64,000 nucleotides of DNA from assembly GCA_937872225.1 (NCBI GenBank), contig CALMRZ010000033.1, positions 16,315 to 80,314 on the forward strand, read 5' to 3'. The stretch comes from an uncultured Spirochaetota bacterium. Lineage in GTDB: Bacteria > Spirochaetota > UBA4802 > UBA5550. The notes beneath the pieces are model-generated. The model saw only the letters and a program-made list of their open reading frames with translations. It did no database searches and had not been told where the DNA came from. Shown here one piece after another: positions 1 to 64,000 of this stretch. Position numbers and translations under genes: made by a program. Numbering within the stretch: position 1 is the first letter of the stretch; every line of letters begins with the position of its first letter.

Positions 1-1198
1 GCACGAAACCGTCACTGTCAAACAGCACATTGTCGGGTTTGACATCATTATGGGCGATACCCCGTCCATGGACCGCTTCCAGGATATCAAGGAGCCGCGC
101 CGCCACCGTCTTCGCCCGGGCCTGGGGCATCACCCCGCTGTCATCCATCACGTCCGCGAGGGAGCCCCCGCCGGCCCATTCCTCCTCGTAGAACATGCCG
201 AGCCCCTCGCGGTACATGCGCACGGGCCTCACGACGCCGTCGTGATTGATGCCGCCCGCGTATTTTTCCTCGTTGATGAAATGCCAGTAGTTCTCGTCAA
301 AGCCGCCGCCGCGGTTTTCGAAGGTTTTCAGCACCACCGGCATGTTTCTGTCCCGGTTCCAGGCGACGTATATGTCGGACATGCTTCCCTTCCAGACGAC
401 ACCCTTGACGGCGTACTCGCCCGCGGCAAGGCCATCGGCATACCGCATGCCCGGGTCCCTGATGCCGCCGAGGACCGCATCGGCGCCGGCCAGGGTCCCG
501 GTCCGGGGTCTGCCGGCAAGGGGAAGCTCCACCGCGGGGGCGCCGGGGACGCCGTCCTCGACATATCTCCCGGCATCTTCGCGCACCGACCTCAGCACCA
601 TGAGGCTTCCCATCGGCTGGCGGGGCTCGCGCCGCCACACCATCAGGGGGCTGAGGGAGACGTACGCGCCGGTGTCCATGTCCACCAGGAGGGGCGTGCC
701 CTCGCCGAAATCGCCGGGGAGGACATTCGACCAGATGAAGTATTCCATGCGGGGTCCCAGGAGCACCCGGACCCCCTCCCGCTCAACGCAGGCGATCCGG
801 TACCGCGTCAGGACCCCGGCCGGCTCCAGGGACCTGAGGAGCGATTCCCGGTCTTCGCGGCCGACCGTTCCGGGATAGATGCCGGCATGCTGCAGGAGAA
901 GAACGGGGCTGGGCATGGAGGCCAGGGCCGCAAAGGCGCCGGCTGAAGGTTCCAGCTTGAGGTCGCCGGCGCCGGGGGGGCCAGCCATGGCGCCGGGGTC
1001 GCCGGCAAGGCATAGGGCCTGCCGGAGCGCGGCGATGAACCTGACGGAAACGCCGGCGCACCATTCGATTTTGCTCCTGATCTCTTCCCCGTGACGGGCG
1101 TGGAGGGCCGACTCATAGGACCGCGACAGGGGCCTGGGGAGCCGGTATCGGACCGCGAACTCGCGGTCAAAGGCTGATTCCTCGGGGGTTATGTTCAT
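1..1198 (-). CDS. Ser/Thr protein kinase, partial. The N-terminal ~250 aa form an unknown domain followed by the kinase domain, and the C-terminus runs off the window start. Not in the ORF track because there is no in-window stop.
   Basis: Manual minus-strand translation from ATG at 1196-1198 (AGGGAG 8 nt upstream) is open to position 2. It contains a G-loop/VAVK-like segment (YAVKGVVWKGSMSDIYVAW...VVLKTF) and a catalytic-loop variant GIAHNDVKPDNVLFD (HRDLKPxN-like). Confidence 0.6.
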   Translation of the reverse strand, partial: MNITPEESAFDREFAVRYRLPRPLSRSYESALHARHGEEIRSKIEWCAGVSVRFIAALRQALCLAGDPGAMAGPPGAGDLKLEPSAGAFAALASMPSPVLLLQHAGIYPGTVGREDRESLLRSLEPAGVLTRYRIACVEREGVRVLLGPRMEYFIWSNVLPGDFGEGTPLLVDMDTGAYVSLSPLMVWRREPRQPMGSLMVLRSVREDAGRYVEDGVPGAPAVELPLAGRPRTGTLAGADAVLGGIRDPGMRYADGLAAGEYAVKGVVWKGSMSDIYVAWNRDRNMPVVLKTFENRGGGFDENYWHFINEEKYAGGINHDGVVRPVRMYREGLGMFYEEEWAGGGSLADVMDDSGVMPQARAKTVAARLLDILEAVHGRGIAHNDVKPDNVLFDSDGFV

Positions 1199-1261
1199 CG
1201 CGCCGCTCCCTGCTATCATTAACACGCACAACGGCGCCGTCAAGAGATAAAAGATGCGCGG

Positions 1262-1289
1262 AGAGGAGACGATGGCGGGGCCGCGCGGC
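1262..1289. terminator. Perfect 28-bp GC-rich palindrome (gatggcggggccgc|gcggccccgccatc) between the acyl-CoA synthetase stop and the kinase start; candidate intrinsic terminator hairpin.
   Basis: Exact 14+14 inverted repeat read directly from the sequence, lying in the 108-bp gap downstream of the minus-strand gene that ends at 1307. Confidence 0.4.
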
Positions 1290-1306
1290 CCCGCCATCAG
1301 TCACTG

Positions 1307-3253
1307 TCATGACTGTTCCCGGTATAATCCGTCTATGATATCCTTGTAATTTTTCAGCACCACTTTCCGCTTGACCTTCAGGGTGGGCGTAAGCTCTCCC
1401 GTTTCCTGGGTAAAGGGACTAGCCAGGAGGGAGAAGTTCTTGATCTGCTCGACCCTGCCGAGGGGCTTGTTCAGCTCGTCGACGATCTCCCGGTACTTCT
1501 TCAGGACCTCGGGATGGGCGATCAGCTTCTTCGGATCCGTCTCGGTTATGCCCTTCGATTTCGCCCACTTGGTCAGTTCGGGGAAGCAGGGCACGATGAG
1601 CGACACGAGGAACTTCATCTGGTCGCCGATAACGGCCATCTGCTCGATGAAGGGATGGGCAACGAAGGCGCCCTCGATAACCTGCGGGGCCACGTTCTTT
1701 CCGCCGGCGGTGATGATGATGTCCTTTTTCCGGTCGGTGATGCGCAGGTAGCCGTCCTCATCGATCACGCCGATATCGCCGGTGTGGAACCAGCCGTCCC
1801 TGGACAGCACCTCCTTCGTGTCCTCCGGCCTGTTATAGTATCCCTTCATGACCTGGGGCCCGCGGATCAGGACCTCGCCGTCGTCGGCTATTTTACATTC
1901 GGTCCGGGGCAGCGGCGGGCCGCAGGTTCCCAGCTTGATCGGCTTGATATACCGGAAGGTGTTCAGGTGCGTAACCGGCGTGGTCTCGGTCAGGCCGAAG
2001 CCGAGGTGCACCTCGATGCCCATCGCCTGGAAGAACTCCCAGATGTTGTAGGCAAGGGGCGCTCCGCCCATCCCCATGACGATCATGCGGTCAAGGCCCA
2101 GGGCGGCCCGGAGCTTGGAGAAGATCAGCCTGTCGAACAGCTTGTACCTGAGGTTAAGCGGAAAGGGCAGCGAACGGTTCGCGGTGATATACGGCACGGC
2201 CTTCCTGCCGGCCTTCATGGCCGCGGCAAATAGCTTCTTCTTGCCTGCCGGCGCTTCCCGCAATTTTGACTGGATCCCTTCATATAATTTCTCCAGGACC
2301 CGGGGGACATAGACGCAGGCATAGGGACGAATGTCGACCAGGTCCTCCACGAGGGTCTCGGCGCCCCTGGTGTAGGCGATGGTTCCGCCCACCTTGATGA
2401 AGGAATTGTATCCGATGGTCCGCTCCAGGGAATGCGAAAGCGGCAGGAGGGAGACGCAGAGCGCCTCGAAGTTCTCCTTCGGGAAGGGATGGTGCTCGAG
2501 GAACTGCTCCACGTTCGCGACGAGGTTGTTGTGGGTGAGCATGACGCCCTTGGGGTTGCCCGTGGTCCCGGAGGTGTATATCAGGGTCGCCGTTTCTTCA
2601 AGATCGATTTTCCTCAACCGCTTGTCGATCTCCTTCAGGTTGAGGTTCTTGTTCCCGATGGCAATGATATCCGAGAACCTGGTGACCAGCTTGTCCTTGT
2701 AGTCGAGGTTGTCGAAGACGATGATCTCCTTGAGGTTTTTCAGGTTCTTCTTTTCAGACAGGAGGTTGTCCACCTGGAACTTGCCGGAGCACATGCAGAC
2801 CTTCGCCCTGGAATCGTTCAGGATGTAGGCCGCCTCCGGGCCGGAGTTGGTCGGGTAGATCGTGACATCGGCCGCGCCGATCGCCAGGGCCGCCAAGTCA
2901 GAGAAGCACCACTCCGGGCGGTTGTTGGAATATATGGCGATCTTATCACCGGGCCTGATGCCCTTCTTGATAAAGTATGACGCCAGGGCGTCCACATAAT
3001 CGTTGGATTCCGCGTATGTGTACTCCTTCCAGTTCTTGCCTTCACGGATCTTCACGAAGACCCTGTCTTGAAATTTCTCCGCGTTGTTTTTAAAAATTCC
3101 GGGAATTGTCGTTTCGTCATAAGGTTTAAATGTGCCCACAAGAGACCTCCAGCTATTTTGAAATTTGACCACAGGCTTTTCCAAGGATGCGGCGGACGGC
3201 GCCGCGCGGCGGCACCGCATAACCATTCTCGAAATATACATCCATCTTGTCAA
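1307..3253 (-). CDS. Long-chain fatty-acid--CoA ligase (AMP-dependent synthetase/ligase family). Start codon uncertain, with several in-frame starts 3218-3253.
   Basis: AMP-binding motifs YTSGTTGNPKGVMLTHNNL, TGDIGVIDEDGYLRITDRKKD and a C-terminal GEL..TLKVKRK tail; 648-aa ORF. Confidence 0.85.
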   Translation of the reverse strand: MTRWMYISRMVMRCRRAAPSAASLEKPVVKFQNSWRSLVGTFKPYDETTIPGIFKNNAEKFQDRVFVKIREGKNWKEYTYAESNDYVDALASYFIKKGIRPGDKIAIYSNNRPEWCFSDLAALAIGAADVTIYPTNSGPEAAYILNDSRAKVCMCSGKFQVDNLLSEKKNLKNLKEIIVFDNLDYKDKLVTRFSDIIAIGNKNLNLKEIDKRLRKIDLEETATLIYTSGTTGNPKGVMLTHNNLVANVEQFLEHHPFPKENFEALCVSLLPLSHSLERTIGYNSFIKVGGTIAYTRGAETLVEDLVDIRPYACVYVPRVLEKLYEGIQSKLREAPAGKKKLFAAAMKAGRKAVPYITANRSLPFPLNLRYKLFDRLIFSKLRAALGLDRMIVMGMGGAPLAYNIWEFFQAMGIEVHLGFGLTETTPVTHLNTFRYIKPIKLGTCGPPLPRTECKIADDGEVLIRGPQVMKGYYNRPEDTKEVLSRDGWFHTGDIGVIDEDGYLRITDRKKDIIITAGGKNVAPQVIEGAFVAHPFIEQMAVIGDQMKFLVSLIVPCFPELTKWAKSKGITETDPKKLIAHPEVLKKYREIVDELNKPLGRVEQIKNFSLLASPFTQETGELTPTLKVKRKVVLKNYKDIIDGLYREQS

Positions 3254-3404
3254 CGAACTACCACGGCAACAAATTCAATTTAAATGTATTGACAATCCTT
3301 TAAGTGTAACAATATCCTGTCCATACTGATCCATCTGCCCGTGCCTATGTTTTTCTGATTATTCCCTGTCTGGACGTGAACGCTTGTTACCAAGGACTGT
3401 CTGA

Positions 3405-5474
3405 ATGACCAAGCTTGTGCCGGTTATCCTCGCGTTCCTCCCCCTGCTGCTCCGCGTGCCCGTCGCGGCTACTGAACCCGTTATAATCGAAGATACCCTG
3501 AAAGGAGAATCGATAGGCACGCACCTCGAATACTGCGAGGACCGCACCAGAAAAGCGACCATCGACGACATTGCATCGGCACGGCGCGGCGGCGCCTGCC
3601 TCTGGAAAAAATCCCGCAGGGTTTCACCGGGATTCGGCTACACGAAAAGCGCATACTGGATACGCTTCACCGTGACCAACAGGACGGCCCACGAAATATC
3701 ATGGTACCTGCAGCAGCGCTATCCCCTCATCAATTATCTCAGCCTCTACACGCCGTCGGGCGCGGGGGACGGCCGGTACCTGGAAATCAGGACCGGCACC
3801 CGGCTTCCCTTTTCCCAGAGGCCCCTGAACCACCGGACCTTCGTGTTCCCGCTGAAAACGGCGGCGGGCGCCGGCGACACGTACTACATGAGATACGAAA
3901 GCGAGGGCGCGATGAACATCACCCTCCACGTTTTTTCACCGTTTGAATTCAACGACGAGAGGGATTCCGAATCGATACTGATATGGGTGCTGGTCGGGAT
4001 CTTCCTCATAATGATATTATACAATTTCATTCTTTTTTTCTCCTTCAAGGAGATCGGCTATCTCTACTATGTTCTCTACCTCATATCATTCCTGGCGCTC
4101 TTCCTGTCGATCGAGGGGATCGCCTACCAGTACCTCTGGCCCGACGCAATCTGGTGGGGGACCTTCAACAAGCCGATATTCGTGAGCATGACCGTGTGCA
4201 CCATATGCCTCTTCATGCGCAATTTCGCGAAGACAGGGGAGCTCTTCCCGTATATAGACCGGGTCTTTATCGCCTTCATCGTCACCGGCATGCTGGCGGC
4301 CGTGATATCGCCCTTTATCAGCTTCCGCCTGGCCATGTCGGGCACGGTGTTCCTCACCGTCCTGAACGCCGCCTTTGCCCTGCCGGCAAGCGTCTACCTG
4401 TCGATACACAAATCGCGGCCGGGGCAGTTCATCCTGGCGTCGTTCTGCCTCTTCATGATCGGCGCCATCCTGTACCCGCTCAAGTCATTCGGCCTTATCC
4501 CGGACACCTCCGTGACCAACTACAGCATCGAGTTCGGCGCCGCCCTGCAGATCACCATCCTTTCCCTGGGCCTCGCGGACCGCATACACACGATGCGGAT
4601 AGAGCTGGAGCGCATAACCCAGACCCTGGAGGACAAGGTCAACGAGCGCACGGAGGAGCTGCTGTCCGCCAACGATGAAATGTCGGCCATGAATCACGCC
4701 CTCATCCAGGCCCGCGACGAGATATGGGGCGAGATGGAGCTCGCTAAAAAAATACAGACCGTCCTCCTCCCCGAGAACCCCCGGGTGTCCGGCTACGATA
4801 TATCGACCTACATGAAGCCCGCCCAGGAGGTCGGCGGGGACTATTACGACATCATCAACATCAAGGGGTGCGACTGGCTGGTTATCGGCGACGTCTCCGG
4901 CCACGGCGTCCCGGCGGGCCTCATCATGATGATGGTGCAGACGTCCATCCATTCAGTCCTGGTCGTGCAGCCGGACACCAGCCCCTCGGACCTGCTGGTG
5001 CAGGTGAACAGGATCATCTCGGAAAACATAAAGAAGCTCGGCGAGGAAAAGTACATGACCATAACGGTCCTGGCCTGCATACAGGACGGCAGGTTCTACT
5101 ATTCCGGCCTGCACCAGGACCTCATGATCTACCGGGCCAGGAGCGGGAACGTGGAGGTGTTTGAAACCGACGGGATGTGGCTCGGAATCTACAGCAATAT
5201 CCAGGGCATGGTGGGCGACAACACCCTTACCCTTGACGTGGGCGATACGCTTCTTCTGTTTACCGACGGAATAACCGAGGCCCGGAGAGCGGACAGCCCC
5301 GCGGGGCCGTCCGAATCCGAAAGGGACATGTTCGGCCAGGACCGGCTCCGGGACATACTGGCACGTCTCGGAAAAAACACCACGGAAGAGATCAAGGGCG
5401 GCATACTGAAGGAGCTGTCCTCGTATGTATGTCATGATGACGTTACCATGATGATCCTCAAGCGGAATGCGTAG
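3405..5474 (+). CDS. 7TMR-DISM receptor fused to a PP2C/SpoIIE-type Ser/Thr phosphatase (signal peptide, DISMED2-like extracellular domain, 7TM, coiled coil, PPM phosphatase).
   Basis: Signal peptide MTKLVPVILAFLPLLLRVPVAA; seven hydrophobic helices in the middle; C-terminal PP2C motifs GGDYYDI, IGDVSGHGVPAG, TDGITEA. Confidence 0.8.
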   Translation: MTKLVPVILAFLPLLLRVPVAATEPVIIEDTLKGESIGTHLEYCEDRTRKATIDDIASARRGGACLWKKSRRVSPGFGYTKSAYWIRFTVTNRTAHEISWYLQQRYPLINYLSLYTPSGAGDGRYLEIRTGTRLPFSQRPLNHRTFVFPLKTAAGAGDTYYMRYESEGAMNITLHVFSPFEFNDERDSESILIWVLVGIFLIMILYNFILFFSFKEIGYLYYVLYLISFLALFLSIEGIAYQYLWPDAIWWGTFNKPIFVSMTVCTICLFMRNFAKTGELFPYIDRVFIAFIVTGMLAAVISPFISFRLAMSGTVFLTVLNAAFALPASVYLSIHKSRPGQFILASFCLFMIGAILYPLKSFGLIPDTSVTNYSIEFGAALQITILSLGLADRIHTMRIELERITQTLEDKVNERTEELLSANDEMSAMNHALIQARDEIWGEMELAKKIQTVLLPENPRVSGYDISTYMKPAQEVGGDYYDIINIKGCDWLVIGDVSGHGVPAGLIMMMVQTSIHSVLVVQPDTSPSDLLVQVNRIISENIKKLGEEKYMTITVLACIQDGRFYYSGLHQDLMIYRARSGNVEVFETDGMWLGIYSNIQGMVGDNTLTLDVGDTLLLFTDGITEARRADSPAGPSESERDMFGQDRLRDILARLGKNTTEEIKGGILKELSSYVCHDDVTMMILKRNA

Positions 5475-5670
5475 CCCCCTGCCGTTCTTAATGGCAGGCC
5501 GTAGCGGGATACGCTATAACGGGTCACAAAAAATCGGTATAGTGATTTTTTATTAATTAACCAAAATTGGTGATGTACTGATAGTTCCCGATATGGTATA
5601 TTGATAATGAACAGCATACGGACAGCCGAACATCTTTCAGATCATCCCAATAAAAAAAGCGGAGGACCCA

Positions 5671-7500
5671 ATGATACAATTCACCAAGGAACAGATCGAC
5701 CAGCTCGATAAATACTTTTACGAACCGCGGAACCTGGTGGACCTCTTCGAGGGAAGCGCGGCCGCATGGGCCGACCGCCCCGCCATCGGGCAGAAAGACC
5801 CCGGGACCAGGCAGTACGCATGGATAACCTACCGCCAGCTGGCGGAGAGGATCAACAATCTCCGCGGCGCCCTCGCCAGGCTGGGTCTCCGGAAAGGGGA
5901 GACCGTGGGGGTCATTCTCAGCAATTCCATTGAATGGTTCGTCATAGAAAACGCCGTGCACGGTCTGGGCGGCCGCTTCATTCCCATGTACGAAAAAGAG
6001 CTGGTGAAGAAATGGCAGTACATGATCAAGGACAGCTCCGTCAAGTTCCTCTTCGTGCGCAATGACGCCCTGCTCCAGAAGGTGAAGGGCTTTACCGCCG
6101 ATTGTCCCGAGCTGAAGGAGATATTCGTCGTATACGGCGAAGGCGAAAAATCACTGCCGGCCATGGAGAAGATGGGCGCCGGCAACCCGGTCCCGTCGTA
6201 TAAGCCGCACTGGTCCGAGGTGGCGGTCATCATCTACACGTCGGGAACCACGGGCGACCCCAAGGGCGTTATCCTTACCCACGGCAACCTGACCCATTGC
6301 TCCCAGTCAGGATGGAAAATATTCCCGGAGCTGAACGAAAATTCCGTCGCCCTCTCCATTCTTCCCTGGGCCCACTCCTACGCCATAAGCGCGGAGCTGC
6401 ACAACTTCCTCCAGTTCGGCGGCTCCATCGGCATCATGGAGTCCCTGGACACCCTGGGAGCCGATTTCCTCGCGGTGAGGCCCACGCACCTGATGTGCGT
6501 GCCCCGTGTTTTCAACAAGATATACAACGGCATACAGATGACCATGGAGGACGCCGGGGGCCTCAAGAAGAAACTCTTCGACGCGGCCTGCGCCGAGGCG
6601 AAACGGTGCCGCGACGGCAGGACAAGCCTGAAGCTCAAGCTTCTCGACAGGCTGGTCTTCTCGAAGATACGCGAACGATTCGGGGGCAGGCTCATCGGCT
6701 CCCTGACCGCAAGCGCCGTCATGAACCTTGACATCGCCCTTTTCTTCAAGGACATCGGCATCGACATATACGACTGCTACGGTCTTTCCGAGACGTCCCC
6801 GGCCATAACGATGAACTCGCCGATGCACGGCAACCGGATCGGCAGCGTCGGGAAGCCGGTCATGGACATGTTCGTGAAGCTCGACAAGTCCCGCATCGGG
6901 GAGGATTCACCCGACGGCGAGATCCTCGCCTACGGCGCCCACGTGATGATGGGCTACCTCAACAAGCCGGAGCAGACCGCCGCCATCATGACCGATGACA
7001 CCTGGAACGGGTTCCCGGGCATCAGGACCGGCGACCTGGGCCGCTTTGACGGTGACGGCTTCCTCTACGTGACCGGCCGGTACAAGGACGAGTACAAGCT
7101 CTCCAACGGCAAGTACGTGCATCCCGAATCGATCGAGATCGACATGAAGCTGGTGCCCCACGTGGCGAACGCCTTCGTCTACGGCGACGGGAAGGAATAC
7201 AACGTCGGGATCATCGTCCCCGATTTCGAAACAATCCGCAAGGACCACCACACGGCGAAATGGGCGTCAGTGAGCCCGGCCGACCTCGTCAACGACAATG
7301 AATTCAAGGATTTCCTGATCATCGAGGTGAACGACCACCTGAAAAAATCCTTCGCCGGCTACGAGATACCGAAAAAGTATATCATAACGGACCAAGACTT
7401 CACCCTGGAAAACGGCATGCTGACCCAGACACTCAAGGTGGTCCGCGCCGAGGTCATGAAAAAATACGGGGATGCGCTGAACAGGCTTTACACCGAATGA
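5671..7500 (+). CDS. Long-chain fatty-acid--CoA ligase (AMP-binding family), paralog of 1307-3253.
   Basis: YTSGTTGDPKGVILTHGNL and TGDLGRFDGDGFLYVTGRYKDEYKLSNGKYV motifs; RBS GGAGGA upstream of ATG 5671. Confidence 0.85.
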   Translation: MIQFTKEQIDQLDKYFYEPRNLVDLFEGSAAAWADRPAIGQKDPGTRQYAWITYRQLAERINNLRGALARLGLRKGETVGVILSNSIEWFVIENAVHGLGGRFIPMYEKELVKKWQYMIKDSSVKFLFVRNDALLQKVKGFTADCPELKEIFVVYGEGEKSLPAMEKMGAGNPVPSYKPHWSEVAVIIYTSGTTGDPKGVILTHGNLTHCSQSGWKIFPELNENSVALSILPWAHSYAISAELHNFLQFGGSIGIMESLDTLGADFLAVRPTHLMCVPRVFNKIYNGIQMTMEDAGGLKKKLFDAACAEAKRCRDGRTSLKLKLLDRLVFSKIRERFGGRLIGSLTASAVMNLDIALFFKDIGIDIYDCYGLSETSPAITMNSPMHGNRIGSVGKPVMDMFVKLDKSRIGEDSPDGEILAYGAHVMMGYLNKPEQTAAIMTDDTWNGFPGIRTGDLGRFDGDGFLYVTGRYKDEYKLSNGKYVHPESIEIDMKLVPHVANAFVYGDGKEYNVGIIVPDFETIRKDHHTAKWASVSPADLVNDNEFKDFLIIEVNDHLKKSFAGYEIPKKYIITDQDFTLENGMLTQTLKVVRAEVMKKYGDALNRLYTE

Positions 7501-7561
7501 TGAAACCGGTGCCACCCGCCAGGGGCGGCTTTAAACCCGCCGCCGCTGGCTGAAATCCTCC

Positions 7562-8221
7562 TCAATTAGACTTCGACCATTCGATGGCGTATTTCATCAC
7601 GTCGGACACGCTTTTCAAATTGAACTTTTCCTTGATGTGGAACCGGTGGGTGTCGATCGTTTTCACGCTCACCTGGAGCTTTTTCGCTATGTCCGAGGCC
7701 TTGTAGCCTTCGCCCATGAGCATGAAAATCTCCAGCTCCCGGTCCGAGAGCATGTCCAGGGGCCCGGTCTTACCCTGGCGGTTCTGCAGCACGTTCATCA
7801 GGATCTTCGACTTCATGTTCTCGCTCAGGTAGATGCCGCCCTTCATGATCTGACGTATGGCGCACACGAGGGTTTTCGTCGCCTCGGATTTCATGACGTA
7901 GCCCATGGCGCCGGCCCTGATGGCCCGTTCAGAATATATCTCCTCGTCGCTCTGCGAAAGCACCAGGCACTTGATATCGGGATAGCGGGTGTGTATCGCC
8001 CTGGTCAGCTCGATGCCGTTGATGCTTTTCCTGAGGCCGATGTCTATGACGGCCACATCGGGCTCCGCTTTTTCGAAATTGGATATGGCGTCCGCGGCGT
8101 CCTCGGACACGCCGCAGACCTCCATGTCATCCTCGCGGTTAAGCAGAGACTCAAGGCCGTCCAGGACGATCCGGTGGTCGTCAACAATGTAGATCCTGGC
8201 CTTTTTCTTCAATCCCGTCAT
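7562..8221 (-). CDS. NarL/FixJ-family response regulator (REC + LuxR-type HTH).
   Basis: IYIVDDH...D at the N-terminus (receiver) and a C-terminal LSDRELEIFMLMGEGYKASDIAKKLQVSVKTIDTHRFHIKEKF (LuxR HTH). Confidence 0.9.
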   Translation of the reverse strand: MTGLKKKARIYIVDDHRIVLDGLESLLNREDDMEVCGVSEDAADAISNFEKAEPDVAVIDIGLRKSINGIELTRAIHTRYPDIKCLVLSQSDEEIYSERAIRAGAMGYVMKSEATKTLVCAIRQIMKGGIYLSENMKSKILMNVLQNRQGKTGPLDMLSDRELEIFMLMGEGYKASDIAKKLQVSVKTIDTHRFHIKEKFNLKSVSDVMKYAIEWSKSN

Positions 8222-8250
8222 CGCACCCCTCCCGTTCCCGGTCGATTCTG

Positions 8251-10494
8251 TCAGTTCCCGCTCACCGCGGGTATCGTGCAGACAACCTCGGTCCCCCCAT
8301 CATGCCCCCTCCGGACGCTGAGGGACGACCCGATCATCCGCGCGCGGTATTTCATGATTTTCAATCCTATGCCCCGGCCCCCGTCCTCCCTGTCGGGGAT
8401 CCCCACCCCGTCGTCCTTTATGAGCAGCTGTATCTCGTCTCCCGTGCGGTGCACCCCCACCTGTATGGCATTGGCGCCCGAGTGCTTGACCGCGTTGATG
8501 ACGGCCTCCTGCATGATATAGTATATCTGCGAGTAATACATCCTGTTTATGATGTCGATGTCGCAGTTGATTTCGATGTGCAGCGTCACGCTGTACCTCC
8601 GCTCCATGAGCTTTTTCAGCTCCTGAAGCAGCGAGGCGAATCCGCCGTCGATGAAATCTATCCTCGAAAGGCTCTTGGCGATGTTCCGCACGTAGGCGAT
8701 CGCCTCGTTGATGAGGCCTTCTATCTCGAGGGCGGATTCCTTCGGCTTATTCTCCAAGTCACCCGCCAGGACGCTGCTTTTCAGGGCGATGCCGAAGAGC
8801 TTCTGTGCCAGGTTGTCATGCAGCTCGATGCCGATGGCGTTCCGCTCGTTTTCAGATATCTTGACCAGCTCCTGTTCAAACATGATCCGGTCGGTTATGT
8901 CGATGGAATAATAGACGATGCCCGGTTTCTGGTCCGACCCGGTCCGGTAGGGGAGCAGCGACGTTATCATGTACCTCCTGCCCGCCCGGGGGAATTCCTG
9001 CCACCGCTCGAACACGACCGGGTCGCCGGAAAAGCACGCTTCGAAATGCTCCCGGAGCGACGCTTCGTACTCCCCGGCGCCGAAAATGTCACCCACCGTC
9101 CGGTTGATGACGTCCCTGCGCTTCCGGCCATAGGCCTTCAGCAGGGCGTTATTCACCTCGATGAACCTCCCCCCGGCATCGATGAACGCCATGTGGTCCC
9201 TCGACTCCGACACGATATACTTGTAGATATTGAGGCTGTCTATGGCCCGGTCTTTCTCATGGTTGATCTCGACGAGGCTGATGTTCAGCTTTTCCAGGTC
9301 GTTATGCACCTGGGCGAACCGCGACGCGAGCACGGTCGCGAACACTATGGTCATGATGAAAAAGCCCACGATCAGGAACGGGTCCGAAGCGAACTGGTTG
9401 AAGAATATCGGGATGCTCAGCAGGAAGGCGGCGGTATACACCGACACCCCCAGGAGGATCCTCCTGGAATAGGGCTGCCTGTCCCTGACGGCGCGCATGC
9501 ACAGATACATGCAGAAGACGACCACGATGACGACGGTCATCATGAAGGGCCCGTACAGGTATTTCTGGTACAGATGGCTTTTCCCGCTGACGAGAACCTC
9601 GAGCAATATCGACGCCATGAGCAGCGCATGCAGGACCATCAGGCCATTGGCAAAAAGCTGCTCCCCTTTGCGTATGTTAAAAAAATGCGTGATAAAATTC
9701 AGGAAGGACAATGACGCCACGATCGACGCGAAATAGGTCGCAATGATAAAGGCTATCTGGTTGTCGAGAATGAAGAACAGTATCCCGTCGTACCCCATGA
9801 TCCATATCCCCAGGGACAGCGCGAGAAGCGAGAAATGGAGATAGTACTTTTCCTTTTTCCTGTTCAGGAAGGTGATGATGAAATAGATAAAAAGGAAAAT
9901 ATTGATGGAAGACAGGAAGCTGTTCCATAGTATGAACAGGTTCCACTTCTGCTGCACCGCCTTGTAGCCACCGAAAAAGATGGGATAGCAATAGCCGCCG
10001 AGGTTGTTCAGGCTGCCGGTCCTGAGGACCAGGCTGTTTGCGCCCGCGACGATCGAAGACCTGATGACCGGAACAAGGGCCGGCTTTCCCGCGATGGGCG
10101 GCGACATGCCGTTCCCGTCGAAGGGCCTTGTCTCGAATATCAGCTTCCCGTTGAAATAAACCTGCGTGCCCCTGCTCTGCCATGGAAGAAACACCGCGTA
10201 ATCGTCCGAACCCCGGGGGATATACAGTTCCATGCCGTACCAGGCATTGCCCTCATAGTCCCGGTAATCGGGATTATCGGGCCAGTTGTCATAGGGGGAA
10301 AGGAGCGCGCCGCCCTTCCTGATGCCGACGAGTTCCCTGTTGTCAAGGTCATCCCGGGCGCTGAAGCACCAAAGCCGGGGCAGCTCATGGGCCTGGCGGG
10401 GCGACGCGATCCGCACGGTGCACTCGTCGGCATAGGCGAGACCGGCAAACAAGATGCATGAAATGAGAACGATGGTTCTACAGGGCATCATCAT
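8251..10494 (-). CDS. 7TMR-DISM sensor histidine kinase (signal peptide, DISMED2-like periplasmic domain, 7TM, PAS, HisKA_3, HATPase_c), partner of the adjacent LuxR-type regulator. The ORF-track N-terminal extension to 10638 is rejected; start placed at the MMMPCRTIVLISCILFAGLAYA signal peptide.
   Basis: HisKA_3 H-box AIGIELHDNLAQKL; HATPase N/G boxes QEAVINAVKHSGA, DDGVGIP, GIGLKIM; PAS-like segment; multi-TM core. The extension upstream of MMM is Arg-rich low-complexity in another gene's frame. Confidence 0.85.
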   Translation of the reverse strand: MMMPCRTIVLISCILFAGLAYADECTVRIASPRQAHELPRLWCFSARDDLDNRELVGIRKGGALLSPYDNWPDNPDYRDYEGNAWYGMELYIPRGSDDYAVFLPWQSRGTQVYFNGKLIFETRPFDGNGMSPPIAGKPALVPVIRSSIVAGANSLVLRTGSLNNLGGYCYPIFFGGYKAVQQKWNLFILWNSFLSSINIFLFIYFIITFLNRKKEKYYLHFSLLALSLGIWIMGYDGILFFILDNQIAFIIATYFASIVASLSFLNFITHFFNIRKGEQLFANGLMVLHALLMASILLEVLVSGKSHLYQKYLYGPFMMTVVIVVVFCMYLCMRAVRDRQPYSRRILLGVSVYTAAFLLSIPIFFNQFASDPFLIVGFFIMTIVFATVLASRFAQVHNDLEKLNISLVEINHEKDRAIDSLNIYKYIVSESRDHMAFIDAGGRFIEVNNALLKAYGRKRRDVINRTVGDIFGAGEYEASLREHFEACFSGDPVVFERWQEFPRAGRRYMITSLLPYRTGSDQKPGIVYYSIDITDRIMFEQELVKISENERNAIGIELHDNLAQKLFGIALKSSVLAGDLENKPKESALEIEGLINEAIAYVRNIAKSLSRIDFIDGGFASLLQELKKLMERRYSVTLHIEINCDIDIINRMYYSQIYYIMQEAVINAVKHSGANAIQVGVHRTGDEIQLLIKDDGVGIPDREDGGRGIGLKIMKYRARMIGSSLSVRRGHDGGTEVVCTIPAVSGN

Positions 10495-10679
10495 ATAATC
10501 GATACACCGGCATGGAGATACGTGTCTTTGCTGTTCACGGTCAGGCCGGCGAAGCCGCACGGTACGCTGATCGTCCCGGCGGCGAGCCTGCTCGCGATGC
10601 GCCCATGGGCGGGACAACTGTAACGCACCAGGTCGCATTGCTCAAGAACTATAACGGCTGTTTTTCGATATTTTTGCAT
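10491..10679 (-). CDS. Candidate 62-aa Cys-containing small protein (MQKYRKTAVIVLEQCDLVRYSCPAHG...) whose TGA overlaps the histidine-kinase ATG (ATGA coupling). Function unknown.
   Basis: Stop/start overlap with the signal-peptide start of the kinase read directly from the sequence; weak RBS; no recognisable homology. Confidence 0.3.
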   Translation of the reverse strand: MQKYRKTAVIVLEQCDLVRYSCPAHGRIASRLAAGTISVPCGFAGLTVNSKDTYLHAGVSII

Positions 10680-10913
10680 GTCTCTCTTTTATCCCTTGTT
10701 GTTGCGCGGGGTCCTTTCTCATCCATGGTGCGGGTTTTATTCCTGATTATGCGGGAACAATCCTCTCCGGCGGGCTTCACGGGAAGCCCTGACAGGCAAA
10801 GCCGGGATGAAACCCGGCCGGGAGGGGCTCTTCGTTATAATACAGTAGCGAACTTGAGGCGGAGAACAGCTGTCCCAGGAATCACGCAACAGCGTGTTTG
10901 CCGACCGTGACTT

Positions 10914-11123
10914 CTAATAGGCCCACATGACCGGGGCATCACGATGTTTTGACCTGGCGTTCGCCAGGATGGAGCCGCACTCGGCGCCGGTCACCGTAAA
11001 GCCTTTGCTGCGGAACCACGCGGACAGCTCATCTGCTGAAAAGCGTTTCAGGTTCTTGATGAACTCCTGCGCGAGAGCCATGTTCCGGGGCATCAGTTCC
11101 ATGAAGTCTATATAGGTCCCCAT
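10914..11123 (-). CDS. Small (69 aa) Nif11-like domain protein, paralog of 15353-15577. Possible leader-peptide-like or signalling small protein.
   Basis: Strong RBS GGAGGA; pattern ..EF.K.LK....ADELSAWF.SKGF.V...EC resembles the Nif11 fold (S/D-x-EE-L..W/A..KGF.x..EE); ~44% identical to the ORF at 15353; AT-rich promoter upstream and GC hairpins downstream. Confidence 0.55.
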   Translation of the reverse strand: MGTYIDFMELMPRNMALAQEFIKNLKRFSADELSAWFRSKGFTVTGAECGSILANARSKHRDAPVMWAY

Positions 11124-11448
11124 ACAATCCTCCGGTAAATTGTAGTATAATTAATAATAGCAAAATTTGAAAATAATGATAATAGGCAATATCCCCCAAA
11201 CCGGCATAATACTTTTTGGAAGTTTACGGTCAGTAAACTCTTTATCATCCAAGCGGCCTGCCGCGGCATCCGTAAAGAATAACGATGAGGCCATCCCGGA
11301 TCACCGCCGTCTGCCGGCGGGGGGCGGGGCCGTTCCGGTCAGTATGACCGGCACGGTCCCATCCGGTAGATTCGGAGGCCACTTGGACAGCCCCATCGTT
11401 GGCGATTATCTGCTGGAATGCGACAAATAAAAAAACAACCCTCCCTGA

Positions 11449-12504
11449 TCAATATCTTAACGAAAAAATACCGCACTGGGTGCCCGACGCCGGGATGATG
11501 CACAGGGCCAGGTTCCCCTTCTTGAAATACCCCTTTTCCCTGGCCCGCCACATGGAAAGGGGAAGGCTGACCGACGCCACGTTGCCGTATTCCGCGTAAA
11601 AACCTGACTCCGGATAGCGTACCGTGATGGAAGAATCAGCGAGGAACGACAGTATCGAATCCCGGGCGAGCTTTCCCACATCATGGAAAAAAAGATTATC
11701 GTAGATGACCCCGGTGCTGTTAATTTCATGGAAGTAATTTTTCACGCAGTCCCGCGTAACCACGTATGCCGACTTGAAAAGGTCCGGGGTGTGCGTGTAC
11801 AGCTTGTACCGCTCGCCCAGGGTATAGTTGAGGCCGATGGTGCAGAGATGGTACTGGCCGTCCGACAGCTCGTAGGAGAATTTCATGTGGTTTCCGTCGC
11901 CGGCATAGTTCATATCGCCGGTCGCCCCGAGGATGACCGCGCCTGCTCCGTCGCCGATGGTAAGGGAGCCGAACTTCCACGCCAGTTCGTCCCTGGTCTT
12001 GCAGACCATGTCGGCCCAGTCGAAGGTCCGCTCTCCCGCCGCGACCAGGATACGGCGGTACTGGCCCGAACGGATCAGGGCATGGCCTATCTCGATCGAT
12101 TTTATGAAGCTGGTGCACGCGTCCTGCGTGTCGATCACGTTCGCGTTGAGGGCCTGCAGCTTGTGGCGGAGCACATGGGCCGTGGCGGGCTCCACAAAGG
12201 CCTTGGACATGCCGGTGAATATGATAAGATCGAGGTCTCCCGCCTCGAGCCCCGCGTCTTCCAGGGCCGCGAGCGAAGCCCGGTATGCAATGTCCGTGCA
12301 GTATTCATCCTCATCGCACCAGTAGCGGGTGACATTTCCCGCCTTGGCGAGGCGCTCCCTGGCAAGGGCCAGGATATCGTCAAGGTCCTTCGCGTTCAGG
12401 TACGGTTCGCTTTTCCGCCTCATCATCAGCAGCACGTCATCATTGGTGATTTTTCTCTTCGGAATGTAAATGCCCATTCCTTGTATTTCAGAAGTAACTG
12501 TCAT
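11449..12504 (-). CDS. 3-oxoacyl-ACP synthase III-like condensing enzyme (FabH/KAS III family; could be a FabH-like signal or secondary-metabolite synthase). Start at MTVTSEIQGMGIYIP uncertain (alternatives 12525, 12477).
   Basis: Thiolase-fold KAS III architecture: candidate active-site Cys in DTQDACTSF, C-terminal FFHDVG and GNVASVSLPL (His/Asn-region analogues), ~350 aa. Confidence 0.75.
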   Translation of the reverse strand: MTVTSEIQGMGIYIPKRKITNDDVLLMMRRKSEPYLNAKDLDDILALARERLAKAGNVTRYWCDEDEYCTDIAYRASLAALEDAGLEAGDLDLIIFTGMSKAFVEPATAHVLRHKLQALNANVIDTQDACTSFIKSIEIGHALIRSGQYRRILVAAGERTFDWADMVCKTRDELAWKFGSLTIGDGAGAVILGATGDMNYAGDGNHMKFSYELSDGQYHLCTIGLNYTLGERYKLYTHTPDLFKSAYVVTRDCVKNYFHEINSTGVIYDNLFFHDVGKLARDSILSFLADSSITVRYPESGFYAEYGNVASVSLPLSMWRAREKGYFKKGNLALCIIPASGTQCGIFSLRY

Positions 12505-12558
12505 GTCTGTTAACACCCGTTGCAATGATAGCGCGTGGGGTTTCCCGGGGGAGACCGG

Positions 12559-14790
12559 TCACGCATGTTCTATGTTGAAATAATTTACGGCCTCTTTTAA
12601 TTTTTCAGCAAGGCTCGACAGGTTGGTCGCGCTTGCCGAAAGCTCCTGGGTTTCAGAGGCATTCGACTGGGACAGTTCATTGATGGCCGTTATGGCCTTG
12701 ACGATCTCGTAATTGGCGTTCTTCTGCTCCTGCGACGCCGTTTTAATCTCCTCGGACCGGTCCCGTATCTCATGGGCGGCCGAATTCACCTCAGCGTTGG
12801 TGGCGTTCTGGCTGTTCATGAATTCCGCGACCTGGTTCATTAAGGTGTCTATCGAATTGACGCCCGTGATGATCTCGCTGATAAGGTTGATCGTGGTCGC
12901 GACGTTCGCCATCCCCGTTTCGACGTCGGCCGTATTGTTCTTGATCAGGCGGTCGATGTCCATGATGCTTTTCGACGTCATTTCAGCGAGCTTCGAGATC
13001 TCATCGGCGACGACGGCGAACCCCCTCCCCGCGGTCCCGGCGCGGGCGGCCTCGATGGCCGCGTTCAGCGAGAGGAGATTGATCTGGTCGGATATGCCGT
13101 TGATTATTTCGACCACGTTAGTCATCTGGCCGGAACTGGCGATGATGTTGTTCATCGTGGCCTGCATGTTCATCAGGGCCTTTTCACCGCCCTCGGCCCG
13201 GCGCGTGATCCGGTATGTCTGTTCCAGGGTCTCCCTTGTTTTCACGTTCATCTCGTCGATGATGCGTGAAAGCCGCTCCATCTTCAGGATAAGCTCGTTC
13301 AGGTTCATGTACTGGTACTGGGCGGCGCTGGAAATGCTGTCGATGCCCGCCGACACCTGTTCGACGGTCGCCGTGATCTCCTCCGAGTTCGACGCCTGGT
13401 TCTGGGCGTTATTGGAGAAGACCGAGGTCGAATTCGACATCTGCTCGGACGAGCTTGCCAGATCGATGGAAGTGGTCTTGATGCTCCTGATGATTTCGCG
13501 CAGGATGACAAGGAGCTTGTCTATGTTAAACACGATCTCGCCGACCTCGTCGAAGGTCGTTATCACCAGGTTCTGCGAGATCTCGCCGCTGGCCAGTTTG
13601 GTGACGGCCTCCTTCACCTGCGACAGCGGGGCTATGCGCTGCGTAATGATGAAATAGGTGACCCCTCCCATCATGAGTATGCCCGCGAGGAGGAACGCCA
13701 GCATGAAAATCGTGGTCTGGAAGATCCTTTCTTCTATCTCGGATTCGTAGATGCTCGAAAAGACAAAGACCCTGTTTTTCAGAGACCGGCGGACCGCCAT
13801 ATAGCGCCAGTTTTTTCCGTCGTCAAAGCGCAGGTGGTGGACCGTGCCGGCACCGAGTATCTCCCCGCCGTAGCGTTCCACAAACGCTCCATTGATATCC
13901 AGCCGCGACCCGCTTTGGGTGAGGACGGCGAAGTCCCTGTCCGCGATGGTGATGGTGCCGGTTTTGCCCGTCTCGATGTTCTTCAGCACGCGGGCCCGAA
14001 ACGGCTCCGAGCCGATCGCCCTCCGCACGTCTTTCCCGTCCCGGCTTTTCCCGACTTCAGCGAGATAATCGTCCATCTCCCTGACGGCGGTCCCGGCGAC
14101 GATGTCCATCTTGTCAAGATACGACTCCTTCAGCTGGTAATACGAAAGGTTATAGACCACCGTGACCATGATGATGCCGAGGAAGGCCATGATGGTGATG
14201 ACGGAAATGGACAGGTACCGTCCCATCCTGCTTTTCGCGTCAAAGACCGAACCCGAAATCCGGGAAAAAAGTCCGAACCTGGCTATACGGTTCAGGAGAT
14301 ACTCGGGGACAAGGTAAAAGATAATCCCCGACGCAATGGTGTTGATGACCAGCAGCATCCCCATGTTGAAGGTGTCTGTGAATGAAGGATGGGACGTTAT
14401 ATTAAGGATGACGATGATGGAGCTGACCGTGAGGACCCACCGGACCATGGTATCGATGGCGTGGAGCTTCGGGAGTTTCTGGTACCGGTCGTAAGCGGCG
14501 GCATAGTCCTCATCGGATACCTGTTCGCCCCGCAGGACTGAACTGAAATAATTAAGGATAGGCCGGGCTTTTTTCCGCGACGATATGACCGATATGACGA
14601 AGGACAGCGCCATGACCAGGGCCGCAATCATGAAAAAAACCAGGAGGTCCCTCTGCTGGAGATTGATGACCAGCACGACAACGACCATGGCCGTGGGGGA
14701 CAGCACCAGAAACGCCACCCCCTCGGTAAAAATATAGAAGGACCTGAAGAAAGACCGCAGATACCCGTATGCTTTTTCAGCGCCGTCCAT
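12559..14790 (-). CDS. Methyl-accepting chemotaxis protein with an N-terminal multi-TM sensor module, HAMP and MCP signalling domain.
   Basis: Highly conserved MCP tip [29 protein letters not shown]; several N-terminal hydrophobic helices; paralog of 20280-22478. Confidence 0.9.
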
Positions 14791-15352
14791 TCAAGACATC
14801 TCCTCAGCAAATAAGCCAGGTCGCGAATTTTATCCCGTGCACCCTTCCATCTCCTTTCTCCCCTCCCGGTATGTAATATCATCCCGTTATCTCCAAACGG
14901 CAATAGGCGGGACATCCTACTTGCGCATAGGAATTTTACTTACCTCAAGCATCACGGATTGCATTACCGCAGGATCCCCGGCGGAGAACCATCAGTCAGC
15001 AGGGGCCGGGGACATGCAACCGGCGGCGGGGAGGGCTGGCCGCCTTCAACCGGGTTCTTCTATTATATAGGGGAAAAACCTATGGGACAGTAGGTGTATT
15101 TATCGTTTAAAAATAGGGGTTCCTCCCTATTTATAACTATTACCCATGAGATTATATTACATAGAGCGCTATTCTGGATTTGTCATTTCGAACTACGCTT
15201 GCGGGGTGGGAAATCTTGCTGCATCAAATCCTGTCAAGATTTCTCCTCATCCCGGAATGCCGGGATCCGTCGCAATGACTGCTTCGCCACAAGCCTATTA
15301 ATGATAATGATGCGCCTTTCTTACAGACAGAAATAAACAAGGGGAGGGAGCA

Positions 15353-15577
15353 ATGGCACAGTACATAGACTTCATTCAGGCCATGCCCGCCGACAGGGTC
15401 CTTTCCAGGGAGTTCAAACAGATGATAAAAAGCTCATCAGCGGAGGAATTGTCTCTCTGGTTCGAAATCAAGGGCTTCGAGGTTGACGTGGATGAATGCA
15501 GGCTCATCATCAAAAACAACAGGAACAATTTTTTCCTGATGGAAGAGGCGATTCCGTTTCTATTTCTCACCCGTTAA
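15353..15577 (+). CDS. Small (74 aa) Nif11-like domain protein, paralog of 10914-11123.
   Basis: RBS GGAGGGAG; YIDF..MP....L..EFKQ.IK.SSAEELSLWFEIKGFEVDVDEC pattern; paralogy with the ORF at 10914. Confidence 0.55.
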   Translation: MAQYIDFIQAMPADRVLSREFKQMIKSSSAEELSLWFEIKGFEVDVDECRLIIKNNRNNFFLMEEAIPFLFLTR

Positions 15578-15745
15578 GGGCAAAACCGGCCGACGCTGCC
15601 ATGATCATTCACCGCCCCCGGGTTACACGGCCGCCTTCACATCATACCCGCCTTCAAAATCCGGTTGACAGGCGCCCCGCGCCTCTGTACAAGCAGAGGA
15701 GCACATGATCATCTTCCGCGAAATTACAGCATCGAGGGTTCAGCC

Positions 15746-16723
15746 ATGGCCAAGTTCAAGCCGCAGTTCGGCAGGCTTCTGTTCATCGACAAAAAGCTCC
15801 AGTCAGGCGCGTATCCCAACAGCACCAGCCTCGCACGGGAGTACGAGATAAGCCCGCGCACCATCCTCCGCGACATTGACTTCATGCGGGACATGCTCGA
15901 CGCCCCCATCGATTACGACAAGGAGAAGCGCGGCTTCTACTACACGGAGAAGAACTACCGCCTCCCCGGCATCGCCATCCGCGAAAGCGATCTCTTCGCC
16001 ATCTGCATAGCGGAGAGGGCCCTTGAGCAGTACGCCAACACGCCCCTCTATGACAAGCTCTCGTCGGTGTTCGAGAAGATACGGTCGTACCTGCCGGACA
16101 GCATCACCGTGCGGCCCGGCTGGATAGACAACCGATTCACCTTTCTCCAGGAAAGCTTCACCGCCATCGACCCCGCCATATGGGAAACCGTGGCTGACGG
16201 GCTCCGCACCGCCCGGCGGGTCGATATAACCCACCAGAAGGCGGGCGGCGAAACGACGCGCCGGAAGGTCGCGCCGTATCACATGGTGAACTACCGGGGC
16301 GAATGGTACCTGGTGGGCCACTGCAGCGTCAGGAAAGCCGTGGTGCGCTTCGCCATGTCCCGCATCAGGAGCGCCGAGATCACTGCCGAGACCTTCACCG
16401 TGCCGGAGGACTTCGATTTCCAGAAATACCTGGGATCGCATTTCGGCATCATGACCGAAGACGAAGAGCACGCGGTGAAGATCGAGTTCTCCCCGGCGCA
16501 GGCCCCTTACGTGGAGGAGCGCACCTGGCACAGCGGCCAGACCGTGACCAGGAGCGGGGACGGGTCCGTTGTCCTTTCCTTCACCACTAATTCCCTCTTC
16601 GAGGTGAAGCGGTGGGTCCTGGCGTGGGGCGCCGACGCCCGCGTGCTGGCCCCCGAGGCGCTGGCCCGCATGGTCCGTGAGGACCTGGCCGCGGCCCTTG
16701 CCCGCTACCGCGAACGATCCTGA
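15746..16723 (+). CDS. WYL-domain transcriptional regulator (wHTH, WYL, C-terminal extension; PafBC/BrxR/CapW-like architecture). The ORF-track TTG start at 15665 is rejected in favour of ATG 15746.
   Basis: N-terminal wHTH (LLFIDKKLQSG...SLAREYEISPRTILRDIDFM), WYL motif GEWYLVGHC, ~325 aa. Confidence 0.75.
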   Translation: MAKFKPQFGRLLFIDKKLQSGAYPNSTSLAREYEISPRTILRDIDFMRDMLDAPIDYDKEKRGFYYTEKNYRLPGIAIRESDLFAICIAERALEQYANTPLYDKLSSVFEKIRSYLPDSITVRPGWIDNRFTFLQESFTAIDPAIWETVADGLRTARRVDITHQKAGGETTRRKVAPYHMVNYRGEWYLVGHCSVRKAVVRFAMSRIRSAEITAETFTVPEDFDFQKYLGSHFGIMTEDEEHAVKIEFSPAQAPYVEERTWHSGQTVTRSGDGSVVLSFTTNSLFEVKRWVLAWGADARVLAPEALARMVREDLAAALARYRERS

Positions 16724-16833
16724 CGGGGACCCGGGCCGCCGCCTCGGAAAATTGATTTGACAGGCCGCCGCAAGCCCTCCACCATTCTGCATGATGAACA
16801 GATCCGGCAGCACCCTGAAGGAGAGAACTGCGA

Positions 16834-18831
16834 GTGGGAATCGCTGAAGACATCATCATCATAATCATCGCAGGTCTCATTGCGGCGTACACAGCGCACC
16901 GGCTGAAGCTGCCCCTCCTCGTGGGCTACATCGTCGCCGGCATCATCATCGGCCCCTTCACCGGAGGCGTCACCGTGACCAACGCGCGCCAGATCGAGCT
17001 CCTGGCGGAAATCGGCGTCGGTCTCCTCCTTTTCTCCATCGGCCTCGAGCTCTCCTTCAGGGAAATCCGTGAAGTCCGCGCCATCGCCCTTATCGGGACG
17101 CCGCTGCAGGTCCTGCTGTCGATCGCCTACGGTATCGGGATCGGCCTCTGGCTGGGGCTCCCCTGGAACGCGTCGATCCTCCTGGGCGCCGTCATATCCC
17201 TCTCCAGCACCATGATCGTCATCAAGACCCTCATGAGCCGGGGGCTCATAGGGACCCTGTCCAGCAGAGTCATGATCGGCATACTCATCGTCCAGGACCT
17301 GGTGGCGGTGCCGATGATGGTCATCGTGCCGCAGTTGGACAACATCGGCGGGAGCCTCCCCCTGCTCGGCCTTACGCTCCTGAAGGGCGTGCTGGTCCTG
17401 GCCGCGGTCATGATAGCGGGGACCCGCATCATTCCGTTTATCCTGAAGCAGATTGCCCGGCTCAACTCGCCGGAGCTCTTCCTTCTGTCCGTGGCGGCCC
17501 TGGGCCTCGGCACCGGCTATGCCACCTACCGGCTGGGGCTCTCCTTCGCCCTGGGCGCCTTTGTGACGGGCCTGGTGCTGAACAGGTCGGACTACGGCCA
17601 CAAGGCCCTCCATGACATCATCCCCCTGCGGGACATCTTCGGCCTGATCTTCTTCACTTCAGTGGGAATGCTCATCGACCCGTCGTACCTGTTCAACCAC
17701 TACGGCACGGTGGCCGTTCTCGCCGGCCTGATCATGGCCGGGAAATTCATCATCTTCGCCCTGCTCTCGCGGGCCTTCGGCTACTTCAATGTCATCCCCA
17801 TCGCGGTGGGACTCGGCCTTTCACAGGTCGGGGAGTTCTCCTTCGTGCTGGCCCGCCTCGGCCTCGGAGGGAAGGTGCTGACCAATGAGACCTATTCCAT
17901 GGTGCTCACGACCTCGGTGGTCACCATGCTTCTCTCCCCCCTGCTGACGATGATGACATCGCCCCTCTATTCCCTGAAGAACAGGATTTTCAGGAAGGAG
18001 CGGTTCCTGATCGACAACATTCCCCGGGAAGGCCTGCGGGACCATGTCATCATCGCCGGGGGCGGCCGCGTCGGGTCCGCCATCGCAACCATCCTGCACC
18101 GCCTGGGATTCAGCTTCGTGATCCTGGAACAGGACCACGGCAGGTTCGAGGCGGCGAAAAACAGCGGGTTCCCGGTCATCTACGGCGACGCGTGCCAGGA
18201 GCCGATCCTGGCGGCGGCGGGCGCCGGCCAGGCCCGCCTTCTGATCATCACCGTCCCCTCCATCATGGTGGCCCGGGAGATCGTGGGGATAACCTCACGG
18301 GCGAACCCGACGCTCAACATCGTCGCCCGCAGCAACAGCCTGGAGGAAATGAAGGAACTGCGTGCCCTGAATGTCCATGAAGTGGTCCAGCCGGAATTCG
18401 AGGCAAGCCTGGAAATACTGCGTCAAGCGCTCCTCCACCTTGACATCCCGGCCCTCTCGATCCAGAAATACGCGGACGACATGCGCCGCCAGAATTATTA
18501 CCCGGGACAGGACGTGGACGGGGACCTCCTGGCGGACCTGAAAAACGTTCCCTACCTGCTGGAGATGGAATGGATCACCGTGGGGCCCGCCAGTCCCGCC
18601 ATCGGGAAGTCCATCGCCGCCCTGAAGATACGCACCGCCACGGGGGCTACCGTGGTGGGGGTGTACCGGAACAAGCAATTTACGCCGAACCCCGGCTTTG
18701 ATTTTACTTTTCAGCAGGATGACGCCGTGGCGGTCATCGGCCAGTGCGCGAGCAGGAAGCTTTTTGAAGAGATGGTGAACCCCGATGCGGCCCATGGCGG
18801 ACGGACCTGCGAAGAACCAGGAGGCGAATGA
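16834..18831 (+). CDS. Kef-type K+/H+ antiporter (CPA2 family) with cytoplasmic TrkA-N/TrkA-C (RCK) domains.
   Basis: 12-13 TM N-terminal core, Rossmann GGGRVGSAIA (TrkA-N), C-terminal TrkA-C; GTG start. Confidence 0.85.
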   Translation: MGIAEDIIIIIIAGLIAAYTAHRLKLPLLVGYIVAGIIIGPFTGGVTVTNARQIELLAEIGVGLLLFSIGLELSFREIREVRAIALIGTPLQVLLSIAYGIGIGLWLGLPWNASILLGAVISLSSTMIVIKTLMSRGLIGTLSSRVMIGILIVQDLVAVPMMVIVPQLDNIGGSLPLLGLTLLKGVLVLAAVMIAGTRIIPFILKQIARLNSPELFLLSVAALGLGTGYATYRLGLSFALGAFVTGLVLNRSDYGHKALHDIIPLRDIFGLIFFTSVGMLIDPSYLFNHYGTVAVLAGLIMAGKFIIFALLSRAFGYFNVIPIAVGLGLSQVGEFSFVLARLGLGGKVLTNETYSMVLTTSVVTMLLSPLLTMMTSPLYSLKNRIFRKERFLIDNIPREGLRDHVIIAGGGRVGSAIATILHRLGFSFVILEQDHGRFEAAKNSGFPVIYGDACQEPILAAAGAGQARLLIITVPSIMVAREIVGITSRANPTLNIVARSNSLEEMKELRALNVHEVVQPEFEASLEILRQALLHLDIPALSIQKYADDMRRQNYYPGQDVDGDLLADLKNVPYLLEMEWITVGPASPAIGKSIAALKIRTATGATVVGVYRNKQFTPNPGFDFTFQQDDAVAVIGQCASRKLFEEMVNPDAAHGGRTCEEPGGE

Positions 18832-19307
18832 TGAAATTGAATAAATGGCTCATGCCGTTCGCGGCGGCAGCGGTCCTGACCGCGGGCACGGCCACCGTTT
18901 CCGAGTCGAAGATAAAGGCCGTGGCATGGCAGACCGTGTACGTACCGGTGTACTCGTCGATATACCACGGCGACAGGGAACGCGAGTTCAACCTTGCCGT
19001 CACCCTGAGTGTCAGGAACACCGACACCCGTAATTCCATAACCCTGGAGCGCGTCGATTATTATGATACGGCGGGGAAGATCCTCAAGCGCTACCTGGAG
19101 GGGAAGCAGATTCTGAAGCCGATGGAATCGGTCCAGTACCTGGTCAGGGAATCGGACATCAAGGGCGGTCCAGGCGCCAATTTCATCGTAGCCTGGCGCT
19201 CCTCCAGGCCGGTGAGCGCCCCGGTCATTGAATCGATCATGATCGGCACCGGCGGGCAGCAGGGTATATCCTTCACCTCCCGGGGGGTCGTGACCAGGGA
19301 GGAGTGA
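18828..19307 (+). CDS. Secreted DUF3124-like protein, translationally coupled (ATGA) to the Kef antiporter.
   Basis: Signal peptide MMKLNKWLMPFAAAAVLTAG; YVPVYSSIYHGD...GGPGANF pattern recalled for DUF3124; AGGAGG RBS; start overlaps the kef stop. Confidence 0.5.
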   Translation: MMKLNKWLMPFAAAAVLTAGTATVSESKIKAVAWQTVYVPVYSSIYHGDREREFNLAVTLSVRNTDTRNSITLERVDYYDTAGKILKRYLEGKQILKPMESVQYLVRESDIKGGPGANFIVAWRSSRPVSAPVIESIMIGTGGQQGISFTSRGVVTREE

Positions 19308-19332
19308 ACCCCTGCGCAACGGCGCGCACGGA

Positions 19333-20082
19333 TCAATACGAATCAATCAACGTTCGGACTTCATCGCGGCTGCGGCGGTCGGCGTGTTTCCCCCCCTTCA
19401 GGGCCTTGCGCATGATGAAGAGATAGTTGAATCCGCGCAGGAAATAGTTGTGCTCGATGGCGGCGGTGTGCCAGCTCCGCTTCTGGAGCTTCGCGTTGTA
19501 GCGCTTCACCGCGACGATGTCCGCGGCCTCGAAATACTTCTCCATGACGGAAAAGAGCCTGAACCCGATGGGCATGAAAGGCCTCCCCTTCTCGAAGGAA
19601 TCCGACACATAGAGGGCCATGAAGCGGTCGGGCCTGAGGATACGGTCAATCTCCCGGATCACGCCGTCCATGGCCATGAAATATTCCTCCCCCCTGGCGG
19701 AAAGCTCGCCTATGCATTCCGGCAGGCCGCTGTAGCGGATGTGGTTTGAATAGGGCGGGTCAACGAAGACGAAGTCGGCCTTTTCGTTCTCCAGGGGGAG
19801 CTTCCTGGCGTCGGCCCTAAATATGTCGTCGCGGATGGGCGCCAGGTCATAGCCGAGGACGCGGCGGCCCAGCTCCCGGGCCACCTCGATGGTGGTGCCG
19901 CTCCCGCACATGGGGTCCACCACCAGGTCCTTCGGCTTCGTGTAGCGCATGAGCAGGTTCCAGATGATATAGGCCGGCGTCGCCCCCTGGTATTCCTTGT
20001 GATGTTCCATCTTGCGGTTGTACTGCTGGGAGGGATAGTCCCAGAAGGTGGTTGTCTGCAGCTTCAATTCCGGTTTTGCCAT
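19333..20082 (-). CDS. Stand-alone SAM-dependent DNA methyltransferase (N6-adenine/N4-cytosine family; FxGxG then DPPY order). No adjacent restriction endonuclease, so an apparent orphan methyltransferase.
   Basis: Motif I DPMCGSGTT and motif IV VFVDPPYS read from the translation; 249 aa. Confidence 0.65.
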   Translation of the reverse strand: MAKPELKLQTTTFWDYPSQQYNRKMEHHKEYQGATPAYIIWNLLMRYTKPKDLVVDPMCGSGTTIEVARELGRRVLGYDLAPIRDDIFRADARKLPLENEKADFVFVDPPYSNHIRYSGLPECIGELSARGEEYFMAMDGVIREIDRILRPDRFMALYVSDSFEKGRPFMPIGFRLFSVMEKYFEAADIVAVKRYNAKLQKRSWHTAAIEHNYFLRGFNYLFIMRKALKGGKHADRRSRDEVRTLIDSY

Positions 20083-20279
20083 GGAAACCCCGCCTGTTGT
20101 GAATTATATGAAATAATCACGGTGCGGGGGCGGAAGTCAAGAGCATTTCAGACCGTCGGGGCGGGACCTGCAGGGCACTGCCGCGACCCCTCCAGGTTTA
20201 ACCCAGTCATTTTTAGTTGACAACCGGCCGGGATGCTCCTTATATAATAACCATACCAAACCGATCATGGGGGCATGAT

Positions 20280-22478
20280 ATGGAACAGCAATATGACCGG
20301 AACCTGCTTCTGGGTCTGCCGCGGCGTGTTTTCCTGACAACGGACTTCATAGCCTACACTGTCATTATCCCCTTTACCGCCCTGATGTCCTATTTCATGA
20401 TCGATATCAGCGGGACGCAGACGATTGTATATTTTTCCGCCATCCTTCTTCTCATTGGCGCCGCATGCACCGTAACGGTCATGAGCTACCGGAAGCTCTT
20501 CTCGCCGATTTTACTCTATTTCAACGCTGTCCTGGAATCGCGGGAGGTCACCGACAAGGAGTTCTACCTTGCCAAGAAGACCTTCTTCTCGCTTTCCCGG
20601 CGGCGGTGCCTGGAGGCGCTCATATCCTGGTGCATCCTCATGCCCGCCGGCATGCTCCTGGTGGCGCTCCTGTTCAACCCGACCCTGAAGGCCATTGTCA
20701 TCATCATGTCCCTCTTCTTCATAAACGCCATCGCCATGTCATGCACCTATTACCTGGCGATAGATTTCAACACGAGGGCGATAGCCCGCACCGGGATCTT
20801 CTCCCGCGTGGCCGAAGGAGAGGAGAAGCTGAAGAGCCGCATGAGCACGTCCCTCGCGCTGGTCATCATATCCTTTATCGCCGTGTTCTGCGGCCTCGTT
20901 GTTCCCGTCGCCTATGTCATAATAGACAAAACGGTGTACGGGAGCCGCCTTGAACAGATGAATATCGCCGTTTCCCTCATCAACGGCCGCGCCGCCGCCG
21001 TATACGACAGCGATAGTAACGACAGGTCGCGCCTGCAGGCCGGACTCAGGGATGCCGTGAGCGAAGCGCGGGGGAACGGCCGGTATGCGGTCATCATCGA
21101 CGGCGACGGGACCATAATCGCCCACCCGGACGAGTCAATGGTTTTCAAGAAGGCGTCGGAATTCCCCTGGGGGCCGCGCGTCCTCGCGGCCGACGAAGGG
21201 TGCTTTGATTTCAGGGACGGCACAGGCGGAGACCGCATGATCGCCTGTGGATCGAAGAACAGGGCCTACAGCTTCAAGGTGGCCTACATAACCAGCCGCG
21301 CCGAGATTGACGGGCTCTGCAAAACCATCGTGCTCGTCATGGTCGGCTTCGCCGCCGTCATGCTCGTCGCCATCGGATTCGGCATTTACCGCCTCATCAC
21401 CTACCGCCTGGCGCCCCTCGAGGAATGCCGCGCCGTCATAGAGGAAACCGGCCGCGGCAACCTCCGCCAGAACGTCATCAGCTATTCCACGGACGAACCG
21501 GGAAATATCCTCCTCACCATGAGCTCCTTCCTCGGCGAACTCCGGGGCGTAGTGGCGAGCACCCAGGGCGTGTCCGGCGACCTAGCCAGCGCGTCCCTGG
21601 AAATGTCGGCCACGGCCGAGTCCTTCTCGGCGAACGCCCAGCACCAGGCGTCGACAGCGGAAGAGGTGACCGCCACGGCCGAAGAGGTGTCGGCGGGCAT
21701 CGACAAGATCGCCGACGATACCCAGCGGCAGTACGAGGGGATCACCCTCCTCCTTTCGCAGATCAGGGACCTCGACCGCAGCATCAACGAGACCTCGGCG
21801 ATGATCCGGGAGGCGGCAGACGTCTCAACGCAGATATCCCTCAAGGCGCGGGAGGGCGAACAGTCCATGACCGGCATGAACAGCGCCATGACCAGGATAA
21901 TCCAGAGCTCGGAGGAGATGACCGGCATCGTCAAGATCATCAACGACATTTCCGAGCGGATCAACCTTCTCTCTTTGAACGCCGCCATCGAGGCGGCGCG
22001 GGCCGGCGACGCGGGCCGGGGCTTCGCCGTCGTCGCGGACGAAATATCGAAGCTCGCGGACCAGACCGCCACCAGCATCAAGGAGATCGACCGCCTCATC
22101 AAGGCCAACACGGAACAGATCCAGAGCGGGATGGTATACATCGGCCAGACCACCCGGAACATCGGCGCCATCATCGAGGGCGTCGCCACCATCACCGGCA
22201 GGATGGGCAACCTCACGGAAAACGTCAGGCACCAGGTGGAAATAAAAGATTCCGTGAGATCCGAGGGCGATGCTGCCCAGGGCCGCTCAGACCAGATCCG
22301 GATTGCCACGGACGAGCAGAAGAGGGCCATGGATGAAATCGTCAGGTCCATCACCCGCATCAACGAGCTGACCCAGTCCATTGCCGCGGGCACCGAGCAG
22401 ATGACGGCCAACCTGAAGGGGATCGAACAGATGGCGGAAACCCTTAAGGAAGGGATCGAGTATTTCAAGCTTTCATAG
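20280..22478 (+). CDS. Methyl-accepting chemotaxis protein (multi-TM N-terminal sensor, HAMP, MCP signalling domain), paralog of 12559-14790. The ORF-track TTG start 20217 is rejected.
   Basis: [29 protein letters not shown] tip motif; start at MEQQYDRNLL (ATG 20280). Confidence 0.9.
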   Translation: MEQQYDRNLLLGLPRRVFLTTDFIAYTVIIPFTALMSYFMIDISGTQTIVYFSAILLLIGAACTVTVMSYRKLFSPILLYFNAVLESREVTDKEFYLAKKTFFSLSRRRCLEALISWCILMPAGMLLVALLFNPTLKAIVIIMSLFFINAIAMSCTYYLAIDFNTRAIARTGIFSRVAEGEEKLKSRMSTSLALVIISFIAVFCGLVVPVAYVIIDKTVYGSRLEQMNIAVSLINGRAAAVYDSDSNDRSRLQAGLRDAVSEARGNGRYAVIIDGDGTIIAHPDESMVFKKASEFPWGPRVLAADEGCFDFRDGTGGDRMIACGSKNRAYSFKVAYITSRAEIDGLCKTIVLVMVGFAAVMLVAIGFGIYRLITYRLAPLEECRAVIEETGRGNLRQNVISYSTDEPGNILLTMSSFLGELRGVVASTQGVSGDLASASLEMSATAESFSANAQHQASTAEEVTATAEEVSAGIDKIADDTQRQYEGITLLLSQIRDLDRSINETSAMIREAADVSTQISLKAREGEQSMTGMNSAMTRIIQSSEEMTGIVKIINDISERINLLSLNAAIEAARAGDAGRGFAVVADEISKLADQTATSIKEIDRLIKANTEQIQSGMVYIGQTTRNIGAIIEGVATITGRMGNLTENVRHQVEIKDSVRSEGDAAQGRSDQIRIATDEQKRAMDEIVRSITRINELTQSIAAGTEQMTANLKGIEQMAETLKEGIEYFKLS

Positions 22479-22505
22479 GAAGACACGGTCACATGACCGC
22501 GTCTT

Positions 22506-23135
22506 CTACGAAAAATACCCGTGGACCGCGTGGAGGTCCCGCCGCGCGGCGATACGCTCCTCCAGTTCCTCCCATAGATTCTCGCGCTGCGCCGGCTGCA
22601 GCTTTTCCGGCACGGGAAAATTTTTCATGGTGCGGCGGAGCAGATCCGGCTCGTGGATGAGGATGCTGTAATAGAACCAGTCCCGGGCAAGACGCGCGGC
22701 ATACAGGACCTCTTCATCGGCAAGGCCTTCCCGGGCCGTGCAGGTAAAAATCTTTCCCCGGTAATTGAGAAAGCATTCATGACGAAGGCCCGGCTGTCCC
22801 TCTTCGGGGCCGAGAAGGCACCTGGTGATTCTTTCCCTGCTGATAAATCCGACGAAGGGACACCGGGGACAATCCGGGAAGATCGCCGGAATGGAAATAT
22901 CAAAAAGCGCATTGGAAGGATCGATGTAATAAGAACCGGTCATAGCGCTCCGGCAGGCGTTCATTTTTCTGACCAGGAAATCCCTGCTGTACGCCTTCCT
23001 GATCATGGCGCGGCGGACAAACAGCGCTTCACATTCCTCCCGGGAAGCTCGGTAATTATGGCTGCCGCAGCAGAGGGAGCATGACGCGCCGTAGCCGGGA
23101 CGGCAGATGTTGACGTTCCCATTCATCACAGGCAC
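22506..23135 (-). CDS. Cysteine-rich hypothetical protein (possible metal-binding; CxxCC and CPxCP motifs), divergent from the gatA-aspS fusion gene.
   Basis: 209-aa ORF with CSLCCGSH, CPRCPF and multiple other Cys; no confident family assignment. Confidence 0.4.
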   Translation of the reverse strand: MPVMNGNVNICRPGYGASCSLCCGSHNYRASREECEALFVRRAMIRKAYSRDFLVRKMNACRSAMTGSYYIDPSNALFDISIPAIFPDCPRCPFVGFISRERITRCLLGPEEGQPGLRHECFLNYRGKIFTCTAREGLADEEVLYAARLARDWFYYSILIHEPDLLRRTMKNFPVPEKLQPAQRENLWEELEERIAARRDLHAVHGYFS

Positions 23136-23368
23136 CAGTGCATCATCCTCGGCATTTAGTCAACCATCTTACCCGTCCGTGTGTTTTTGTAAGTGCCGCT
23201 GCATATTGCGAGGGGAAATGTTAAGCCTGTGTAAAATAACAACAATAAATCACGACATCAATGAAACAGCTATTGACAGTATAACGACAAAATAATTACT
23301 TTACCTTTGTTTAACAGCCTGCCGGATAACAGCGGACTGTTAAGATTATTGGCAAACGGGAACAACAC

Positions 23369-26254
23369 ATGACCGACCTCACCGGAAAAACCTCTGAAGA
23401 GATACTAGCCCTGGTGGAAACGCGCGAGCTCTCCTGCGAAGAACTGGTGCGGCACAGCCTCTCCCTCCATGAGACCTATGATCCCGTGCTGGGCTGCTTC
23501 ATCTCCGTGTACCCGGAGGAGGACCTCTTGGACCAGGCCAGGGAAAGCGACCGGCGCAGGGCGTCCGGCGCCCCGAAGGGGCCCCTGGACGGGATACCCG
23601 TCGCGGTGAAGGACAACATCCACTCCCGCGGCGCCGCCACCACCTGCGCCTCGGCGATCCTTGAAGGATACATGCCTCCCTATGACGCCACCGCCGTGGC
23701 GCGGATAAAAGAAAGCGGCGGCATCATTTTCGGAAAGACGAACCTGGATGAATTCGCCATGGGCTCCACCTGCGAGAACTCATCGGTCAGGATAACACGC
23801 AACCCCTGGGACATCGGCCGCGTGCCGGGCGGGTCCTCCGGCGGGTCCGCGGCGGCCGTGGCGGCGGGGATCGTGCCCCTGGCCCTGGGAAGCGACACCG
23901 GCGGATCTATACGGCAGCCCGCCGCCTTCTGCGGCATCGCGGGTCACAAGCCGACCTACGGCCTGGTATCCCGCTACGGCCTCGTGGCCTACGCGTCATC
24001 GCTGGACCAGATCGGGCCCCTGGCACGGGACACCTTCGGCTGTTCCCTGCTCCTGCGCGTCATCAGCGGCTTCGACCCCCACGATTCCACGTCGCTGTCA
24101 TCGCCGCCTGACTTCGCCGGAATATCCGGCAACGCCCTGAAGGGGACCCGCATAGCGGCCCTCCCCGAGCTTTTCCAGGAAGGGGTGTCTCCCCTCGTGC
24201 GCGAGCAGTTCGAGAATTCCCTCGCGACACTGAGGAATCTCGGCGCGACCGTGGAGCAGGCGCCCATGGCCTCGCTCCATTACGCCATATCTGCCTACTA
24301 TTTCATCGCCTGCGCTGAAGCCGCCTCCAACCTTTCACGCTACGACGGCGTGAAATACGGATACCGGAGCGGGAGCCAGCGCGACTACCAGGAGATGCTC
24401 TTCACCACCAGGTCCCGCGGCTTCGGCCGGGAAGTGAAAAAGAGGATCCTCCTCGGCAATTTCGTGCTTTCGTCCGGCTACTACGACGAGTACTACCGCA
24501 AGGCCCTCAAGGTGCGCGCCTATATCCGTGACGACATGATGAAGCTCCTCCAGAAATTCGACGCCATCGTCATACCGACAACGCCGGACATCGCCTTTCC
24601 CCTGGGAGAGAGCCAGAGCGACCCGATGAAGATATACCTTTCCGACGTGACCACGGTCATCGCCAACCTGGCCGGGCTGCCGGCCCTGTCGGTGCCGGCC
24701 GGAATGGTCCACGGCATGCCGGCGGGACTCCAGTTCATCGGGCGTCCCCTGGATGACGGCAGGCTCATTGCCATGGCAGGCGCCTTCGAGAAGGAGCGTG
24801 GCGCCGCTCTCACGCCCCCCATGGAAAGGATACTCGAAAACGACGCCCTGCCCGGGGCAGCGGTAAAAAAAGAAAACGGCCGCGAAGAGGATACGGCAAC
24901 CGCCTACACCCCGGAATTCATCGGCTCCATTTCCAAATCCTACATGAACCGCGAAAGCAGGATGGCGGACCGCGCCTATTGCGGCGGTCTCGCCGCCCAT
25001 CTGAACAAGCGGGTCACCATAGGCGGCTGGATCCACCGGAAAAAAAGCCTGGGCGGCATCGAGTTCTACGAGCTCCGCGACCGCACCGGCTTCACCCAGC
25101 TTGTCCTCGAGGGAGGAAAGCAGGACGAGCGGATCGGCCTCGAAACGGTGGTGGAAGTCATCGGAAAAGTAACGAAGGAGGACCGGAGCCCCTTCGACAG
25201 CATTGAAATAAAAGTGGAATCATTGAAGATACTGGGCAAGGCCGAGGCGAACCTCCCCGTGCCCCTGAACAAGCCGCCGGGAAACGTCACCCTGCCGACC
25301 ATTCTCGACAACAGGACCATCTCGCTGCGCAATCCCGATATTCTCAGGGCCTTCAGGCTCCAGTCGGAGATCGTGCGGCTCTTCACGGGGTATCTTCACG
25401 CCAACAGCTTCACCGAGATCAAGAGCCCGAAGATCATCTCCTCCGGGACCGAGGGCGGCACCAACATCTTCAAGGTCAATTATTTCGGACGCACCGCCTT
25501 TCTCGCCCAGTCGCCGCAGTTCTACAAGCAGATCATGGTGGGGAGCGGCCTTGAGCGCGTTTTCGAGGTGGGCCCGGTGTTCCGCGCCGAGCACCACGAC
25601 ACCATCCGCCACCTGAACGAGTACATCAGCATGGACTTCGAGATGGGCTTCATCCGCGACGAGCAGGACGTGATCGACATGCAGGAGGGCCTGCTCCGGC
25701 ACCTGTTCGACGAGCTGATAAAGAACACCGGCGGTCTCCTCGACGACGGCGGCGCGTCACTCACCTTCCCCGGCAGGATACCGCGGATACACTACCTTGA
25801 AGCGCTGGAGATCATCCGGTCCGCCGGCGGCCGCCTCGAGGAAGGCGACATCTCGCCGGAAGGGGAAAAGATACTCTGCAGTCATTTTGAGAGGGAGAAG
25901 GGGTCCCAGTTCGTGTATGTCATCGGCTACCCGGTCAAGAAGCGGCCGATGTACACCATGCCGGACGAGCGCGTTCCCGGCTACACCCGGAGCTTCGACC
26001 TGCTGTACCGCGGCATCGAGATAACCACCGGCGGCCAGCGGATCCACGACTACGAGATGCTGAAGGAAAACATGAAGATGCTCGGCTTCAACCCGGCCGA
26101 GTTCCGGCATTATCTTGAGGCCTTCCGCTTCGGCATGCCGCCCCACGGCGGCCTTGGCATGGGGCTGGAACGCCTCACCATGAAGATCATGAATCTGAAG
26201 AACATCCGGGAGGCGAGCCTCTTCCCGCGGGACATCAACCGGATAACGCCATAG
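23369..26254 (+). CDS. gatA/aspS: In-frame fusion of the Glu/Asp-tRNA amidotransferase A subunit (GatA, amidase; residues ~1-490) with an archaeal/eukaryal-type class IIb aspartyl-tRNA synthetase (AspRS2, likely non-discriminating; residues ~540-961).
   Basis: The N-terminus has the amidase signature GGSSGGSAAAVAAG and the GatA-like tail AFEKER. After a ~50-aa linker come an OB-fold (VTIGGWIHRKKSLGGIEFYELRDRTGFTQLVL) and class II motifs (FRAEHHDTIRHLNEY, SGGQRIHD, GMPPHGGLGMGLERL, FPRD). It is a single 961-aa ORF with no stop. Confidence 0.8.
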   Translation: MTDLTGKTSEEILALVETRELSCEELVRHSLSLHETYDPVLGCFISVYPEEDLLDQARESDRRRASGAPKGPLDGIPVAVKDNIHSRGAATTCASAILEGYMPPYDATAVARIKESGGIIFGKTNLDEFAMGSTCENSSVRITRNPWDIGRVPGGSSGGSAAAVAAGIVPLALGSDTGGSIRQPAAFCGIAGHKPTYGLVSRYGLVAYASSLDQIGPLARDTFGCSLLLRVISGFDPHDSTSLSSPPDFAGISGNALKGTRIAALPELFQEGVSPLVREQFENSLATLRNLGATVEQAPMASLHYAISAYYFIACAEAASNLSRYDGVKYGYRSGSQRDYQEMLFTTRSRGFGREVKKRILLGNFVLSSGYYDEYYRKALKVRAYIRDDMMKLLQKFDAIVIPTTPDIAFPLGESQSDPMKIYLSDVTTVIANLAGLPALSVPAGMVHGMPAGLQFIGRPLDDGRLIAMAGAFEKERGAALTPPMERILENDALPGAAVKKENGREEDTATAYTPEFIGSISKSYMNRESRMADRAYCGGLAAHLNKRVTIGGWIHRKKSLGGIEFYELRDRTGFTQLVLEGGKQDERIGLETVVEVIGKVTKEDRSPFDSIEIKVESLKILGKAEANLPVPLNKPPGNVTLPTILDNRTISLRNPDILRAFRLQSEIVRLFTGYLHANSFTEIKSPKIISSGTEGGTNIFKVNYFGRTAFLAQSPQFYKQIMVGSGLERVFEVGPVFRAEHHDTIRHLNEYISMDFEMGFIRDEQDVIDMQEGLLRHLFDELIKNTGGLLDDGGASLTFPGRIPRIHYLEALEIIRSAGGRLEEGDISPEGEKILCSHFEREKGSQFVYVIGYPVKKRPMYTMPDERVPGYTRSFDLLYRGIEITTGGQRIHDYEMLKENMKMLGFNPAEFRHYLEAFRFGMPPHGGLGMGLERLTMKIMNLKNIREASLFPRDINRITP

Positions 26255-26267
26255 AAGGGTCACGGCC

Positions 26268-28037
26268 ATGACAGAGAAAAACCCCATCAACATTGACCGC
26301 CTTATAGACCTCGGGTCCTTCGAGGTGACCGGCGCGGAGAAGCAGCAGTTCGAGGGCGAGCTTGCCGATTTCCTGGAGTATGCCCGGGTCATCAACGGCG
26401 CGCCGCAGCACCTGCCGCCGGCAAGCCACGCCGTTGACAAGGAGCAGCTCCTCCGCGCGGACGAGGCCTCGCCATGGAAGGAGCGCGAGTCCCTCATCGG
26501 CAACGCGCCGGCGCTGCAGGGCACGAGCTACCTGGTGCCGCCCCTGGCGGGAATCTCCGGCACCGCCAGGGAGCAGGAGCCGCGGACGGGCAAACCGGGA
26601 AGCGGCGACTACGAGGTCGTCATCGGCCTGGAGGTACACGCCCAGCTGAACACCTCGACCAAGCTTTTCTGCTCATGCCCGACCTCGTTCGGGAGCGACC
26701 CCAACAGCAACACCTGCCCGGTATGCTCCGGCCAGCCCGGGGCGCTCCCCGTTCTGAACCGCGAGGCAGTGTCCATGGCAATCATGGCCGGCCTGGCCAT
26801 GGGGTGCGCTATCAACGGGCGTTCCCTCTTCGCGCGGAAGAACTATTTCTACCCGGACCTGCCCAAGGGCTACCAGATATCGCAGTTCGAGGAGCCCATC
26901 TGCAGCGGCGGCGTCGTGGAAATCGAGCTGGATAAGGCCACAAGGAAAATACGCCTCAACAGGATACACGTTGAGGAGGACGCCGGCAAACTGGTGCACG
27001 TGGGCGCCCCGGGGATCTGGGGCTCCAAGGCGAGCGCGGTCGACTACAACCGCTCCAGCGTTCCACTCATCGAAATCGTGTCCGAGCCGGACATCTCTTC
27101 GCCGGCCGAAGCCCGCGAATTCATGGTGATGCTCAGGGCCATCCTGGTGACCCTGGGGATATGCAACGGCAACATGGAAGAAGGAAACCTCCGGTGCGAC
27201 GCAAACGTGTCCCTGAGAGAACGGGGGGACACCGAGCTGGGCGTCAAGGTGGAGATCAAGAACATGAACTCCCTGAAGGCGATCGAGCGCGCCCTCGCCT
27301 ACGAGATAACCCGCCTCGAGCAGATGAAGCGCGCCGGCACGCCCATAGAGCAGGAGACGCGGCTCTGGGACGACAGCTCCCAGAAGACGGCCCTGATGCG
27401 GAGCAAGGAGGAGTCCCACGACTACCGCTATTTCCCGGACCCGGACCTGCTGCCCCTCACCGTAACGGACGAATGGATCGAGTCTGTGCGCAGGGCGCTC
27501 CCGCCGATGCCCCTGGAGCGGAAAAACAGGTACGAGCGCGAATTCTCCTTCACCGAATCCGAGGCCCGGCTCTTCATGGTCAATCCGGCGTACGCGGCAT
27601 TCTTCGAGAAAGCGCTGCTCTCCTACGGCAATGCCCGGAACCTGGCAAACTGGCTCTTCTCCGAGCTCCTTTCCCACGAGGACGATTTCGACCGGCTCCA
27701 TGTCACGCCGGAGGACTTCGCGAAATTTTTAAAGAAGATAGACAGCGGAGAGATCAGCGGCAGGCAGGGCAAGGACATCCTCCGCAGGGCCTTTGCGGAC
27801 AGGAAAGGGATCATTGAAATCATTGAAAGCGAAGGCCACGCCCAGATCACGGACCGCGCTTCCATCGAAAAGGCGGTGGACAACGTCATCGCGTCCCACC
27901 CGGACCAGGTCGCGGAATACCGGAGCGGCAAGACCCGGGTGCTGGGCTACCTCGTCGGCGCGGTCATGAAGGCCACCGGCGGCAAGGCCAACCCGGCCCT
28001 CGTGAACGAGGTCCTCACCGAGAAACTGAAGGGTTGA
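26268..28037 (+). CDS. gatCB: In-frame fusion of GatC (residues ~1-108) with GatB (the remainder) of the tRNA-dependent amidotransferase.
   Basis: GatC-like N-terminus (IDRLIDLGSFEVTGAEKQQFEGELADFLEYARVIN...SHAV...NAP...YLVPP) followed by the GatB start VVIGLEVHAQLNT..KLFC.C, and a C-terminal YqeY/GatB tail. Confidence 0.8.
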   Translation: MTEKNPINIDRLIDLGSFEVTGAEKQQFEGELADFLEYARVINGAPQHLPPASHAVDKEQLLRADEASPWKERESLIGNAPALQGTSYLVPPLAGISGTAREQEPRTGKPGSGDYEVVIGLEVHAQLNTSTKLFCSCPTSFGSDPNSNTCPVCSGQPGALPVLNREAVSMAIMAGLAMGCAINGRSLFARKNYFYPDLPKGYQISQFEEPICSGGVVEIELDKATRKIRLNRIHVEEDAGKLVHVGAPGIWGSKASAVDYNRSSVPLIEIVSEPDISSPAEAREFMVMLRAILVTLGICNGNMEEGNLRCDANVSLRERGDTELGVKVEIKNMNSLKAIERALAYEITRLEQMKRAGTPIEQETRLWDDSSQKTALMRSKEESHDYRYFPDPDLLPLTVTDEWIESVRRALPPMPLERKNRYEREFSFTESEARLFMVNPAYAAFFEKALLSYGNARNLANWLFSELLSHEDDFDRLHVTPEDFAKFLKKIDSGEISGRQGKDILRRAFADRKGIIEIIESEGHAQITDRASIEKAVDNVIASHPDQVAEYRSGKTRVLGYLVGAVMKATGGKANPALVNEVLTEKLKG

Positions 28038-28057
28038 CACCGAACCGATAGTTATCG

Positions 28058-28096
28058 GTGCCAGAGTAAACGGGATTGCCATTTACTCTGACACCG
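28058..28096. terminator. Strong hairpin (13/14-bp stem, 11-nt loop) between the convergent gatCB and M24-peptidase genes; candidate bidirectional terminator.
   Basis: ggtgccagagtaaa / tttactctgacacc inverted repeat read from the sequence. Confidence 0.45.
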
Positions 28097-28102
28097 GTCT
28101 TG

Positions 28103-29329
28103 TTACGATATCACCTCGACTCCCAGAGGGTACTTCGACAGCGCTTCGCAGCCATCCTTACCGATAACTATCGGGTTCTCATACCGGAACCCGATGTTCT
28201 CATCGGGACAGGCGTACTGCATGGCGCAGATGAGGACCTCGTCCTCCCGGTAGACATGGTCAGGATTGGTCCAGTAGGGAAAGGGCCCATCGTTGAGACC
28301 GATGCGCCACTCGTCGCCCATCATGCCGATGCCGTGCTCGAACCCGGGCACCATGTAGTCGGAAAATCCGCCATCTTCCGCAAGGGCCATCATCTTCTCC
28401 GCGAGCTGCGACGGCGTGATGCCCGCGCGGTATGTCTCGAGGGTCGCCTTGACGATCTTCAGGAAATTATCGGCGTGCCACATCTGACGGTCCGTGGCAG
28501 ACCCGATGATGTAGTTGTGCGAATGGTCTCCCAGGCCCAGCTTGAACATGGCGTGGATGTCCACCATCAGCGGCTCTCCCGCGGCGAGCTTCTTGCGGGT
28601 CGCCGGGGTGCAGGCGCCGCCGGCCAGTCCCGTGCGGTAGCCGCAAGCGATCTCGTTTCCGCCGGTGAAGGACCACTCCCACTCGCTTCCGGCGCGGCGC
28701 ATGGCAAGGGCCGCAATGCCTGCGATCTCGGTTTCGGTCATGCCCTTCCAGCCGCCTTTCCCGATGGCCGCCCGCACAGCCCGGTGCCCCTCGTCGACTA
28801 TGCGCGATGCCTCGCGGAACCGGTTTATGGTGCCCTTGTCCTTGATGAGGGCCAGGGCGTCGATGATGGTGTGGGCATTCACCAGCTCGGAACCGGACAG
28901 TGCGTCGCGGTACTGCTCGTACTCGTAGTGGGTGAGCCATCCCTCGGGCAGGTAATTGGACATGCCGCTCTCTATGCCGACCCTCCCCTTCCCCCCGGGG
29001 AGAAGGTCGCGGATGAAATCCGCGATCTGCTCGATCTGGTCCTGGCCTCCCATGGGGGCGAAGCCGCGGACGTGTTCCTCATCGAGCCAGGTGTCGTCTG
29101 CCACGCGGGCCGCGTCGATGACGAAGGTGAAGGCAGTGGGCATCCCCTCCGCCGGGATCACGACGAAGCTCCGCCAGGGGCAGAAGGCGTCGAGGGTCCA
29201 GGAAAGGGTGCGGAGGCGCGAGCCGAGGTAGCAGTCAATCTTCTGCTTCGCCATCTCGGACTGGATGTTCTGTATCCGCTTCGGGAAATCAATGTAATAG
29301 GGATCGCCGGGGTTCAGTTTCGTTGTCAT
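28103..29329 (-). CDS. M24-family metallopeptidase (Xaa-Pro aminopeptidase/creatinase-like). Start reassigned to ATG 29329, which has a consensus AAGGAGG RBS.
   Basis: Creatinase N-domain plus pita-bread fold with HGIGMMGDEW and metal-ligand His/Asp/Glu pattern. Confidence 0.75.
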   Translation of the reverse strand: MTTKLNPGDPYYIDFPKRIQNIQSEMAKQKIDCYLGSRLRTLSWTLDAFCPWRSFVVIPAEGMPTAFTFVIDAARVADDTWLDEEHVRGFAPMGGQDQIEQIADFIRDLLPGGKGRVGIESGMSNYLPEGWLTHYEYEQYRDALSGSELVNAHTIIDALALIKDKGTINRFREASRIVDEGHRAVRAAIGKGGWKGMTETEIAGIAALAMRRAGSEWEWSFTGGNEIACGYRTGLAGGACTPATRKKLAAGEPLMVDIHAMFKLGLGDHSHNYIIGSATDRQMWHADNFLKIVKATLETYRAGITPSQLAEKMMALAEDGGFSDYMVPGFEHGIGMMGDEWRIGLNDGPFPYWTNPDHVYREDEVLICAMQYACPDENIGFRYENPIVIGKDGCEALSKYPLGVEVIS

Positions 29330-29339
29330 GGCCGCCTCC

Positions 29340-29741
29340 TTAATATTCCGCGTCAATTTTGGCGATGACCTTGTTCAGCCGGTCCACCACCGAGGCAAGT
29401 TTCAGCGCCTTCACCATGTTCCCCTTGAGCTTGAGCTTTCCCGTCATGAGGGCCTTCTGCGCGCCCAGCTCGGCCCGAGATATTTTCGCGAAGATATCGT
29501 AATCGCCGGTGATGACGAACTCGGCTTCCGGCGGATTGCCCTCGCCGGTTTCTATCGCGGACAGCGCTCCCCCGTCGAATTTAACGTGGAAGAAGCGGTC
29601 CTTGCCGTCGGGACACTTTTTGTAGATATTGGACATGGACGACGAGATGCGGTTCATCTTCTCCGGGGACAGCTCAGCGGTAAGAAGCCTCTCCGCCTCA
29701 TCGCGCCATTCAGGGCTCAGGTATTTTACTTTTGCCGTCAT
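29340..29741 (-). CDS. SCP2 (sterol carrier protein 2-like) lipid-binding domain protein.
   Basis: AGGAGG RBS; LMTGKLKLKGNMVKALKL SCP2 hallmark. Confidence 0.7.
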   Translation of the reverse strand: MTAKVKYLSPEWRDEAERLLTAELSPEKMNRISSSMSNIYKKCPDGKDRFFHVKFDGGALSAIETGEGNPPEAEFVITGDYDIFAKISRAELGAQKALMTGKLKLKGNMVKALKLASVVDRLNKVIAKIDAEY

Positions 29742-29801
29742 GAGAAACCTCCTGATGGAAATAAAGTTGAAGCATAATGATTGCATAATCATGCCCGGGC
29801 G

Positions 29802-30386
29802 TCACCGCTCCTTGAATATGCCGAGGGCCACCGTTTCCATGGTCTCGGCGAACATGCGCCGCATGGATTTCCCTCCCTGCGCGATATAGGTCCGGATCAC
29901 CAGCATTTTATAGATTGAAAAGAGCACTTCCGGCAGCGTCTTCAGGTTGACCTTCCGGAAGACTCCCTTTTCCATTCCCTGTTTTAAAATAGTGCGTATC
30001 ATGGCCACGGAGTTCCTGTTGATGACCTCGTAGGGGTCATGAACCGGAAACATGGGGAAGATGTCCGGGTCGCGGACGAGGACGCGGCGGAGGTCATTGT
30101 CCTGCGAAAGGTATTCCAGGGCCTTTTCTCCCATGACCAGGAACTTTTTTTTGACATCGTTCTCGGCATCGATGGCCCGACGCACCAGTCCCTGCCATCG
30201 CAGCAGGGCATGACGGACCGATTTTTCATACAGTTCCTGCTTGTCTTTGACGTAGAGGTAGAGGTTCCCCTTGGTCATGCCCAGTTCGGCGGCGATCTCT
30301 TCCACGGTGGCCTTCTTGAAGCCGTATTCGGCGAAGACCTTCATGGCCGCGCCGTAGATAGCCTCGACATTCTCCCTCTTTCTCAT
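29802..30386 (-). CDS. TetR-family transcriptional regulator.
   Basis: N-terminal HTH AAMKVFAEYGFKKATVEEIAAELGMTKGNLYLYVKDKQELY. Confidence 0.9.
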   Translation of the reverse strand: MRKRENVEAIYGAAMKVFAEYGFKKATVEEIAAELGMTKGNLYLYVKDKQELYEKSVRHALLRWQGLVRRAIDAENDVKKKFLVMGEKALEYLSQDNDLRRVLVRDPDIFPMFPVHDPYEVINRNSVAMIRTILKQGMEKGVFRKVNLKTLPEVLFSIYKMLVIRTYIAQGGKSMRRMFAETMETVALGIFKER

Positions 30387-30401
30387 GGACCGCGCCCCTT
30401 T

Positions 30402-30438
30402 AATGAATAAATGAATATTTATTTCATTTGTTCATTTA
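30402..30438. promoter_or_regulatory. Candidate TetR operator/promoter region: tandem atgaata repeats facing tandem ttcattt repeats (two overlapping palindromic sites), immediately upstream of the TetR gene.
   Basis: aatgaataaatgaatatttatttcatttgttcattt read directly; position relative to the TetR start at 30386. Confidence 0.4.
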
Positions 30439-30489
30439 TAGAACACGGGTATATTTTGTCAAGAGATTAATGCGGAATGTGATGGAGCG

Positions 30490-31146
30490 CTATTTCCCCT
30501 CGGCCTTCTGTTTGATTCCCTTCATGTAGCCGTCCAGGCCCTGCTTGGCCAGGAGCCTCTCGATCCATTCCGGGACCCCCTTGGCTTCGATGATGGGAGC
30601 ATAATAATAGAGGGTGCGCATGCCGTTGCCGTAGGGCTCGATATACTCGAAGCCCTCGACATTCTTGATGTTCCAGGCGGGGTCCTTGAGGGATATTCCC
30701 TTTTCTTTATATGCCTTGATTTCCCCGGGGCTGATAAAACTCCATTCCTGGGTATACCTGACGCGGTCAAACCTGACCCTGAGGGTGTAGAGTATCTTTA
30801 TCAGGCCGGCCTTCACAACCCCCTCGATGAGGAAATCGTCCTTATTAATCCGGTGAACTACCTTGTAATATTCGAGTCCGGGCACAAAGGCAGGCATTGC
30901 CTCCCAGTCCTCCAGGACCTTCCACACCTTCGAGGGCGGCGCATCGATGACAACGACGCCGATAACGCGCTTTTTCACCAGGCCTTCCGCGGTTTTGAGC
31001 GGTATTATGAAGGTCTGCAACTCGCCTTTATCGAGCTTGGCCTTGTCGACATTGACCGACAGCTTCTGGACTTCGGCATCGGCCAGGGATAGAAAAAAAC
31101 AGATGAAAAAAGTCATGGATAGTTTTATGCGAAACATAATCAACAC
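30490..31146 (-). CDS. Secreted SRPBCC/START-like (polyketide cyclase/lipid-binding fold) protein.
   Basis: N-terminal signal peptide; ~200 aa with an SRPBCC-like pattern; weak family assignment. Confidence 0.5.
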   Translation of the reverse strand: MLIMFRIKLSMTFFICFFLSLADAEVQKLSVNVDKAKLDKGELQTFIIPLKTAEGLVKKRVIGVVVIDAPPSKVWKVLEDWEAMPAFVPGLEYYKVVHRINKDDFLIEGVVKAGLIKILYTLRVRFDRVRYTQEWSFISPGEIKAYKEKGISLKDPAWNIKNVEGFEYIEPYGNGMRTLYYYAPIIEAKGVPEWIERLLAKQGLDGYMKGIKQKAEGK

Positions 31147-31541
31147 CTCATCAGGGGTTTTTCTTCAGATGTGATAATCATGCACCATATATCATAATAT
31201 TCAAGGAATTTTGAAGATGAATATTTTCTCACCTCATCATCCGGCACACCTGCATTGGTACGTTGTGCATGTTGACATAACAAATTCCGATACGAATTTT
31301 TTACCGCCAGAGATATGCACCGGTTTGTGCATCTAATGATATCAAAATAGGGATGCATATGATTTATTGGATACATAAGAAAAGATAAAATTTTCATTCT
31401 ATTCAAAATAACATTATGAAAATTTAGGCATCCGGCCACAACCATGGCCATTATGAATATGATAATGCAGGAAATAAAAAGGCTTTTATAAATCCGGTTG
31501 CAAAAACAAAGATACTTATTACCGATCATAGTTATAAACCC

Positions 31542-31573
31542 AGGGGGCGCGCCGCGGCGCGCCCCCTGGGAGA
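31542..31573. terminator. Perfect 32-nt GC-rich palindrome (cccagggggcgcgccg|cggcgcgccccctggg) 24 nt downstream of the lipoprotein gene stop, followed by a T-rich tract on both sides; intrinsic terminator.
   Basis: Exact inverted repeat read from the sequence, with tttata on the minus strand and attttattttt on the plus strand. Confidence 0.6.
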
Positions 31574-31596
31574 AGTATCAAAATTTTATTTTTCAG

Positions 31597-33537
31597 TTAA
31601 TCAGCCGGAACATAACTGTAGGGTATAGTTGTCTCTGTTGTTCCGCCATCCTGACTTACGGTGTAGATCCCGCTTGTAACAACCGCATTTGAGATGCCAA
31701 GATTGAATTTTACATATCCGTTATAAACACCAGTGGCATTTATCTGTCCTGTTACTGTTCCTGTTTTACTGCCCAAAGGATTATTTATACTTGTCAATTG
31801 GCTCCCATTCAGTTTCAAAAATATATCACAATAGTTGGTAAATGTTATCGATACTGTTGCACTTGATAACGAACCAGTGATATTTACCACGCAGGTGCCA
31901 CTGATCGCACCATTTATGTTATCAGTCCCCGTTGATTGGCTTGCCAATTTTGGCGATTTATTCAACGCAGACTCTTCTTCCTTGTAAACCAGATCAAAAA
32001 ACTCCTGGTTTGTCACAGCCCTATACCCGGCATCCTTTTCGCTGCTTCCGCCTTCACCATAGGTATTAAATGGAGATACCTTGTATGAGAAAACGCCCGG
32101 ACCCACCGTTGTATCAGTATAGGACGTGCCGGAAATGTTCCCGCCCACCTGGGTCATTTGGCCTGTGCTGTCGATCCGGTATACCTTGTAATAGGTCGCG
32201 TTTGCCGCCGCGCCCCAGGTCACGGTTACGCCGCCGGCCAGGCCGTCTGATGCCGAACAACTGGGAACCTTGGACGGCACGTTGTCGTTGGCCTTGGTGA
32301 AGCCCTCCTCCACCGGGCTCATGGTGCTCTCCTTGCCGTCCTTGTCAACTGCGGTGACCACGTAGTAATAATGGGAGCCTTCAGTTACATCGACATCGAC
32401 ATAGTAGTATGATACGGCAGCGCTGGTGGTAAAAGACCAGACATAATTCGAGGCAAGGTGATTCCCCGAAAGGTCCGTTACACCGGCGGTGATGGTTGCC
32501 GTGTACTGGGTATTGGGGACCAATTCGTTCGACGGCGTGAATATGCCGTTATTGGATACGGTCCCTTCCACCGGAGAACCCCCGGCAGTCAGGGTGAAGG
32601 TCGACTCGTTCAAGGTGGTCTGGGTTATGGGTTCGCTGAAGGCCACGGAGAGCTTCGCGTTTAAGGCTATGTCCGTAGCGCCGCTGGCCGGGCTTGTCAG
32701 CATCACGGTTGGAGGGGTGATGTCGTTGCAGGCAATCATGACCCTTTGAACATTGATGACCGTATTATTATTTGAACTTTGGTCAAAAAAATCCAGCCCA
32801 GGCCAAAGAAGCTCGCCGAGCAGATTATAATGGTTTGTCAGGCGGATTGAATTGGAACTGACGATCTTGATATACTTTTTATTATTGACCGTAACTGGAT
32901 AGCAGCGCGCATTGCTACCCAAAAATGCGTTCATTTTCTGTACAATCTTGTCCTGGGTCCACCACGTTCCGAAACACATCCTGGACCAGTTCCAAGTATC
33001 CATATCGCCTTTAAATAAAACAGAGCCAAGATTTACTCCGCCGATCTCTATGCCGATATCATAGTGCTCAGTGACTTCTGGAACTCCGGCCGGAAGAAAA
33101 ATTCCGTCACCGATGTCCCGCACGGACTGGTAGACGGCCTGATAGACCGGCACGTCGCAGGTGCCGCCGGTGGCGGTTGTGGCGACCGTGGCTGGGGTCA
33201 GGCTGGAGACCGTGTTGGTATCAACATTGACCAGGGTCGATGCCGCAACTGAACCGATCTTTGTCGTAAATGGGCCTGCTTCACTGTCGGCGCGGTATAT
33301 ATTGTAGCTGACGGCATTACTGACAGTGGCCCAGTTGATGCCCACCTTGGTCCGGTAGTTGCCGTCAGTGGCGGCAACCGAAGTGGGCCCGTTGAAAACG
33401 GTTTCTCCTCCGCCATTATCTACGCCGTCATCTTCACTCTCAAAGGTGAGAAACCTTTTTTTGGGATCTTGACTGCAGGCCGTCATAACGGCGATACAGC
33501 TGATGATTAATAATAATACCAGGAAAAATCTTTTCAT
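31597..33537 (-). CDS. Large surface lipoprotein with bacterial Ig-like (Big_5/SbsA-like) and fibronectin-III-like repeats. Lower GC than its neighbours and flanked by AT-rich DNA.
   Basis: Lipobox MKRFFLVLLLIISCIAVMTAC; the Ig-like segment PPTVMLTSPASGATDIALNAKLSVAFSEPI...TFTL; Thr/Ser/Gly-rich. Confidence 0.65.
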   Translation of the reverse strand: MKRFFLVLLLIISCIAVMTACSQDPKKRFLTFESEDDGVDNGGGETVFNGPTSVAATDGNYRTKVGINWATVSNAVSYNIYRADSEAGPFTTKIGSVAASTLVNVDTNTVSSLTPATVATTATGGTCDVPVYQAVYQSVRDIGDGIFLPAGVPEVTEHYDIGIEIGGVNLGSVLFKGDMDTWNWSRMCFGTWWTQDKIVQKMNAFLGSNARCYPVTVNNKKYIKIVSSNSIRLTNHYNLLGELLWPGLDFFDQSSNNNTVINVQRVMIACNDITPPTVMLTSPASGATDIALNAKLSVAFSEPITQTTLNESTFTLTAGGSPVEGTVSNNGIFTPSNELVPNTQYTATITAGVTDLSGNHLASNYVWSFTTSAAVSYYYVDVDVTEGSHYYYVVTAVDKDGKESTMSPVEEGFTKANDNVPSKVPSCSASDGLAGGVTVTWGAAANATYYKVYRIDSTGQMTQVGGNISGTSYTDTTVGPGVFSYKVSPFNTYGEGGSSEKDAGYRAVTNQEFFDLVYKEEESALNKSPKLASQSTGTDNINGAISGTCVVNITGSLSSATVSITFTNYCDIFLKLNGSQLTSINNPLGSKTGTVTGQINATGVYNGYVKFNLGISNAVVTSGIYTVSQDGGTTETTIPYSYVPAD

Positions 33538-33919
33538 ACATCCCTCAACAAATAAGTTATCATTGCGCTTGATTCAGCTTAACAGATGCGCCCGATGTAA
33601 GGCCCTCGCTCCAGGATATCCGGTAGAAAAATAAGAGTAATTGCGGGATTAACCTTCACTATCCTCATCCCCTCAAGGTTTTTAAAGTACTTCCCCCCGG
33701 AAGCCCTATAAAAACCTTCTAAAAAAAGTAAATAATCCCGCAAAAACTCAATACTATTTTTATGTTTTACGATCAGTAATGGTATAATGGATATACTATT
33801 TTAAATTATTAATCTAGCCATAATCTGATACGTCAAAAAGTGTCCATCAAAAACATGCCGGTTCAAGGCTTGAAATTATACAATATTTAATTATTGTATA
33901 TTTAAGAAATAAATCTATA

Positions 33920-34642
33920 TTAATTATCACCTTTAAAGGCGATATGGATAGCCGCCACTCCTCCCAGGAGCGGACGATACTCGACGCGGCTGAATCCAGC
34001 GGAGCGGAGCAGGTCCGCCAGCTCCTCCGGGCCATGGAAATTTACCGCAGAATGGGCCAGGTACTGATAGGCGCCCCCCTGGCCGGACACGATTCCGCCG
34101 ATGAAGGAAACCCCGACCCTGGTATACAGGTGGACCAGGGCCCGGAAAAGCTTCGAACGAGGCTGGCTGCTTTCAACGATGACGAACCTGCCACCCGGCG
34201 CCAGCACCCTGAGTATTTCCGCCAGGTACCGGTCGCGGCCCGGATTACGGTAGGTAAGGTTGCGAAAACCGAAGGCGATGCCGATAACGTTGAAGATCCC
34301 GTCCCTGAAGGGGAGCTCTCCCGCGTCACCGGCTGAGAATGCCACGGCGGCCCGGGCCTTAGCCGCCTTGGCCCGGGCGAACTCCAGCATCGGGATGCTG
34401 AAATCAACGCCGAAGACGCTCGCCTTCGTTCCCGCAGACAACGCGATCCGCACCGCCAGGTCTCCGGTGCCGGTGCAGAGGTCCAGGATGCGCGCGGCGC
34501 CGGCCGAGAGGCATTCCTCCGCCGCTCGCCTGCGCCACCGCTCGTCAAGGCGCAGGGTAAAAAGCCGGTTGATCAGGTCATAGCGGCGCGGCACCTCCGA
34601 AAACATCTTCTGCAGGGGCCTGCTTTTGCTGCCGGTGCTCAA
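33920..34642 (-). CDS. ubiE: UbiE/MenG-family C-methyltransferase (demethylmenaquinone/ubiquinone biosynthesis).
   Basis: F.EV..RYDL.N...T..LDERWRR plus SAM motif ILDLCTGTGDL. Confidence 0.75.
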   Translation of the reverse strand: MSTGSKSRPLQKMFSEVPRRYDLINRLFTLRLDERWRRRAAEECLSAGAARILDLCTGTGDLAVRIALSAGTKASVFGVDFSIPMLEFARAKAAKARAAVAFSAGDAGELPFRDGIFNVIGIAFGFRNLTYRNPGRDRYLAEILRVLAPGGRFVIVESSQPRSKLFRALVHLYTRVGVSFIGGIVSGQGGAYQYLAHSAVNFHGPEELADLLRSAGFSRVEYRPLLGGVAAIHIAFKGDN

Positions 34643-34720
34643 TGGTCTCCTCCGGCTGAATGCATCAGCCTTTAATTCGTTTAAATATTCCTGAACACTA
34701 TCCTGCCAGATAAAAAATTA

Positions 34721-36091
34721 TCATGATGGTTGCAATAACTTTTTTAACCGCGCGGTCCGGCGGATGAGCTCCGTGTAAAAGGAAATGACCTCGGCGAAAT
34801 TATCGACACTGATGCGCTCGTTGACGCCGTGGACCCGGGCCATGTCCCCGCTGCCGATCCGGGCGGGGGAGAAGCGGAACACCTGCCTGCTCACCGGCGC
34901 AAAATGCCGTGAATCGGTGGCCCCCACCATGAGAAAGGGCGTTACCGCCGTGCCGGGGAAGACCGCCATGATGGTCTCCTTCAGGGCCGCGTATTCCGGC
35001 GAGTCCGTCCCAGAAACCGGGGACGGGTCGCTTGAATTTTTCCGCGCTGCAATGGCGATCCCGGGATCATTGATGACTTTTTTCACCCGGTCGATGACGC
35101 TCTCCCTCGTTTCGCCCTGGAGAATTCTCAGGTTGACCACGGCCCTGACCAGATTGGGCATCACGTTCTCCTTCCCGCTCCCTTCCAGCATGGTGGGGGC
35201 GATGGTGGTCCGTATCATAGCGTCAGACTGCGGCGATGCGGCAAGCTCCCGCTTCATGAAGGGCCAGAGAAAACGGAGCCCGGTGTATGCGATTTTATAC
35301 GGATAGGCGGCTTCCGCCCCCAGGCATGTGAACATGGCTTCCACCGGGGAGGTGAGGCGCGCGGCAAAGGGATTCCTCTCGAGCCGGCACAGGGCGGCGG
35401 CGATCCTGCCCGCCGCGGTGCGACGGCGCGGCGTGGACGAATGCCCCCCGGCATCGCGGGCCGACAGTTCCAGGCTCAGGTACCCCTTCTCCGCAATCCC
35501 CACCAGGGCAACGGTTTTGACGACACCGGGCATGATGTTGTCACGGATGAAACCGCCCTCGTCAAGGGTATAGGCAAGCCTGACACCCCGGCTGCCTAAG
35601 ATCCTGCTGATTTCCGCCGCGCCCTCGTTGCCGAGGACCTCCTCGTCGTGGCCGAAGGCGAGATACACGGTCCGTCCGGGTCTGAAGCCGGATCCGACCA
35701 GTCTCTCCACCGCTTCCATGATGCCGATGACCCCGTTCTTGACGTCCAGGGCGCCGCGGCCCCACACGAAGCCGTCGGCAATATCGCCGGAAAAGGGAGG
35801 GTGGGTCCAGGCCTCTTCCGTGGTGCGCTCCACCGGCACCACATCAAGGTGCGACATGAGGAGGACCGGCTCCGCCGCCGGGTCCCCGCCCTTCCAGGTA
35901 TAGAGAAGGCTCAGGCCGTTGACGGTTTCGCGCTCCATGACCCGGTGCGCCTTCGGATAGATCTTTTTCAGATACTCGTGCAGCCCGAGGAAGGTCTTCC
36001 GGTCGATTTTCCCATGGTCCTGGTGCGATATGGTCTTGAATTGTATGGCACCGGCAAGATGTTCCGCTGAACGGTCGATGTCAATCTTCAT
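34721..36091 (-). CDS. M20-family metallopeptidase (ArgE/DapE/carboxypeptidase G2-like).
   Basis: MSHLDVVP, GRGALDVKNG and HDEE metal-binding motifs. Confidence 0.8.
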   Translation of the reverse strand: MKIDIDRSAEHLAGAIQFKTISHQDHGKIDRKTFLGLHEYLKKIYPKAHRVMERETVNGLSLLYTWKGGDPAAEPVLLMSHLDVVPVERTTEEAWTHPPFSGDIADGFVWGRGALDVKNGVIGIMEAVERLVGSGFRPGRTVYLAFGHDEEVLGNEGAAEISRILGSRGVRLAYTLDEGGFIRDNIMPGVVKTVALVGIAEKGYLSLELSARDAGGHSSTPRRRTAAGRIAAALCRLERNPFAARLTSPVEAMFTCLGAEAAYPYKIAYTGLRFLWPFMKRELAASPQSDAMIRTTIAPTMLEGSGKENVMPNLVRAVVNLRILQGETRESVIDRVKKVINDPGIAIAARKNSSDPSPVSGTDSPEYAALKETIMAVFPGTAVTPFLMVGATDSRHFAPVSRQVFRFSPARIGSGDMARVHGVNERISVDNFAEVISFYTELIRRTARLKKLLQPS

Positions 36092-36207
36092 GGGACCTCC
36101 GGTGCCGCCGTGACACGCGATTTTTGTTTCGCAACAATAAATATGGTTGATTTTGCGGTTAATGCCTTTATCGTCGGCGCACTATCGGCGGTGCGCCAAC
36201 CAAACTC

Positions 36208-36426
36208 ATGGAGATGAATTGTATGATTAAATTTCTGCTCTGGCTCCTTCTCCTGGTCTTCTGCTGGCCCCTGGCCATAATCGCCCTCATCCTGTATCCG
36301 GTGGCGTGGCTCCTGCTTCTTCCCTTCAGGATCCTCGGCATAGCGGTCGACGGAGTTCTTGGCCTGTTGAAATCCCTATTGATGCTTCCGGCGCGGATAC
36401 TGCGCGGCCCGGGTAAATTTCAATGA
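36208..36426 (+). CDS. Small hydrophobic membrane protein (2 TM), function unknown.
   Basis: 72-aa ORF that is almost entirely hydrophobic (LLWLLLLVFCWPLAIIALILYPVAWLLLLPF). Confidence 0.4.
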   Translation: MEMNCMIKFLLWLLLLVFCWPLAIIALILYPVAWLLLLPFRILGIAVDGVLGLLKSLLMLPARILRGPGKFQ

Positions 36427-36450
36427 CCCGATCCCGCGCGGGGCGGCTTA

Positions 36451-36930
36451 TCAGGCCCTGAAGGCTTCCTTGAAATTTCCTATCTGTTCAGTTTTGATCT
36501 GAAGCCACCGGGGCACATCGGGGCCCGCGGACGCCGATGGCTCGATCCTCACAATATTGTCAGCGGGGTACGTTATGCTACCAGGATCGGCAGTGAAGGA
36601 GACATACCCCTTCTTGCCGTGTCCCTTTGCCCCGGAAGACTTCGTTGCCTTTTCATCGTAGTAAATCACATACTTGAGGAGGTGCTTCCTTTTTCCGCCG
36701 AGGCCGATGATGATCCGTTTATTCGTGGCCCTGACGAAGATGTCTCCCAGCGGCTCCGGCACCGATCCCTCCGGCAGTTCGATACTGCACTTATCGTCAT
36801 CAAAGACCATCTTTTCCCCGTAATGCAGGCCGAGATCTTCAACCGTGGGCTTTTTGAACCATTTAAAGAATACAAAGGCAGCCGCGATGATCACCACGAC
36901 GACAAGCAACAGCAAACAAAAAACTTCCAT
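36451..36930 (-). CDS. Membrane-anchored hypothetical protein (N-terminal TM, Lys-rich C-terminal domain). The start is taken at ATG 36930, which has an AGGAGG RBS, rather than the track's 36981.
   Basis: MEVFCLLLLVVVVIIAAAFVFF TM; RBS. Confidence 0.5.
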   Translation of the reverse strand: MEVFCLLLLVVVVIIAAAFVFFKWFKKPTVEDLGLHYGEKMVFDDDKCSIELPEGSVPEPLGDIFVRATNKRIIIGLGGKRKHLLKYVIYYDEKATKSSGAKGHGKKGYVSFTADPGSITYPADNIVRIEPSASAGPDVPRWLQIKTEQIGNFKEAFRA

Positions 36931-36991
36931 ACCAATCAATCCTCCTGAATGCTTTTTCAAGCCGGGGCGCCGCATCGGCATCGCCGGCGTA

Positions 36992-38338
36992 TTATTTCCC
37001 TTTTTCCATCTCTTTTATCTGGTCAAGGATCTCATTGTACCGTTTTTCATTGATGGGATAGAGGTAGAGAACCACGGCACCGGCAATGAAAATTACGGCA
37101 GTTATCGGTCCCACCAGGAGGCGGATACCCAGAAGCGCATCAGGGGTCTGCGTCGCCTCCGGAACATATCCGGCAATCGACAGGACCGCGCCGGTGATAG
37201 CCAGGGAAACGGCCTGACCTATCTTTATGCCGAAAGTCCAGACGCCGTAAAAGGCCCCCTCGGTCCGCTCGCCCGACAGCAGGTAATCATATTCAACCGC
37301 GTCGGGAACCATCGCCCAGGGCATGACGTAGGTAAAACCGAGGCCTATGCCGGCGGTGAACATCAGGGCTATGGAAAAAGTAACGGGGTAGAGGTGTCCC
37401 AGAAAAAACATGACCATGACATTGGCAGCGAAGACCAGCAGGCCCGCGCCGTACACGATCTTTTTCCCGAATTTTTTCGAGAGGATGACGCTTACCGGTA
37501 TGAACACAAAGGCGGTAATCAGGAGCACCAGCATTGCGGTGGTCGTCATTTGCTCGTCATGGTGGATATACTTGAAATAATAGGCGGCCACACTCATGAC
37601 GATGGTGAGTCCCGTCACGTGCAGGGCATAGGCGCCGAGGATGAGGAGGTAGGGCTTGTTCCTGAAGACCTTGCGGTAGGTCTCGAAGAATCCCCTGGTG
37701 AGCGGCTGACGCTCGGTTACCGGCTCCCTGACGGAAAAAAATGTTATGAGGGCCGTGATGAGCATGGCCGCTCCGAAAATTGTTCCCATGGCCGTAAACC
37801 CGGCGCTCTTCGTGCCGAACATCCCCACGATGGGGAGGGCCAGGCCGGCTCCCAGCAGGGTCCCCACAACGGCAAAACCGAAGCGGAACCCGTTGAGGCT
37901 GGTGCGCTCATGGTAATCCTGCGTCAGCTCCGGGGTGAGGGAATTGTACGGGATATTGACCGCCGTGTATGCCGTGTTGAGGAAGCAGAAGGCGAGGGTC
38001 CCCCACGCGAACAGTGATGCCTGGCTGCTCAAGTTGGGATTGGTAAACATGATCACCATTGACACGAAAAGTGGAAAAGATCCGAACAGCATCCATGGAC
38101 GACGCCTGCCCCACCGGGTTTTGGTCCGGTCGGACAGGAATCCCGCAAGGGGATCGGTGACGGCGTCCCAAATTTTGCCGATTGCCACCACAATGCCGGC
38201 AAGGCCCGCGGCGATTCCCACGGTATCGGTAAGGTATATCATGAGCCATAAGCCGATGGCGGTGAAGAACAGGTTCCCCCCCAAGTCGCAGACGCCGTAC
38301 CCGATTTTAGCCTTGATGGTCATCCCTGTTTTCACCAT
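36992..38338 (-). CDS. MFS transporter of the glycoside-pentoside-hexuronide (GPH):cation symporter family (MelB-like). The track start at 38413 is rejected.
   Basis: N-terminal GPH signature (KIGYG...YLTDTVGIAAGLAGIVVAIGKIWDAVTDPLAGFLSDRTKTRWGRRRPW) and 12 TM helices. Confidence 0.8.
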   Translation of the reverse strand: MVKTGMTIKAKIGYGVCDLGGNLFFTAIGLWLMIYLTDTVGIAAGLAGIVVAIGKIWDAVTDPLAGFLSDRTKTRWGRRRPWMLFGSFPLFVSMVIMFTNPNLSSQASLFAWGTLAFCFLNTAYTAVNIPYNSLTPELTQDYHERTSLNGFRFGFAVVGTLLGAGLALPIVGMFGTKSAGFTAMGTIFGAAMLITALITFFSVREPVTERQPLTRGFFETYRKVFRNKPYLLILGAYALHVTGLTIVMSVAAYYFKYIHHDEQMTTTAMLVLLITAFVFIPVSVILSKKFGKKIVYGAGLLVFAANVMVMFFLGHLYPVTFSIALMFTAGIGLGFTYVMPWAMVPDAVEYDYLLSGERTEGAFYGVWTFGIKIGQAVSLAITGAVLSIAGYVPEATQTPDALLGIRLLVGPITAVIFIAGAVVLYLYPINEKRYNEILDQIKEMEKGK

Positions 38339-38551
38339 AAAGATTCCCCCATCGGTTGATATCCCAGGATAAAAATGCAAAAACACAATATCATCCTTAT
38401 AATAAAATTGCAATACATTTAGGGATGGAAATGAAAATAATAGTTATTAATCCGACATGGCGCCGTATTTCGGACCTGATTAGAAGAAGGAATTTATTAA
38501 TAATTAATGTTCCCGTACGTATATCCTTATTAAAAGGGAGGCGCGATAAAT

Positions 38552-38986
38552 ATGGAAACAACCCTAAACATAGATGTCGCAACAATGAAAAAAATCACGC
38601 TGGCGGCAGAGGCAAAAAAGATATCCCGAGCCGAATTAATTATCATGCTCTTGAATCAAGTTATGGATAACACTAATAAACCCTACTTTCTGGGGAAGAT
38701 GGTCAGATACCAGGAAAGAAGGGTTCCCGATGAATGGCACAGGTTTCATATAGAGTTGCGGCCTGATGAGTATGAATTTTTTCTGGACCTCAGGAAGCTT
38801 CTTAAAATGTCTGTCTCTTTAATACTGGCATATGCAGTTGAAAAATACTTAAAATGTATATTAAGAAAAACTACCGATAACTATCTCCATAAAAATTATT
38901 TAATGATACGAGAATCGATTGATGGCATCAAATGTTGGAAACTCTATTGGGGCTACCCGCCCAGCATCAAAAAACATCTTACTTGA
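38552..38986 (+). CDS. Hypothetical protein with a possible ribbon-helix-helix (CopG/Arc-like) N-terminus, in an AT-rich stretch immediately upstream of the GH127-GH2 genes.
   Basis: Strong RBS AAGGGAGG; N-terminal ..KKITLAAEAKKISRAELIIMLL..; AT-rich codon usage unlike the flanking genes. Confidence 0.5.
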   Translation: METTLNIDVATMKKITLAAEAKKISRAELIIMLLNQVMDNTNKPYFLGKMVRYQERRVPDEWHRFHIELRPDEYEFFLDLRKLLKMSVSLILAYAVEKYLKCILRKTTDNYLHKNYLMIRESIDGIKCWKLYWGYPPSIKKHLT

Positions 38987-39042
38987 TTAAAATACTTGAA
39001 GATTTTCCCTCAATCTGTTTTCCTTATGCAAGGACATATCCT

Positions 39043-41034
39043 ATGCCCACGATCTACTCGTCCCATCAGTATTTCAACGAAATACCCCTCGCAGAGGTAA
39101 AGCTCGGCGGCGGATTCTGGGGCGGCCGGTGCGCCTTGAATCGGGATCATGCCATATTCTACCAGTGGGACCAGCTGGAGCAGACGGGCCGCGTCGACAA
39201 TTTCCGCATCGTCGGAGGGACAAAACCGGGGTTCCGCAGAGGCTTTTTCTACAACGATTCCGATGTGCACAAGTGGGCCGAAGCCGCAGCCGCAATCCTT
39301 GCGGCGGGCCCCCATCGACGTCTCGAGAAAATTCTTGAGGAGTATATCACTGTCATTCGCCGGGCCCAGATGGATGACGGCTATATCTTCACCTACAACC
39401 AGTTCCATTTCCCGGGTGATCGCTGGAAAAACCTTCAGATCGAACACGAGCTCTACACCCATGGTCATCTGATCGAAGCCGGCATTACTCTGATGGAAGC
39501 CACGGGCAGGAATGATCTCCTGGACATATCCCGAAAGGCGGCGGACCTGGTGGTGCGTGATTTTGCCGGCGCCGGACCGACCATGACGCCGGGCCATGAG
39601 GAGATCGAAATAGCCCTGATACGCCTGTACCGCGCCACGGGCGAGGGCGCATATCTCGAAACAGCGCGGCATTTCCTGGAACAAAGGGGAAGGATTCGCT
39701 TCTTCGCCCTCCGGCTGGCGGGACAGTTCTTCAGCCAGTCCCGCCGGTCAGGCGCTATCGCCAAAATGGAAAAAGAATCAACCGGCGCGGCATCTGCATC
39801 GGCCGGCTTCGACTTCACGGAAAACCTCACGGTCACGGAGCCGCCTTTCCTGAAGCTTCGTGCCAATATATCCTTCCTGTCCGGAAAATTCTTCCAGCAG
39901 CACCGGCCCATCAGGAAACAACGATCGCCCGAAGGACACGCGGTCCGCTGGGGATACCTGGCAACGGCAATGACGATGCTCTACCGGGAAACCGGCGACC
40001 GGTCGATATATGATACCCTCACGGAAGCGTGGGACCGCATGGTCCGGCGCCGCATGTATGTCACCGGCGGAATCGGGTCCCTTCCCGTCATAGAAGGATT
40101 CGGGAGAGACTACGAACTGGACAACCGCTATGCCTACTGCGAAACCTGCGCGGCCCTGGCGAGCATTTTCTGGAGCAGAGAGATGCTCCTGGCCACCGGC
40201 GAGGCCCGGTACGCGGACCTCATCGAATGGCAGATGTACAACGCCGCCGCGGCCGGCATAGCCCTTGACGGCAGGTCATACCTTTACCGCAACCCCCTGG
40301 AGTCGGACGGACAGACGCGCAGGCCCTGGTACGCTACCGCCTGCTGCCCGAGCAACATATCCCGCGCCTGGGCCTCCCTGGGGAAATATATCCATTCCAC
40401 CAGTGGCAACGATGTTTGGATACATCAGTATATCGGCAGCACCGCAGAAATCGGGTCAGGAGGGATGAACATCACCATCAATTCCGGTCTACCCTGGAAC
40501 GGTCATGCTTCAATCCAGCTGCATGTTGATAATCCGATTGAATTTAGCCTCAATCTTCGCGTTCCTTCCTGGTCAGGAAACCCATCAATTTCAATAAACG
40601 GCGATACGGCCGAATTTGATACTCCCGCGCAGCCAAATATTGACACGGCGTCAGGATATTCCCCTTACCGGTCATGGTTTCTTCGCCTGCGCAGAAGATG
40701 GGACAGAGAAACCAAAATCGAAATTGATTTACCGATGGACATTGTGTTCCACCGGTCCCATGATCGGGTCAAGAACAACCGGGGGAAGGTAGCCCTGTCA
40801 CGGGGGCCCCTGGTCTACTGCCTTGAAAGCATCGATAATCCCATGGCAAATATTCCGAAAGCAGTCCTTGATACAGGCAGGGAGGTCACCGCGCGGCATT
40901 CCGCTTCGCATTTCGACGGCGCCTGGCTCCTCCAGGGGGCTGATCCTGCCGGTACCACTCTCACGTTCATTCCCTATTTCTGCTGGGCCAACCGTGGTCA
41001 GTCCGCAATGCAGGTGTGGGTGAAGGAGAAATAA
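39043..41034 (+). CDS. Glycoside hydrolase family 127 (beta-L-arabinofuranosidase, HypBA1/DUF1680-like). Start reassigned from 38932 to ATG 39043.
   Basis: GFWGGR..., VDNFRIVGG, YNDSDVHKWAEA and EHELYTHGHLIEA hallmarks; candidate catalytic Cys segment in CETCA. Confidence 0.8.
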   Translation: MPTIYSSHQYFNEIPLAEVKLGGGFWGGRCALNRDHAIFYQWDQLEQTGRVDNFRIVGGTKPGFRRGFFYNDSDVHKWAEAAAAILAAGPHRRLEKILEEYITVIRRAQMDDGYIFTYNQFHFPGDRWKNLQIEHELYTHGHLIEAGITLMEATGRNDLLDISRKAADLVVRDFAGAGPTMTPGHEEIEIALIRLYRATGEGAYLETARHFLEQRGRIRFFALRLAGQFFSQSRRSGAIAKMEKESTGAASASAGFDFTENLTVTEPPFLKLRANISFLSGKFFQQHRPIRKQRSPEGHAVRWGYLATAMTMLYRETGDRSIYDTLTEAWDRMVRRRMYVTGGIGSLPVIEGFGRDYELDNRYAYCETCAALASIFWSREMLLATGEARYADLIEWQMYNAAAAGIALDGRSYLYRNPLESDGQTRRPWYATACCPSNISRAWASLGKYIHSTSGNDVWIHQYIGSTAEIGSGGMNITINSGLPWNGHASIQLHVDNPIEFSLNLRVPSWSGNPSISINGDTAEFDTPAQPNIDTASGYSPYRSWFLRLRRRWDRETKIEIDLPMDIVFHRSHDRVKNNRGKVALSRGPLVYCLESIDNPMANIPKAVLDTGREVTARHSASHFDGAWLLQGADPAGTTLTFIPYFCWANRGQSAMQVWVKEK

Positions 41035-41037
41035 CAA

Positions 41038-42768
41038 ATGTCAGATAAACAGTATCCCCGGCCGGACATGGAGCGTGATCGATGGCTCTCCCTTGACGGA
41101 ACATGGGAATTCGAATTCGACTGTCGGGGTAATGGAAAAGACCGCCACCGCGGGCCCCTGGCAGGGACCATCAGGGTCCCCTTCTGCATAGAAAGCGAAG
41201 CGAGTGGTATCGGCATACAAGACCCGCCGCCGGTTTCATGGTACGCAAAAAACTTGAGTCGAAAAGACTTGCCCCGGGGGAAGCGCTTTTTCCTCAACTT
41301 CGGTGCGGTGGACTACGAAGCAACGGTCTGGCTGAACGGCGCGCTCCTCGGCTCCCACCGCGGCGGCTACACCCCCTTCACCTTCGAAATAACTGAGCGC
41401 CTCGCCGATAACAATCGGCTGGTCGTCAGGGCTAACGATCCCCGGACCCGCGGCACCCTCCGGGGCAAGCAGTACCTGTGGAAAAAGTTGAGCCCCATCT
41501 TCTACACGCCGGCAAGCGGCATCTGGCAGCCCGTTCATATCCATGCCACCGGGAGTTCCAGCATTGTAAAGATGGTACTATCCTCCACTTTGGACGCGAT
41601 CATGGTTTCATGGGACATCGACGGAGGGGACCGCATGGTCATAGAGATTGCCGGGTCAAAGGGCTCCATCGCCGCCATCAAGGAAATCCGAAAACCGCAA
41701 ATGAGCGGAAGCGCCACCCTTGTCATCAAGCATCCACACCATTGGTCCGTGGATGATCCTTACCTCTATACCGTAACCGTATCGCTCCACGATGCGGAAG
41801 GAATGAGCGACCGCGTTGTATCCCGGACGGGACTGCGCACTATCGAAGCAAAAGATGGAAGCATCGTCCTGAACGGCGACCCGATCAGCCTCAAGATGAT
41901 TCTCGTCCAGGGCTACTTCCCGGGCGGTCATTACACCCCGGTTGATGGATTGGAAGGATACGAACGGGACATTCTGCTCATCAAGGCCATGGGCTTCAAC
42001 GGCATCAGGATGCACCAGAAGATCGAGGACCCGCGCTTTCTTCACCTGTGCGACCGCCACGGCCTCCTGGTCTGGACGGAGATGCCCTCGCCTTTCCTCT
42101 TCAGCCCGGTGAAGGAGCGGCAGTATGAGGATGAACTGTGGGACGTACTGGACCGGGACAGCGGCCATGCCTCCAACATGGCTGTCGTGCTCTTCAACGA
42201 GACCTGGGGGATCTTCGATATCCTCTGGAGAAGTAAAAGAAAAGCATATATCCGCAGACTTTACGAGCGTGTCAAGGACCGCTATCCCCATCTCCTCGTG
42301 GTGGACAATTCCGGGTATGACCATGTCATGACGGATATCGCCGACATCCATCACTACCTGGCGGACGAGGCAAAGATCAGAAAGCTCTATGCGGGTCTGG
42401 GCGACGCGCGCAGGATGACGATGCGCTTCTTCAAGATCCCGCGGGCCCTCGCCTATCTTATCCTTACCCACAAATTTTCCCGCATGCCCTACCTGTCCGG
42501 CGGCGCCTACCGCGGTTTCGAGCCTTTCATGGTGAGCGAGTTCGGCGGGGCAGGTTTTTACAAAACCGATAAGACCATGCTGGAGAGCTTTACCGATAAT
42601 GTCCGCATCATGAAGGAGTACCCGCGGCTGGCCGGCTACTGCCTGACCCAGGCCTATGACGTGGAGGGAGAACAGAACGGCCTTCTCACCTTCCGGCGCG
42701 AGCCGAAGTACGGCATTGAAGAGATCGCGGAAGTCAACGCGCTATTACAAGCCAATCTTCCGAAATGA
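41038..42768 (+). CDS. Glycoside hydrolase family 2-like enzyme (sugar-binding jelly-roll, Ig-like, TIM barrel).
   Basis: FGAVDYEATVWLNGALLGSHRGGYTPFTFEIT (GH2 N-terminal domain), NGIRMHQ and LLVWTEMP (TIM-barrel segments). Confidence 0.7.
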   Translation: MSDKQYPRPDMERDRWLSLDGTWEFEFDCRGNGKDRHRGPLAGTIRVPFCIESEASGIGIQDPPPVSWYAKNLSRKDLPRGKRFFLNFGAVDYEATVWLNGALLGSHRGGYTPFTFEITERLADNNRLVVRANDPRTRGTLRGKQYLWKKLSPIFYTPASGIWQPVHIHATGSSSIVKMVLSSTLDAIMVSWDIDGGDRMVIEIAGSKGSIAAIKEIRKPQMSGSATLVIKHPHHWSVDDPYLYTVTVSLHDAEGMSDRVVSRTGLRTIEAKDGSIVLNGDPISLKMILVQGYFPGGHYTPVDGLEGYERDILLIKAMGFNGIRMHQKIEDPRFLHLCDRHGLLVWTEMPSPFLFSPVKERQYEDELWDVLDRDSGHASNMAVVLFNETWGIFDILWRSKRKAYIRRLYERVKDRYPHLLVVDNSGYDHVMTDIADIHHYLADEAKIRKLYAGLGDARRMTMRFFKIPRALAYLILTHKFSRMPYLSGGAYRGFEPFMVSEFGGAGFYKTDKTMLESFTDNVRIMKEYPRLAGYCLTQAYDVEGEQNGLLTFRREPKYGIEEIAEVNALLQANLPK

Positions 42769-42789
42769 CCCGGCCCTCTTTACCGTCGA

Positions 42790-43560
42790 TTATTCCGTGC
42801 CGCCGCTATATCCGTATTTCGAGGAAGCTTCGATCCCCGCGTCCCGGACGACCCGGGCAAAGTCATCGATGCGCGGCATCATCAATCCGGATGGGCCAGA
42901 TATGCCGATCGAATACAGGGCTTCGCCGCGATAATTAATGACGGGCGCCGCAATGCACACGATGCCGCTTTTGTATTCCTCGCGGTCATAGGCGATCCGC
43001 TCCTTCCGTGCCATGGCAAGCTCATCACGCAAGGCTTCTTTCGAGAGGATGGACCGCTCGGTGTATGGCCGCAAATCGGCGCTATCGAGGAGCGTCGACA
43101 GTATCCCGCTGTCTCGAAAGGACAGGATGGCCTTGCCGAGGGCCGTGGCAACCGCCGGTTCCCGCGTTCCCACCGCGATGTTCACGCTGATGCTTTCCCG
43201 GGGCTGCTCCACGGCGAGAAACACCACGTCGGCGCCTTCGAGAACGGCCAAGTGGGTGTTCTGCTTAGTGGCGGCGCAGATGCGCGATATGATCGGCCTG
43301 ATGATGCTTTCAATTTTTCCCTGGTCATTGAAGGAGCCGGCAAGCTCCATAAGCCTGAAGCCGAGCGAGTATTTCTTGGTGTCCGTGTCCTGCTGGACAA
43401 AATGGTTTTGCAAAAGGGTCGATATCAGCCTGAACACCGAAGAGCGATCGATGGTAAAATGTCCCGCTATTTCGTTAAGGGATAGGGGCTGATCGGACGA
43501 GCCAAGGATTGTTAAAATTTTCAGGCCCCGTTCAAGGGATTGTATTGTGTTTTTTGTCAT
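42790..43560 (-). CDS. IclR-family transcriptional regulator.
   Basis: N-terminal HTH LERGLKILTILGSSDQPLSLNEIAGHFTIDRSSVFRLISTL plus a C-terminal IclR effector domain. Confidence 0.9.
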   Translation of the reverse strand: MTKNTIQSLERGLKILTILGSSDQPLSLNEIAGHFTIDRSSVFRLISTLLQNHFVQQDTDTKKYSLGFRLMELAGSFNDQGKIESIIRPIISRICAATKQNTHLAVLEGADVVFLAVEQPRESISVNIAVGTREPAVATALGKAILSFRDSGILSTLLDSADLRPYTERSILSKEALRDELAMARKERIAYDREEYKSGIVCIAAPVINYRGEALYSIGISGPSGLMMPRIDDFARVVRDAGIEASSKYGYSGGTE

Positions 43561-43729
43561 ATTGCTTCTTAATAATTATGGTTATATATGAAATAGCACC
43601 ATTTATTATCTATAAGAATCCATATAGACAATAATATTAAAATTTAAAAAAAAATCAATTAATTTATTGCTTATTATGCAATATTATTGTATATTATGCA
43701 TAAAATATTAAACAACGGGGGAGTTTCTT
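43561..43729. promoter_or_regulatory. AT-rich divergent promoter region between the IclR gene and the catabolic operon, with a near-repeated ttattatgcaatatt / atattatgcataaaatatt motif (candidate IclR boxes).
   Basis: Read directly from the sequence; GGGGGAG RBS before ATG 43730. Confidence 0.4.
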
Positions 43730-44140
43730 ATGCCCTTTATCGATTTTTCCGCGTTCAATGGATCAAAAATTGATAAGCCCTTTGAACGGGAGATAAAATT
43801 TCTCCTGTCTCCCGACATCGATCCGTCTGTTAAGGACTTCACGTTCCTTCTCTCCACCCTGGCGCCCCACGGCGGCTGTACCGATTATCATACCCACGCC
43901 GACGCGGGGGAGCTCATGATCTTTATGTCAGGCAAAGGAAAGGCCTGGCTTGACGGCGTCGAGCACGATCTGAAACCGGGCGCCGCCATGTACGCTCCTC
44001 CCGGGACCATTCATAAGACCATGAATACCGGTTCGGAACCGCTGCAGATAGCATGCGTGTTCGTCCCGGCCATCTCAACTGATTACATCAGGCAGAACAT
44101 TGAAGCCGCTCAGACAAAGAAGGGAGCCGCCGATGAATAA
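43730..44140 (+). CDS. Cupin-domain protein.
   Basis: G.TDYHTH...GELMIFMSGKG...H two-motif cupin pattern. Confidence 0.7.
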   Translation: MPFIDFSAFNGSKIDKPFEREIKFLLSPDIDPSVKDFTFLLSTLAPHGGCTDYHTHADAGELMIFMSGKGKAWLDGVEHDLKPGAAMYAPPGTIHKTMNTGSEPLQIACVFVPAISTDYIRQNIEAAQTKKGAADE

Positions 44141-46283
44141 CCGCGCCAGGCAGACATTGGATAATACATGCCGGGAATCTCTCTCGGCCAAAAGCGTCAT
44201 AATAGCCGAGCATCTGATGAAAGATATCCTCCGGCAGTATGCCATACCGGTTCCCGCCGGCCGACTCTGCCTCACTCCGGCGGATGCTGTCCGCTTCGGC
44301 AGAACCGCCCGGCCTCCCTACGCCATGAAACTGGTCTCCGACAGGGTGCTTCACAAGACAGAGCTGGGCGGTGTCCGCCTCGGCATCGACGGCGCGGCCC
44401 GCCTGAAATCGGAATTCACCTCCATGGATTCTTCCCTGAAGAAGAAAAAGATCCAGGGATACGCAGGGATACTCGTGGAAGAGCAGTGCCCGCCCGGTGT
44501 TGAAATCATCGTCGGCCTGCAGCACGACGAGGTATTCGGCCCGGTCATGATGATCGGACTGGGCGGCATCTATACGGATATATTCAAAGATGTATCCTTT
44601 CGCCCCCTCCCCGTTTCAAGGAAAGACATCACCGCCATGATCGATGATCTGAAGGCCCGTCCGCTCCTGGCCGGCTTCAGGGGATCCGAGCGGATCGACA
44701 TGAAGGCCCTCGCCGGGACAATCGGCGCTATCGGCCGTTTCGGCGCTGACGCCGCACCCTGGTATGAATCGGTCGACTTCAATCCGGTCATCGCGCGGCC
44801 CGACGGCTGCGTCGTCGTTGACGCGAAAATGGTTCTCCGCCGGGGCCGTGAGGGTCGCAGCGCCGCCGGGGGAACGATCAGGACCGGCCACCTGGATAAT
44901 TTTTTCAGGCCGAAGAGCGTCGCCGTCCTGGGAGCTTCGGCGACGCCGGGAAAGATCGGCAACATCATCCTCGACTCGCTGGCGTCAGCCCCGGGCGGGA
45001 GGACCATATTCCCCGTCAATCCCAACGCCCGGGAGATCCTCGGCATGACCTGCTATCCGTCCCTTGACGCGCTCCCCGCGGTTCCGGACCTGGTCATTGT
45101 CATCGTCGACCTGGCCATGCTTCCCGATATCATCCGCGCCATGGCCGCCCTTGGCTGCCATAACGCCATCGTAATTTCCGGCGGCGGCCGGGAGCTGGGC
45201 GGAGGCCGCGCGGAGCTCGAAGAGGAGATCCGCTCCCTGGCCCGGGAGCACGACGTGAGGATCATCGGGCCCAACTGCATCGGATGCTTCGACGGCGCGA
45301 GCCGCTTTGATTCCTTCTTCTATCCGAAGGAGCGCCTGGAACGCCCGCCGCGGGGCACCGTGAGCTTCATTACCCAGAGCGGAACCTGGGGCTGCGCCTT
45401 CCTCGAAAAGGCCTGCCGCACCGGCATTGCCAAGATGGTGAGCTACGGGAACCGCGCCGATGTCGACGAGGGAGACCTTATTTCCTTCCTCGCCGATGAT
45501 CCCGACACGTCGGTGATCGGCAGCTACATCGAGGGGCTCTCCGACGGAAAAAAATTCCTCGCCGCGGTCAGGGAATCCGTCGCGCGGGACAAGCCGGTGG
45601 TTGTATTCAAGACCGGGAGGAACCCGGTTTCGGCGCGGGCGTCAGTATCCCACACCGGCGCCTACGGCGGCACCTATCACGTCTACAGGGGCGCCCTCGG
45701 GGCGGCGGGGGCGGTCCTGACCGACAGCTTCGATGAATGCTACGCCGCGTGCGAGGCCCTGTCTCTTCAGCCAGCCGCCAGCGGCAACCGCGCCGCCCTT
45801 GTGTCGAACGGGGCCGGTCCGATGGTGAACGCCATCGACCTCTTCCCCGACAACGGCATCGAGCTGGTGAAGCTCTCGCGGTCATCGGTGGAAAGGATGC
45901 GCAGCCGTTTCAGCTTCTTTTACCTGGTGGAAAACCCCGTTGACGTCACCGGCTCGGCCACCGCTTCCGACTACCGGCTCGTCATGGAAACCCTGGCCGG
46001 CGACGGCAATGTCGACATCATCATGCCATTTTTCGTTTTTCAGAATTCTCCCCTTGACGAGAGTATCGTGGAGGTCCTTGCAGACCTGAGCTCCGGCCGG
46101 GGGAAGCCGATCGTCTGCTGTGCCTCCGGCGGGCCCTACACGGACCTCATGCGCGGCCGCCTCAACCGGGCGGGCGTCCCCCTGTATGATTCCGTGATCG
46201 AGTGGGTGGCGGCGGCCCGGGGCCTGGTGCGCTGGGGGGCCGCAAGAAAATCCCGAAGGAACGCTCAACCATGGAAAAACTGA
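44133..46283 (+). CDS. ADP-forming acyl-CoA synthetase (NDP-forming; ATP-grasp domain followed by CoA-binding/ligase-CoA domains fused in one chain). The start at ATG 44133 overlaps the cupin stop; alternatives are 44100 and 44217.
   Basis: ATP-grasp N-terminus (LRQYAIPVPAG...YAMKLVSDRVLHKTELGGV), then SVAVLGAS..GKIG (CoA-binding) and a succinyl-CoA-synthetase-like ligase domain. Confidence 0.75.
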   Translation: MNNRARQTLDNTCRESLSAKSVIIAEHLMKDILRQYAIPVPAGRLCLTPADAVRFGRTARPPYAMKLVSDRVLHKTELGGVRLGIDGAARLKSEFTSMDSSLKKKKIQGYAGILVEEQCPPGVEIIVGLQHDEVFGPVMMIGLGGIYTDIFKDVSFRPLPVSRKDITAMIDDLKARPLLAGFRGSERIDMKALAGTIGAIGRFGADAAPWYESVDFNPVIARPDGCVVVDAKMVLRRGREGRSAAGGTIRTGHLDNFFRPKSVAVLGASATPGKIGNIILDSLASAPGGRTIFPVNPNAREILGMTCYPSLDALPAVPDLVIVIVDLAMLPDIIRAMAALGCHNAIVISGGGRELGGGRAELEEEIRSLAREHDVRIIGPNCIGCFDGASRFDSFFYPKERLERPPRGTVSFITQSGTWGCAFLEKACRTGIAKMVSYGNRADVDEGDLISFLADDPDTSVIGSYIEGLSDGKKFLAAVRESVARDKPVVVFKTGRNPVSARASVSHTGAYGGTYHVYRGALGAAGAVLTDSFDECYAACEALSLQPAASGNRAALVSNGAGPMVNAIDLFPDNGIELVKLSRSSVERMRSRFSFFYLVENPVDVTGSATASDYRLVMETLAGDGNVDIIMPFFVFQNSPLDESIVEVLADLSSGRGKPIVCCASGGPYTDLMRGRLNRAGVPLYDSVIEWVAAARGLVRWGAARKSRRNAQPWKN

Positions 46284-47107
46284 TCATAACGGCCGCCCTG
46301 ACCGGCGGCATACACGGCAAGGAGGCCAACCCGGCCCTTCCGGAGCAGCCTGACGAGATAATCAAAGACGCCGTGGCCTGCTATAACGCCGGCGCCGCCA
46401 TCGTGCACCTGCATGCCCGCGACCGCCAGGGCAAAGGCGTGGGCGACCCGGCTATATTCTCGGAGATAAACAGCGGCATCCGGGCCCGGTGCCCCATTGT
46501 CATACAGAACACGACCGGCGGGCCCGGCATCCCCATCAAGGAGCGCCTCTCCGGCCTGGACGCGGCCCCTGAAATGGGATCGCTCAACATGGGATCCATC
46601 GTGTTCTTCACCGGAAAGGAAAAGGCAGAACTGCTGTTCATGAACCACAGGTCCGAGATCGAGGCGTTCGCCGCGGAGATGCTTAAACGCGGCATCAAGC
46701 CGGAGATGGAAGTGTACAACCCGTCAATGTTCGGAGAAGTCGAAAACCTCATCGCGAAAAACCTGCTGGCAAAGCCGTATTACATCAACTGCGTCATGGG
46801 CGTCGAAGGCATGGGCGGATACAAGGGTACACCGAAGAACCTGATTACCATGCTCGAACACCTGCCGGAAGGGTCGGTGTTCAACGTCACCGGCATCGGC
46901 CGGTGGCAGATGGGAATGAACGTAATGGCCATTCTGACCGGCGGGCACGCGCGGGTCGGACTCGAGGATAACGTCTATTTCCGGAAGGGTGAGCCGGCGT
47001 CGGGCAACGCGCAGTTCGTCGAAAGGCTTGTGAAAATCTCAAGGGAGATAGGCCGCGATATCGCGACACCCGATGAAGCGCGGGCCATCCTCGGCATGCA
47101 GCGTTAA
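46271..47107 (+). CDS. BKACE-family enzyme (3-keto-5-aminohexanoate cleavage enzyme Kce-like, DUF849). The track start at 46202 is rejected.
   Basis: MEKLIITAALTGG...HLHARD start typical of DUF849/BKACE. Confidence 0.7.
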   Translation: MEKLIITAALTGGIHGKEANPALPEQPDEIIKDAVACYNAGAAIVHLHARDRQGKGVGDPAIFSEINSGIRARCPIVIQNTTGGPGIPIKERLSGLDAAPEMGSLNMGSIVFFTGKEKAELLFMNHRSEIEAFAAEMLKRGIKPEMEVYNPSMFGEVENLIAKNLLAKPYYINCVMGVEGMGGYKGTPKNLITMLEHLPEGSVFNVTGIGRWQMGMNVMAILTGGHARVGLEDNVYFRKGEPASGNAQFVERLVKISREIGRDIATPDEARAILGMQR

Positions 47108-47130
47108 TTTTTTTGTAAGGAAACGGAGCC

Positions 47131-47760
47131 ATGAACATCGTAATCGTAAGCGAAATTAGCGCCGTGGCGCAAAACCCCGCCATCGTGGCGGCCCTGGAGG
47201 GGCGGGGCCACAGGATAATCAACGCCGCCATGACATCAGCGGACCAGAAGCCGGAGCTCACCTATGTCAACACCGGCTTCCTGGCCGCCCTGCTCCTCAA
47301 CGCGGGCCGGGCCGACCTCGTCGTGGGAGGCTGCGGCACCGGCGAGGGCTTCCTGATATCGGCTTCCCAGTATCCGGGCGTATTCTGCGGCCTCATTGCG
47401 AACGGCCCTGACGCCTGGCTCTTCGGCCAGATCAACGGGGGCAACTGCGTATCGCTCCCCCTCCTGTACGGATACGGGTGGGCCGGGGACGTGAATCTCC
47501 GGTTTATCTTCGACCGGCTCTTCAGCGTTGAATTCGGTGCCGGGTACCCGGCGCACCGGAGCGAATCCCAGAAAAAAAGCAGGGCCCTGCTGGCAGCCGT
47601 ATCGAAGACGGCCCACAGGCCCTTCCCGGAGATCGTAGCCGGAATCGACGAAGCGGTCATCCGGCCGGTGCTGGAGTTTCCCGGCGTCCTGAATACCATC
47701 GGCCTTGAGACCCTGGCCGATGCCGCCCTCAGGGACGCCATTGGCTCACGGCTGAAATAA
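47131..47760 (+). CDS. RpiB/LacA/LacB-family sugar-phosphate isomerase-like protein.
   Basis: VVGGCGTGEG glycine loop and overall size. Confidence 0.55.
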   Translation: MNIVIVSEISAVAQNPAIVAALEGRGHRIINAAMTSADQKPELTYVNTGFLAALLLNAGRADLVVGGCGTGEGFLISASQYPGVFCGLIANGPDAWLFGQINGGNCVSLPLLYGYGWAGDVNLRFIFDRLFSVEFGAGYPAHRSESQKKSRALLAAVSKTAHRPFPEIVAGIDEAVIRPVLEFPGVLNTIGLETLADAALRDAIGSRLK

Positions 47761-47769
47761 GGAGGATCC

Positions 47770-49641
47770 ATGGACATATCCGCACGCATTGAACGGGCCC
47801 GCGCCCTCGCCCGTTACGGGACGATAGACACGGCGGTGAAGGCCGGAGCCTTGCGACAGTTCCAGGACATCAGCGTTTCCGAGGCGATCGTCCTCGGCCT
47901 GCACCGCCAGGGCGTCACCCGGTACTGCGCCATATTCGGCCACGGGAGCACCGATATCGCCGAGGTCCTCCGCGTGTACGAAGCGGAGGGCGTTGTGCGC
48001 ACCTTCAACTTCCGCCATGAAACGGCCGCTTCCCACGCGGCCACGGCGCTGAAGCTCCGCACCGGCGAAACCGCCGCGGTCATCACCTCCATCGGACCGG
48101 GTGCCCTCCACGCCTTCGCTGGCTCCCTCTGCGCGGCCTCCAACGGCGCCGGGGTGTACCACATCTACGGCGACGAGACGACCCACGGCGAGGGCTTCAA
48201 CATGCAGCAGGTTCCCAGGGAGGATCAGGGCCTTTTCCTCAGGCTCTGCGGGGTCATGGGCGACGCCTACTCCCTCTTCGAGCCCTGGAGCGTGGCCGCC
48301 GCCCTTCGCAGGGGCGCCGCCGCGACCGGTCACTACGGGTTCGGCCGTCCCTTTTTTCTCCTCGCTCCTATGAACGTCCAGCCAGTCATCATGAAGAACT
48401 TCAATATCCTCGAGCTTCCAGAGGCCCCGGTGCCGCAGCGGATGGCCTGCGCCGACGAAGACGTTTTCCGGAGCGCCTCGGAAGCGGCTGAACAGGCGCG
48501 GCGCGTAACCATCAAGATCGGCCAGGGCGCCAGGGGCTGCGGCGACGAAATAACGGAGCTCGCGAGGCTCCTCGACGCGGCCATCGTGGCCGGTCCCAAC
48601 GCCAGCGGCGTCGTCCCCTACTCAGAGCCCCGCTACATGACGGTGGGCGGCTCCAAGGGGTCCCTGTCGGGGAATTACGCGATGAACGAGGCCGACCTCG
48701 CGGTCATCGTCGGCGCCCGCGCCGTGTGCCAGTGGGACTCGTCGGGCACCGCGTGGAAAAACGCGCGATCCGTAATCAACTTCAACACCGAGCCGCTCCA
48801 CGCCGGGCACTATAACAGGTCGGTGGGCATTGTCGGTGACGCCAAAACGAACCTGCGGCTCTGGATCGAGCACCTGAAGGGCCGCGGCCTTGCGCCGCGG
48901 GACGGCTCATCCCAATGGGCCAGGGAGCTTTTTTCAAAACGCGCCGAGTGGGAGCGTTTCAAGAGGGCCCGCTATGAATGCCCGCCCCTGTACGACGGGG
49001 CATGGAAAAAAGAGATACTCACCCAGCCGGTCGCCATCAAAACCGTGTGCGAACACGCCGACGCGATGGGCGCCCTCAAGCTCTTCGACGCCGGCGACGT
49101 GCAGGCCAACGGGTTCCAGATCGTCGAGGACGAGCGCGAGGGCATGACCATGACCGACACCGGCTCCTCCTACATGGGGTTCGCGTCTTCCGCGGTCTTC
49201 CTCTCGGCCCTCTGCGACGTCTATCCGGTCGCCTTCTGCGGCGACGGCAGCTTCATGATGAACCCTCAGATCCTGATCGACGCTTCCCAGCACGGCGCCC
49301 GCGGCTGCATCGTGATATTCGACAACCGCCGGATGGCGGCCATCACCGGCCTCCAGCTGGCCCAGTACGGGAACGAATACCGCACCAGCGACGCCGTGGC
49401 CGTCGACTATGCGGCCATGGCGAACGCGGTCAGCGGCGTGCGGGGGATATACGGCGGCGACACCGTCGCCGCTCTCCGCGCGGCCCTCGGCGAAGCCGCC
49501 TCGCACCGCGGCCTCTCGGTGGTCCACGTGCCGGTGTACGCGGGGCCCCACGAGCTCTCGGGCATGGGCGTCTTCGGCGACTGGAACGTCGGGAACTGGT
49601 GCGAACGCGTGCAGGCCGAGCATCACCGCATCGGCCTGTAA
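47770..49641 (+). CDS. Thiamine-pyrophosphate-dependent enzyme (acetolactate synthase/IolD/sulfoacetaldehyde acetyltransferase superfamily).
   Basis: Three-domain layout with a TPP-binding GDG motif region (AFCGDGSFMMNPQ...N). Confidence 0.7.
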   Translation: MDISARIERARALARYGTIDTAVKAGALRQFQDISVSEAIVLGLHRQGVTRYCAIFGHGSTDIAEVLRVYEAEGVVRTFNFRHETAASHAATALKLRTGETAAVITSIGPGALHAFAGSLCAASNGAGVYHIYGDETTHGEGFNMQQVPREDQGLFLRLCGVMGDAYSLFEPWSVAAALRRGAAATGHYGFGRPFFLLAPMNVQPVIMKNFNILELPEAPVPQRMACADEDVFRSASEAAEQARRVTIKIGQGARGCGDEITELARLLDAAIVAGPNASGVVPYSEPRYMTVGGSKGSLSGNYAMNEADLAVIVGARAVCQWDSSGTAWKNARSVINFNTEPLHAGHYNRSVGIVGDAKTNLRLWIEHLKGRGLAPRDGSSQWARELFSKRAEWERFKRARYECPPLYDGAWKKEILTQPVAIKTVCEHADAMGALKLFDAGDVQANGFQIVEDEREGMTMTDTGSSYMGFASSAVFLSALCDVYPVAFCGDGSFMMNPQILIDASQHGARGCIVIFDNRRMAAITGLQLAQYGNEYRTSDAVAVDYAAMANAVSGVRGIYGGDTVAALRAALGEAASHRGLSVVHVPVYAGPHELSGMGVFGDWNVGNWCERVQAEHHRIGL

Positions 49642-49672
49642 GGGGAAAGACAACACGACAGGAGTCACGAAC

Positions 49673-51166
49673 ATGAATAAAATACGGGTCGGATTCGCCG
49701 GGGCGGGAAGGATCGCCGATGTACATTTCCCCGGTTATGTGAAAAATCGCGACGCGGTCCTCCACGCGGTTTGCGACACCGATGAAGGGACGGCCCTTCG
49801 CAGGAAAAAGGAATGGGGCGTGGAAAAGCACTTCACCCGCTACGAGGAGATGCTGTCTGACCCTGCCATCGACGCCGTCGAAATCCTTACACCGACAATG
49901 CTCCACGAGGAGATGGCGGTCCAGGCCCTTCGGGCCGGCAAGCATGTTGCGGTCCAGAAACCGATGGCCAACTCCCTGGAGAGCGCCGACCGGATCATAA
50001 GGGCCGCAGAAACTGCGGGCAAAGTGCTCAAGGTATCAGATAACTACGTGTTCTACCCGCCCATCGTTGCGGCTAAGAGGATGATCGCGGACGGATGGAT
50101 CGGAACGCCCACAAACCTGCGCATCAAGCTCATCAGCGGAGCCGGGGGATGGACCGTGCCGCCGTCATCGTGGGAATGGCGGGTACGCGAGGGCCAGGAA
50201 GGGCGCGGGCTCCAGACCTTCGACCATGGCCATCACCTCTGGGCCGCGGCGTGGTTCCTCATGGGCACTGCCGAGCGCGTCACGGCCTGGATCGACTCGC
50301 TGGACGGCGTTGTGGACAGTCCGGCTGTGATCATGTGGAAATACCGGGATACGGCGGCCTACGGCATGTGCGAATACTGCCATGAACCGGACCTTGCGAT
50401 CCCATCGCGCTATTACGCCAATGACGAATGGATAGAAATTACCGGTACGAAGGGGATCATCGTGGTCAATCGCTGCACCGGGAATATAAAGAAATGCCCC
50501 GCCATCAGCTATTTCGACGGAAAATGGAAAGATATATCGGTGCGCGACGACGACTGGGCCGAAGGATTCAAGGGCTCGACGCGCAATTTCATCGGGGCGA
50601 TACTCGGCAGGGAAGCGCCGAGCCTTTCGGCCAGGGAAGGCCGGGAGATACTGAAATTCTCCCTGGCAGTCCAGAAATCGAACCGCCTGCGCCGGGAGGT
50701 ATACATCGAAGAGCTTGATGCCCGGTTCCCCGGCCTGTATGCCCGCCGCATGATCAGCAAGGACATTAGATCCAGGATCTGCAGGAAGGGGATCCTGGAA
50801 CGCCTGGGCTTCGGAAGCGGCGACTCTCGATACGCTGTCCAGGCTGGGGGCCTCGTTCTGGGTCTTCCGGAAAGGTACGATCCCGGAGCGGTCGAAGGCT
50901 GGGAAACGGCCTTCGGGATCCGGCTTCTTGCTGATGGCGGCCAGCCCGAACGGCGCTACTCCCTCATCATAAAGGACGGAAAAGCCGTCGTGACCGAAGG
51001 GGCGATCCCGGCTAACCCGGTATGCGTCATGGCCGCGCCGGCGGGGACATGGGGCGCCATTCTTTTAAAAAAGAAAAAAGTGCAGATGGCCTTCATACAA
51101 GGGAAGCTTAAAATCGAGGGGAAGGCCGAGGAAGCCCTCAAGCTGCTTCCTTCGTTCAAGTTTTAG
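49673..51166 (+). CDS. Gfo/Idh/MocA-family oxidoreductase with a C-terminal SCP2-like domain. The track start at 49409 is rejected in favour of ATG 49673.
   Basis: IRVGFAGAGRIA Rossmann start; C-terminal ...QGKLKIEGKAEEALKL SCP2 hallmark. Confidence 0.75.
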   Translation: MNKIRVGFAGAGRIADVHFPGYVKNRDAVLHAVCDTDEGTALRRKKEWGVEKHFTRYEEMLSDPAIDAVEILTPTMLHEEMAVQALRAGKHVAVQKPMANSLESADRIIRAAETAGKVLKVSDNYVFYPPIVAAKRMIADGWIGTPTNLRIKLISGAGGWTVPPSSWEWRVREGQEGRGLQTFDHGHHLWAAAWFLMGTAERVTAWIDSLDGVVDSPAVIMWKYRDTAAYGMCEYCHEPDLAIPSRYYANDEWIEITGTKGIIVVNRCTGNIKKCPAISYFDGKWKDISVRDDDWAEGFKGSTRNFIGAILGREAPSLSAREGREILKFSLAVQKSNRLRREVYIEELDARFPGLYARRMISKDIRSRICRKGILERLGFGSGDSRYAVQAGGLVLGLPERYDPGAVEGWETAFGIRLLADGGQPERRYSLIIKDGKAVVTEGAIPANPVCVMAAPAGTWGAILLKKKKVQMAFIQGKLKIEGKAEEALKLLPSFKF

Positions 51167-51204
51167 CCGCATTCCCAATCAGTTTCAAGCGGTACGGTTG
51201 TTCT

Positions 51205-51555
51205 TTACAGTCCCAATTTTTTCAGGAACTCTTCTTTCGAGACAGAATTTGATTCCGACGCCAGGTTCCCGCCGCTATAATACCGGACATAGGGAATGAG
51301 CCGGTTCTTCCACTTCGTTTCCTTGAAGGTCCTGAATTCATCAAAAAAATCAGTCGTATTGTAGATGAGCTCATAGAGGCCGGCGTCAATCTCCAGTGAA
51401 TAGAGCCACTTCTTCATGGCATCCCACTGGGGGCACCAGTCCTGTGACATCACCACCGCGACCTTACGCTCGGACGCGACCACATCGCTCGAGAACTCGC
51501 CGCATTCAATGGCGCTCATGGCCTGTTCACGCGTTATTATCCGTACCGGTGTCAT
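51205..51555 (-). CDS. Thioredoxin-fold protein with a monothiol WCPQW motif (YtxJ/DUF-like).
   Basis: VAVVMSQDWCPQWDAMKKWL. Confidence 0.4.
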   Translation of the reverse strand: MTPVRIITREQAMSAIECGEFSSDVVASERKVAVVMSQDWCPQWDAMKKWLYSLEIDAGLYELIYNTTDFFDEFRTFKETKWKNRLIPYVRYYSGGNLASESNSVSKEEFLKKLGL

Positions 51556-51589
51556 ATCATCACGCTCCGGGGAAGTGTCCCAGCTTCGT

Positions 51590-52327
51590 CTATTTCACGG
51601 CCCCGCCCATGGCGAAATAGATAATGACGCCGATAAGCTGTATGGGCGAGGATATGATGTCAGCAAGGACCGGCGCGATATAACCGACCTTGATCAGGCC
51701 GTTGACCGCCATGTTCCGCTCCTTCCACCTGACATCCATCATCGAATAGGGCAGCTCCATGTGAAACCCCTGGTCAACGCCCGCCTTCCCGTTTTCCTTC
51801 AGCGTCCAGATTTGATGCTGGGCGTAGAACTGCTTCACGTTGGAAAAGGTCAGCTTGACAAAAAACAGGGGAAAATCCTTCCGCCCGACATCAACATTAA
51901 AATTTTTTTTGATGACCTGAGCCGGGACAGCAACCTCTTTTACATTATACTGCTCGAAGATATCCCTGTAACCCTCGCTGCAGCAGTAACGCTCCACCAG
52001 GAGGAAGGCTTTTTTCGTTCCAGCCATCCTGGCTGCCGATTCACTGATGATGATTTTTTCATTATATTCATGGGGGATGTAGATATCCAGATAGCGTCCC
52101 GCGCCGGCAAGAGGTCCTTCGAACTGGAGATGATAGTATGGCTTGTTTTTTATGAGGGTTCGTTCTTCCGCCGTGCCCTGATACGCCTTGTCCCTGGAAT
52201 CGATTTTCTCGAATTCCCATATCTCACTGCCGCTGTCCCCCAGCTTTTCATGGTATGTGATCGTGGCGCACCGCGTGAATCCCGCGCACGCGAGTAGAAG
52301 AATCATCAACGATAACATACGATTCAT
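51590..52327 (-). CDS. Hypothetical lipoprotein.
   Basis: Lipobox MNRMLSLMILLLACAG; no homology recognised. Confidence 0.45.
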   Translation of the reverse strand: MNRMLSLMILLLACAGFTRCATITYHEKLGDSGSEIWEFEKIDSRDKAYQGTAEERTLIKNKPYYHLQFEGPLAGAGRYLDIYIPHEYNEKIIISESAARMAGTKKAFLLVERYCCSEGYRDIFEQYNVKEVAVPAQVIKKNFNVDVGRKDFPLFFVKLTFSNVKQFYAQHQIWTLKENGKAGVDQGFHMELPYSMMDVRWKERNMAVNGLIKVGYIAPVLADIISSPIQLIGVIIYFAMGGAVK

Positions 52328-52497
52328 GGCAGCGGTCCTCTTTTTGAATGATGCATTCTAACACCGGCGCGGAACGCCGTCAAATATATTATTGCCCGGA
52401 TTGCCGTAACTGCCCGGGTATTAACTGCATCTGAAGAAAAAATACTTGTACTGTGCCGCGTACATCCAATTAATTGGTCACTTCACGGAAACGGGCA

Positions 52498-53775
52498 ATG
52501 AAAATCAAGATATCATCCCTCGGCTGCCGCCTGAACCAGTCGGAAATACAATCGGTATCGACAGCACTCCAGGACATGGGCCACGAGATCGCCCGGGGCG
52601 ACGACGCCGATGTGTTCATCATCAACTCCTGCGCCGTTACGCAGCGGAGCGAGGGCAAGACCCGCCGCCTCGTGCACCATGCTGCGGAAGCGGCCCGGGG
52701 ACGCGCCGGCGCGAAGATCATCGTGACCGGCTGCATCGCGGACGCCCCGTCCCGTCAGGGGAACACCTACTACCTCCCCAACGACTACAAGTTCATGATC
52801 CCGGACCTTGTCGCGAACTGGGACCTCTTCGAGGAGATCTCCCCGCCGCCCGACGCGCGCTTCCGGTTCACGCCCCCCCTCAAGTCATCCACCAGCCGCG
52901 TTAATCTGAAAATCCAGGACGGGTGCGGCAATTTCTGCTCCTACTGCATCGTCCCCCTGGTGCGGGGCCCGTCGCAGAGCAAGCCGGCGGACCTGGTCGC
53001 CGACGAATTCAGGAGAATGATTGAAGCCGGGTTCCGGGAGATAATCCTTGCCGGCGTGATGATCGGGAACTACCGCGACGGCGGCACCGGGCTCGCGGGC
53101 CTCGTCCGGCGCCTCCTCTCTGTCGAGGGGCGCTTCCGGCTCCACCTCACCTCCCTCATGCCGGTCTATGTCACCCCGGAGCTCATCGACCTGTTCCACA
53201 GCGAGAAGATCGTGAAGCACCTTCACCTCTCCCTGCAGAGCGGCAGCAACGCGGTGCTGGCGCTAATGAACCGCCCCTACACCCGCGAGGATTATCTCAC
53301 CCTCGCCGGCATGATACGGAGCGCCGTGCCGGATTTCAACTTCACCACGGATGTCATCGTCGGATTTCCCGGCGAGACGGAAACTGATTTTCTCGACACC
53401 CTGGGTCTCATCCGTGATGTCGGCTTTTCCCATGTCCACACCTTCCGCTATTCACCGAGGCCGGGGACAAAGGCTGCCGCCATGGAGGACACGGTCTCCG
53501 AGGCGGAGAAGAAAGAGAGAAGCGGCCAGGTCATCGAGCTCTCAACTGCGCTGAAGCAGCAATATTACAGGCGGTTTAACGGCAGGGAATCCCTTTTCCT
53601 GAGCGAGCGGTGCCGCGGCGCCATCACCACGGGCTTCAACGAGTACTACGCCCCGGTGGAGGTTGCGGATAAGCTCCCTCGCAACGAGTTCTTCTCCGTG
53701 ACAACGCGCCTGGAGGAGGGGAAGCAGTCCCTGAGCGGGACAGTTCTCCCCGATAAATACGGCATCCTGCCGTAA
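52498..53775 (+). CDS. Radical-SAM methylthiotransferase of the MiaB/MtaB/RimO family (tRNA ms2-modification-like).
   Basis: N-terminal MTTase domain (KISSLGCRLNQSE), radical-SAM CGNFCSYCIVP and a C-terminal TRAM-like region. Confidence 0.8.
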   Translation: MKIKISSLGCRLNQSEIQSVSTALQDMGHEIARGDDADVFIINSCAVTQRSEGKTRRLVHHAAEAARGRAGAKIIVTGCIADAPSRQGNTYYLPNDYKFMIPDLVANWDLFEEISPPPDARFRFTPPLKSSTSRVNLKIQDGCGNFCSYCIVPLVRGPSQSKPADLVADEFRRMIEAGFREIILAGVMIGNYRDGGTGLAGLVRRLLSVEGRFRLHLTSLMPVYVTPELIDLFHSEKIVKHLHLSLQSGSNAVLALMNRPYTREDYLTLAGMIRSAVPDFNFTTDVIVGFPGETETDFLDTLGLIRDVGFSHVHTFRYSPRPGTKAAAMEDTVSEAEKKERSGQVIELSTALKQQYYRRFNGRESLFLSERCRGAITTGFNEYYAPVEVADKLPRNEFFSVTTRLEEGKQSLSGTVLPDKYGILP

Positions 53776-53864
53776 TCGGGGCTTCGGCATCCATGCCCCA
53801 GCTATTCCACCTATGGTTTCCTGCAGATTGAGGTATCAGAGTATATTCCGGACCGTTATCGGTA

Positions 53865-54898
53865 TTACCGGATAACATAGCGTATCAGCAGCCGCTCGGC
53901 AGCCGCACAGGCGATACCAATCGCCGCAAACCAGACGAGGAGCATGGCAGTGTAGCGGATGATTATCTTCCTGTCAATCACCTCCAACTTCACCGCGGCG
54001 GCATTACCGTCGCCCCGGGCAAACATCACTGAAACCGTTCCCACGCAGATGGTGCCCATGAAGCCAAACAGGTTACACCACATCCACGAAACCTGCTTCT
54101 CGAAAAACACCCAAAGGACAATGTTAGCCGCAATGCCGCAGGCCAGCCCCGCCAGGGCCCCCGTACCGGGAACCTTTCTGGAAAAAATCCCCAGGATGAA
54201 TACCGCCGCGACGGGACCGTACAGGGCGGACCCTATCTTGTTCACTAGCTCGATGATGGTCTCGGACCGCCCGGCAATGACAAGTGCGAAGGCAATGGAG
54301 GCCGTGCCCCAGAGGACCGTCACCAGGCGCGACAGCCATACGGACCGGCGCCCCGGCAATGATTCAAGGCGCGGGAAAAAGCGCGCCAGGAAATCATCCC
54401 AGGTAACGGCGCTCAGGGAATTAATGGTGGAATCAAGGCTCGACATGGAGGCGGCCGGCAAAGTCAGGGTTGCGCGCCAGGAACAGTATCATCAGCGCCC
54501 CCCATGGAGCGGTTCGCCATAAAAATCAGGGAAAGGGTGAGCCGCACGGGGCGGCCGAAGCGCTTTTCAAGAAATCCATAGATGGAGATGCCGGACGCCG
54601 AGCGGAACACCGGCACCAGGAAGACCATGATGAAGAGCATCGCCAGGGGAACGGCTAGCTCGTACTGCAGCCAGTTCAGGCCGCCGCCGCTCCGGACCGC
54701 GATGAACGCCGGGGCGCTGGCCAGGCTTATGGCGCTCACCTGGTCCGCCAGCAGTGACGACGCGACCAGCCACGGCGACACCCTCCTCCCGCCGAGAAAA
54801 CAGTCCTCCCTGTTTTTCTGGGAGCGCCCGGCCACAAAGCTGATGAAAAGTATGGCAAGGATGTAGGCCGCGACCATGACCCAGTTTACACAGGCCAT
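53865..54898 (-). pseudogene. Disrupted solute:sodium symporter (PutP-like SSS family). An N-terminal fragment (54464-54898, TM1-4) and a C-terminal fragment (53865-54461, TM9-13) lie in different frames, with ~200 aa of the core missing; an internal deletion.
   Basis: The fragments align to PutP residues ~1-130 and ~335-end respectively. The frame switches from A to C at 54461-54466, and a C-run (cgccccccatgg) sits near the junction. Confidence 0.6.
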
Positions 54899-54947
54899 GA
54901 CAGCCCCTATGGCTTCCGGGCCGCAGCGCCGGCAGGAACGCGGCGGC

Positions 54948-56333
54948 TTATCCGATGATTCTGAAAAGGAACTTCAGCAGCTTCACCTTCTTATTGTACG
55001 GCGGATAGCGGAGCTTCAGGTCGAAGGCGCTGGCCCGGGTGAGGATGCCCCGCTGGTGCGAGAAGGTCTCGAAGCCGGATTTCCCGTGATATCTCCCCAT
55101 ACCGCTGTCGCCGATCCCGCCGAAGGGGAGCTCCTGGCTCCCCACGTGCGACACCGTGTCATTGATGCAGCCGCCGCCGGAAGAGGTCCCGGCAAGGACC
55201 TTCTTCTGCTTTTTCACGCTCTTTGAAAAATAATAGAGGGCCAGGGGGCGCGGCAGCCTGTTCACCTGGGCAATGGCGTCGTCAAGCTTGGCGAAGGTCA
55301 TGATCGGGAGCAGCGGCCCGAAGATCTCCTCGTTCATGATCGGGTCCTTCAGGGTCGCGTTGTCCACCAGGGTCGGCGCGATGAAGCGGTTCTTCCGGTC
55401 GCTGTCGCCCCCCAGGATCACCTTCGCGCCTTCAAGGAGCCCCATGATCCGGTCAAAGTGCTTTTCGTTGATGATGCGGGCGTAGTCCCTGCTCGACCGG
55501 GGGTCATCGCCGTAAAACTCCCCAATGGTTTTTTTAAGCTCATCGATGAAGGCAGCCTTGATTTTTTTGTGGACCAGCAGGTAGTCCGGCGCAAGGCAGG
55601 TCTGGCCGGCGTTGAAGAACTTTCCCCAGCAGAGCCGGCGCGCCGCCGTGGGAAGATGGGCGTCCTCGTCGACGATCGCCGGGCTCTTGCCGCCCAGCTC
55701 CAGGGTCACCGGGGTCAGGTTCTCCGCGGCGGCGCGCATGACGATCCGTCCCACCGCGGTGCCGCCGGTGAAGAAAATGTAATCGAACTTCTCCTTCAGC
55801 AGGGCGCCGGTTTCCTCCACGCCGCCTTCAATCACGGTAATGTAGTCCTCGTCAAAGGTTTCCCGGATCATCTTCGCCACCAGGCGCGAGGTCGCCGGCG
55901 CGAGCTCCGAGGGCTTGATGACGGCGCAGTTGCCGGCGGCAATGGCCGCCACCAGCGGGGCGATGACAAGCTGGAATGGATAATTCCAGGGACCGATGAT
56001 GAGGGCCACGCCGTACGGGTCATAGTGGACCGCGCTTGTCGAATAAAAATGGATAATGGGGGTTGCCACCTCGCGCTTCCGGGCCCAGGACCGGAGGTGC
56101 CAGTGCACGTGGCGTATCTCCGTATAAAGGATGCCTATCTCGCTGGCGTACGATTCGAAGGCGGGCTTTTTCAGGTCCCTGTACAGGGCCTCCATGATTG
56201 CGTCCTCGTTCTTCCGGATCGCCTTTTTCAGCATCCGCAGCTGCTTCTTCCGGAACGAAATTTTTCTCGTTTCGCCGGTATTGAAGAATTTTCTGAGTTT
56301 CTGCACCCTGGCCGCAATTGCTTTCTGACTCAT
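54948..56333 (-). CDS. NAD(P)-dependent aldehyde dehydrogenase (class-3-like ALDH).
   Basis: ELGGKSP, the catalytic-Cys region FNAGQTCLAPDYLLV and EEIFGPL motifs. Confidence 0.85.
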   Translation of the reverse strand: MSQKAIAARVQKLRKFFNTGETRKISFRKKQLRMLKKAIRKNEDAIMEALYRDLKKPAFESYASEIGILYTEIRHVHWHLRSWARKREVATPIIHFYSTSAVHYDPYGVALIIGPWNYPFQLVIAPLVAAIAAGNCAVIKPSELAPATSRLVAKMIRETFDEDYITVIEGGVEETGALLKEKFDYIFFTGGTAVGRIVMRAAAENLTPVTLELGGKSPAIVDEDAHLPTAARRLCWGKFFNAGQTCLAPDYLLVHKKIKAAFIDELKKTIGEFYGDDPRSSRDYARIINEKHFDRIMGLLEGAKVILGGDSDRKNRFIAPTLVDNATLKDPIMNEEIFGPLLPIMTFAKLDDAIAQVNRLPRPLALYYFSKSVKKQKKVLAGTSSGGGCINDTVSHVGSQELPFGGIGDSGMGRYHGKSGFETFSHQRGILTRASAFDLKLRYPPYNKKVKLLKFLFRIIG

Positions 56334-56387
56334 GGTTTTCCTCCGGGATAGTTATCGTAGTGCGGTCCGGCTTCCGTCACGGGCAGG

Positions 56388-58397
56388 CTACACCCTGATG
56401 GGCAGAATGACAATGGGGATTCCCCGGTGATAGAAGCGCCGCTGTATGGCAAAGGCCGAGTAGTTGTGGAGCCACCGCGTGAAGAAGGTGTCCTCGGGGA
56501 ACACGAGCTGCCCGGCGAAAAAAATGGCGTTGGGGAAGCGCTCCAAGATTTTCGGCGCCAGCTGCACCGTTTCCTCAATGATGTCCACAGAAATGGATGT
56601 GACGCTCTCCGCGTACCGGCCGTGGGCCCTCATGTATTCGACATAGCGCTCGCAATCCTTCTGGATGTGCGCCCGCAGAGCCGACAGTTCCTCGGTCCCC
56701 TTGAACACGCCGGAATCAACCAGGCCGATCTGGACGAAGACGAAATTCTTGTATATGCCCTGGAAGAGGCGCACGATGTTAAAAAGGGTGTGGAGTCCGG
56801 TGCCGGTGAATCCGTTCACAAAAAGAACAGCCGTCTTGTCCTTGGGATTGCACGGGATCACGGCCGCGCTCTTTTCTCCGTTGCCTTGTTTCACCTCGAT
56901 GTTCTTCATCTCGGCCTCGGCCACTTCCACGAGGCCGTTCAGGCGCCGCAGGAGCTTCCTGGTTTTATTGTAATGGCGCCGGATTACAACAGAGAGAAAG
57001 ACCAGGGATCCGGTGATAAAGATGGTGATCCACCCTCCCTCGTTAAACTTCAGCACCACCACCGTTACAAGAATAAAACTCGTCAGCACCAGGCCGATGC
57101 CGTTTATCATGAGCTTCTTGAACCAGCGGGAAACCTTCGACCGGGACTGCCACCAGTGGCGCACCATCCCCAGCTGGGACAGGGAGAAAGTGACGAACAC
57201 GTTGATGCTGTAGAGGATGACGAGGAATTTCACCGATCCCCCGGAATATATCATGAGAACGATGGAGCCGATCCCCATGATAAGTATGCCGTTCTGGGTC
57301 ACCAGGCGGTCATTGAGGGAAGCGAACCGTCCCGGCGCCCACCGGTCCAAGGCCATGTTGGCGAGGATGGCCGGCCCCCCCAAGAACCCGGTCTGGGCCG
57401 CGACGAAAAGAAGCACGGCCTCCGACAGCAGGGTGACCAGGACAAAGATGACGCCGGCGGTCCCCCACCCGGCGGTCATGGTGTCAAACAGCACGGCATT
57501 GAGCGTTTTCCCCCTGACATGTTGGACCCCGAAGAGAAGGTACGAAACCATCAGTCCCGCGACGACGAGGGCCAGGGAGGTGGCCATATAGTTCATGGTG
57601 CGCTTGGCGGTCTGCACCTTCGGCTCGCGCAGGATGGACATCCCGTTGGACACCGCCTCGATGCCGGTGAAGGTCCCGGCGCCCATGCTGTAGGCCCGCA
57701 GTATCAGAAAGACCATGCCGGCTATGCCCAGCTCCGAGTTGGAGGCGCCGATCTCCGTCGCCGTGGCGTTCACCAGGACGGGGATGTTCCCGGCCTGGGA
57801 CGCAACCGTATATATGATGGCAAAGGCATGGGTCAGTATGAAGAGGAGAAATATCGGCACAAGGGGCAGAACCGATTCCTTGACGCCGCGCAGGTTGAGG
57901 ATGATGAGAAGGCAGACGCCCCCGACCGCCACCGGGAGTTTATACGGATGCATGAACGCGGGGAGAAAGCTGAACAGGGCATCGGCGCCGCTGGCCACCG
58001 ACAGGGTGATGGTGAGCAGGTAGTCGATGAGAAGCGCGCTGCCGGCAACCATGCCGACGGAGGGGGATATGAGCTTGCTTGCCACGAGATAGCCGCCGCC
58101 CCCGGTCGGGAAGAGCTCAATGATCTGGTGATAGCTCGCGCTGATGACAAAAATGGTGATGACCGTACCCAGGGCCACGAAGATGCTCAGGTGCGTGTGC
58201 CTTCCCAGGGCCAGGAAGGCCTCCTCCGGCCCGTAACATGAAGATGTCAGGCCGTCAGCCCCGAGGCCCACCCAGGCGAAAAAAGCGATCAGGGAAAGCT
58301 TATGGAAAATGCCGGGATCCGAGATGCTCCGGGCGTCTCCCATGACCAGCTTCCTCAGCCGGCTGAATAGCGATGGCTTTGAATTGCCGTCGGTCAA
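56388..58397 (-). CDS. APC-superfamily permease with a large C-terminal cytoplasmic domain.
   Basis: 12 TM N-terminal core with APC-like GxG and proline patterns, followed by a ~200-aa soluble tail. Confidence 0.7.
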   Translation of the reverse strand: MTDGNSKPSLFSRLRKLVMGDARSISDPGIFHKLSLIAFFAWVGLGADGLTSSCYGPEEAFLALGRHTHLSIFVALGTVITIFVISASYHQIIELFPTGGGGYLVASKLISPSVGMVAGSALLIDYLLTITLSVASGADALFSFLPAFMHPYKLPVAVGGVCLLIILNLRGVKESVLPLVPIFLLFILTHAFAIIYTVASQAGNIPVLVNATATEIGASNSELGIAGMVFLILRAYSMGAGTFTGIEAVSNGMSILREPKVQTAKRTMNYMATSLALVVAGLMVSYLLFGVQHVRGKTLNAVLFDTMTAGWGTAGVIFVLVTLLSEAVLLFVAAQTGFLGGPAILANMALDRWAPGRFASLNDRLVTQNGILIMGIGSIVLMIYSGGSVKFLVILYSINVFVTFSLSQLGMVRHWWQSRSKVSRWFKKLMINGIGLVLTSFILVTVVVLKFNEGGWITIFITGSLVFLSVVIRRHYNKTRKLLRRLNGLVEVAEAEMKNIEVKQGNGEKSAAVIPCNPKDKTAVLFVNGFTGTGLHTLFNIVRLFQGIYKNFVFVQIGLVDSGVFKGTEELSALRAHIQKDCERYVEYMRAHGRYAESVTSISVDIIEETVQLAPKILERFPNAIFFAGQLVFPEDTFFTRWLHNYSAFAIQRRFYHRGIPIVILPIRV

Positions 58398-58802
58398 AAA
58401 ACTGCTCCTTCAGATTCCATGAGTTATAACCCTGCCCCTGCATCCTGCATCCGCAACGGGACCGTGTTTCCCCTCTCCCCGGATCATGACAAAATGCCAG
58501 AGCACAGTACAGCCTCTGTTTTTTTTGTCAATCAATTAGCAAATTAAACCCCGAAGCCTGACTTTCCAGGGTAATATATATAAGTATAACAGTTTGCGGG
58601 GAATATTCCCTGAAATAATCGATGTTTATGAATATTTTGCACATAACAGGCAAAAGTGTTTTATCGGAACGTCCTGTGAATTTAATTTTTTTCGACAAAT
58701 CCATTTTTTTTTGAATTCTGATCTTTTATGACTATATTTAAAGAGAGGATATAGTTCGTAGAGACATACTGGTTCTCCACGGAAACATTTTTGGAGGTAA
58801 CT

Positions 58803-58973
58803 ATGAATCTCGAATTATCAAAAACCGATGCTGATTTTATTGTTCTCCTGCTGGAGAGGGAACTCAAGACCGCCATGGTTGAAAGACACCACACGGCGAC
58901 CAATGAGTACAAAGAAATCGTTAAGGCCAAAGAATCACAATTGGAAAACCTGATAAAACAGTTCAAGCACTGA
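58803..58973 (+). CDS. Small (56 aa) helical hypothetical protein with its own RBS and a downstream hairpin terminator.
   Basis: GGAGG RBS; a long hairpin at 59055-59092 followed by ttcttgtat. Confidence 0.45.
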   Translation: MNLELSKTDADFIVLLLERELKTAMVERHHTATNEYKEIVKAKESQLENLIKQFKH

Positions 58974-59419
58974 TCAGGCCCTGGCCGTAACAACTCTTTC
59001 CAGATTCTCATATATTAAAGAGGGGCACGCGTTCCAGAACACGTCCCGCTCTGTGAAGGGATGGATTATTGAAGAATAATAATCATCCCTTTCTTGTATA
59101 ATGCGGAGTGCCCCGCTTCGCAGCATCACGGAAGAACCAGCGCGCTGCCGCAGGCACGTTGAGGGCGCAATCCAAACGGAACATGCAACTGTCACAGCAA
59201 TAAACCGGGTCAGGACAACCTGTACAATGCAGTTATATTCGCGGATTGGCATTAGCCGGAATACCGCACGATGCCTTTGCGGGGGACGGTCCGCAACTAT
59301 TCCTGTAACCTGCGCGAACAAGGCTTTTCTTACACATATCGCCGCGGGATCATCCGCCCGGTCCATAGATCAGGTGTCGCGACTGCTTGAATGACCTTTA
59401 CACACCAAGGAGTGTAACG

Positions 59420-59797
59420 ATGAAACTATCCGCAATTCTGTTCCTCATATGCGCCTCCTCCGTGCTGTTCGGCGCCTGTTCGCGGGAGGATTACCGCTCA
59501 TCCCTGGTCGGGACCTGGGAATTGACCGGCGATTCGTGCGACACCGGCGGCAACTGCAGGAAGGAAATAATAACCGATGAAGAGAGCGGGGAAACCTTCA
59601 CCGCGGAGGGACTGTATATATCAAAACGCTCGAAGATCGGATACAGCGTGGCGGGGTCAGAGATACGTCTCGCTTCGGATAGTGATGCATTCAACACGGT
59701 CTACGGCGAGATCCTTTCAATAAAAAACGGCGTCATGCTGCTGCGCAAAGACTCTGTCATCAGGCGGTACGGCAGGATCGGCGGCGCGAAGCGATAA
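59420..59797 (+). CDS. Hypothetical lipoprotein.
   Basis: AAGGAG RBS; lipobox MKLSAILFLICASSVLFGAC. Confidence 0.5.
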   Translation: MKLSAILFLICASSVLFGACSREDYRSSLVGTWELTGDSCDTGGNCRKEIITDEESGETFTAEGLYISKRSKIGYSVAGSEIRLASDSDAFNTVYGEILSIKNGVMLLRKDSVIRRYGRIGGAKR

Positions 59798-59815
59798 ACA
59801 GCAGAGGAGCCGCGG

Positions 59816-61096
59816 TCATTTCCCGCCGGGGCCGTCGATCCTCTTGACCAATTCCACTCCGTTGCCCTCGTCATTGTAGCGGACTTCATCGAAGATTTTC
59901 GATGCCATGAGCACCCCGCGTCCGTGGGCGGTGAAGTTGCGGTTTATATCGGCCATATCCCGCTCAAAGAAACCCTTGTGATCGAACCCCGGCCCGTCAT
60001 CAAGGATGGCATAGCGCGCTTCGCCGGGAGCGATTGAAAATCCTATGCGAACCCGCCGTTCCCGGTAGTTCGGATTCGCCTGCCGCGCGCTTATGAAATC
60101 AAAATAGTTGCCCTTCTTCAGGGCCTCGCTCTTCTCCTCGTACGATATTTCCAGGTTTCCGTGCTCAATGGCGTTGATGATCATTTCCACCAGCGCCAGC
60201 CTCATCAGCTCCACGGTATCGGAATCGAAATAGCGTTTCAGGTTCCTGGTCATCCGGTACGTGACGTCCCCCACCAGGTACAAGTGGTTCCCCATGACGA
60301 GGTTCTGGTTCTCGGATATGAAAAATTTCAGCAGCTCGTCCTCTACGACCCGGTACGCCCTGCCCATGATAAGCTTTCCGTCCGGGATGGAGATATATTC
60401 AAGGCGCACGTTCATCTCCACCGGCTCGTTGCTGTAGCCGACCTTGAATATGGTTTTGAAATTCAGGGGGCGCCGGTTCCTGGCGAAGGAATCGAGCTTT
60501 TCCCGCACAAAACTGACCCGGGCCGGGTCCCCGTCAGCGGGAACCGAGAGAAGTTCCAGGAAGTTCCGTGACAGTATTTCATCCGGATTCATGTTCAAGT
60601 AGTTCACGACCGCCCGGTTGACCGACAGTATTGTGAAATTCTCATCCAGGGTGAAGATGATGTCGTTTGAACCTTCAAAGATACTTTTGTATTTCTGCTG
60701 GCTCTCCTCGAGCTTCCGCTCGTACTCGTAGCGGGTGAAGGCGGTTTCAATGGCTACCAGCAGGTCCTTCTCGCGGTACGGCTTGATGACAAAGCCGAAG
60801 GGAGACGTCTTCTGCACTTCCTCTATTGTTTCGCCGTCGGAATAGGCCGTCGTGAATATCACCGGGACATTGATGCCCCTGCGTATCTCCTTTGAGGCTT
60901 CGATGCCGTTCAGCTTTCCGGGGAGTTTGATGTCCATCAGGATCAGGTCCGGCGGGGACGCGAGGCACCGGGAGATGGCCTCCTCGCCGCTGCCCGCTAT
61001 ACCGGTTACGGTATAGCCGAGGCCGTCGAGAATCCTCCGGAGCTCCATTGCCACAATGCCGGCGTCTTCAACTATGAATATTCTTTTTGATACCAT
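59816..61096 (-). CDS. Response-regulator receiver, PAS and GHKL ATPase (RsbW/SpoIIAB-like, no HisKA) partner-switching-type regulator.
   Basis: REC (IFIVEDAGIVAMEL...DLILMDIKLPG), PAS, N-box LALVEMIINAIEHGN and G-box ILDDGPGFD. Confidence 0.75.
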   Translation of the reverse strand: MVSKRIFIVEDAGIVAMELRRILDGLGYTVTGIAGSGEEAISRCLASPPDLILMDIKLPGKLNGIEASKEIRRGINVPVIFTTAYSDGETIEEVQKTSPFGFVIKPYREKDLLVAIETAFTRYEYERKLEESQQKYKSIFEGSNDIIFTLDENFTILSVNRAVVNYLNMNPDEILSRNFLELLSVPADGDPARVSFVREKLDSFARNRRPLNFKTIFKVGYSNEPVEMNVRLEYISIPDGKLIMGRAYRVVEDELLKFFISENQNLVMGNHLYLVGDVTYRMTRNLKRYFDSDTVELMRLALVEMIINAIEHGNLEISYEEKSEALKKGNYFDFISARQANPNYRERRVRIGFSIAPGEARYAILDDGPGFDHKGFFERDMADINRNFTAHGRGVLMASKIFDEVRYNDEGNGVELVKRIDGPGGK

Positions 61097-61306
61097 AGCG
61101 CCAAACCAGGTCCAGTTATAGGGATGGATGCATCCGCAATTATATTGAGCGTTTCAGCCGTGTCAATTGTTTAATGGCACGCTTTATGCTTTCAAATCCG
61201 CGCAATCCCTGTCAATTCGGTGGCGATCGGACTGCACGGTATCACCATCCTGAAAAAATGCTTGCCCCCGGCTCCGGCCATTGTATACTTCCCGAAAATC
61301 ATGGGC

Positions 61307-61765
61307 ATGTCAAAGCTAAAACCGGTCCGTACCGCCGCGCTCATTATCACAACCGTCCTGAGCATCGCCTTCACGGCCGTCTGCGCCGGTGATCTCCGCA
61401 CCGACATCATCGACACCGCGAAAAAACATATCGGGGCCCGGTACAATTACGGCGGCATGACCGCGGAGGGATTCGACTGTTCCGGCTTCGTCCAGTACGT
61501 GTACCGCCAGAACGGCATTGCCCTGCCCCGTTCAACGGTGGATCAATTCGATAAAGGGAAAAAAATCGACTTCAATGACGCGAAGCCAGGGGACCTGGTG
61601 TTCTTCAAGATCTACCGCAACCGGATTTCACACGTGGGGATATACATCACCCGGGACCGGTTCATCCACGCCCCGTCATGGGGCAAGCGCGTCGGCATCG
61701 CCGACATGAACCTGGAATACTGGCGGAAAAGCTTCGTCGGCGCGGTCACCTATATCGACAGGTAG
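61307..61765 (+). CDS. NlpC/P60 (C40) cell-wall peptidase.
   Basis: GFDCSGFVQYVY...H catalytic Cys/His pattern; signal peptide. Confidence 0.85.
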   Translation: MSKLKPVRTAALIITTVLSIAFTAVCAGDLRTDIIDTAKKHIGARYNYGGMTAEGFDCSGFVQYVYRQNGIALPRSTVDQFDKGKKIDFNDAKPGDLVFFKIYRNRISHVGIYITRDRFIHAPSWGKRVGIADMNLEYWRKSFVGAVTYIDR

Positions 61766-61784
61766 GTCGAATGCGCCCGCCGCA

Positions 61785-62408
61785 TCATCCCTTCATCCTG
61801 AGGAGACTCGCCACCAGTTTGAGAACCTCGTTCTGAAGATCATCGTTGTTCATCTTCTGGAATTTTCTTCTTTTCAGAACATAGAAGTGATAGTTCAGCC
61901 TGAAGACGACCCCCAGAATAGCATTGCCCGCTATCTCCACATCAATGTCCTTGGGGATATTCCCCCAGCGCTGTCCCAGCTCGATATCGCCCGTGATCAC
62001 CTTGAGTATTTTTTCTTCAAGATGTTTCATGACCGATTCGAATTCCGCATTCAATCCCACGGCGATCCTGAGAATAATGTTTGTCCGTTCCTGGTTCTCG
62101 CTCCAGAATTCGGCTGTTTTTTTCAACCGGTGCCGCAGGTATTCCATCGCATAGTATGAACCGGGTTTATTGCCGCCGAAACCTTTCAGGTCCAGGGCAA
62201 CCGCCTTTTCCCATTGGCGGAGGTAGGTGCTCAAAAGAGTTTTGAACACGTCATCCTTGTTTTCAAAATACTGATAGATTGTTCCCTTGGCGACACGGGC
62301 CAATTTGACAATGTCAGAAACCTGGGTCTCATAATATCCGTTTTTGGAAAAGGCCTTTTCAGCGCAGTGCAACAGGCGCTCCCTTGTCTGTTCCCCTTTC
62401 TTCAGCAT
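61785..62408 (-). CDS. TetR-family transcriptional regulator.
   Basis: HTH RLLHCAEKAFSKNGYYETQVSDIVKLARVAKGTIYQYFENKDDVF. Confidence 0.85.
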   Translation of the reverse strand: MLKKGEQTRERLLHCAEKAFSKNGYYETQVSDIVKLARVAKGTIYQYFENKDDVFKTLLSTYLRQWEKAVALDLKGFGGNKPGSYYAMEYLRHRLKKTAEFWSENQERTNIILRIAVGLNAEFESVMKHLEEKILKVITGDIELGQRWGNIPKDIDVEIAGNAILGVVFRLNYHFYVLKRRKFQKMNNDDLQNEVLKLVASLLRMKG

Positions 62409-62572
62409 AGATTTAATCCTGTATTTTTGTATGCAATGCACTGTGTACAACAATTGGTCGGAAATCAAGCAAAATTAATTTATATTTTCCATTAATAATT
62501 TCATTATGAAGACGATACAATGATATCATATAACAACCGGAATGTTTTTTAGAACTGAAGTGTCAGTTTTAA

Positions 62573-62600
62573 TTGACAAATTTTTCAGGAAAATTATAGT
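62573..62600 (+). promoter_or_regulatory. Near-consensus sigma70 promoter (TTGACA, 16-nt spacer, TATAGT) with no protein-coding gene downstream for ~450 nt.
   Basis: ttgacaaatttttcaggaaaattatagt read directly from the sequence. Confidence 0.45.
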
Positions 62601-62606
62601 ATCCTA

Positions 62607-62830
62607 AAATAATAATTGCCTTTTATTGTGTAATATACATAAAGTGAATTGTGAAATTCTCTTGCTGTCCGTTCGCTCAGGGGAAATTTACTTTCAAATT
62701 CCATTTCTATAACAGGTTGTTATAGAATAATTGTAAAAACAATGAGGGGAGAACAATAGCGAATCAAATAAGATTTTCAAATAATTACAAATTGAATATA
62801 ATCAACCGTCTGGACGGTTTGTTTTTTTGA
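62607..62830 (+). ncRNA. Candidate ~220-nt small RNA delimited by the 62573 promoter and the 62804 terminator. No ORF longer than 22 codons and no RBS inside.
   Basis: A promoter-terminator pair bracketing non-coding AT-rich sequence between a TetR gene and a FadL-like gene. Confidence 0.3.
62804..62830 (+). terminator. Intrinsic terminator: aaccgtc-tg-gacggtt stem followed by tttgttttttt.
   Basis: Read directly from the sequence; T-tract of 10 out of 11. Confidence 0.5.
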
Positions 62831-63063
62831 ATTCCTTTTCCAGTGAATTTTTGAGAATACTTAATTATTAACCCCTATTCAAGCATGATAACTGCGACAA
62901 ACGAGGACGGAGATAATACCATATCACCGTTTCATTACTGAAAGGCAGGGATACGGGAGACTCGTGGATATCGTGTCCCGAAATAATATAGAAGAATAAC
63001 AATCAGGTCTAGTATCCTGAGATGTATTCAATCAGTCGCAAGAAAAAAAAATTTAGGAGATAA

Positions 63064-64000
63064 TGGGTGCGGTAATGAAATCGAAACATTTAATCATTCT
63101 CAATACGCTATTGTTTGCCATCTGCTTATCCGCCAACCTGTTTGCCGCCGGTTTCGCTGAAACATACGGCATGTCTGCGGAGGGGATATCACGGGGCAAC
63201 GCCATGACGGCGACCGTCAACGACTGGTCATCGGTATTCTACAACGTTGCCGGTCTCGGCAGAACACAGGGCTTGACCGCCGCGCCGGCGGCCAAAGAGG
63301 GGGAAATGACGCTGAAGCTGAGAAAAGCGGAAAGCGAGGGAGGCGATTCAGGAAAGAAGGACATTTATCCCAGCCAGTTCGCCACCAGCCTGCTTGTCAC
63401 CATACCCAAGCTCAAGCTGAACATCAAGCGCTACAACAACACCGGCGGCGGAACGCCTACCTACTACCCGGAAAGCACCAATGCCGCGAAAATGAACCCC
63501 TACGGGTTCCTCATCATAGGCGGCGTCCTCGATCTTAACACCATAATAAAGATGCCTGATTTCATATCCTCCGCCCGGCTGGGCATCGGGATGGGCATGA
63601 ACTGGGACTTCAGCATGGTAAAGGTCAACGATATCGACCCGCGGACCCATAATTTCATACGGTACGGGAAGGAATGCCAGAGGGCCGAGGTCTTTATCGG
63701 CGCCGGCATGGGCTTCCTTAACGACGCCTTCGGCGGCGGCCTCGGCGTTAACGTTTCCTTCCACGGGAAAGGAAAACTCTACATGGAAGCGCAGCTGACC
63801 GGCGATCCCCAGATACCCATCGGCCAGACCAACATGGACCTTGTCATCGCTCCCGCCGCGATCTGCGGCATATACTTCAGCCCGGGAAAATTCATCCAAG
63901 CCATCAACGGCCTCGACATCGGCGCCTCATACCGGATGGCGGCGAAGATGAAAATATCCCCCTTTGACGCGGCCGCGGGCATCCTCGGCGGCGCCATCAG
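63064..64000 (+). CDS. FadL/TodX-family outer-membrane hydrophobic-compound transporter. Partial: the C-terminus runs off the window end, and it is not in the ORF track.
   Basis: AGGAGA RBS; signal peptide; FadL N-terminal signature (AGFAETYGMSAEGISRGNAMTATVNDWSSVFYNVAGL). Confidence 0.65.

Follow-up and report, generated by a model that had tools for sequence, protein, structure and literature searches.

Two small genes, here called A and B, lie on opposite strands among signalling genes in the 64-kb stretch of DNA that was analysed (the window). The preliminary description had placed open reading frames at these two positions, and both are present. Pfam agrees with its naming of the neighbours as a methyl-accepting chemotaxis protein (MCP), a FabH-like enzyme, a 7TMR-DISM/PAS/HisKA_3 kinase, a REC and GerE regulator and a WYL/WCX regulator. 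The features of the locus are as follows.

7562-8221, minus strand: NarL/LuxR-type response regulator with REC and GerE domains (Pfam), partner of the kinase; a homologue stands behind the kinase in the distant locus L011.
8251-10494, minus strand: 7TMR-DISM sensor histidine kinase (Pfam), the next same-strand gene after A.
10795-10818, minus strand: stem-loop GCCGGG-TTTCAT-CCCGGC with a trailing TTT, some 95 nt past the A stop codon.
10914-11123, minus strand: ORF A, 69 aa, with a predicted, remotely Nif11-like four-helix N-terminal domain and a short tail, ...RDAPVMWAY.
11134-11240, minus strand: AT-rich promoter region of A, with hexamers and a block kept in orthologous loci, AACTTCCnAAAAGTATTA ... 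CCTATTATC ... TATACT.
11449-12525, minus strand: FabH/KAS III-like enzyme (Pfam ACP_syn_III, 46 bits), directly 5' of A.
12559-14790, minus strand: methyl-accepting chemotaxis protein (Pfam MCPsignal, 116 bits), 5' of the FabH-like gene, divergent from B and syntenic in relatives.
15067-15130, plus strand: two conserved palindromes, ATAGGGGAAAAACCTAT and ATAGGGGTTCCTCCCTAT, upstream of B.
15353-15577, plus strand: ORF B, 74 aa, paralogous to A; its conserved hydrophobic tail, ...NNRNNFFLMEEAIPFLFLTR, is longer and lacks the terminal Tyr.
15746-16723, plus strand: WYL/WCX transcriptional regulator (Pfam WYL, WCX, HTH_11), 3' of B.

Judging from their sequences, A and B are real genes held by purifying selection, with dN/dS values of 0.06-0.11 against their orthologues. 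They are also paralogues, as had been proposed at about 44% identity: BLASTP aligns them at 47% identity across 58 aa (E 4e-18), and a full-length alignment, in which the two tails align with each other, gives 41%. The strong ribosome-binding sites and AT-rich promoter regions ascribed to both were found as well. The former are GGAGGA at 11128-11133 on the minus strand for A and GGGGAGGGAG at 15341-15350 for B; the latter coincide with GC dips 5' of the genes (0.31 at 11100-11199 for A, 0.34 at 15100-15199 for B) and promoter-like hexamers upstream of each. The stem-loop behind A was not flagged by a simple terminator scan; in the alignment its pairing is kept by compensatory changes in the related loci L014 and L017, and it is a probable terminator or attenuator separating A from the kinase. 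The palindrome 5' of B occurs only twice in the 64 kb, where 0.2 occurrences would be expected, and the pair is kept in L001, L014 and L004, making up a candidate operator.

The kinase comprises a signal peptide, a periplasmic domain of about 190 aa, seven transmembrane helices (7TM), PAS, HisKA_3 and HATPase. Its reading frame extends to 10638, with the likely start at the ATG at 10494 (747 aa, the call also made in L001). The FabH-like enzyme scores 95-113 bits on the NCBIfam FabH-type models, in every case under the cutoff; its likely start is M8 at 12504, and an apparent Cys/His/Asn triad (ACTSF, FFHD, YGNVAS) can be read by eye from the translation. A FabH-like gene adjoins the A-type gene in all related loci with upstream sequence (L001-L004, L012-L014, L016, L017 and L019). 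This adjacency is confined to one fairly narrow, generally syntenic lineage and may be without functional meaning. The WYL/WCX frame is open from 15665, with a likely ATG start at 15746, and the gene comes after B in L001-L004, L012-L014 and L016.

A search with a profile built from A and B retrieved at least 88 clusters at 50% identity. The 88 representative proteins are all 62-88 aa long and all stand-alone, and A matches the family profile at E 1e-36. The family is undescribed and apparently spirochaete, its named members all belonging to Spirochaetota. A C-terminal Tyr closes 84 of 90 family members, compared with a background Tyr frequency of 3.5%; A ends in this residue, and B is among the only six that do not. 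The near-invariant Tyr is the family's most telling feature and had escaped the preliminary description.

Each family protein has a predicted four-helix fold of about 57 aa at its N terminus; the 10-15 aa behind it form a disordered tail that differs between lineages and nearly always ends in Tyr. In the AF2 model of A, helices span residues 4-10, 15-27, 30-40 and 46-62, and residues 61-69, the tail, are disordered; the model of B (pLDDT 77) likewise has a disordered tail. Between lineages the tails vary and the Tyr alone is fixed. Within each orthologue group, the tail of A (...RDAPVMWAY) and that of B (...LMEEAIP[FY]LFL) rank among the best-conserved stretches, which speaks against the earlier view of them as hypervariable in the manner of core peptides. 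Such conservation is equally compatible with folding or interaction and with a core-peptide function.

The N-terminal domain had been read as carrying a Nif11-type pattern, for which A and B themselves give no statistical support. Pfam returned no match for either at E<=10, and TIGR03798 matched B only, at 13.5 bits (E 0.066; cutoff 32.3). Among the 90 relatives the similarity shows up below threshold: TIGR03798 is the top family (26/90 at E<=1, best 2e-4), as is PF07862 (18/90, best 5.6e-5), with matches that span the full 48-position Nif11 model at 18-19.5 bits (cutoff 23.8). Since Nif11 is the commonest sub-threshold match over these relatives, the domain is a remote Nif11-like four-helix module. 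The label is valid only as a distant, family-level similarity; A and B fail both curated cutoffs.

A and B could accordingly be considered as classical Nif11-leader RiPP precursors (N11P, TIGR03798), with lanthionine, cyclodehydratase or radical-SAM maturases and a peptidase-ABC exporter elsewhere in the genome. Precursors of this class can be encoded at a distance from the genes for their modification and export (Haft et al. 2010, PMC2887384), some relatives carry the UniRef name 'Nif11 family protein', and the weak match of B and the lead of Nif11 among sub-threshold families point the same way. We nevertheless consider this improbable, given that no Gly-Gly motif closes the homology region, the tails show no richness in Cys, Ser or Gly, and a peptidase-ABC transporter is absent both from the window and from the surroundings of 9/9 distant loci. 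The tails are moreover constant within orthologue groups, and the terminal Tyr, their sole family-wide constant, is no N11P feature.

The distant loci reveal a consistent gene partnership. In 9/9 of them the small gene lies directly 5' of a 7TMR-DISM receptor gene on the same strand; it overlaps this 7TMR-DISM_7TM gene by at most 41 nt or ends at most 380 nt before it. The receptor outputs are SpoIIE, hybrid kinase-REC-SpoIIE, or a kinase plus GerE regulator. In 8/9 there is also a radical-SAM enzyme, roughly 330 aa long and bearing an auxiliary-cluster motif; its sequence combines CX3CX2C with CX2CX5C...C at the C-terminal end, and its gene is divergently oriented in the wider family. All-vs-all clustering of seven distant loci yielded three families present in 7/7: this enzyme, the small protein and the receptor. 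Frequent companions of the enzyme are a B12-type RiPP C-methyltransferase, a SAM methyltransferase and a papain-like peptidase. The TIGR03975 RiPP C-methyltransferase occurs in 4/9 loci, and the 601-aa enzyme of L005 scores 452 bits on this model of RiPP maturation radical-SAM C-methyltransferases (cutoff 282); the papain-like peptidase occurs in 3/9. In L006, the radical-SAM enzyme has its best sub-threshold match in the mycofactocin maturase TIGR03962.

The window shares the receptor part of this arrangement. The sensor half of the kinase is the window's best match to the distant-locus receptors (E 1e-38 to 5e-50), with alignments of about 380 aa that take in the periplasmic part; the other 7TMR-DISM protein of the window matches them only across the 7TM and SpoIIE regions. 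L011 encodes a full-length homologue of the kinase (E 2e-85) and has the small gene, kinase and GerE regulator laid out as in the window, plus a radical-SAM enzyme. A and the kinase are 419 nt apart, with the terminator-like hairpin in between, whereas most distant loci have spacings between a 41-nt overlap and 107 nt. BLASTP (E<=1e-3) over the 64-kb window and a Pfam scan of 1-46 kb found no homologues of the radical-SAM enzyme, the methyltransferase or an approximately 310-aa partner, so that modification of A in this organism is unsupported. The Pfam scan found no cyclodehydratase or peptidase-transporter near A or B either, and the window showed neither an exporter nor a dedicated leader protease. 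The earlier statement that no radical-SAM enzyme, cyclodehydratase or peptidase-transporter is adjacent therefore stands.

These linkages bear on whether A and B might be small helix-turn-helix-like DNA-binding proteins, or otherwise unrelated housekeeping proteins with incidental signalling neighbours. The top Foldseek matches, with StbA (E 0.57) ahead of PadR, ArgR and EspR, are to small helical domains that bind DNA, but none is significant. A 9/9 receptor linkage, the radical-SAM enzyme in 7/7 clustered loci and the terminal-Tyr rule would be unexpected for such proteins, and we regard this explanation as highly improbable.

A and B are not equivalent. A is the canonical, receptor-linked family member, and B is a derived, dispensable paralogue beside the WYL regulator that departs from two family features, the terminal Tyr and the receptor linkage. 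B is a lineage-specific later duplicate that lost its Tyr end and gained its own conserved tail and control region; a role as a variant of A, or as its antagonist, is conceivable. The flanking pair is lineage-specific: B is missing from the related genome L017 and is preceded by an AMP-binding gene in L015. The A-position gene itself appears to have been replaced in an allele-like manner between relatives. Those of L004 and L019 are only 48-50% identical and have other tails (...TTMIGGY, ...NMLMAGY) with the Tyr end kept. In L004, the longer of the two loci, the neighbours are 77-87% identical, and the FabH-like protein, at 81%, shows no extra divergence despite the switched A tail.

Taken as a whole, the family is RiPP-like. 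As its genes elsewhere precede a seven-helix receptor gene and adjoin radical-SAM enzymes (8/9 distant loci), the small proteins resemble precursors of modified peptide signals. We see about an even chance that A works with the neighbouring receptor, either as a precursor of the signal or as a partner. The small protein would act as leader or scaffold, its Tyr-ended tail would be modified, and the resulting peptide, once released, or a molecule derived from the Tyr would cue the adjacent receptor. Modification, receptor binding, any role of the FabH-like enzyme and, purely by inference, export are steps that we infer. In the window, A retains the terminal Tyr and the receptor link, with the kinase and then the REC-GerE regulator behind it and the FabH-like enzyme in the maturase position. 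Of the earlier suggestion of a signal role without a classical RiPP cluster, the first part agrees with the receptor linkage and the second with the lack of local maturation and export genes; it falls short for the family, given its radical-SAM and TIGR03975 partners.

Alternatively, A and B would be unexported intracellular accessory or regulatory subunits, whose N-domain and tail bind either the receptor, on its cytoplasmic side, or some other protein; the radical-SAM enzyme, where present, would modify the terminal Tyr within the cell in a regulatory or cofactor-like manner, as in mycofactocin. Signal peptides and Gly-Gly sites were seen neither in the nine distant loci nor in A or B, and none of those loci showed an exporter. 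The compact predicted fold, the strong conservation of orthologues' tails, the survival of the system in the window without a local maturase and the resemblance of the L006 enzyme to a maturase acting on a C-terminal Tyr are also in keeping with such subunits. Differing tails among lineages argue the other way, as do the papain-like peptidases (three loci) and RiPP-class C-methyltransferase (four loci), which suggest processing of a released product, and the conservation with the small gene of a receptor part that takes in the periplasmic domain. On balance we judge this alternative unlikely, though clearly less so than the other two, and favor A as a signal precursor or receptor partner.

Several known systems share parts of this design. 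With N11P precursors such as those of the prochlorosins (PMC2887384), the family has in common an N-terminal region that is helical, protein-like and long (about 50 aa), sub-threshold similarity across the full Nif11 model, a short C-terminal extension and, at family level, adjacency to TIGR03975 enzymes. It differs in scoring under both cutoffs, in lacking the Gly-Gly cleavage motif, Cys/Ser/Gly-rich core and peptidase-ABC exporter, and in its near-invariant terminal Tyr. Its genes are coupled to a 7TMR-DISM receptor rather than LanM or a cyclodehydratase, and its named hosts are spirochaetes, whereas N11P hosts are mostly cyanobacteria. The SiaABCD-type module of Pseudomonas is a PP2C/partner-switch/diguanylate-cyclase system. 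Four distant loci resemble it, with a membrane PP2C (SpoIIE) receptor after the small gene, then SiaC, a DUF6272 protein and a GGDEF protein; in contrast, homologues of these last three are absent from the window, whose receptor has a histidine kinase and a NarL-type regulator as its output.

Mycofactocin MftA/MftC (Haft 2011, PMC3023750) is likewise based on a ribosomal peptide in which a C-terminal Tyr is the sole strictly conserved tail feature, and pairs it with a radical-SAM enzyme that has an auxiliary Fe-S motif. The L006 enzyme reaches 70 bits against the TIGR03962 cutoff of 265, the leader is unrelated, and MftB, MftD, MftE and MftF were not found. The family's partners are membrane receptors, those of mycofactocin nicotinoprotein dehydrogenases, and the window is without a radical-SAM enzyme.

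ComP is of the multi-TM HisKA_3 type and ComA of the REC and GerE type, like the kinase and regulator of the window. Because the FabH-like enzyme lies just 5' of A, the window order on one strand is enzyme, prepeptide, multi-TM HisKA_3 kinase and NarL-type regulator, comparable to the four adjacent same-strand genes comQ-comX-comP-comA of Bacillus (PMC4008528). The enzyme in the window is FabH/KAS III-like, a candidate partner of A, rather than an isoprenyl transferase, and that of the wider family is a divergently encoded radical-SAM protein; the window sensor is a 7TMR-DISM module, and its prepeptide has a predicted folded Nif11-like domain. Both systems nevertheless have a prepeptide without a signal peptide, a tail in which a single aromatic residue is fixed (Trp in ComX, Tyr in the family) and the rest varies by lineage, and an allele-like switch of the prepeptide among related genomes.

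Two small genes, here termed A and B, sit among chemotaxis and two-component genes, and the neighbours named in a preliminary description of this DNA (MCP, FabH-like enzyme, 7TMR-DISM kinase and WYL regulator, the last with WYL/WCX domains) were all recovered by Pfam, as was a REC-GerE regulator. The features are as follows:

7562-8221, minus strand, REC-GerE regulator (Pfam)
8251-10638, minus strand, ORF of the 7TMR-DISM/PAS/HisKA_3 kinase, 8251-10494 in cassette coordinates (Pfam)
10914-11123, minus strand, A, 69 aa
11449-12525, minus strand, FabH-like enzyme (Pfam)
12559-14790, minus strand, MCP (Pfam)
15353-15577, plus strand, B, 74 aa
15665-16723, plus strand, WYL/WCX regulator (Pfam)

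Both small ORFs were found where they had first been placed, and the earlier estimate of ~44% identity between them is a fair one (47% over 58 aa, E 4e-18, by BLASTP; 41% in a full-length alignment). The strong ribosome-binding sites also described there are present, with the Shine-Dalgarno sequences GGAGGA for A and GGGGAGGGAG for B, as are the AT-rich upstream dips (GC 0.31 for A and 0.34 for B), with promoter-like hexamers at both. A and B are real genes. Compared with orthologues from related Spirochaetota MAGs, their dN/dS lies between 0.06 and 0.11 (dS 0.5-2.5), and their start codons and ribosome-binding sites are kept across orthologous loci, which rules out spurious ORFs. An HMM search of the six-frame translation of the 64 kb returned A and B only, with no third paralogue. 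Furthermore, no Rfam match at E<=1 was obtained in 10300-15800, so no riboswitch or leader RNA accounts for the long intergenic regions.

To place A and B among known proteins, a profile made from them and their orthologues (A1) was searched against 1.84 billion representative proteins. This search yielded 88 representatives, every one of them a stand-alone protein of 62-88 aa; A and B, likewise stand-alone and about 70 aa long, score against the family profile with E 1e-36 and 2e-44, respectively. The most prominent feature of the family is its last residue, which is Tyr in 84 of 90 members against a background Tyr frequency of 3.5%, while the 10-15 residues preceding it are highly variable between lineages. 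With its end ...RDAPVMWAY, A fits this rule and is a canonical family member; the main exception is the clade of B (...EEAIPFLFLTR). No Pfam or NCBIfam model covers the family, as judged from scans of A, B and 90 relatives.

The preliminary description had called A and B Nif11-like, with tails as hypervariable as core peptides. For the two proteins themselves, the Nif11 assignment did not survive the HMM check against TIGR03798 and PF07862. No Pfam model matched either at E<=10 (the gathering cutoff of PF07862 is 23.8 bits), and in NCBIfam the leader_Nif11 model TIGR03798 gave 13.5 bits for B (E 0.066, cutoff 32.3) and no match for A; in the terms of the preliminary description itself, this amounts to no significant Nif11 HMM hit. 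At the level of the family, the 90 sequences of the family alignment (A2) were scanned singly against NCBIfam and Pfam. By far the most frequent NCBIfam family among them was TIGR03798 (26/90 at E<=1, best 2e-4) and the top Pfam family was PF07862 (18/90 at E<=1, best 5.6e-5), two relatives (P0122 and P0108) reaching 19.5 and 18.2 bits over positions 4-47 of the 48 in the PF07862 model, whose cutoff is 23.8. Some members already bear the UniRef name 'Nif11 family protein'. Taken together, these sub-threshold matches and names indicate, at the sequence level, that the N-terminal domain of the family is a remote relative of Nif11.

AF2 models predict a four-helix N-terminal domain (pLDDT 73-77) followed by a disordered tail. 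Foldseek comparison of both models with the PDB gave no match at E<=0.001, and sequence-profile searches of the PDB returned nothing significant, the entry 9zn4, a 'Nif11 domain-containing protein', scoring 12.7 bits (E 0.79). A likeness to EF-hands was considered and dropped, as its scores were not significant (Troponin C, E 0.2 in the PDB profile search).

N11P precursors, the RiPP precursors with a Nif11-like leader (TIGR03798), carry a Gly-Gly type cleavage motif (ELSDEELEAVAGG-like) followed by a hypervariable core that has many Cys, Gly and Ser residues, and are served by a peptidase-ABC exporter (Haft et al. 2010, PMC2887384). In contrast, A and B have neither a GG/GA motif nor a Cys-rich tail, and their tails, rather than being hypervariable as had been proposed, are well conserved within each orthologue group. 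Genes for a peptidase-ABC exporter, LanM or a cyclodehydratase were found neither by Pfam in the first 46 kb of the window (1-46 kb) nor in nine distant loci of the family. A and B thus lack the traits by which Nif11-leader RiPP precursors are defined, a core dominated by Cys, Gly and Ser among them. Overall, the preliminary observation is partly confirmed, with its ORFs, their paralogy and their neighbours standing and the Nif11 cutoffs not reached, and its interpretation is partly supported.

These nine distant loci come from Thiospirochaeta perfilievii (L005), Leptospira semungkisensis (L006), Spirochaeta isovalerica (L007) and MAG or metagenome contigs (L008-L011, L021, L022). In all nine, a 7TMR-DISM_7TM receptor gene lies directly downstream of the small gene on the same strand; the spacing ranges between an overlap of 41 nt and a gap of 380 nt. 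Receptor outputs vary among the loci and comprise SpoIIE/PP2C followed by SiaC, DUF6272 and GGDEF genes, a hybrid kinase-REC-SpoIIE and, in L011, a kinase plus a GerE-type regulator. When the genes of L005-L011 were clustered all against all, exactly three families were shared by 7/7 loci, namely those of the small protein, of the receptor and of a ~330-aa radical-SAM enzyme. This enzyme, present with its auxiliary-cluster motif in 8/9 distant loci, combines CX3CX2C with a C-terminal CX2CX5C...C, as is typical of auxiliary-cluster peptide maturases.

Four of the distant loci encode an additional enzyme of ~600 aa, of which the L005 copy scores 452 bits on TIGR03975, the 'RiPP maturation radical SAM C-methyltransferase' model (cutoff 282). 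A SAM methyltransferase is likewise encoded in all four, and a papain-like peptidase in three. Three other loci instead have a ~310-aa protein belonging to no Pfam or NCBIfam family (L006 5177-6100, L010 4313-5293, L011 6903-7832), which accompanies the radical-SAM enzyme where the B12-type C-methyltransferase is absent and is a candidate for a new maturation component. The possibility that these ~310-aa proteins are FabH-like was rejected, since BLAST matched them to nothing in the window and neither Pfam nor NCBIfam places them in a family. Across the family, the gene content is that of a RiPP-like cassette tied to a receptor. The Tyr-terminated family and its coupling to receptors, which lay outside the framing of the preliminary description, are the more interesting result; A belongs to this family and lacks a maturase in its neighbourhood.

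Some distant loci contain more than one family member. Tandem copies precede the receptor in L006 (7561-7746) and L008 (7157-7363); of the additional copies, that of L008 has a terminal Tyr (...QKIGLYY), and that of L006, 61 aa long, ends ...SGLAI without Tyr. A fragment of a papain-like peptidase lies between the two copies of L008. In the related Leptospirales MAG CAZZHU01, a B-type gene, an orthologue of B, follows an AMP-binding gene at one locus (L015), and a separate Tyr-ended member precedes a 7TMR-DISM hybrid kinase-REC-SpoIIE at another (L022). One genome may therefore contain more than one locus of the family, and a maturase acting on A in trans is conceivable.

Within the window, the receptor link is kept and the radical-SAM link is lost. 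A is followed, on its own strand and across a spacer of ~419 nt containing a hairpin, by the gene of the 7TMR-DISM kinase. Among the proteins of the window, the distant-locus receptors are matched best by the sensor half of this kinase, its periplasmic part included (E 1e-38 to 5e-50 over ~380 aa); the other 7TMR-DISM protein of the window (3405-5474) matches them in the 7TM and SpoIIE parts only. Both the kinase (full length, E 2e-85) and the regulator have a homologue in L011. Throughout the 64 kb, no homologue of the radical-SAM enzymes, of the methyltransferase or of the 310-aa protein was found at E<=1e-3; among the larger ORFs of 1-46 kb, Pfam gave no radical-SAM enzyme, PCAT, LanM or YcaO; and radical-SAM queries found no such enzyme in the related loci L016-L020. 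Locus searches with the narrower alignments A1 and A4 yielded loci of the window's own lineage only.

The gene upstream of A encodes a FabH/KAS III-like protein (ACP_syn_III) that scores under every FabH cutoff and in which a Cys/His/Asn triad appears, by eye, to be present. The two genes are adjacent wherever sequence extends upstream of an A-type gene (L001-L004, L012-L014, L016, L017 and L019, all from the window's own lineage), and this adjacency persists where the A-position gene has switched allele class. More specifically, the A-position proteins of L004 and L019 are 48-50% identical to A and end in ...TTMIGGY and ...NMLMAGY, still with a terminal Tyr; in L004, the longer locus, the neighbouring genes are 77-87% identical despite the switch. 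The promoter block of A is conserved in orthologous loci, and a hairpin ~95 nt 3' of its stop codon is preserved by compensatory changes. With its own promoter block and a hairpin behind it, A appears to be transcribed as a unit of its own, ~419 nt upstream of the kinase.

A second 7TMR-DISM receptor (7TMR-DISMED2, 7TM and SpoIIE; 3405-5474, plus strand) lies within 1307-7500, flanked by AMP-binding, acyl-adenylate-forming enzymes at 1307-3253 (minus strand) and 5671-7500 (plus strand). Together with the FabH-like gene, these enzymes suggest that lipids or acyl metabolites are a theme in the neighbourhood of the signalling genes.

B is a derived duplicate with a longer, hydrophobic tail that is very well conserved among orthologues; this tail can be aligned to that of A through a common A-P-hydrophobic-hydrophobic-aromatic pattern, and it lacks the terminal Tyr (...FLTR). 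The gene after B encodes the WYL regulator, not a 7TMR-DISM receptor, and in L017, which has no B, the MCP and WYL genes are just 364 nt apart. Upstream of B are two palindromes conserved in three related genomes (L001, L014, L004):

15067-15083, palindrome ATAGGGGAAAAACCTAT, upstream of B
15113-15130, palindrome ATAGGGGTTCCTCCCTAT, upstream of B

The pattern ATAGG-N4-10-CCTAT has 2 matches in the 64 kb, both upstream of B, where 0.2 would be expected, and the palindromes are a candidate operator, which the WYL regulator or a different factor may use. Between the conserved promoter-like block of B and its ribosome-binding site lies a segment of ~150 nt (~15150-15305) that is missing in L001, L014 and L004. 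A 112-nt copy of it, 72% identical, occurs elsewhere in a related genome (L012 19010-19120), and the segment may represent a small mobile element or repeat.

Further along the window, a single 961-aa ORF (23369-26254, plus strand) joins an amidase (GatA-like), an OB anticodon-binding domain and a class II tRNA synthetase domain of the Asp/Asn/Lys type, and the next gene (26268-28037, plus strand) is a GatC fused to GatB. The same fusion, 962 aa long, occurs in a related MAG (L004 from 12649). By their domain content, the two genes look like a covalently fused transamidosome.

Beyond the family, its Tyr rule and its gene linkages, which are shown, the mechanism is inferred. Most likely, the small protein serves as a scaffold and its Tyr-ended tail undergoes modification; the resulting product, a peptide or, as in mycofactocin, a small molecule derived from Tyr, would act as the cue for the adjacent receptor. 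We tentatively propose, as a possibility we consider rather doubtful in its full form, that the family represents a new ribosomal signal class in which the tail on a Nif11-like scaffold is modified, in most lineages by a radical-SAM enzyme acting alone or together with a B12-dependent C-methyltransferase, and the product is sensed by the co-encoded 7TMR-DISM receptor; in the lineage of the window, a KAS III-like enzyme would replace the maturase in a comQXPA-like cassette with pherotype-like prepeptide alleles. The main rival is that proteins of the A/B type are intracellular partners of the receptors and not exported signals, for which speak the strong conservation of the tails among orthologues and the finding that no locus shows an exporter or a signal peptide.

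7TMR-DISM receptors are widespread and, to our knowledge, their ligands are largely unknown. A hard-wired small-protein partner is a concrete, testable candidate ligand or modulator for them. If the proposed signal class is true, it would supply these orphan receptors with their first class of ligands, as well as reveal peptide-type cell-cell signalling in spirochaetes that controls c-di-GMP (through SiaABCD-like modules) or transcription. The family itself points to peptide-based signalling in Spirochaetota, Leptospira included. It would also offer RiPP genome mining a new precursor type, in which a Nif11-like scaffold invariably ends in Tyr and which current Nif11/N11P models miss. Full-text literature searches found no paper tying Nif11-like proteins, 7TMR-DISM receptors and radical-SAM enzymes together, none reporting Nif11 proteins in Leptospira, and none on such a system or on peptide-based signalling in Spirochaetota. 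Full cassettes in the cultured Thiospirochaeta perfilievii, Spirochaeta isovalerica and Leptospira semungkisensis make experiments feasible. The window shows how a cassette of this kind can lose its radical-SAM enzymes and still retain precursor and receptor as a pair; the system has either been orphaned or undergone a swap of enzymes.

Among known systems, the closest types would be RiPP-type precursors and peptide-signal/receptor cassettes. The best score on the MftC model of mycofactocin (TIGR03962) was 70 bits, in L006, against a cutoff of 265; the partner genes MftB, MftD, MftE and MftF were found in no locus, and the window has no radical-SAM enzyme. ComX of the comQXPA system has no signal peptide, and its tail varies between lineages around one fixed aromatic residue. 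ComQ is an isoprenyl transferase, whereas the enzyme of the window is ACP_syn_III/FabH-like and is tied to A by position alone; A, moreover, matches no Pfam or NCBIfam family, ComX included. As a hypothesis only, we draw the analogy with comQXPA for the window cassette, where four adjacent minus-strand genes, the FabH-like enzyme (12525-11449), A (11123-10914), the multi-TM HisKA_3 kinase (10494-8251) and the REC-GerE regulator (8221-7562), mirror the gene order comQ-comX-comP-comA (PMC4008528).

What the first reader, a model, noticed from the sequence alone, without database searches (positions are those of the whole stretch)
23369..28037. Transamidation apparatus encoded as two fusion genes: GatA-AspRS2 and GatC-GatB
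The canonical layout is separate gatC, gatA, gatB and aspS genes; in the gatCAB-plus-non-discriminating-AspRS route these assemble non-covalently into a 'transamidosome' for Asn-tRNA(Asn) synthesis. Here one 961-aa ORF joins a complete GatA amidase to an archaeal-type class IIb AspRS through a ~50-aa linker. The next gene, starting 14 nt downstream, joins GatC to GatB through a ~15-aa linker. This would be a covalently hard-wired transamidosome. It implies the organism lacks AsnRS and/or asparagine synthetase and makes Asn on tRNA. I do not recall this double-fusion architecture being described.
Basis: partly seen in the sequence, partly recalled or inferred. Interest (0 to 1): 0.85.

Follow-up and report, generated by a model that had tools for sequence, protein, structure and literature searches.

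The report
Two-gene covalently fused asparagine transamidosome
Four proteins that normally assemble around a tRNA to make asparagine on it (AspRS, GatC, GatA, GatB) are encoded here as two fusion genes, an undescribed layout conserved across a bacterial clade; it does not show that the cell lacks the direct asparagine route.

Summary
ORF 23369-26254 (961 aa) is a complete GatA amidase joined by about 60 residues to a complete archaeal-type aspartate--tRNA(Asn) ligase. ORF 26268-28037 (589 aa), 13 nt downstream, is a full GatC joined by about 20 residues to a full GatB.

Neither fusion is an artefact. About 65 full-length GatA-AspRS clusters and 89 GatC-GatB clusters exist, with identity down to 54-55%. 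They come from many independent assemblies of uncultured Spirochaetota and from the cultured planctomycete Ca. Uabimicrobium amorphum. All catalytic residues are invariant. The fusions form one clade in both halves.

The AspRS half is closest to T. thermophilus AspRS2, the enzyme in the crystallised transamidosome, and carries the His/Pro signature seen in that non-discriminating enzyme.

The most likely function is a hard-wired (GatA-AspRS)2(GatC-GatB)2 machine that makes Asp-tRNA(Asn) and amidates it without release.

One fusion-bearing relative has asnS directly upstream. Another has asnB and an asnA-like gene beside the cassette.

I found no paper describing these fusions, and public records label them simply GatA or GatB. 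This is a new variant of a known system and is moderately to highly interesting.

The parts
23273..23278 (+). Candidate -35 box (TTGACA) of the operon promoter, followed by an A/T-rich box
   Evidence: It is invariant in the upstream regions of the window, L086, L002 and L085. The consensus promoter scan did not call it, so confidence is low.
23369..26254 (+). ORF1: GatA-AspRS fusion gene (961 aa, 105.8 kDa)
   Evidence: About 65 full-length homologs of 955-1011 aa share the same three Pfam domains.
23411..24796 (+). GatA glutaminase (amidase-signature) domain, aa 15-476
   Evidence: TIGR00132 scores 559 bits against a cutoff of 481. K81, S156 and S180 are invariant in 65 of 65 sequences. The predicted fold matches solved GatA chains with target-normalised TM-scores of 0.93-0.95.
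24797..24985 (+). Inter-enzyme connector, aa 477-539
   Evidence: It lies between the last GatA-aligned and the first AspRS-aligned residues. Its length is conserved, with a gap fraction of 0.04 or less, while its sequence is the least conserved part of the protein.
24842..24901 (+). Variable segment of the connector, predicted disordered, aa 492-511
   Evidence: pLDDT is below 50 in the deep AlphaFold2 model. Column identity is 0.32-0.39.
24902..24946 (+). Conserved connector motif, about Y-[ST]-x-E-x-I-x-x-[IV]-S-x-S-Y, predicted helix, aa 512-526
   Evidence: See the alignment. Y525 is invariant and S522 at least 90% conserved in A1. Helix 515-526 has pLDDT of about 65-80. The motif is absent from the C-terminal tails of stand-alone GatA and from stand-alone AspRS, which start about 7 residues before aa 540.
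25013..25234 (+). AspRS anticodon-binding OB fold, aa 549-622, containing H556 (nt 25034-25036) and P608 (nt 25190-25192)
   Evidence: Pfam PF01336. H556 aligns with T. kodakarensis W26 and P608 with K85. The non-discriminating T. thermophilus AspRS2 has H and P at these positions.
25298..26233 (+). AspRS class II catalytic core, aa 644-955, with no GAD insertion (archaeal type)
   Evidence: PF00152 scores 286 bits. It aligns end to end with 1N9W/3KFU at E = 1e-105. QSPQ 714-717, FRAE 738-741 and E934/R935 are invariant in 65 of 65 sequences.
26255..26267 (+). 13-nt intergenic spacer containing AAGGG (possible ribosome-binding site); the genes are tightly linked
   Evidence: The spacer is 2-20 nt in L001, L002, L003, L089 and L092. 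It is longer in L085, L086 and L088, and the two genes are unlinked in L083.
26268..28037 (+). ORF2: GatC-GatB fusion gene (589 aa, 65.1 kDa)
   Evidence: There are 89 homolog clusters of 575-635 aa, and every one matches a GatC profile.
26268..26546 (+). GatC module, aa 1-93
   Evidence: Pfam GatC scores 27.4 bits against a cutoff of 23. The family profile matches the solved GatC chains 3H0L_C (E = 5.5e-7), 2DF4_C (E = 1.3e-6) and 4WJ3_C over nearly their whole length. R63 is present in 86 of 89 sequences and D65 in 89 of 89; the C-terminal SYLVPP (Y88, V90, P91, P92) is conserved.
26547..26606 (+). GatC-GatB connector, aa 94-113, variable and charged
   Evidence: Column identity is 0.27 for aa 101-110 and the length is conserved. 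Solved GatB chains begin aligning at aa 113-116.
26607..27482 (+). GatB cradle (catalytic) domain, aa 114-405
   Evidence: PF02934 scores 398 bits. NF004012 scores 629 bits against a cutoff of 338. E122 and H124 are invariant in 89 of 89 sequences.
27600..28028 (+). GatB helical/YqeY tail domain (tRNA D-loop binding), aa 445-587
   Evidence: PF02637 scores 138 bits. The role in tRNA anchoring is taken from PMC4027206.

Best explanation
The two genes encode a covalently pre-assembled asparagine transamidosome.

Shown by sequence:
- ORF1 carries an intact glutamine-hydrolysing GatA and an intact archaeal-type AspRS of the aspartate--tRNA(Asn) ligase family on one chain.
- ORF2 carries a complete GatC belt and a complete GatB (kinase/transamidase plus tRNA-binding tail) on one chain.

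Inferred from established knowledge of the families:
- AspRS is an obligate dimer, and GatC wraps the GatA-GatB interface. The expected particle is therefore (GatA-AspRS)2(GatC-GatB)2, about 342 kDa, with one amidotransferase per AspRS active site.
- The AspRS domain charges tRNA(Asn) with Asp.
- The flexible connector is about 60 residues: about 20 disordered residues plus a conserved short helix. It lets the acceptor end of the bound tRNA pass to the GatB site on the same particle.
- In GatB, Asp is phosphorylated and then amidated with ammonia tunnelled from GatA.

In the solved non-covalent transamidosomes the tRNA is what holds the enzymes together. Here the tether would make the association independent of tRNA and fix the stoichiometry. 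No free mischarging AspRS could then release Asp-tRNA(Asn) into translation.

Fusing GatC, which GatA needs in order to fold, to GatB would further make a stable GatA-AspRS depend on the presence of GatB. Where asnS is present, as in L091, the machine would act mainly as a tRNA-dependent asparagine synthase, as in Thermus and Deinococcus.
For: - Domain content and curated-cutoff matches.
- Full-length structural matches of each half to GatA (TM about 0.94) and to archaeal-type AspRS, including the 3KFU chains (TM about 0.92).
- The closest solved AspRS is T. thermophilus AspRS2 from the transamidosome crystal (E = 1e-105).
- His and Pro lie at the two anticodon-loop positions where discriminating T. 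kodakarensis has W26 and K85. This holds in the window and in 57 of 65 homologs at each position, and no homolog lacks both.
- Invariant GatA K81/S156/S180, AspRS QSPQ/FRAE/ER, GatC R63/D65 and GatB E122/H124.
- The fusions are under long-term selection. There are 65 and 89 clusters, with identity down to 54-55%, and connector lengths are conserved.
- Both genes occur together on the same contigs, usually 2-20 nt apart.
- The fusions are monophyletic in both halves.
- There is no conserved internal Met that could yield a free AspRS.
- In three sub-lineages the cassette sits next to asparagine genes: asnS in L091, and an asnA-like gene and asnB in L088/L089.
- Literature: transamidosomes channel the mischarged tRNA and are tRNA-scaffolded (PMC3367201; PMC7373986). 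The GatC C-terminal hairpin packs on GatB, so a GatC-to-GatB tether fits the known geometry (PMC7541841; PMC4027206). GatC is needed for GatA stability (PMC4027206). An engineered GatC-linker-GluRS tether was used for the T. maritima transamidosome crystal (3AL0 chain C).
Against: - There is no biochemical evidence. Non-discrimination is inferred from family models and two residues, and I could not retrieve the primary papers for that residue rule.
- Eight of 65 homologs have Tyr instead of His, and eight others lack the Pro.
- The relative position of the two enzymes in the model is unreliable (pTM 0.56). I could not check whether the connector spans the distance from the GatA C-terminus to the AspRS N-terminus in 3KFU or 4WJ3.
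- A laboratory GatC-GatA fusion raised mistranslation rather than lowering it (PMC7541841). Tethering is therefore not automatically beneficial.
- In L083 the two genes are unlinked.
- Whether the window organism has other AspRS, AsnRS, GlnRS or GatCAB copies is unknown.
Confidence: 0.78

Rival explanations
1. The fused AspRS is the cell's only, general-purpose AspRS. [quoted passage not shown] The fusion then safeguards fidelity in an organism without AsnRS.
For: No other synthetase is present in the 64-kb window. Many bacteria with an extra AspRS lack AsnRS (PMC4206432). The AspRS half matches the aspartate--tRNA(Asn) ligase equivalog models.
Against: A relative with the same fusions has asnS directly upstream. 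Another has asnB. Sixty-four kb is about 1-2% of a genome, so absence from the window carries no weight. Archaeal-type AspRS in bacteria is usually a second copy (PMC4206432).
Confidence: 0.3
2. The fusions are selectively near-neutral 'Rosetta-stone' events. They only guarantee co-expression and 1:1 stoichiometry. Channelling is no better than in the non-covalent complex.
For: Most of each connector is poorly conserved and part is predicted disordered. The cassette works as separate genes in Clostridia and Thermus.
Against: Both fusions persist together, with no reversion in any locus examined, down to 54-55% identity and across two phyla. Connector lengths are conserved. The ORF1 connector holds a conserved helix motif specific to the fusion clade.
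Confidence: 0.15
3. The fusions are assembly, frameshift or gene-calling artefacts.
For: There is an A7 homopolymer in the ORF1 connector DNA. Some public records list separate 'AspRS' (430-442 aa) or short 'GatB' (471-481 aa) proteins from this lineage.
Against: Every such record checked has a continuous ORF of 963-972 aa or 589-590 aa in the DNA. The one fragmented case is broken at several places, consistent with sequencing or assembly frameshift errors. Identical architecture is seen in dozens of independent assemblies; P0063 alone is on 24 or more contigs. It is also seen in the genome of a cultured organism.
Confidence: 0.01
4. The AspRS domain is a catalytically dead or repurposed scaffold. 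It could be a tRNA-holding module or a tRNA-independent AsnA-like enzyme rather than an aminoacylating enzyme.
For: AspRS paralogs with new functions exist: AsnA, ErdS (PMC9437257). An AsnA-like paralog lies next to the cassette in L088 and L089.
Against: The anticodon-binding OB fold is retained, which AsnA lacks (PMC4206432). Motifs 2 and 3 and the Asp-binding QSPQ are invariant. The scores exceed the curated equivalog cutoffs for aspartate--tRNA(Asn) ligase.
Confidence: 0.03

Closest known systems
Thermus thermophilus Asn-transamidosome (archaeal-type ND-AspRS2 + GatCAB + tRNA(Asn); PDB 3KFU, AspRS2 alone 1N9W)
   Same: It has the same four protein modules. The AspRS half here is most similar to this AspRS2 (E = 1e-105, end-to-end alignment; fold TM about 0.92). 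Both are archaeal type without a GAD domain and share the His/Pro positions. The organism also has AsnRS, as does relative L091.
   Different: In Thermus the four proteins are separate and the complex is held together by tRNA (PMC3367201). Here GatA is covalently joined to AspRS and GatC to GatB. The connector motif at aa 512-526 has no counterpart.
Clostridial aspS-gatC-gatA-gatB operons (e.g. Clostridium sp. OS1-26 in L004; the C. acetobutylicum T-box-controlled operon cited in PMC4206432)
   Same: An archaeal-type aspartate--tRNA(Asn) ligase is genetically linked to gatCAB. These are among the nearest stand-alone AspRS relatives, at 56% identity or less.
   Different: They are four separate genes in the order aspS-C-A-B, not A-aspS followed by C-B. 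I found no T-box or other Rfam leader here.
Engineered GatC-linker-GluRS fusion used to crystallise the Thermotoga maritima Gln-transamidosome (PDB 3AL0 chain C)
   Same: It is a covalent tether between an amidotransferase subunit and the mischarging synthetase (molecule name).
   Different: It is artificial, uses GluRS rather than AspRS, and tethers from GatC rather than from GatA.
Laboratory-selected GatC-GatA fusion in Mycobacterium smegmatis (PMC7541841)
   Same: GatC is fused to a catalytic subunit and the cells remain viable.
   Different: The partner is GatA, not GatB. That fusion arose by loss of a stop codon, is modelled to pull the GatC hairpin away from GatB, and increases mistranslation. 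Here GatC is fused to the subunit its C-terminus normally contacts.
aaRS fused to the enzyme that consumes its aminoacyl-tRNA: ErdS (AspRS-DUF2156) and LysX (LysRS-MprF)
   Same: The logic is the same. A class IIb synthetase is covalently coupled to the next enzyme acting on the aminoacyl-tRNA (PMC9437257).
   Different: Their downstream reaction transfers the amino acid to a lipid. [quoted passage not shown]

Membership tests
GatA (glutaminase subunit of tRNA-dependent amidotransferase) | Score above the curated equivalog cutoff (TIGR00132) | tested here: met
   559.3 bits against a cutoff of 481.1, aa 15-476.
GatA (glutaminase subunit of tRNA-dependent amidotransferase) | Amidase-signature Ser-cisSer-Lys catalytic triad | tested here: met
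   K81, S156 and S180 are present and invariant in 65 of 65 fusion homologs. The assignment of these residues as the triad rests on my knowledge of S. aureus GatA (K79/S154/S178).
GatA (glutaminase subunit of tRNA-dependent amidotransferase) | GatA fold | tested here: met
   Foldseek target-normalised TM-scores of 0.93-0.95 and rmsd 2.0-2.5 to 4WJ3_A, 2DF4_A, 3H0L_A and 3KFU_E, using a model with pLDDT 85.
Archaeal-type non-discriminating AspRS (aspartate--tRNA(Asn) ligase, 'AspRS2') | Score above the curated equivalog cutoffs | tested here: met
   NF003483 scores 531.7 bits against 353. TIGR00458 aspS_nondisc scores 420.2 against 368.4. The AsnRS and bacterial AspRS models score below their cutoffs.
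Archaeal-type non-discriminating AspRS (aspartate--tRNA(Asn) ligase, 'AspRS2') | OB anticodon-binding domain plus class II core, without the bacterial GAD insertion | tested here: met
   About 425 residues align end to end with the 422-aa 1N9W chain. Pfam finds PF01336 and PF00152 only.
Archaeal-type non-discriminating AspRS (aspartate--tRNA(Asn) ligase, 'AspRS2') | Class II motifs 2 and 3 and the Asp-binding QSPQ are intact | tested here: met
   Q714-S-P-Q717, F738-R-A-E741 and E934-R935 are invariant in 65 of 65 sequences.
Archaeal-type non-discriminating AspRS (aspartate--tRNA(Asn) ligase, 'AspRS2') | His and Pro at the anticodon-loop positions equivalent to T. kodakarensis W26 and K85 (determinants of tRNA(Asn) acceptance) | tested here: met
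   H556 and P608 are present in the window. His occurs in 57 of 65 homologs (Tyr in 8) and Pro in 57 of 65. The rule itself is recalled from Feng et al. 2003 and Charron et al. 2003. I could not retrieve those papers. It is consistent with the solved structures aligned: 1N9W has H/P and 1B8A has W/K.
Archaeal-type non-discriminating AspRS (aspartate--tRNA(Asn) ligase, 'AspRS2') | Actual aspartylation of tRNA(Asn) as well as tRNA(Asp) | not testable with these tools
   This needs an aminoacylation assay with the purified protein.
GatC | Match to GatC family models | tested here: inconclusive
   Pfam PF02686 scores 27.4 bits, above its cutoff of 23. TIGR00135 scores 25 bits, below its cutoff of 47.1.
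GatC | Full-length similarity to solved GatC chains | tested here: met
   The fusion-family profile hits 3H0L_C at E = 5.5e-7 (profile positions 11-93 against chain residues 9-90 of 94), 2DF4_C at 1.3e-6 (1-96 of 100) and 4WJ3_C at 1.4e-3.
GatC | Invariant Arg-x-Asp that contacts GatB (S. aureus R64/D66, PMC4027206) | tested here: met
   R63 is present in 86 of 89 sequences and D65 in 89 of 89.
GatB | Score above the curated equivalog cutoff, with cradle, helical and YqeY domains all present | tested here: met
   NF004012 scores 629 bits against 338 and TIGR00133 scores 549.7 against 314.8. PF02934 and PF02637 are both found. The protein aligns to residues 2-481 of solved GatB chains.
Asn-transamidosome (functional complex) | ND-AspRS and all three GatCAB modules are encoded together | tested here: met
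   The two adjacent genes carry all four modules. The same pair is found in L001, L002, L003, L085, L086, L088, L089, L091 and L092.
Asn-transamidosome (functional complex) | Physical complex that retains Asp-tRNA(Asn) until it is amidated | not testable with these tools
   This needs SEC, native MS or cryo-EM, plus kinetics.
Asn-transamidosome (functional complex) | tRNA(Asn) with the U1-A72 pair recognised by GatB | not testable with these tools
   This was not testable for the window organism, whose window holds none. It is contradicted in fusion-bearing relatives: asnS lies upstream in L091, and asnB plus an asnA-like gene lie in L089 and L088.

The most novel reading that the evidence does not exclude
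The double fusion creates an obligate, tRNA-independent alpha2-beta2 transamidosome. The clade-specific connector helix (aa 512-526) would be a new docking or gating element that positions AspRS relative to GatB. The interlocked design (GatC delivered by GatB, AspRS delivered by GatA) would be a quality-control device ensuring that no mischarging AspRS exists without a complete amidotransferase. The cassette would have arisen once and moved between Spirochaetota and Planctomycetota as a self-sufficient two-gene 'asparagine-on-tRNA synthase'.
Probability: 0.35. Interest if true: 0.75.

Novelty: new variant of a known kind. Interest (0 to 1): 0.62.

Why it matters
Transamidosomes are the textbook example of substrate channelling that protects the genetic code. 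A deliberately mischarged tRNA must not escape before it is corrected. All characterised examples are non-covalent and depend on tRNA as the glue, and their stability differs between species.

A natural, conserved, covalently wired version offers three things:
- It is evolutionary evidence that proximity of the two enzymes is under selection.
- It gives structural biologists a mesophilic transamidosome with fixed 1:1 stoichiometry. One source is the cultured Ca. Uabimicrobium amorphum.
- It allows a clean experiment, fused against split, to measure what tethering contributes to fidelity.

It also exposes an annotation problem. Public pipelines name these proteins just 'GatA', 'GatB' or 'aspartate--tRNA(Asn) ligase', and sometimes truncate them. 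Pathway reconstructions for these genomes will therefore miscount aspS and gatC.

Tried and rejected
1. Species-representative genome scan with an alignment of fusions. Only one Spirochaetota fusion (L003) came back, so I obtained no proper taxonomic census. Apparent 'full-length' matches in Clostridia turned out to be separate aspS-gatC-gatA-gatB genes.

2. First AlphaFold2 run on an 11-sequence alignment. Mean pLDDT was 58 and the model was unusable. The 149-sequence run gave pLDDT 85, but pTM was 0.56, so I drew no conclusion about inter-domain geometry.

3. Search for unfused intermediates in the lineage. Every candidate (P0167, P0203, P0212, P0241, P0243, P0244) was a start-codon miscall, a truncated gene model or a frameshifted contig.

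4. Test of whether the connector derives from C-terminal tails of stand-alone GatA. Those tails are unrelated low-complexity sequence.

5. Search for a T-box or other leader RNA, a promoter and a terminator. There was nothing above noise, apart from a conserved TTGACA box.

6. Literature check of the W26H/K85P rule and of the 3KFU paper. These papers are not held in the library.

7. P0470 (914 aa) from the exhaustive search looked like a second fusion family. It is a tandem AspRS without GatA.

8. I could not determine whether the window's organism has asnS, asnA/B, a bacterial aspS, glnS or a second gatCAB.

Full report
**1. Observation**

The window holds two co-directional ORFs exactly where stated: 23369..26254 (961 aa) and 26268..28037 (589 aa). 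They are separated by 13 nt.

Pfam and NCBIfam place four complete modules on the two chains.

ORF1:
- GatA, aa 15-476. TIGR00132 scores 559 bits against a cutoff of 481.
- An OB anticodon-binding domain, aa 549-622.
- A class II core, aa 644-955.
- The AspRS part exceeds the curated cutoffs of both aspartate--tRNA(Asn) ligase models: NF003483 at 532 against 353, and TIGR00458 'aspS_nondisc' at 420 against 368.
- The AsnRS and bacterial AspRS models stay below their cutoffs.

ORF2:
- GatC, aa 21-90. Pfam scores 27.4 bits against 23, but TIGR00135 scores only 25 against 47.
- GatB cradle plus YqeY tail. NF004012 scores 629 against 338.

The weak GatC call was strengthened by a profile of the fused family. 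It matches the solved GatC chains of Aquifex (3H0L_C, E = 5.5e-7), S. aureus (2DF4_C, 1.3e-6) and P. aeruginosa (4WJ3_C) over essentially their whole length. The Arg-x-Asp pair that contacts GatB in S. aureus (R64/D66; PMC4027206) is present as R63/D65. R63 occurs in 86 of 89 homologs and D65 in 89 of 89.

**2. The fusions are not artefacts**

- The 961-aa query finds about 65 full-length clusters (955-1011 aa) with the same three Pfam domains, from 100% down to 55% identity. They come from NCBI, JGI, ENA and Logan assemblies. One sits on a 4.8-Mb contig and one is from the 9.5-Mb genome of Ca. Uabimicrobium amorphum.
- The 589-aa query finds 89 clusters of 575-635 aa. Every one matches a GatC profile.
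- The two sets share contig lengths. In every long locus fetched except L083, the genes are neighbours in the order gatA-aspS then gatC-gatB.
- Records that seem to contradict this all hold continuous ORFs of 963-972 or 589-590 aa in the DNA, or are contigs broken by several frameshifts. They include 'aspartate--tRNA(Asn) ligase' of 430-442 aa, among them one 95% identical to the window, and 'GatB' of 471-481 aa.
- I found no unfused intermediate in the lineage.

**3. Anatomy of the connectors**

Stand-alone AspRS relatives begin about 7 residues before ORF1 position 540, and GatA similarity ends near 476-478. The ORF1 connector therefore spans aa ~477-539. Its length is conserved, with almost no gaps across 65 sequences, while its sequence is the least conserved part of the protein.

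It is not uniform:
- aa 492-511 are variable and predicted disordered, with pLDDT below 50.
- aa 512-526 carry a conserved motif, about Y-[ST]-x-E-x-I-x-x-[IV]-S-x-S-Y. Y525 is invariant in A1. The segment is predicted as a helix.

The motif is not found in the C-terminal tails of the nearest stand-alone GatA proteins. No internal Met is conserved near the AspRS start, so a separately initiated AspRS is unlikely to be a family feature.

In ORF2 the GatC module ends with a conserved SYLVPP (aa 87-92). A variable, charged stretch of about 20 residues follows. Solved GatB chains begin to align at aa 113-116.

**4. Activity-relevant residues**

- GatA K81/S156/S180, AspRS QSPQ 714-717, FRAE 738-741 and E934/R935 are invariant in all 65 fusions.
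- GatB E122/H124 are invariant in 89 of 89.
- The AspRS half aligns end to end with T. thermophilus AspRS2 (1N9W, also in the transamidosome crystal 3KFU) at E = 1e-105, ahead of the discriminating T. kodakarensis enzyme.
- T. kodakarensis has W26 and K85 at two anticodon-loop positions. The window protein has H556 and P608 there, and the non-discriminating Thermus AspRS2 also has H and P.
- Across the family, His occurs in 57 of 65 (Tyr in 8) and Pro in 57 of 65, and no sequence lacks both.
- That these two positions control tRNA(Asn) acceptance is my recollection of Feng et al. 2003 and Charron et al. 2003. I could not retrieve either paper.
- A 149-sequence AlphaFold2 model (pLDDT 85) superposes on solved GatA chains (TM 0.93-0.95) and on archaeal-type AspRS chains, including 3KFU A-D (TM about 0.92). 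No PDB chain covers both halves; the best query-normalised TM is 0.49.

**5. Evolution and distribution**

- Named sources are uncultured 'Spirochaetota/Spirochaetes bacterium' MAGs, one 'Chrysiogenales' MAG fragment, and Ca. Uabimicrobium amorphum of the Planctomycetota.
- In neighbour-joining trees the fusions are monophyletic in both the GatA half and the AspRS half, against the nearest stand-alone sequences. Those stand-alones are at most 56% identical and come from Clostridia, Planctomycetota, Armatimonadota and Bacillota.
- In an exhaustive search of 1.84 billion 50%-identity representatives, the family collapses to one full-length representative plus fragments. No second GatA-AspRS family appears.
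- A single origin is therefore likely. The presence in two phyla suggests transfer of the two-gene cassette. The trees are simple distance trees without support values, so this is tentative.
- The closest unfused arrangement is the clostridial aspS-gatC-gatA-gatB operon, which has a different gene order. The fused pair cannot have arisen by loss of stop codons alone from that order.

**6. Context**

In the window the pair is isolated. Upstream lie a Na+/H+ exchanger, a DNA methylase, a chemoreceptor and a 209-aa protein of unknown function. Downstream, on the other strand, lie an M24 peptidase, an SCP2 protein and a TetR regulator. The 64 kb contain no other synthetase, Asn synthase, tRNA or Rfam element.

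Relatives are more informative:
- In L091 a bona fide asnS (NF003037, 670 bits against 414) lies 89 nt upstream on the same strand.
- In L088 and L089 a 411-aa AsnA-like class II core paralog lies divergently upstream. It scores below its cutoff.
- L089 adds asnB (TIGR01536, 516 against 267), with glnE and glutamine synthetase downstream.
- In L092 glutamate synthase lies divergently upstream.

Recurrent neighbourhood with asparagine and amide-nitrogen genes supports a role in asparagine metabolism. It also shows that the direct route and tRNA-independent Asn synthases can coexist with the fusions.

**7. Mechanism (inference)**

Three facts from the literature frame the interpretation:
- Mischarged Asp-tRNA(Asn) must reach the amidotransferase before it can be used in translation (PMC7373986; PMC3367201).
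- Known transamidosomes are brought together by the tRNA, and their stability ranges from stable in Thermus to dynamic in H. pylori.
- GatC encircles the GatA-GatB interface, is needed for GatA stability, and ends in a hairpin that pairs with GatB.

From these I infer an (GatA-AspRS)2(GatC-GatB)2 particle of about 342 kDa (masses). The AspRS dimer forms the core, with one amidotransferase tethered per active site. The tether would make assembly independent of tRNA and fix the stoichiometry. Attaching GatC to GatB respects the native geometry. It would also make a stable GatA-AspRS depend on GatB.

An engineered GatC-linker-GluRS chain was used to obtain the T. maritima Gln-transamidosome crystal (3AL0 chain C), so such tethers are compatible with complex formation. 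By contrast, a laboratory GatC-GatA fusion, which pulls GatC away from GatB, raises mistranslation (PMC7541841). Where AsnRS is present, the machine would function chiefly as a tRNA-dependent asparagine synthase, as proposed for Thermus and Deinococcus (PMC4206432).

**8. Novelty**

Five full-text searches with different term sets found no description of a natural GatA-AspRS or GatC-GatB fusion. A 2020 review describes the bacterial amidotransferase as three proteins. A 2020 study found no natural gatC-gatA fusion among about 500 operons.

The sequences are public but labelled only 'GatA', 'GatB' or 'aspartate--tRNA(Asn) ligase'. The chemistry and all four parts are known; the covalent architecture and the connector motif are new. 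I classify this as a new variant of a known kind.

**9. Limits**

- There is no biochemistry.
- Non-discrimination is inferred, not measured.
- The inter-domain geometry is not modelled (pTM 0.56).
- The taxonomic census is incomplete, because the genome scan was swamped by ordinary gatA loci.
- The genome-wide complement of asnS, asnA/B, aspS, glnS and gatCAB in the window's organism is unknown.

Noticed in passing
L086 4375..7293, L088 4438..7329, L089 4420..7314, L085 7650..9419, L083 7674..9446: Public gene models hide the fusions. The pipelines call only a 430-442 aa 'aspartate--tRNA(Asn) ligase', leaving about 1.9 kb of GatA-coding DNA uncalled, or a 471-481 aa 'GatB'. The ORFs are in fact continuous (963-972 aa and 589-590 aa).
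   Followed up: yes
L091 8499..9911 (+): A bona fide asparaginyl-tRNA synthetase gene (NF003037, 670 bits against a cutoff of 414) lies 89 nt upstream of the gatA-aspS fusion on the same strand, in a groundwater Spirochaetes lineage. Its fused AspRS has Tyr instead of His at the W26-equivalent position.
   Followed up: partly
L088 2871..4106 (-), L089 2590..3825 (-), L089 651..2606 (+), L089 9147..12971 (-): A 411-aa AsnA-like paralog lies divergently upstream of the fusion in two relatives. It has a class II core and no anticodon domain, and scores 122-129 bits on NF005054 against a cutoff of 309. L089 also has asnB, glnE and glutamine synthetase nearby, forming an amide-nitrogen gene cluster. 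The function of the paralog is unknown.
   Followed up: partly
P0403, P0451, P0496 (proteins; no loci fetched): Proteins of 579-616 aa with an N-terminal GatC domain followed by a full amidase domain exist in the 50%-identity representative library. These are apparent natural GatC-GatA fusions, which a 2020 survey of about 500 operons did not find. I did not check whether they are gene-calling read-throughs.
   Followed up: no
L092 3484..8073 (-) and 2073..3512 (-): Glutamate synthase large and small subunits lie divergently upstream of the fusion cassette in another relative. This may be a link to glutamine and glutamate supply.
   Followed up: no
window 23273-23300: A TTGACA box and a following A/T-rich box are conserved upstream of the fusion gene in four related loci. 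This is a candidate promoter that the consensus scan missed. A window-specific hairpin at about 23314-23343 is absent from the closest relative.
   Followed up: partly
window 24866-24872: There is an A7 homopolymer inside the DNA encoding the variable part of the ORF1 connector. It is a likely hotspot for frameshift errors in long-read assemblies, and L090 shows this gene in pieces.
   Followed up: partly
window 44100-51166: A co-directional cluster encodes an ATP-grasp/CoA-ligase protein, a beta-keto acid cleavage enzyme (BKACE), an RpiB-like isomerase, a TPP-dependent enzyme and a GFO/IDH/MocA oxidoreductase with a C-terminal SCP2 domain. An IclR regulator lies just upstream on the opposite strand (42790-43560). 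This looks like an uncharacterised catabolic operon.
   Followed up: no
window 3405-5474 and 8251-10638; 12559-14790 and 20217-22478: There are two 7TMR-DISM sensor proteins, one with a SpoIIE phosphatase output and one with a histidine kinase output. There are also two methyl-accepting chemotaxis proteins within 20 kb, so the neighbourhood is rich in signalling genes.
   Followed up: no
window 22506-23135 (-): A Cys-rich 209-aa ORF lies immediately upstream of the fusion. It has no Pfam or NCBIfam match. A gene of similar size (206-207 aa) occupies the same position in L002, L086 and L087.
   Followed up: no

Follow-up and report, generated by a model that had tools for sequence, protein, structure and literature searches.

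The operon and its surroundings

The locus is a genuine, regulator-controlled operon of six genes in a sludge spirochaete, whose 4.69-Mb genome is 97.7% complete. The six co-oriented plus-strand genes, tightly linked behind a divergent IclR gene, encode a cupin, an ADP-forming acyl-CoA synthetase (ACS), a BKACE, a DhuI-family isomerase, a ThDP-dependent enzyme and a Gfo/Idh/MocA dehydrogenase with an SCP2 tail (GFO). The features considered here, numbered within the window (the whole 64-kb stretch of DNA that was analysed), are as follows:

36992..38413, minus strand: GPH-family (MFS_2) sugar/glycoside:cation symporter, candidate importer (TIGR00792 gph, 329 bits, over the cut-off)
38932..42768, plus strand: GH127 and GH2-like glycosidases, between transporter and regulator
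42790..43560, minus strand: divergent IclR-family transcriptional regulator (Pfam domains HTH_IclR and IclR_C)
43561..43729, no strand: AT-rich divergent promoter region, the IclR–cupin spacer (169 nt, 20% GC, extra operator half-sites)
43675..43693, no strand: predicted IclR operator, a perfect 19-bp palindrome, TATRCAATAnTATTGYATA (TATGCAATATTATTGTATA), 36 nt upstream of the cupin start codon
43730..44140, plus strand: 136-aa metal-binding monocupin (Cupin_2, 54 bits; both His/Glu cupin motifs visible)
44133..46283, plus strand: fused ADP-forming (NDP-forming) ACS (ATP-grasp_5, CoA_binding_2, Succ_CoA_lig)
46271..47107, plus strand: BKACE (PF05853, 310.5 bits versus a gathering score of 24.8)
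47131..47760, plus strand: DhuI-family (RpiB/LacAB-fold) isomerase (LacAB_rpiB-like; NF006753, 178 bits versus a cut-off of 137)
47770..49641, plus strand: ThDP-dependent enzyme (all three TPP domains present in Pfam)
49673..51166, plus strand: Gfo/Idh/MocA dehydrogenase with C-terminal SCP2 domain (GFO_IDH_MocA 93 bits, SCP2 36 bits)

Junctions along the operon measure -8, -13, +23, +9 and +31 nt. The 8-nt cupin/ACS overlap (ATGAATAA) is defined by the ACS ATG at 44133 and the cupin stop TAA at 44138–44140, and the 13-nt ACS/BKACE overlap by the BKACE ATG at 46271 and the ACS stop TGA at 46281–46283. An initial annotation had described both overlaps as ATGA-type, but neither is a 4-nt ATGA, and its count of seven plus-strand genes is reached only if the divergent IclR gene is included. 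Its domain calls, on the other hand, all hold in Pfam, and both the divergent regulator and the AT-rich, repeat-bearing DNA that it placed ahead of the operon are present, the repeats including a perfect palindrome. RNA-library contigs from two activated-sludge studies span the cupin/ACS and ThDP/GFO junctions, which speaks weakly for an operon.

Orthologues of the GPH symporter (58–67% identity) directly adjoin ThDP or GFO genes in two related loci (L006, L009) and lie one sulfatase gene away in two others (L017, L019). The predicted operator is absent near the symporter gene in the window, and the link between symporter and pathway is therefore indirect here. The GH127 and GH2-like glycosidases might conceivably act as feeder enzymes; their genes are confined to this window and L003, and elsewhere the MFS_2 gene is found beside a GH1 gene (L010, L068) or a sulfatase gene (L017, L019).

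A predicted operator marks one regulon

The IclR-family regulator falls below all NCBIfam equivalog cut-offs, the top model being BhcR (160 bits versus a cut-off of 350). Its orthologues, 52–81% identical, occupy the same position in related loci. The palindrome is matched once in the 64-kb window, against 0.01 matches expected, and its perfect form has a single copy in the 4.69-Mb genome; extra predicted half-sites lie at 43587, 43625 and 43665 in the IclR–cupin spacer. The motif is also present in the regulator–operon spacer of 10 related loci. Moreover, where GFO is encoded apart from the operon, the predicted operator precedes its gene, lying directly upstream in 7 loci. Altogether, 1.25 Mb contained 20 sites, all of them in the spacer, before a detached GFO gene or just upstream of a ThDP or isomerase gene. 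Since the palindrome recurs in orthologous loci, including before detached dehydrogenase genes, it marks one regulon. Here a protein with HTH_IclR and IclR_C domains is accompanied by a conserved palindrome in its divergent promoter, as expected of an IclR-family regulon. We consider it rather probable that a single regulon under IclR control serves here to break down an imported compound derived from sugar, by the deoxy-keto-acid/BKACE/ACS mechanism proposed below.

Enzymes encoded by the operon

All six enzymes stay below the curated cut-offs of the characterised equivalogs in NCBIfam. A single NCBIfam model is passed, NF006753 (PRK09273) by the isomerase, and it is named 'hypothetical protein'.

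The monocupin may serve as the ketol isomerase of the lower part of the pathway. In the PDB search it had no specific relative of known function. Its neighbours there are weak (quercetinase, cupin phosphoglucose and mannose-6-phosphate isomerases), and no KdgF-named entry is among its 33 matches (E up to 0.1), the fold family being common to both. The ACS carries ATP-grasp, CoA-binding and ligase-CoA domains on a single chain (PF13549, PF13380, PF13607; PDB 9y43, 4xyl). It best matches PDB 9y43, a 3-hydroxypropionate-CoA ligase [ADP-forming], with 665 bits over residues 20–706, and scores 808.6 against the equivalog cut-off of 1300 for NCBIfam HydPropCoALig (NF045492). The BKACE keeps the HxH and ED motifs (as HLH and LED), aligned to the Kce residues in 2y7d that we take to be metal-binding and catalytic. 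It remains below the cut-offs of the characterised equivalogs: Kce (292 versus 382), the 3-oxoadipate type (207 versus 350) and the triacetate type (208 versus 430). Elsewhere, the genome encodes three CoA-transferase pairs, at least seven thiolases and a protein of the MOFRL family, a glycerate-kinase family; none is linked to the operon.

The isomerase, product of the sole DhuI-family gene in the genome, matches PDB 4u8e (S. agalactiae gbs1892) with E 4.4e-42; gbs1892 has been named DhuI (10.1101/480228). The only characterised member of the family acts on an unphosphorylated keto-uronate (PMC12838403). By homology, the operon's enzyme is a putative aldose–ketose isomerase for unphosphorylated sugar acids.

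The ThDP enzyme represents an uncharacterised subfamily of the POX/ALS/OXC superfamily, with relatives encoded in at least 551 species. Assignment as IolD was rejected (TIGR04377, 108 bits versus a cut-off of 715). In a six-frame genome search, the IolD model gave 154–231 bits for four other ThDP enzymes versus 90 for the operon's gene, whose product is no nearer IolD than the genome's acetolactate-synthase-like enzymes. The top Foldseek matches of the enzyme are HACL/HACS, OXC, POX, AHAS and CDH. Identities (17–21%) and E-values (5e-32 to 3e-28) are similar across these families and therefore do not discriminate between them.

GFO was likewise rejected as IolG (TIGR04380), with 106 bits versus a cut-off of 355 and an alignment of the Rossmann half only. 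The full-length SCP2-tailed enzyme is kept, at 43–85% identity, in spirochaete loci of both the BKACE and the transketolase type.

A conserved upper part and an exchangeable lower part

We surveyed 58 related loci, each of at least 12 kb. The isomerase gene adjoins or lies near the ThDP gene in 40 of the 58, a count that, like the others given here, treats related species as independent. This pair is the core of the related loci. ACS and cupin occur together in all 14 loci that have them, 10 of which also have BKACE. The other four, two pairs of close relatives, have cupin and ACS without BKACE; the ACS thus need not use a BKACE product. Transketolase (16 loci) is never found alongside ACS or BKACE, so that the cupin–ACS–BKACE module and transketolase are mutually exclusive across the 58 loci. 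Similarly, GFO (25 loci) never accompanies the Mo aldehyde-oxidoreductase type (12 loci). In the ThDP tree, BKACE-type loci form one clade, within which two transketolase loci are nested, and its sister is a clade with transketolase and GFO. The operon is therefore a conserved upper part (isomerase, ThDP enzyme and SCP2-tailed GFO) joined to an exchangeable lower part. Here the latter consists of cupin, ADP-forming ACS and BKACE. Other loci have transketolase instead, which a CoA-acylating malonate-semialdehyde dehydrogenase accompanies in some of them.

An ALDH of the cluster accompanies only 5 of the 16 transketolase loci, a point against the mechanism proposed below. Four loci from several lineages have, by the transketolase gene, an ALDH scoring 490–572 bits on TIGR01722 (cut-off 448.5), the model of CoA-acylating (methyl)malonate-semialdehyde dehydrogenase. 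Three of these loci (L047, L065, L075) are among the five, and the fourth (L068) is a 16-kb locus with split transketolase genes. ALDHs of this type indicate HOOC-CH2-CHO as a fragment; its deoxy-acid end is what BKACE needs too.

The distribution of ACS bears on a CoA-dependent alpha-oxidation, in which ACS would activate a 2-hydroxy acid and the ThDP enzyme, as a 2-hydroxyacyl-CoA lyase, would split it into formyl-CoA and an aldose one carbon shorter, to be isomerised afterwards. A CoA ligase is indeed encoded within the same operon, and the ThDP enzyme has its nearest neighbours, in sequence as in fold, among 2-hydroxyacyl-CoA lyases/synthases and oxalyl-CoA decarboxylase (8vzd, E 2e-13; Foldseek ranks 1–19). 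However, pyruvate oxidase, AHAS and CDH score almost equally well, with low identity throughout. Moreover, about 44 loci have the ThDP–isomerase pair without any CoA ligase, and therefore the conserved reaction cannot depend on one; ACS goes with cupin and BKACE rather than with the ThDP gene. We regard alpha-oxidation as very unlikely.

Even less credible is an anabolic role, with BKACE and the ThDP enzyme acting as C–C ligases that build a specialised metabolite. BKACE reactions are reversible, members of the ThDP superfamily often ligate, and a 2026 preprint reports a BKACE in a phosphonate biosynthetic cluster. Against this, the context is catabolic throughout: across loci the neighbourhoods contain IclR or LacI regulators, sugar and carboxylate importers, glycosidases, transketolase and malonate-semialdehyde dehydrogenase, and recurrent genes for tailoring, export or resistance are lacking among the 143 other neighbours.

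A proposed route for a sugar-derived acid

The operon probably degrades a sugar-derived acid by an undescribed route. It contains no partner genes of carnitine degradation or lysine fermentation, and our literature search found no description of the gene set. The initial annotation had likewise suggested that a polyhydroxylated compound or keto acid is broken down here in a way not assignable to any known route, a view supported by the sub-threshold equivalog scores and by the absence from the genome of canonical inositol genes such as those of IolE and IolB/KduI.

From family membership and gene context, we infer the following chemistry. The upper enzymes would oxidise and isomerise the substrate and cut one carbon–carbon bond, giving a keto-deoxy acid with the tail -CHOH-CH2-COO-; the most economical candidate would be 3,5-dihydroxy-4-oxopentanoate. 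The cupin would then move the keto group to produce a 2-deoxy-3-keto acid, from which BKACE would pass the C1–C2 unit to acetyl-CoA, yielding acetoacetate and a short hydroxyacyl-CoA, which for a pentonate would be glyceryl-CoA. From this thioester the ADP-forming ACS would make the free acid and ATP, and acetoacetate would return to acetyl-CoA through CoA-transferases and thiolases whose genes lie outside the operon.

For the upper half, our leading guess, a tentative one, is that the isomerase, like DhuI itself, yields a 2,5-diketo-3-deoxy acid, that the ThDP enzyme decarboxylates it in place of DhuD/KduD, and that the dehydrogenase oxidises the resulting aldehyde or lactol. Characterised dhuI genes are reported to cluster with a dhuD or kduD reductase gene (PMC12838403). 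In contrast to uronate-type DhuI clusters, the operon has no SDR gene, and SDR genes are rare in related loci (2 of 143 other neighbours). The isomerase is placed before the ThDP enzyme because the ThDP gene fills the place of the dhuD/kduD reductase gene. Several observations count against the proposal as a whole. GH88/GH105 and heparinase-II/III-type lyases are both missing from the genome, which therefore offers no obvious source of 5-keto-4-deoxyuronate. The GPH symporter, GH127/GH2, GH1, sulfatase and ribose-type ABC genes near the cluster look more like uptake of neutral sugars or glycosides. In addition, transketolase loci of the Planctomycete/Actinomycete type are without a separate aldehyde-oxidising enzyme and fit a simple decarboxylase model poorly.

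The same enzyme set could also be read as kinase-free catabolism of a cyclitol (inositol or deoxy-inositol). GFO would oxidise the ring, the ThDP enzyme, like IolD or cyclohexane-1,2-dione hydrolase, would open a 1,2-dione to a deoxy-uronate, a DhuI-type enzyme would replace IolB, and the 2-deoxy-5-keto acid would pass to transketolase or BKACE/ACS. The best full-length PDB alignments of GFO include the inositol dehydrogenases 3ezy, 4mkx and 4n54, and its top NCBIfam model is IolG. KduI and IolB belong to one family, and since DhuI has the same function as KduI (PMC12838403), a DhuI-type analogue of IolB is plausible. Furthermore, IolA-type dehydrogenases are found in transketolase loci, Treponema-like loci carry ribose-type ABC transporters, as used for inositols, and the product of the dione hydrolase is exactly an aldehyde-acid with CH2 beside the carboxylate. 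On the other hand, the ThDP enzyme is far below the IolD cut-off and is outscored on that model by four other ThDP enzymes of the genome. No IolE-type dehydratase was found in the genome, and xylose-isomerase-like TIM barrels are rare (2 of 143 neighbours). Transketolase acting on 2-deoxy-5-keto-gluconate would yield a C4 aldehyde rather than malonate semialdehyde, another dehydrogenase would be required to reach the 3-keto acid of BKACE, and the pairing of the ThDP family with IlvD/Edd dehydratases in some other loci would be left unexplained. Taken together, we judge a cyclitol substrate unlikely, though less so than alpha-oxidation.

Returning to the keto-deoxy sugar acid, we see a substantial possibility, somewhat short of an even chance, that such acids are processed in at least 551 species by a widespread and so far undescribed route, free of phosphorylation, with the DhuI-family isomerase and the ThDP enzyme at its core, carriers of the ThDP family including Spirochaetota, Bacillota, Planctomycetota and Actinomycetota. 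The ThDP reaction would be new to the superfamily; a 2,5-diketo-3-deoxy acid might, for instance, be decarboxylated. The route would end via transketolase, partly with malonate-semialdehyde dehydrogenase, or, in this spirochaete clade, via the ATP-yielding cupin/BKACE/ACS module.

Hundreds of species, with habitats that range from sludge and sediments to oceans and animal guts, encode the ThDP family, which is routinely mislabelled as IolD or acetolactate synthase. The operon supplies it with a defined regulon, a predicted operator and partner enzymes, and narrows its chemistry to a deoxy-keto sugar acid. If the proposal is true, BKACE would have a second natural role in sugar-acid breakdown, anaerobes would swap a kinase/aldolase ending for an ATP-gaining thioester ending, and annotation would be corrected in many genomes. 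The sister cluster has cultured carriers, such as Anaerotruncus colihominis DSM 17241, Faecalicatena faecalis and Mediterraneibacter agrestimuris, which makes the question testable.

Comparison with known systems

The closest precedent is the oxidative 2-deoxyribose/2-deoxyribonate pathway of Pseudomonas simiae and Paraburkholderia (Price et al. 2019, PMC6365646). There, 2-deoxy-3-keto-ribonate and acetyl-CoA are converted to acetoacetate and glyceryl-CoA, and then glycerate, with a proposed role for BKACE; acetoacetate is recycled via a CoA-transferase or synthetase and thiolase, and a dedicated transporter and regulator lie alongside. The likeness lies in the proposed reaction, a BKACE that would split a 2-deoxy-3-keto acid. 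Unlike that pathway, the operon has no lactonase, no Mo deoxyribose dehydrogenase and, beside BKACE, no SDR 2-deoxyribonate 3-dehydrogenase, its only dehydrogenase being of the Gfo/Idh/MocA type. It adds the ThDP enzyme, the DhuI-family isomerase, the cupin and the SCP2-tailed GFO, as well as an ADP-forming synthetase of its own for the thioester step, to which PMC6365646 had assigned no enzyme.

The operon shares with the myo-inositol pathway (IolG, IolE, IolD, IolB, IolC, IolJ, IolA) a Gfo/Idh/MocA dehydrogenase, a ThDP enzyme of the same superfamily and a putative aldehyde-to-ketol isomerase for a deoxy sugar acid without a phosphate group; sister loci add an IolA-type malonate-semialdehyde dehydrogenase to this list. 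However, the fold of its isomerase is RpiB-like, not that of KduI/IolB, and operons of this type end with BKACE/ACS or transketolase. Neither IolE nor IolB/KduI, expected of a canonical iol pathway, has a match in the 97.7%-complete genome, and no kinase or aldolase gene is present in the operon or recurs in related loci.

The DhuI–DhuD/KduI–KduD clusters (PMC12838403) also have a DhuI-family isomerase, and the classical regulator of the unsaturated-uronate pathway, KdgR, is likewise of the IclR family. In contrast, the isomerase is accompanied here by a ThDP enzyme and no reductase, in a genome without GH88/GH105 and KduI.

Among individual enzymes, the closest solved BKACE is Kce of lysine fermentation (2y7d, 197 bits), which has the HxH and ED motifs in common with it and is of the same TIM-barrel fold family. 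The operon's BKACE nevertheless scores below the Kce equivalog cut-off, and lysine-fermentation genes (aminomutases, 3-aminobutyryl-CoA enzymes) are absent from its vicinity. The ACS resembles the ADP-forming 3-hydroxypropionate-CoA ligase (9y43; NF045492) in its fused domain order, full-length match and NDP-forming family. The role of that ligase is presumably in carbon fixation, whereas the ACS belongs to a bacterial catabolic operon and would act in the ATP-forming direction. Short hydroxy acids are likely substrates of both.

Gene organization and transcription

The operon comprises six plus-strand genes; the seven of the initial annotation are reached only if the divergent IclR regulator is counted. 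Start codons were set by the positions of domain matches, in-frame ATGs with Shine-Dalgarno-like purine runs and full-length homologues, which gave the following layout:

42790-43560, minus strand, divergent IclR regulator gene
43730-44140, plus strand, cupin, 136 aa
44133-46283, plus strand, fused ADP-forming acyl-CoA synthetase (ACS)
46271-47107, plus strand, BKACE
47131-47760, plus strand, RpiB/LacAB-fold protein (DhuI-family isomerase)
47770-49641, plus strand, ThDP enzyme with three domains
49673-51166, plus strand, Gfo/Idh/MocA dehydrogenase with a C-terminal SCP2 domain
51205-51555, minus strand, ORF past the operon
51416-52297, plus strand, ORF past the operon
51590-52327, minus strand, ORF past the operon

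Genes at the first two junctions do overlap, as originally proposed, but by 8 nt and 13 nt rather than in the ATGA manner. The remaining gaps within the operon are 23, 9 and 31 nt. Beyond the last operon gene, that of the dehydrogenase, a spacer of 39 nt leads to the end of a convergent ORF on the minus strand. Contigs from two activated-sludge metatranscriptome libraries (at least 99% identity) span the cupin/ACS and ThDP/dehydrogenase junctions, covering only parts of the operon; since DNA can contaminate such libraries, they lend weak support to transcription. Matching DNA is also found in activated-sludge and anaerobic-digester metagenomes, and relatives are labeled as spirochaete or Leptospirales MAGs. 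A single DNA contig (run X11) joining 45197 to 48864 was dismissed as an assembly artefact, its shorter side being 20 nt.

Just past the operon, 51205-52327 contains long ORFs overlapping on both strands, none with a Pfam or NCBIfam match. Here GC content falls to about 52%, and a stretch in L003, a related locus, is 48% identical. Outside the conserved cluster, an aldehyde dehydrogenase gene (54948-56333, minus strand) has its best match in benzaldehyde dehydrogenase MdlD (438 bits, below the cut-off of 550); it is kept at 89% identity and at equal distance in L003 only.

Relationships of the encoded proteins

None of the operon proteins reaches the curated cut-off of an NCBIfam equivalog of characterised function. 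The closest relative of BKACE is Kce of lysine fermentation (292 bits against a cut-off of 382; 197 bits for PDB 2y7d), and alignment of the two shows that the HxH and ED motifs are retained. A role in carnitine degradation or lysine fermentation was dropped for want of partner genes. Along its full length, ACS aligns with the ADP-forming 3-hydroxypropionate-CoA ligase 9y43 at 665 bits; in view of this score against 213 bits, we also rejected a DMSP-lyase reading, in which the weak resemblances of ACS to DddX and of the cupin to DddK would be meaningful. The isomerase scores above the PRK09273 model cut-off and matches DhuI, an isomerase of unsaturated-uronate metabolism (S. agalactiae gbs1892, PDB 4u8e), with an E-value of 4e-42. 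Genes for IolE, KduI/IolB, GH88/GH105 or a heparinase-type lyase were not found in the genome, which is 97.7% complete.

The ThDP enzyme is harder to place. Its neighbours by sequence and fold are 2-hydroxyacyl-CoA lyases, oxalyl-CoA decarboxylase, pyruvate oxidase, AHAS and cyclohexanedione hydrolase, all 17-21% identical with near-equal scores. The AlphaFold model (pLDDT 77) matches all superfamily branches about equally, and so the fold does not reveal the reaction; ESM Atlas matches carry only the generic name "thiamine pyrophosphate-binding protein". A 2-hydroxyacyl-CoA lyase is very improbable, as most loci with the ThDP-isomerase pair lack a CoA ligase. It is also rather doubtful that the operon serves a cyclitol route with IolD-like ring opening by the ThDP enzyme. 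The IolD model gives no support, scoring the enzyme at 108 bits, below its cut-off of 715, and in a six-frame genome search four other ThDP enzymes score higher (154-231 bits vs 90 for the operon gene). Moreover, the dehydratase of such a route is missing, and transketolase, found in related loci, would not give malonate semialdehyde.

The C-terminal tail of the ThDP enzyme (residues 599-623, pLDDT below 50) is nearly invariant among 11 homologues of 57-72% identity, with W605, N606, W610, C611, E617, H618 and H619 conserved, and may act as a mobile active-site lid.

The genome encodes a second BKACE (G000:C78:79184-87575; locus L086, about 3184-11600), a 475-aa fusion protein that begins with a ChsH2-type OB-fold domain and whose BKACE is 36% identical to that of the operon. 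Its gene is preceded by a thiolase-like gene and one for a protein joining SCP2 and a ChsH2 zinc ribbon, and followed by genes for an enoyl-CoA hydratase, an AMP-forming acyl-CoA ligase and a CoA-transferase pair. In this locus the DUF35 module seems to have been divided and fused onto SCP2 and BKACE; these fusions may point to a thiolase-DUF35-BKACE complex.

We found no paper on this gene set or ThDP subfamily in the open literature, and the NetSyn preprint on BKACE contexts mentions no thiamine or acyl-CoA synthetase partners. With the gene set undescribed and its proteins below the cut-offs for characterised equivalogs, the original interpretation of a catabolic route outside known pathways is supported. 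The transporters, the regulators and the exits to central metabolism make a biosynthetic role unlikely. Judged from sequence, the operon is taken to be an undescribed variant of sugar-acid catabolism, in which known enzyme families surround an uncharacterised ThDP enzyme.

Related loci

Relatives of the ThDP enzyme are encoded in at least 551 species. The 80 closest loci were analysed using tblastn, our own ORF calling and clustering, all-against-all BLAST and Pfam/NCBIfam scans. Family counts, which are not phylogenetically independent, refer to the 58 loci that span 12 kb or more:

Gene families in the 58 related loci
DhuI-family isomerase, 40
IclR, 32
Gfo/Idh/MocA dehydrogenase, 25
Transketolase, 16
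ACS, 14
Cupin, 14
Xanthine-dehydrogenase-family Mo enzyme, 12
Zn alcohol dehydrogenase, 11
BKACE, 11

Kinship among these 58 loci ignored, ACS and cupin are paired in 14 of 14 loci and BKACE accompanies ACS in 10 of the 14, whereas transketolase never shares a locus with ACS or BKACE, nor the Gfo/Idh/MocA gene with the Mo enzyme. When another 143 neighbouring ORFs were scanned with Pfam, nothing recurred; GH88/GH105, polysaccharide lyases, kinases and aldolases were absent. In a tree of ThDP proteins, one clade unites the cupin/ACS/BKACE loci, with two transketolase-type loci nested within it; the sister of this clade is Treponema-like and has the ThDP enzyme, isomerase, transketolase and SCP2-tailed dehydrogenase. 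The simplest reading is that a conserved upper part (dehydrogenase, ThDP enzyme and isomerase) leads to one intermediate, which is consumed by two alternative lower parts.

Transporters vary with lineage: this clade has GPH symporters, others have ribose-type or CUT1 ABC transporters, and Bacillota have DASS carriers. In this clade, the symporter gene often adjoins a glycosidase or sulfatase gene, namely GH127/GH2 (the window and L003), GH1 (L010 and L068) or sulfatase (L017 and L019). In the window, a 144-aa ORF with no Pfam match (38552-38986, plus strand) lies in AT-rich DNA directly upstream of the GH127 gene, whose start at 38932 overlaps the ORF end. Two spirochaete loci have a URO-D-family gene between the ThDP and CUT1 binding-protein genes (L040:4166-5350 and L041:3082-4266); this family has the fold of methylcobamide methyltransferases, a hint that the substrate used by that lineage may be O-methylated.

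The cluster is also present in a cultured gut bacterium, Anaerotruncus colihominis DSM 17241 (L062, 8233-20598), where it includes genes for IclR, a DhuI-like isomerase, the ThDP enzyme, a Zn dehydrogenase, a DASS carrier, a split transketolase, and FAD and Mo/2Fe-2S subunits of an aldehyde-oxidoreductase-like enzyme. This makes it a practical organism for function tests of the ThDP family, which as a whole would be of greater interest than this single locus.

A predicted IclR operator

Within the IclR-cupin spacer (169 nt, 20% GC), a perfect 19-bp palindrome, TATGCAATATTATTGTATA, occupies 43675-43693, 36 nt ahead of the cupin ATG. It is the sole perfect copy in the 4.69-Mb genome, and its degenerate form, TATRCAATAnTATTGYATA, has one match in the window against 0.01 expected. 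With up to 3 mismatches, the motif occurs at 20 sites in the 1.25 Mb of related loci: within the regulator-operon spacer in 10 loci, directly upstream of the Gfo/Idh/MocA gene in 7 loci where that gene stands apart from the main operon, and, at the other 3 sites, a short way upstream of either the ThDP or the isomerase gene. This is good comparative evidence, from sequence, for the palindrome as the predicted IclR operator and for the SCP2-tailed dehydrogenase as a predicted member of the same regulon. A genome-wide scan gave no convincing further members, with nine matches at 2-3 mismatches vs six in a reversed-sequence control; the imperfect matches examined lie beside a recombinase gene, a VapE-like gene and an SDR/hydrolase pair. 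No operator was found near the MFS_2/GH127/GH2 block of the window. In another related locus (L025:12767-15040), an operator copy separates a truncated Gfo/Idh/MocA gene from one with DUF362 and 4Fe-4S ferredoxin domains; the latter gene may be an additional regulon member in that species.

Proposed pathway and nature of the intermediate

The substrate, possibly freed from a glycoside, would be imported by the GPH symporter and converted by the upper enzymes to a keto-deoxy acid. The order that we favour, albeit tentatively, is isomerase, ThDP decarboxylation and Gfo/Idh/MocA oxidation. Like DhuI, the isomerase would make a 2,5-diketo-3-deoxy acid; the ThDP enzyme would decarboxylate it, in the genomic place of the DhuD/KduD reductase of characterised clusters; and the Gfo/Idh/MocA enzyme, or in other lineages perhaps the Mo enzyme, would oxidise the resulting aldehyde or lactol. 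The ThDP gene recurrently adjoins IlvD/Edd dehydratase genes in other loci, which fits a preference for 2-keto-3-deoxy acids. Several observations speak against this model. No source of 5-keto-4-deoxyuronate is evident in the genome, and the transporters and feeder enzymes look like those for sugars. In some transketolase loci, a separate enzyme for aldehyde oxidation is missing; in four loci, cupin and ACS are present but BKACE is not. The model also assigns no role to the SCP2 tail.

In the lower part, the cupin would move the keto group from C4 to C3, and BKACE with acetyl-CoA would yield acetoacetate and a short hydroxyacyl-CoA. The ADP-forming synthetase, whose nearest relative acts on 3-hydroxypropionate, would convert this thioester to the free acid and ATP. 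Acetoacetate could be recycled by CoA-transferases and thiolases, which are present elsewhere in the genome, and glycerate could go to a MOFRL-family protein, also present; we take this family to be glycerate kinases.

The transketolase loci bear on the intermediate. Tests covered the transketolase-adjacent aldehyde dehydrogenases of L065 (Planctomycetaceae), L075 (Actinomycetes), L068 (Spirochaetia) and L047 (Hungatella), and those of all four loci exceed the cut-off of 448.5 for CoA-acylating (methyl)malonate-semialdehyde dehydrogenase of the IolA/MmsA type, with 490-572 bits. If transketolase leaves malonate semialdehyde, its donor would be HOCH2-CO-CHOH-CH2-COO- (3,5-dihydroxy-4-oxopentanoate). 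More cautiously, the intermediate would end in -CHOH-CH2-COO-, which is the end that BKACE needs once the beta-carbon bears a keto group. This connects the operon with the oxidative deoxyribonate pathway, in which, as proposed, 2-deoxy-3-keto-ribonate and acetyl-CoA give acetoacetate and glyceryl-CoA, the latter leading to glycerate (PMC6365646).
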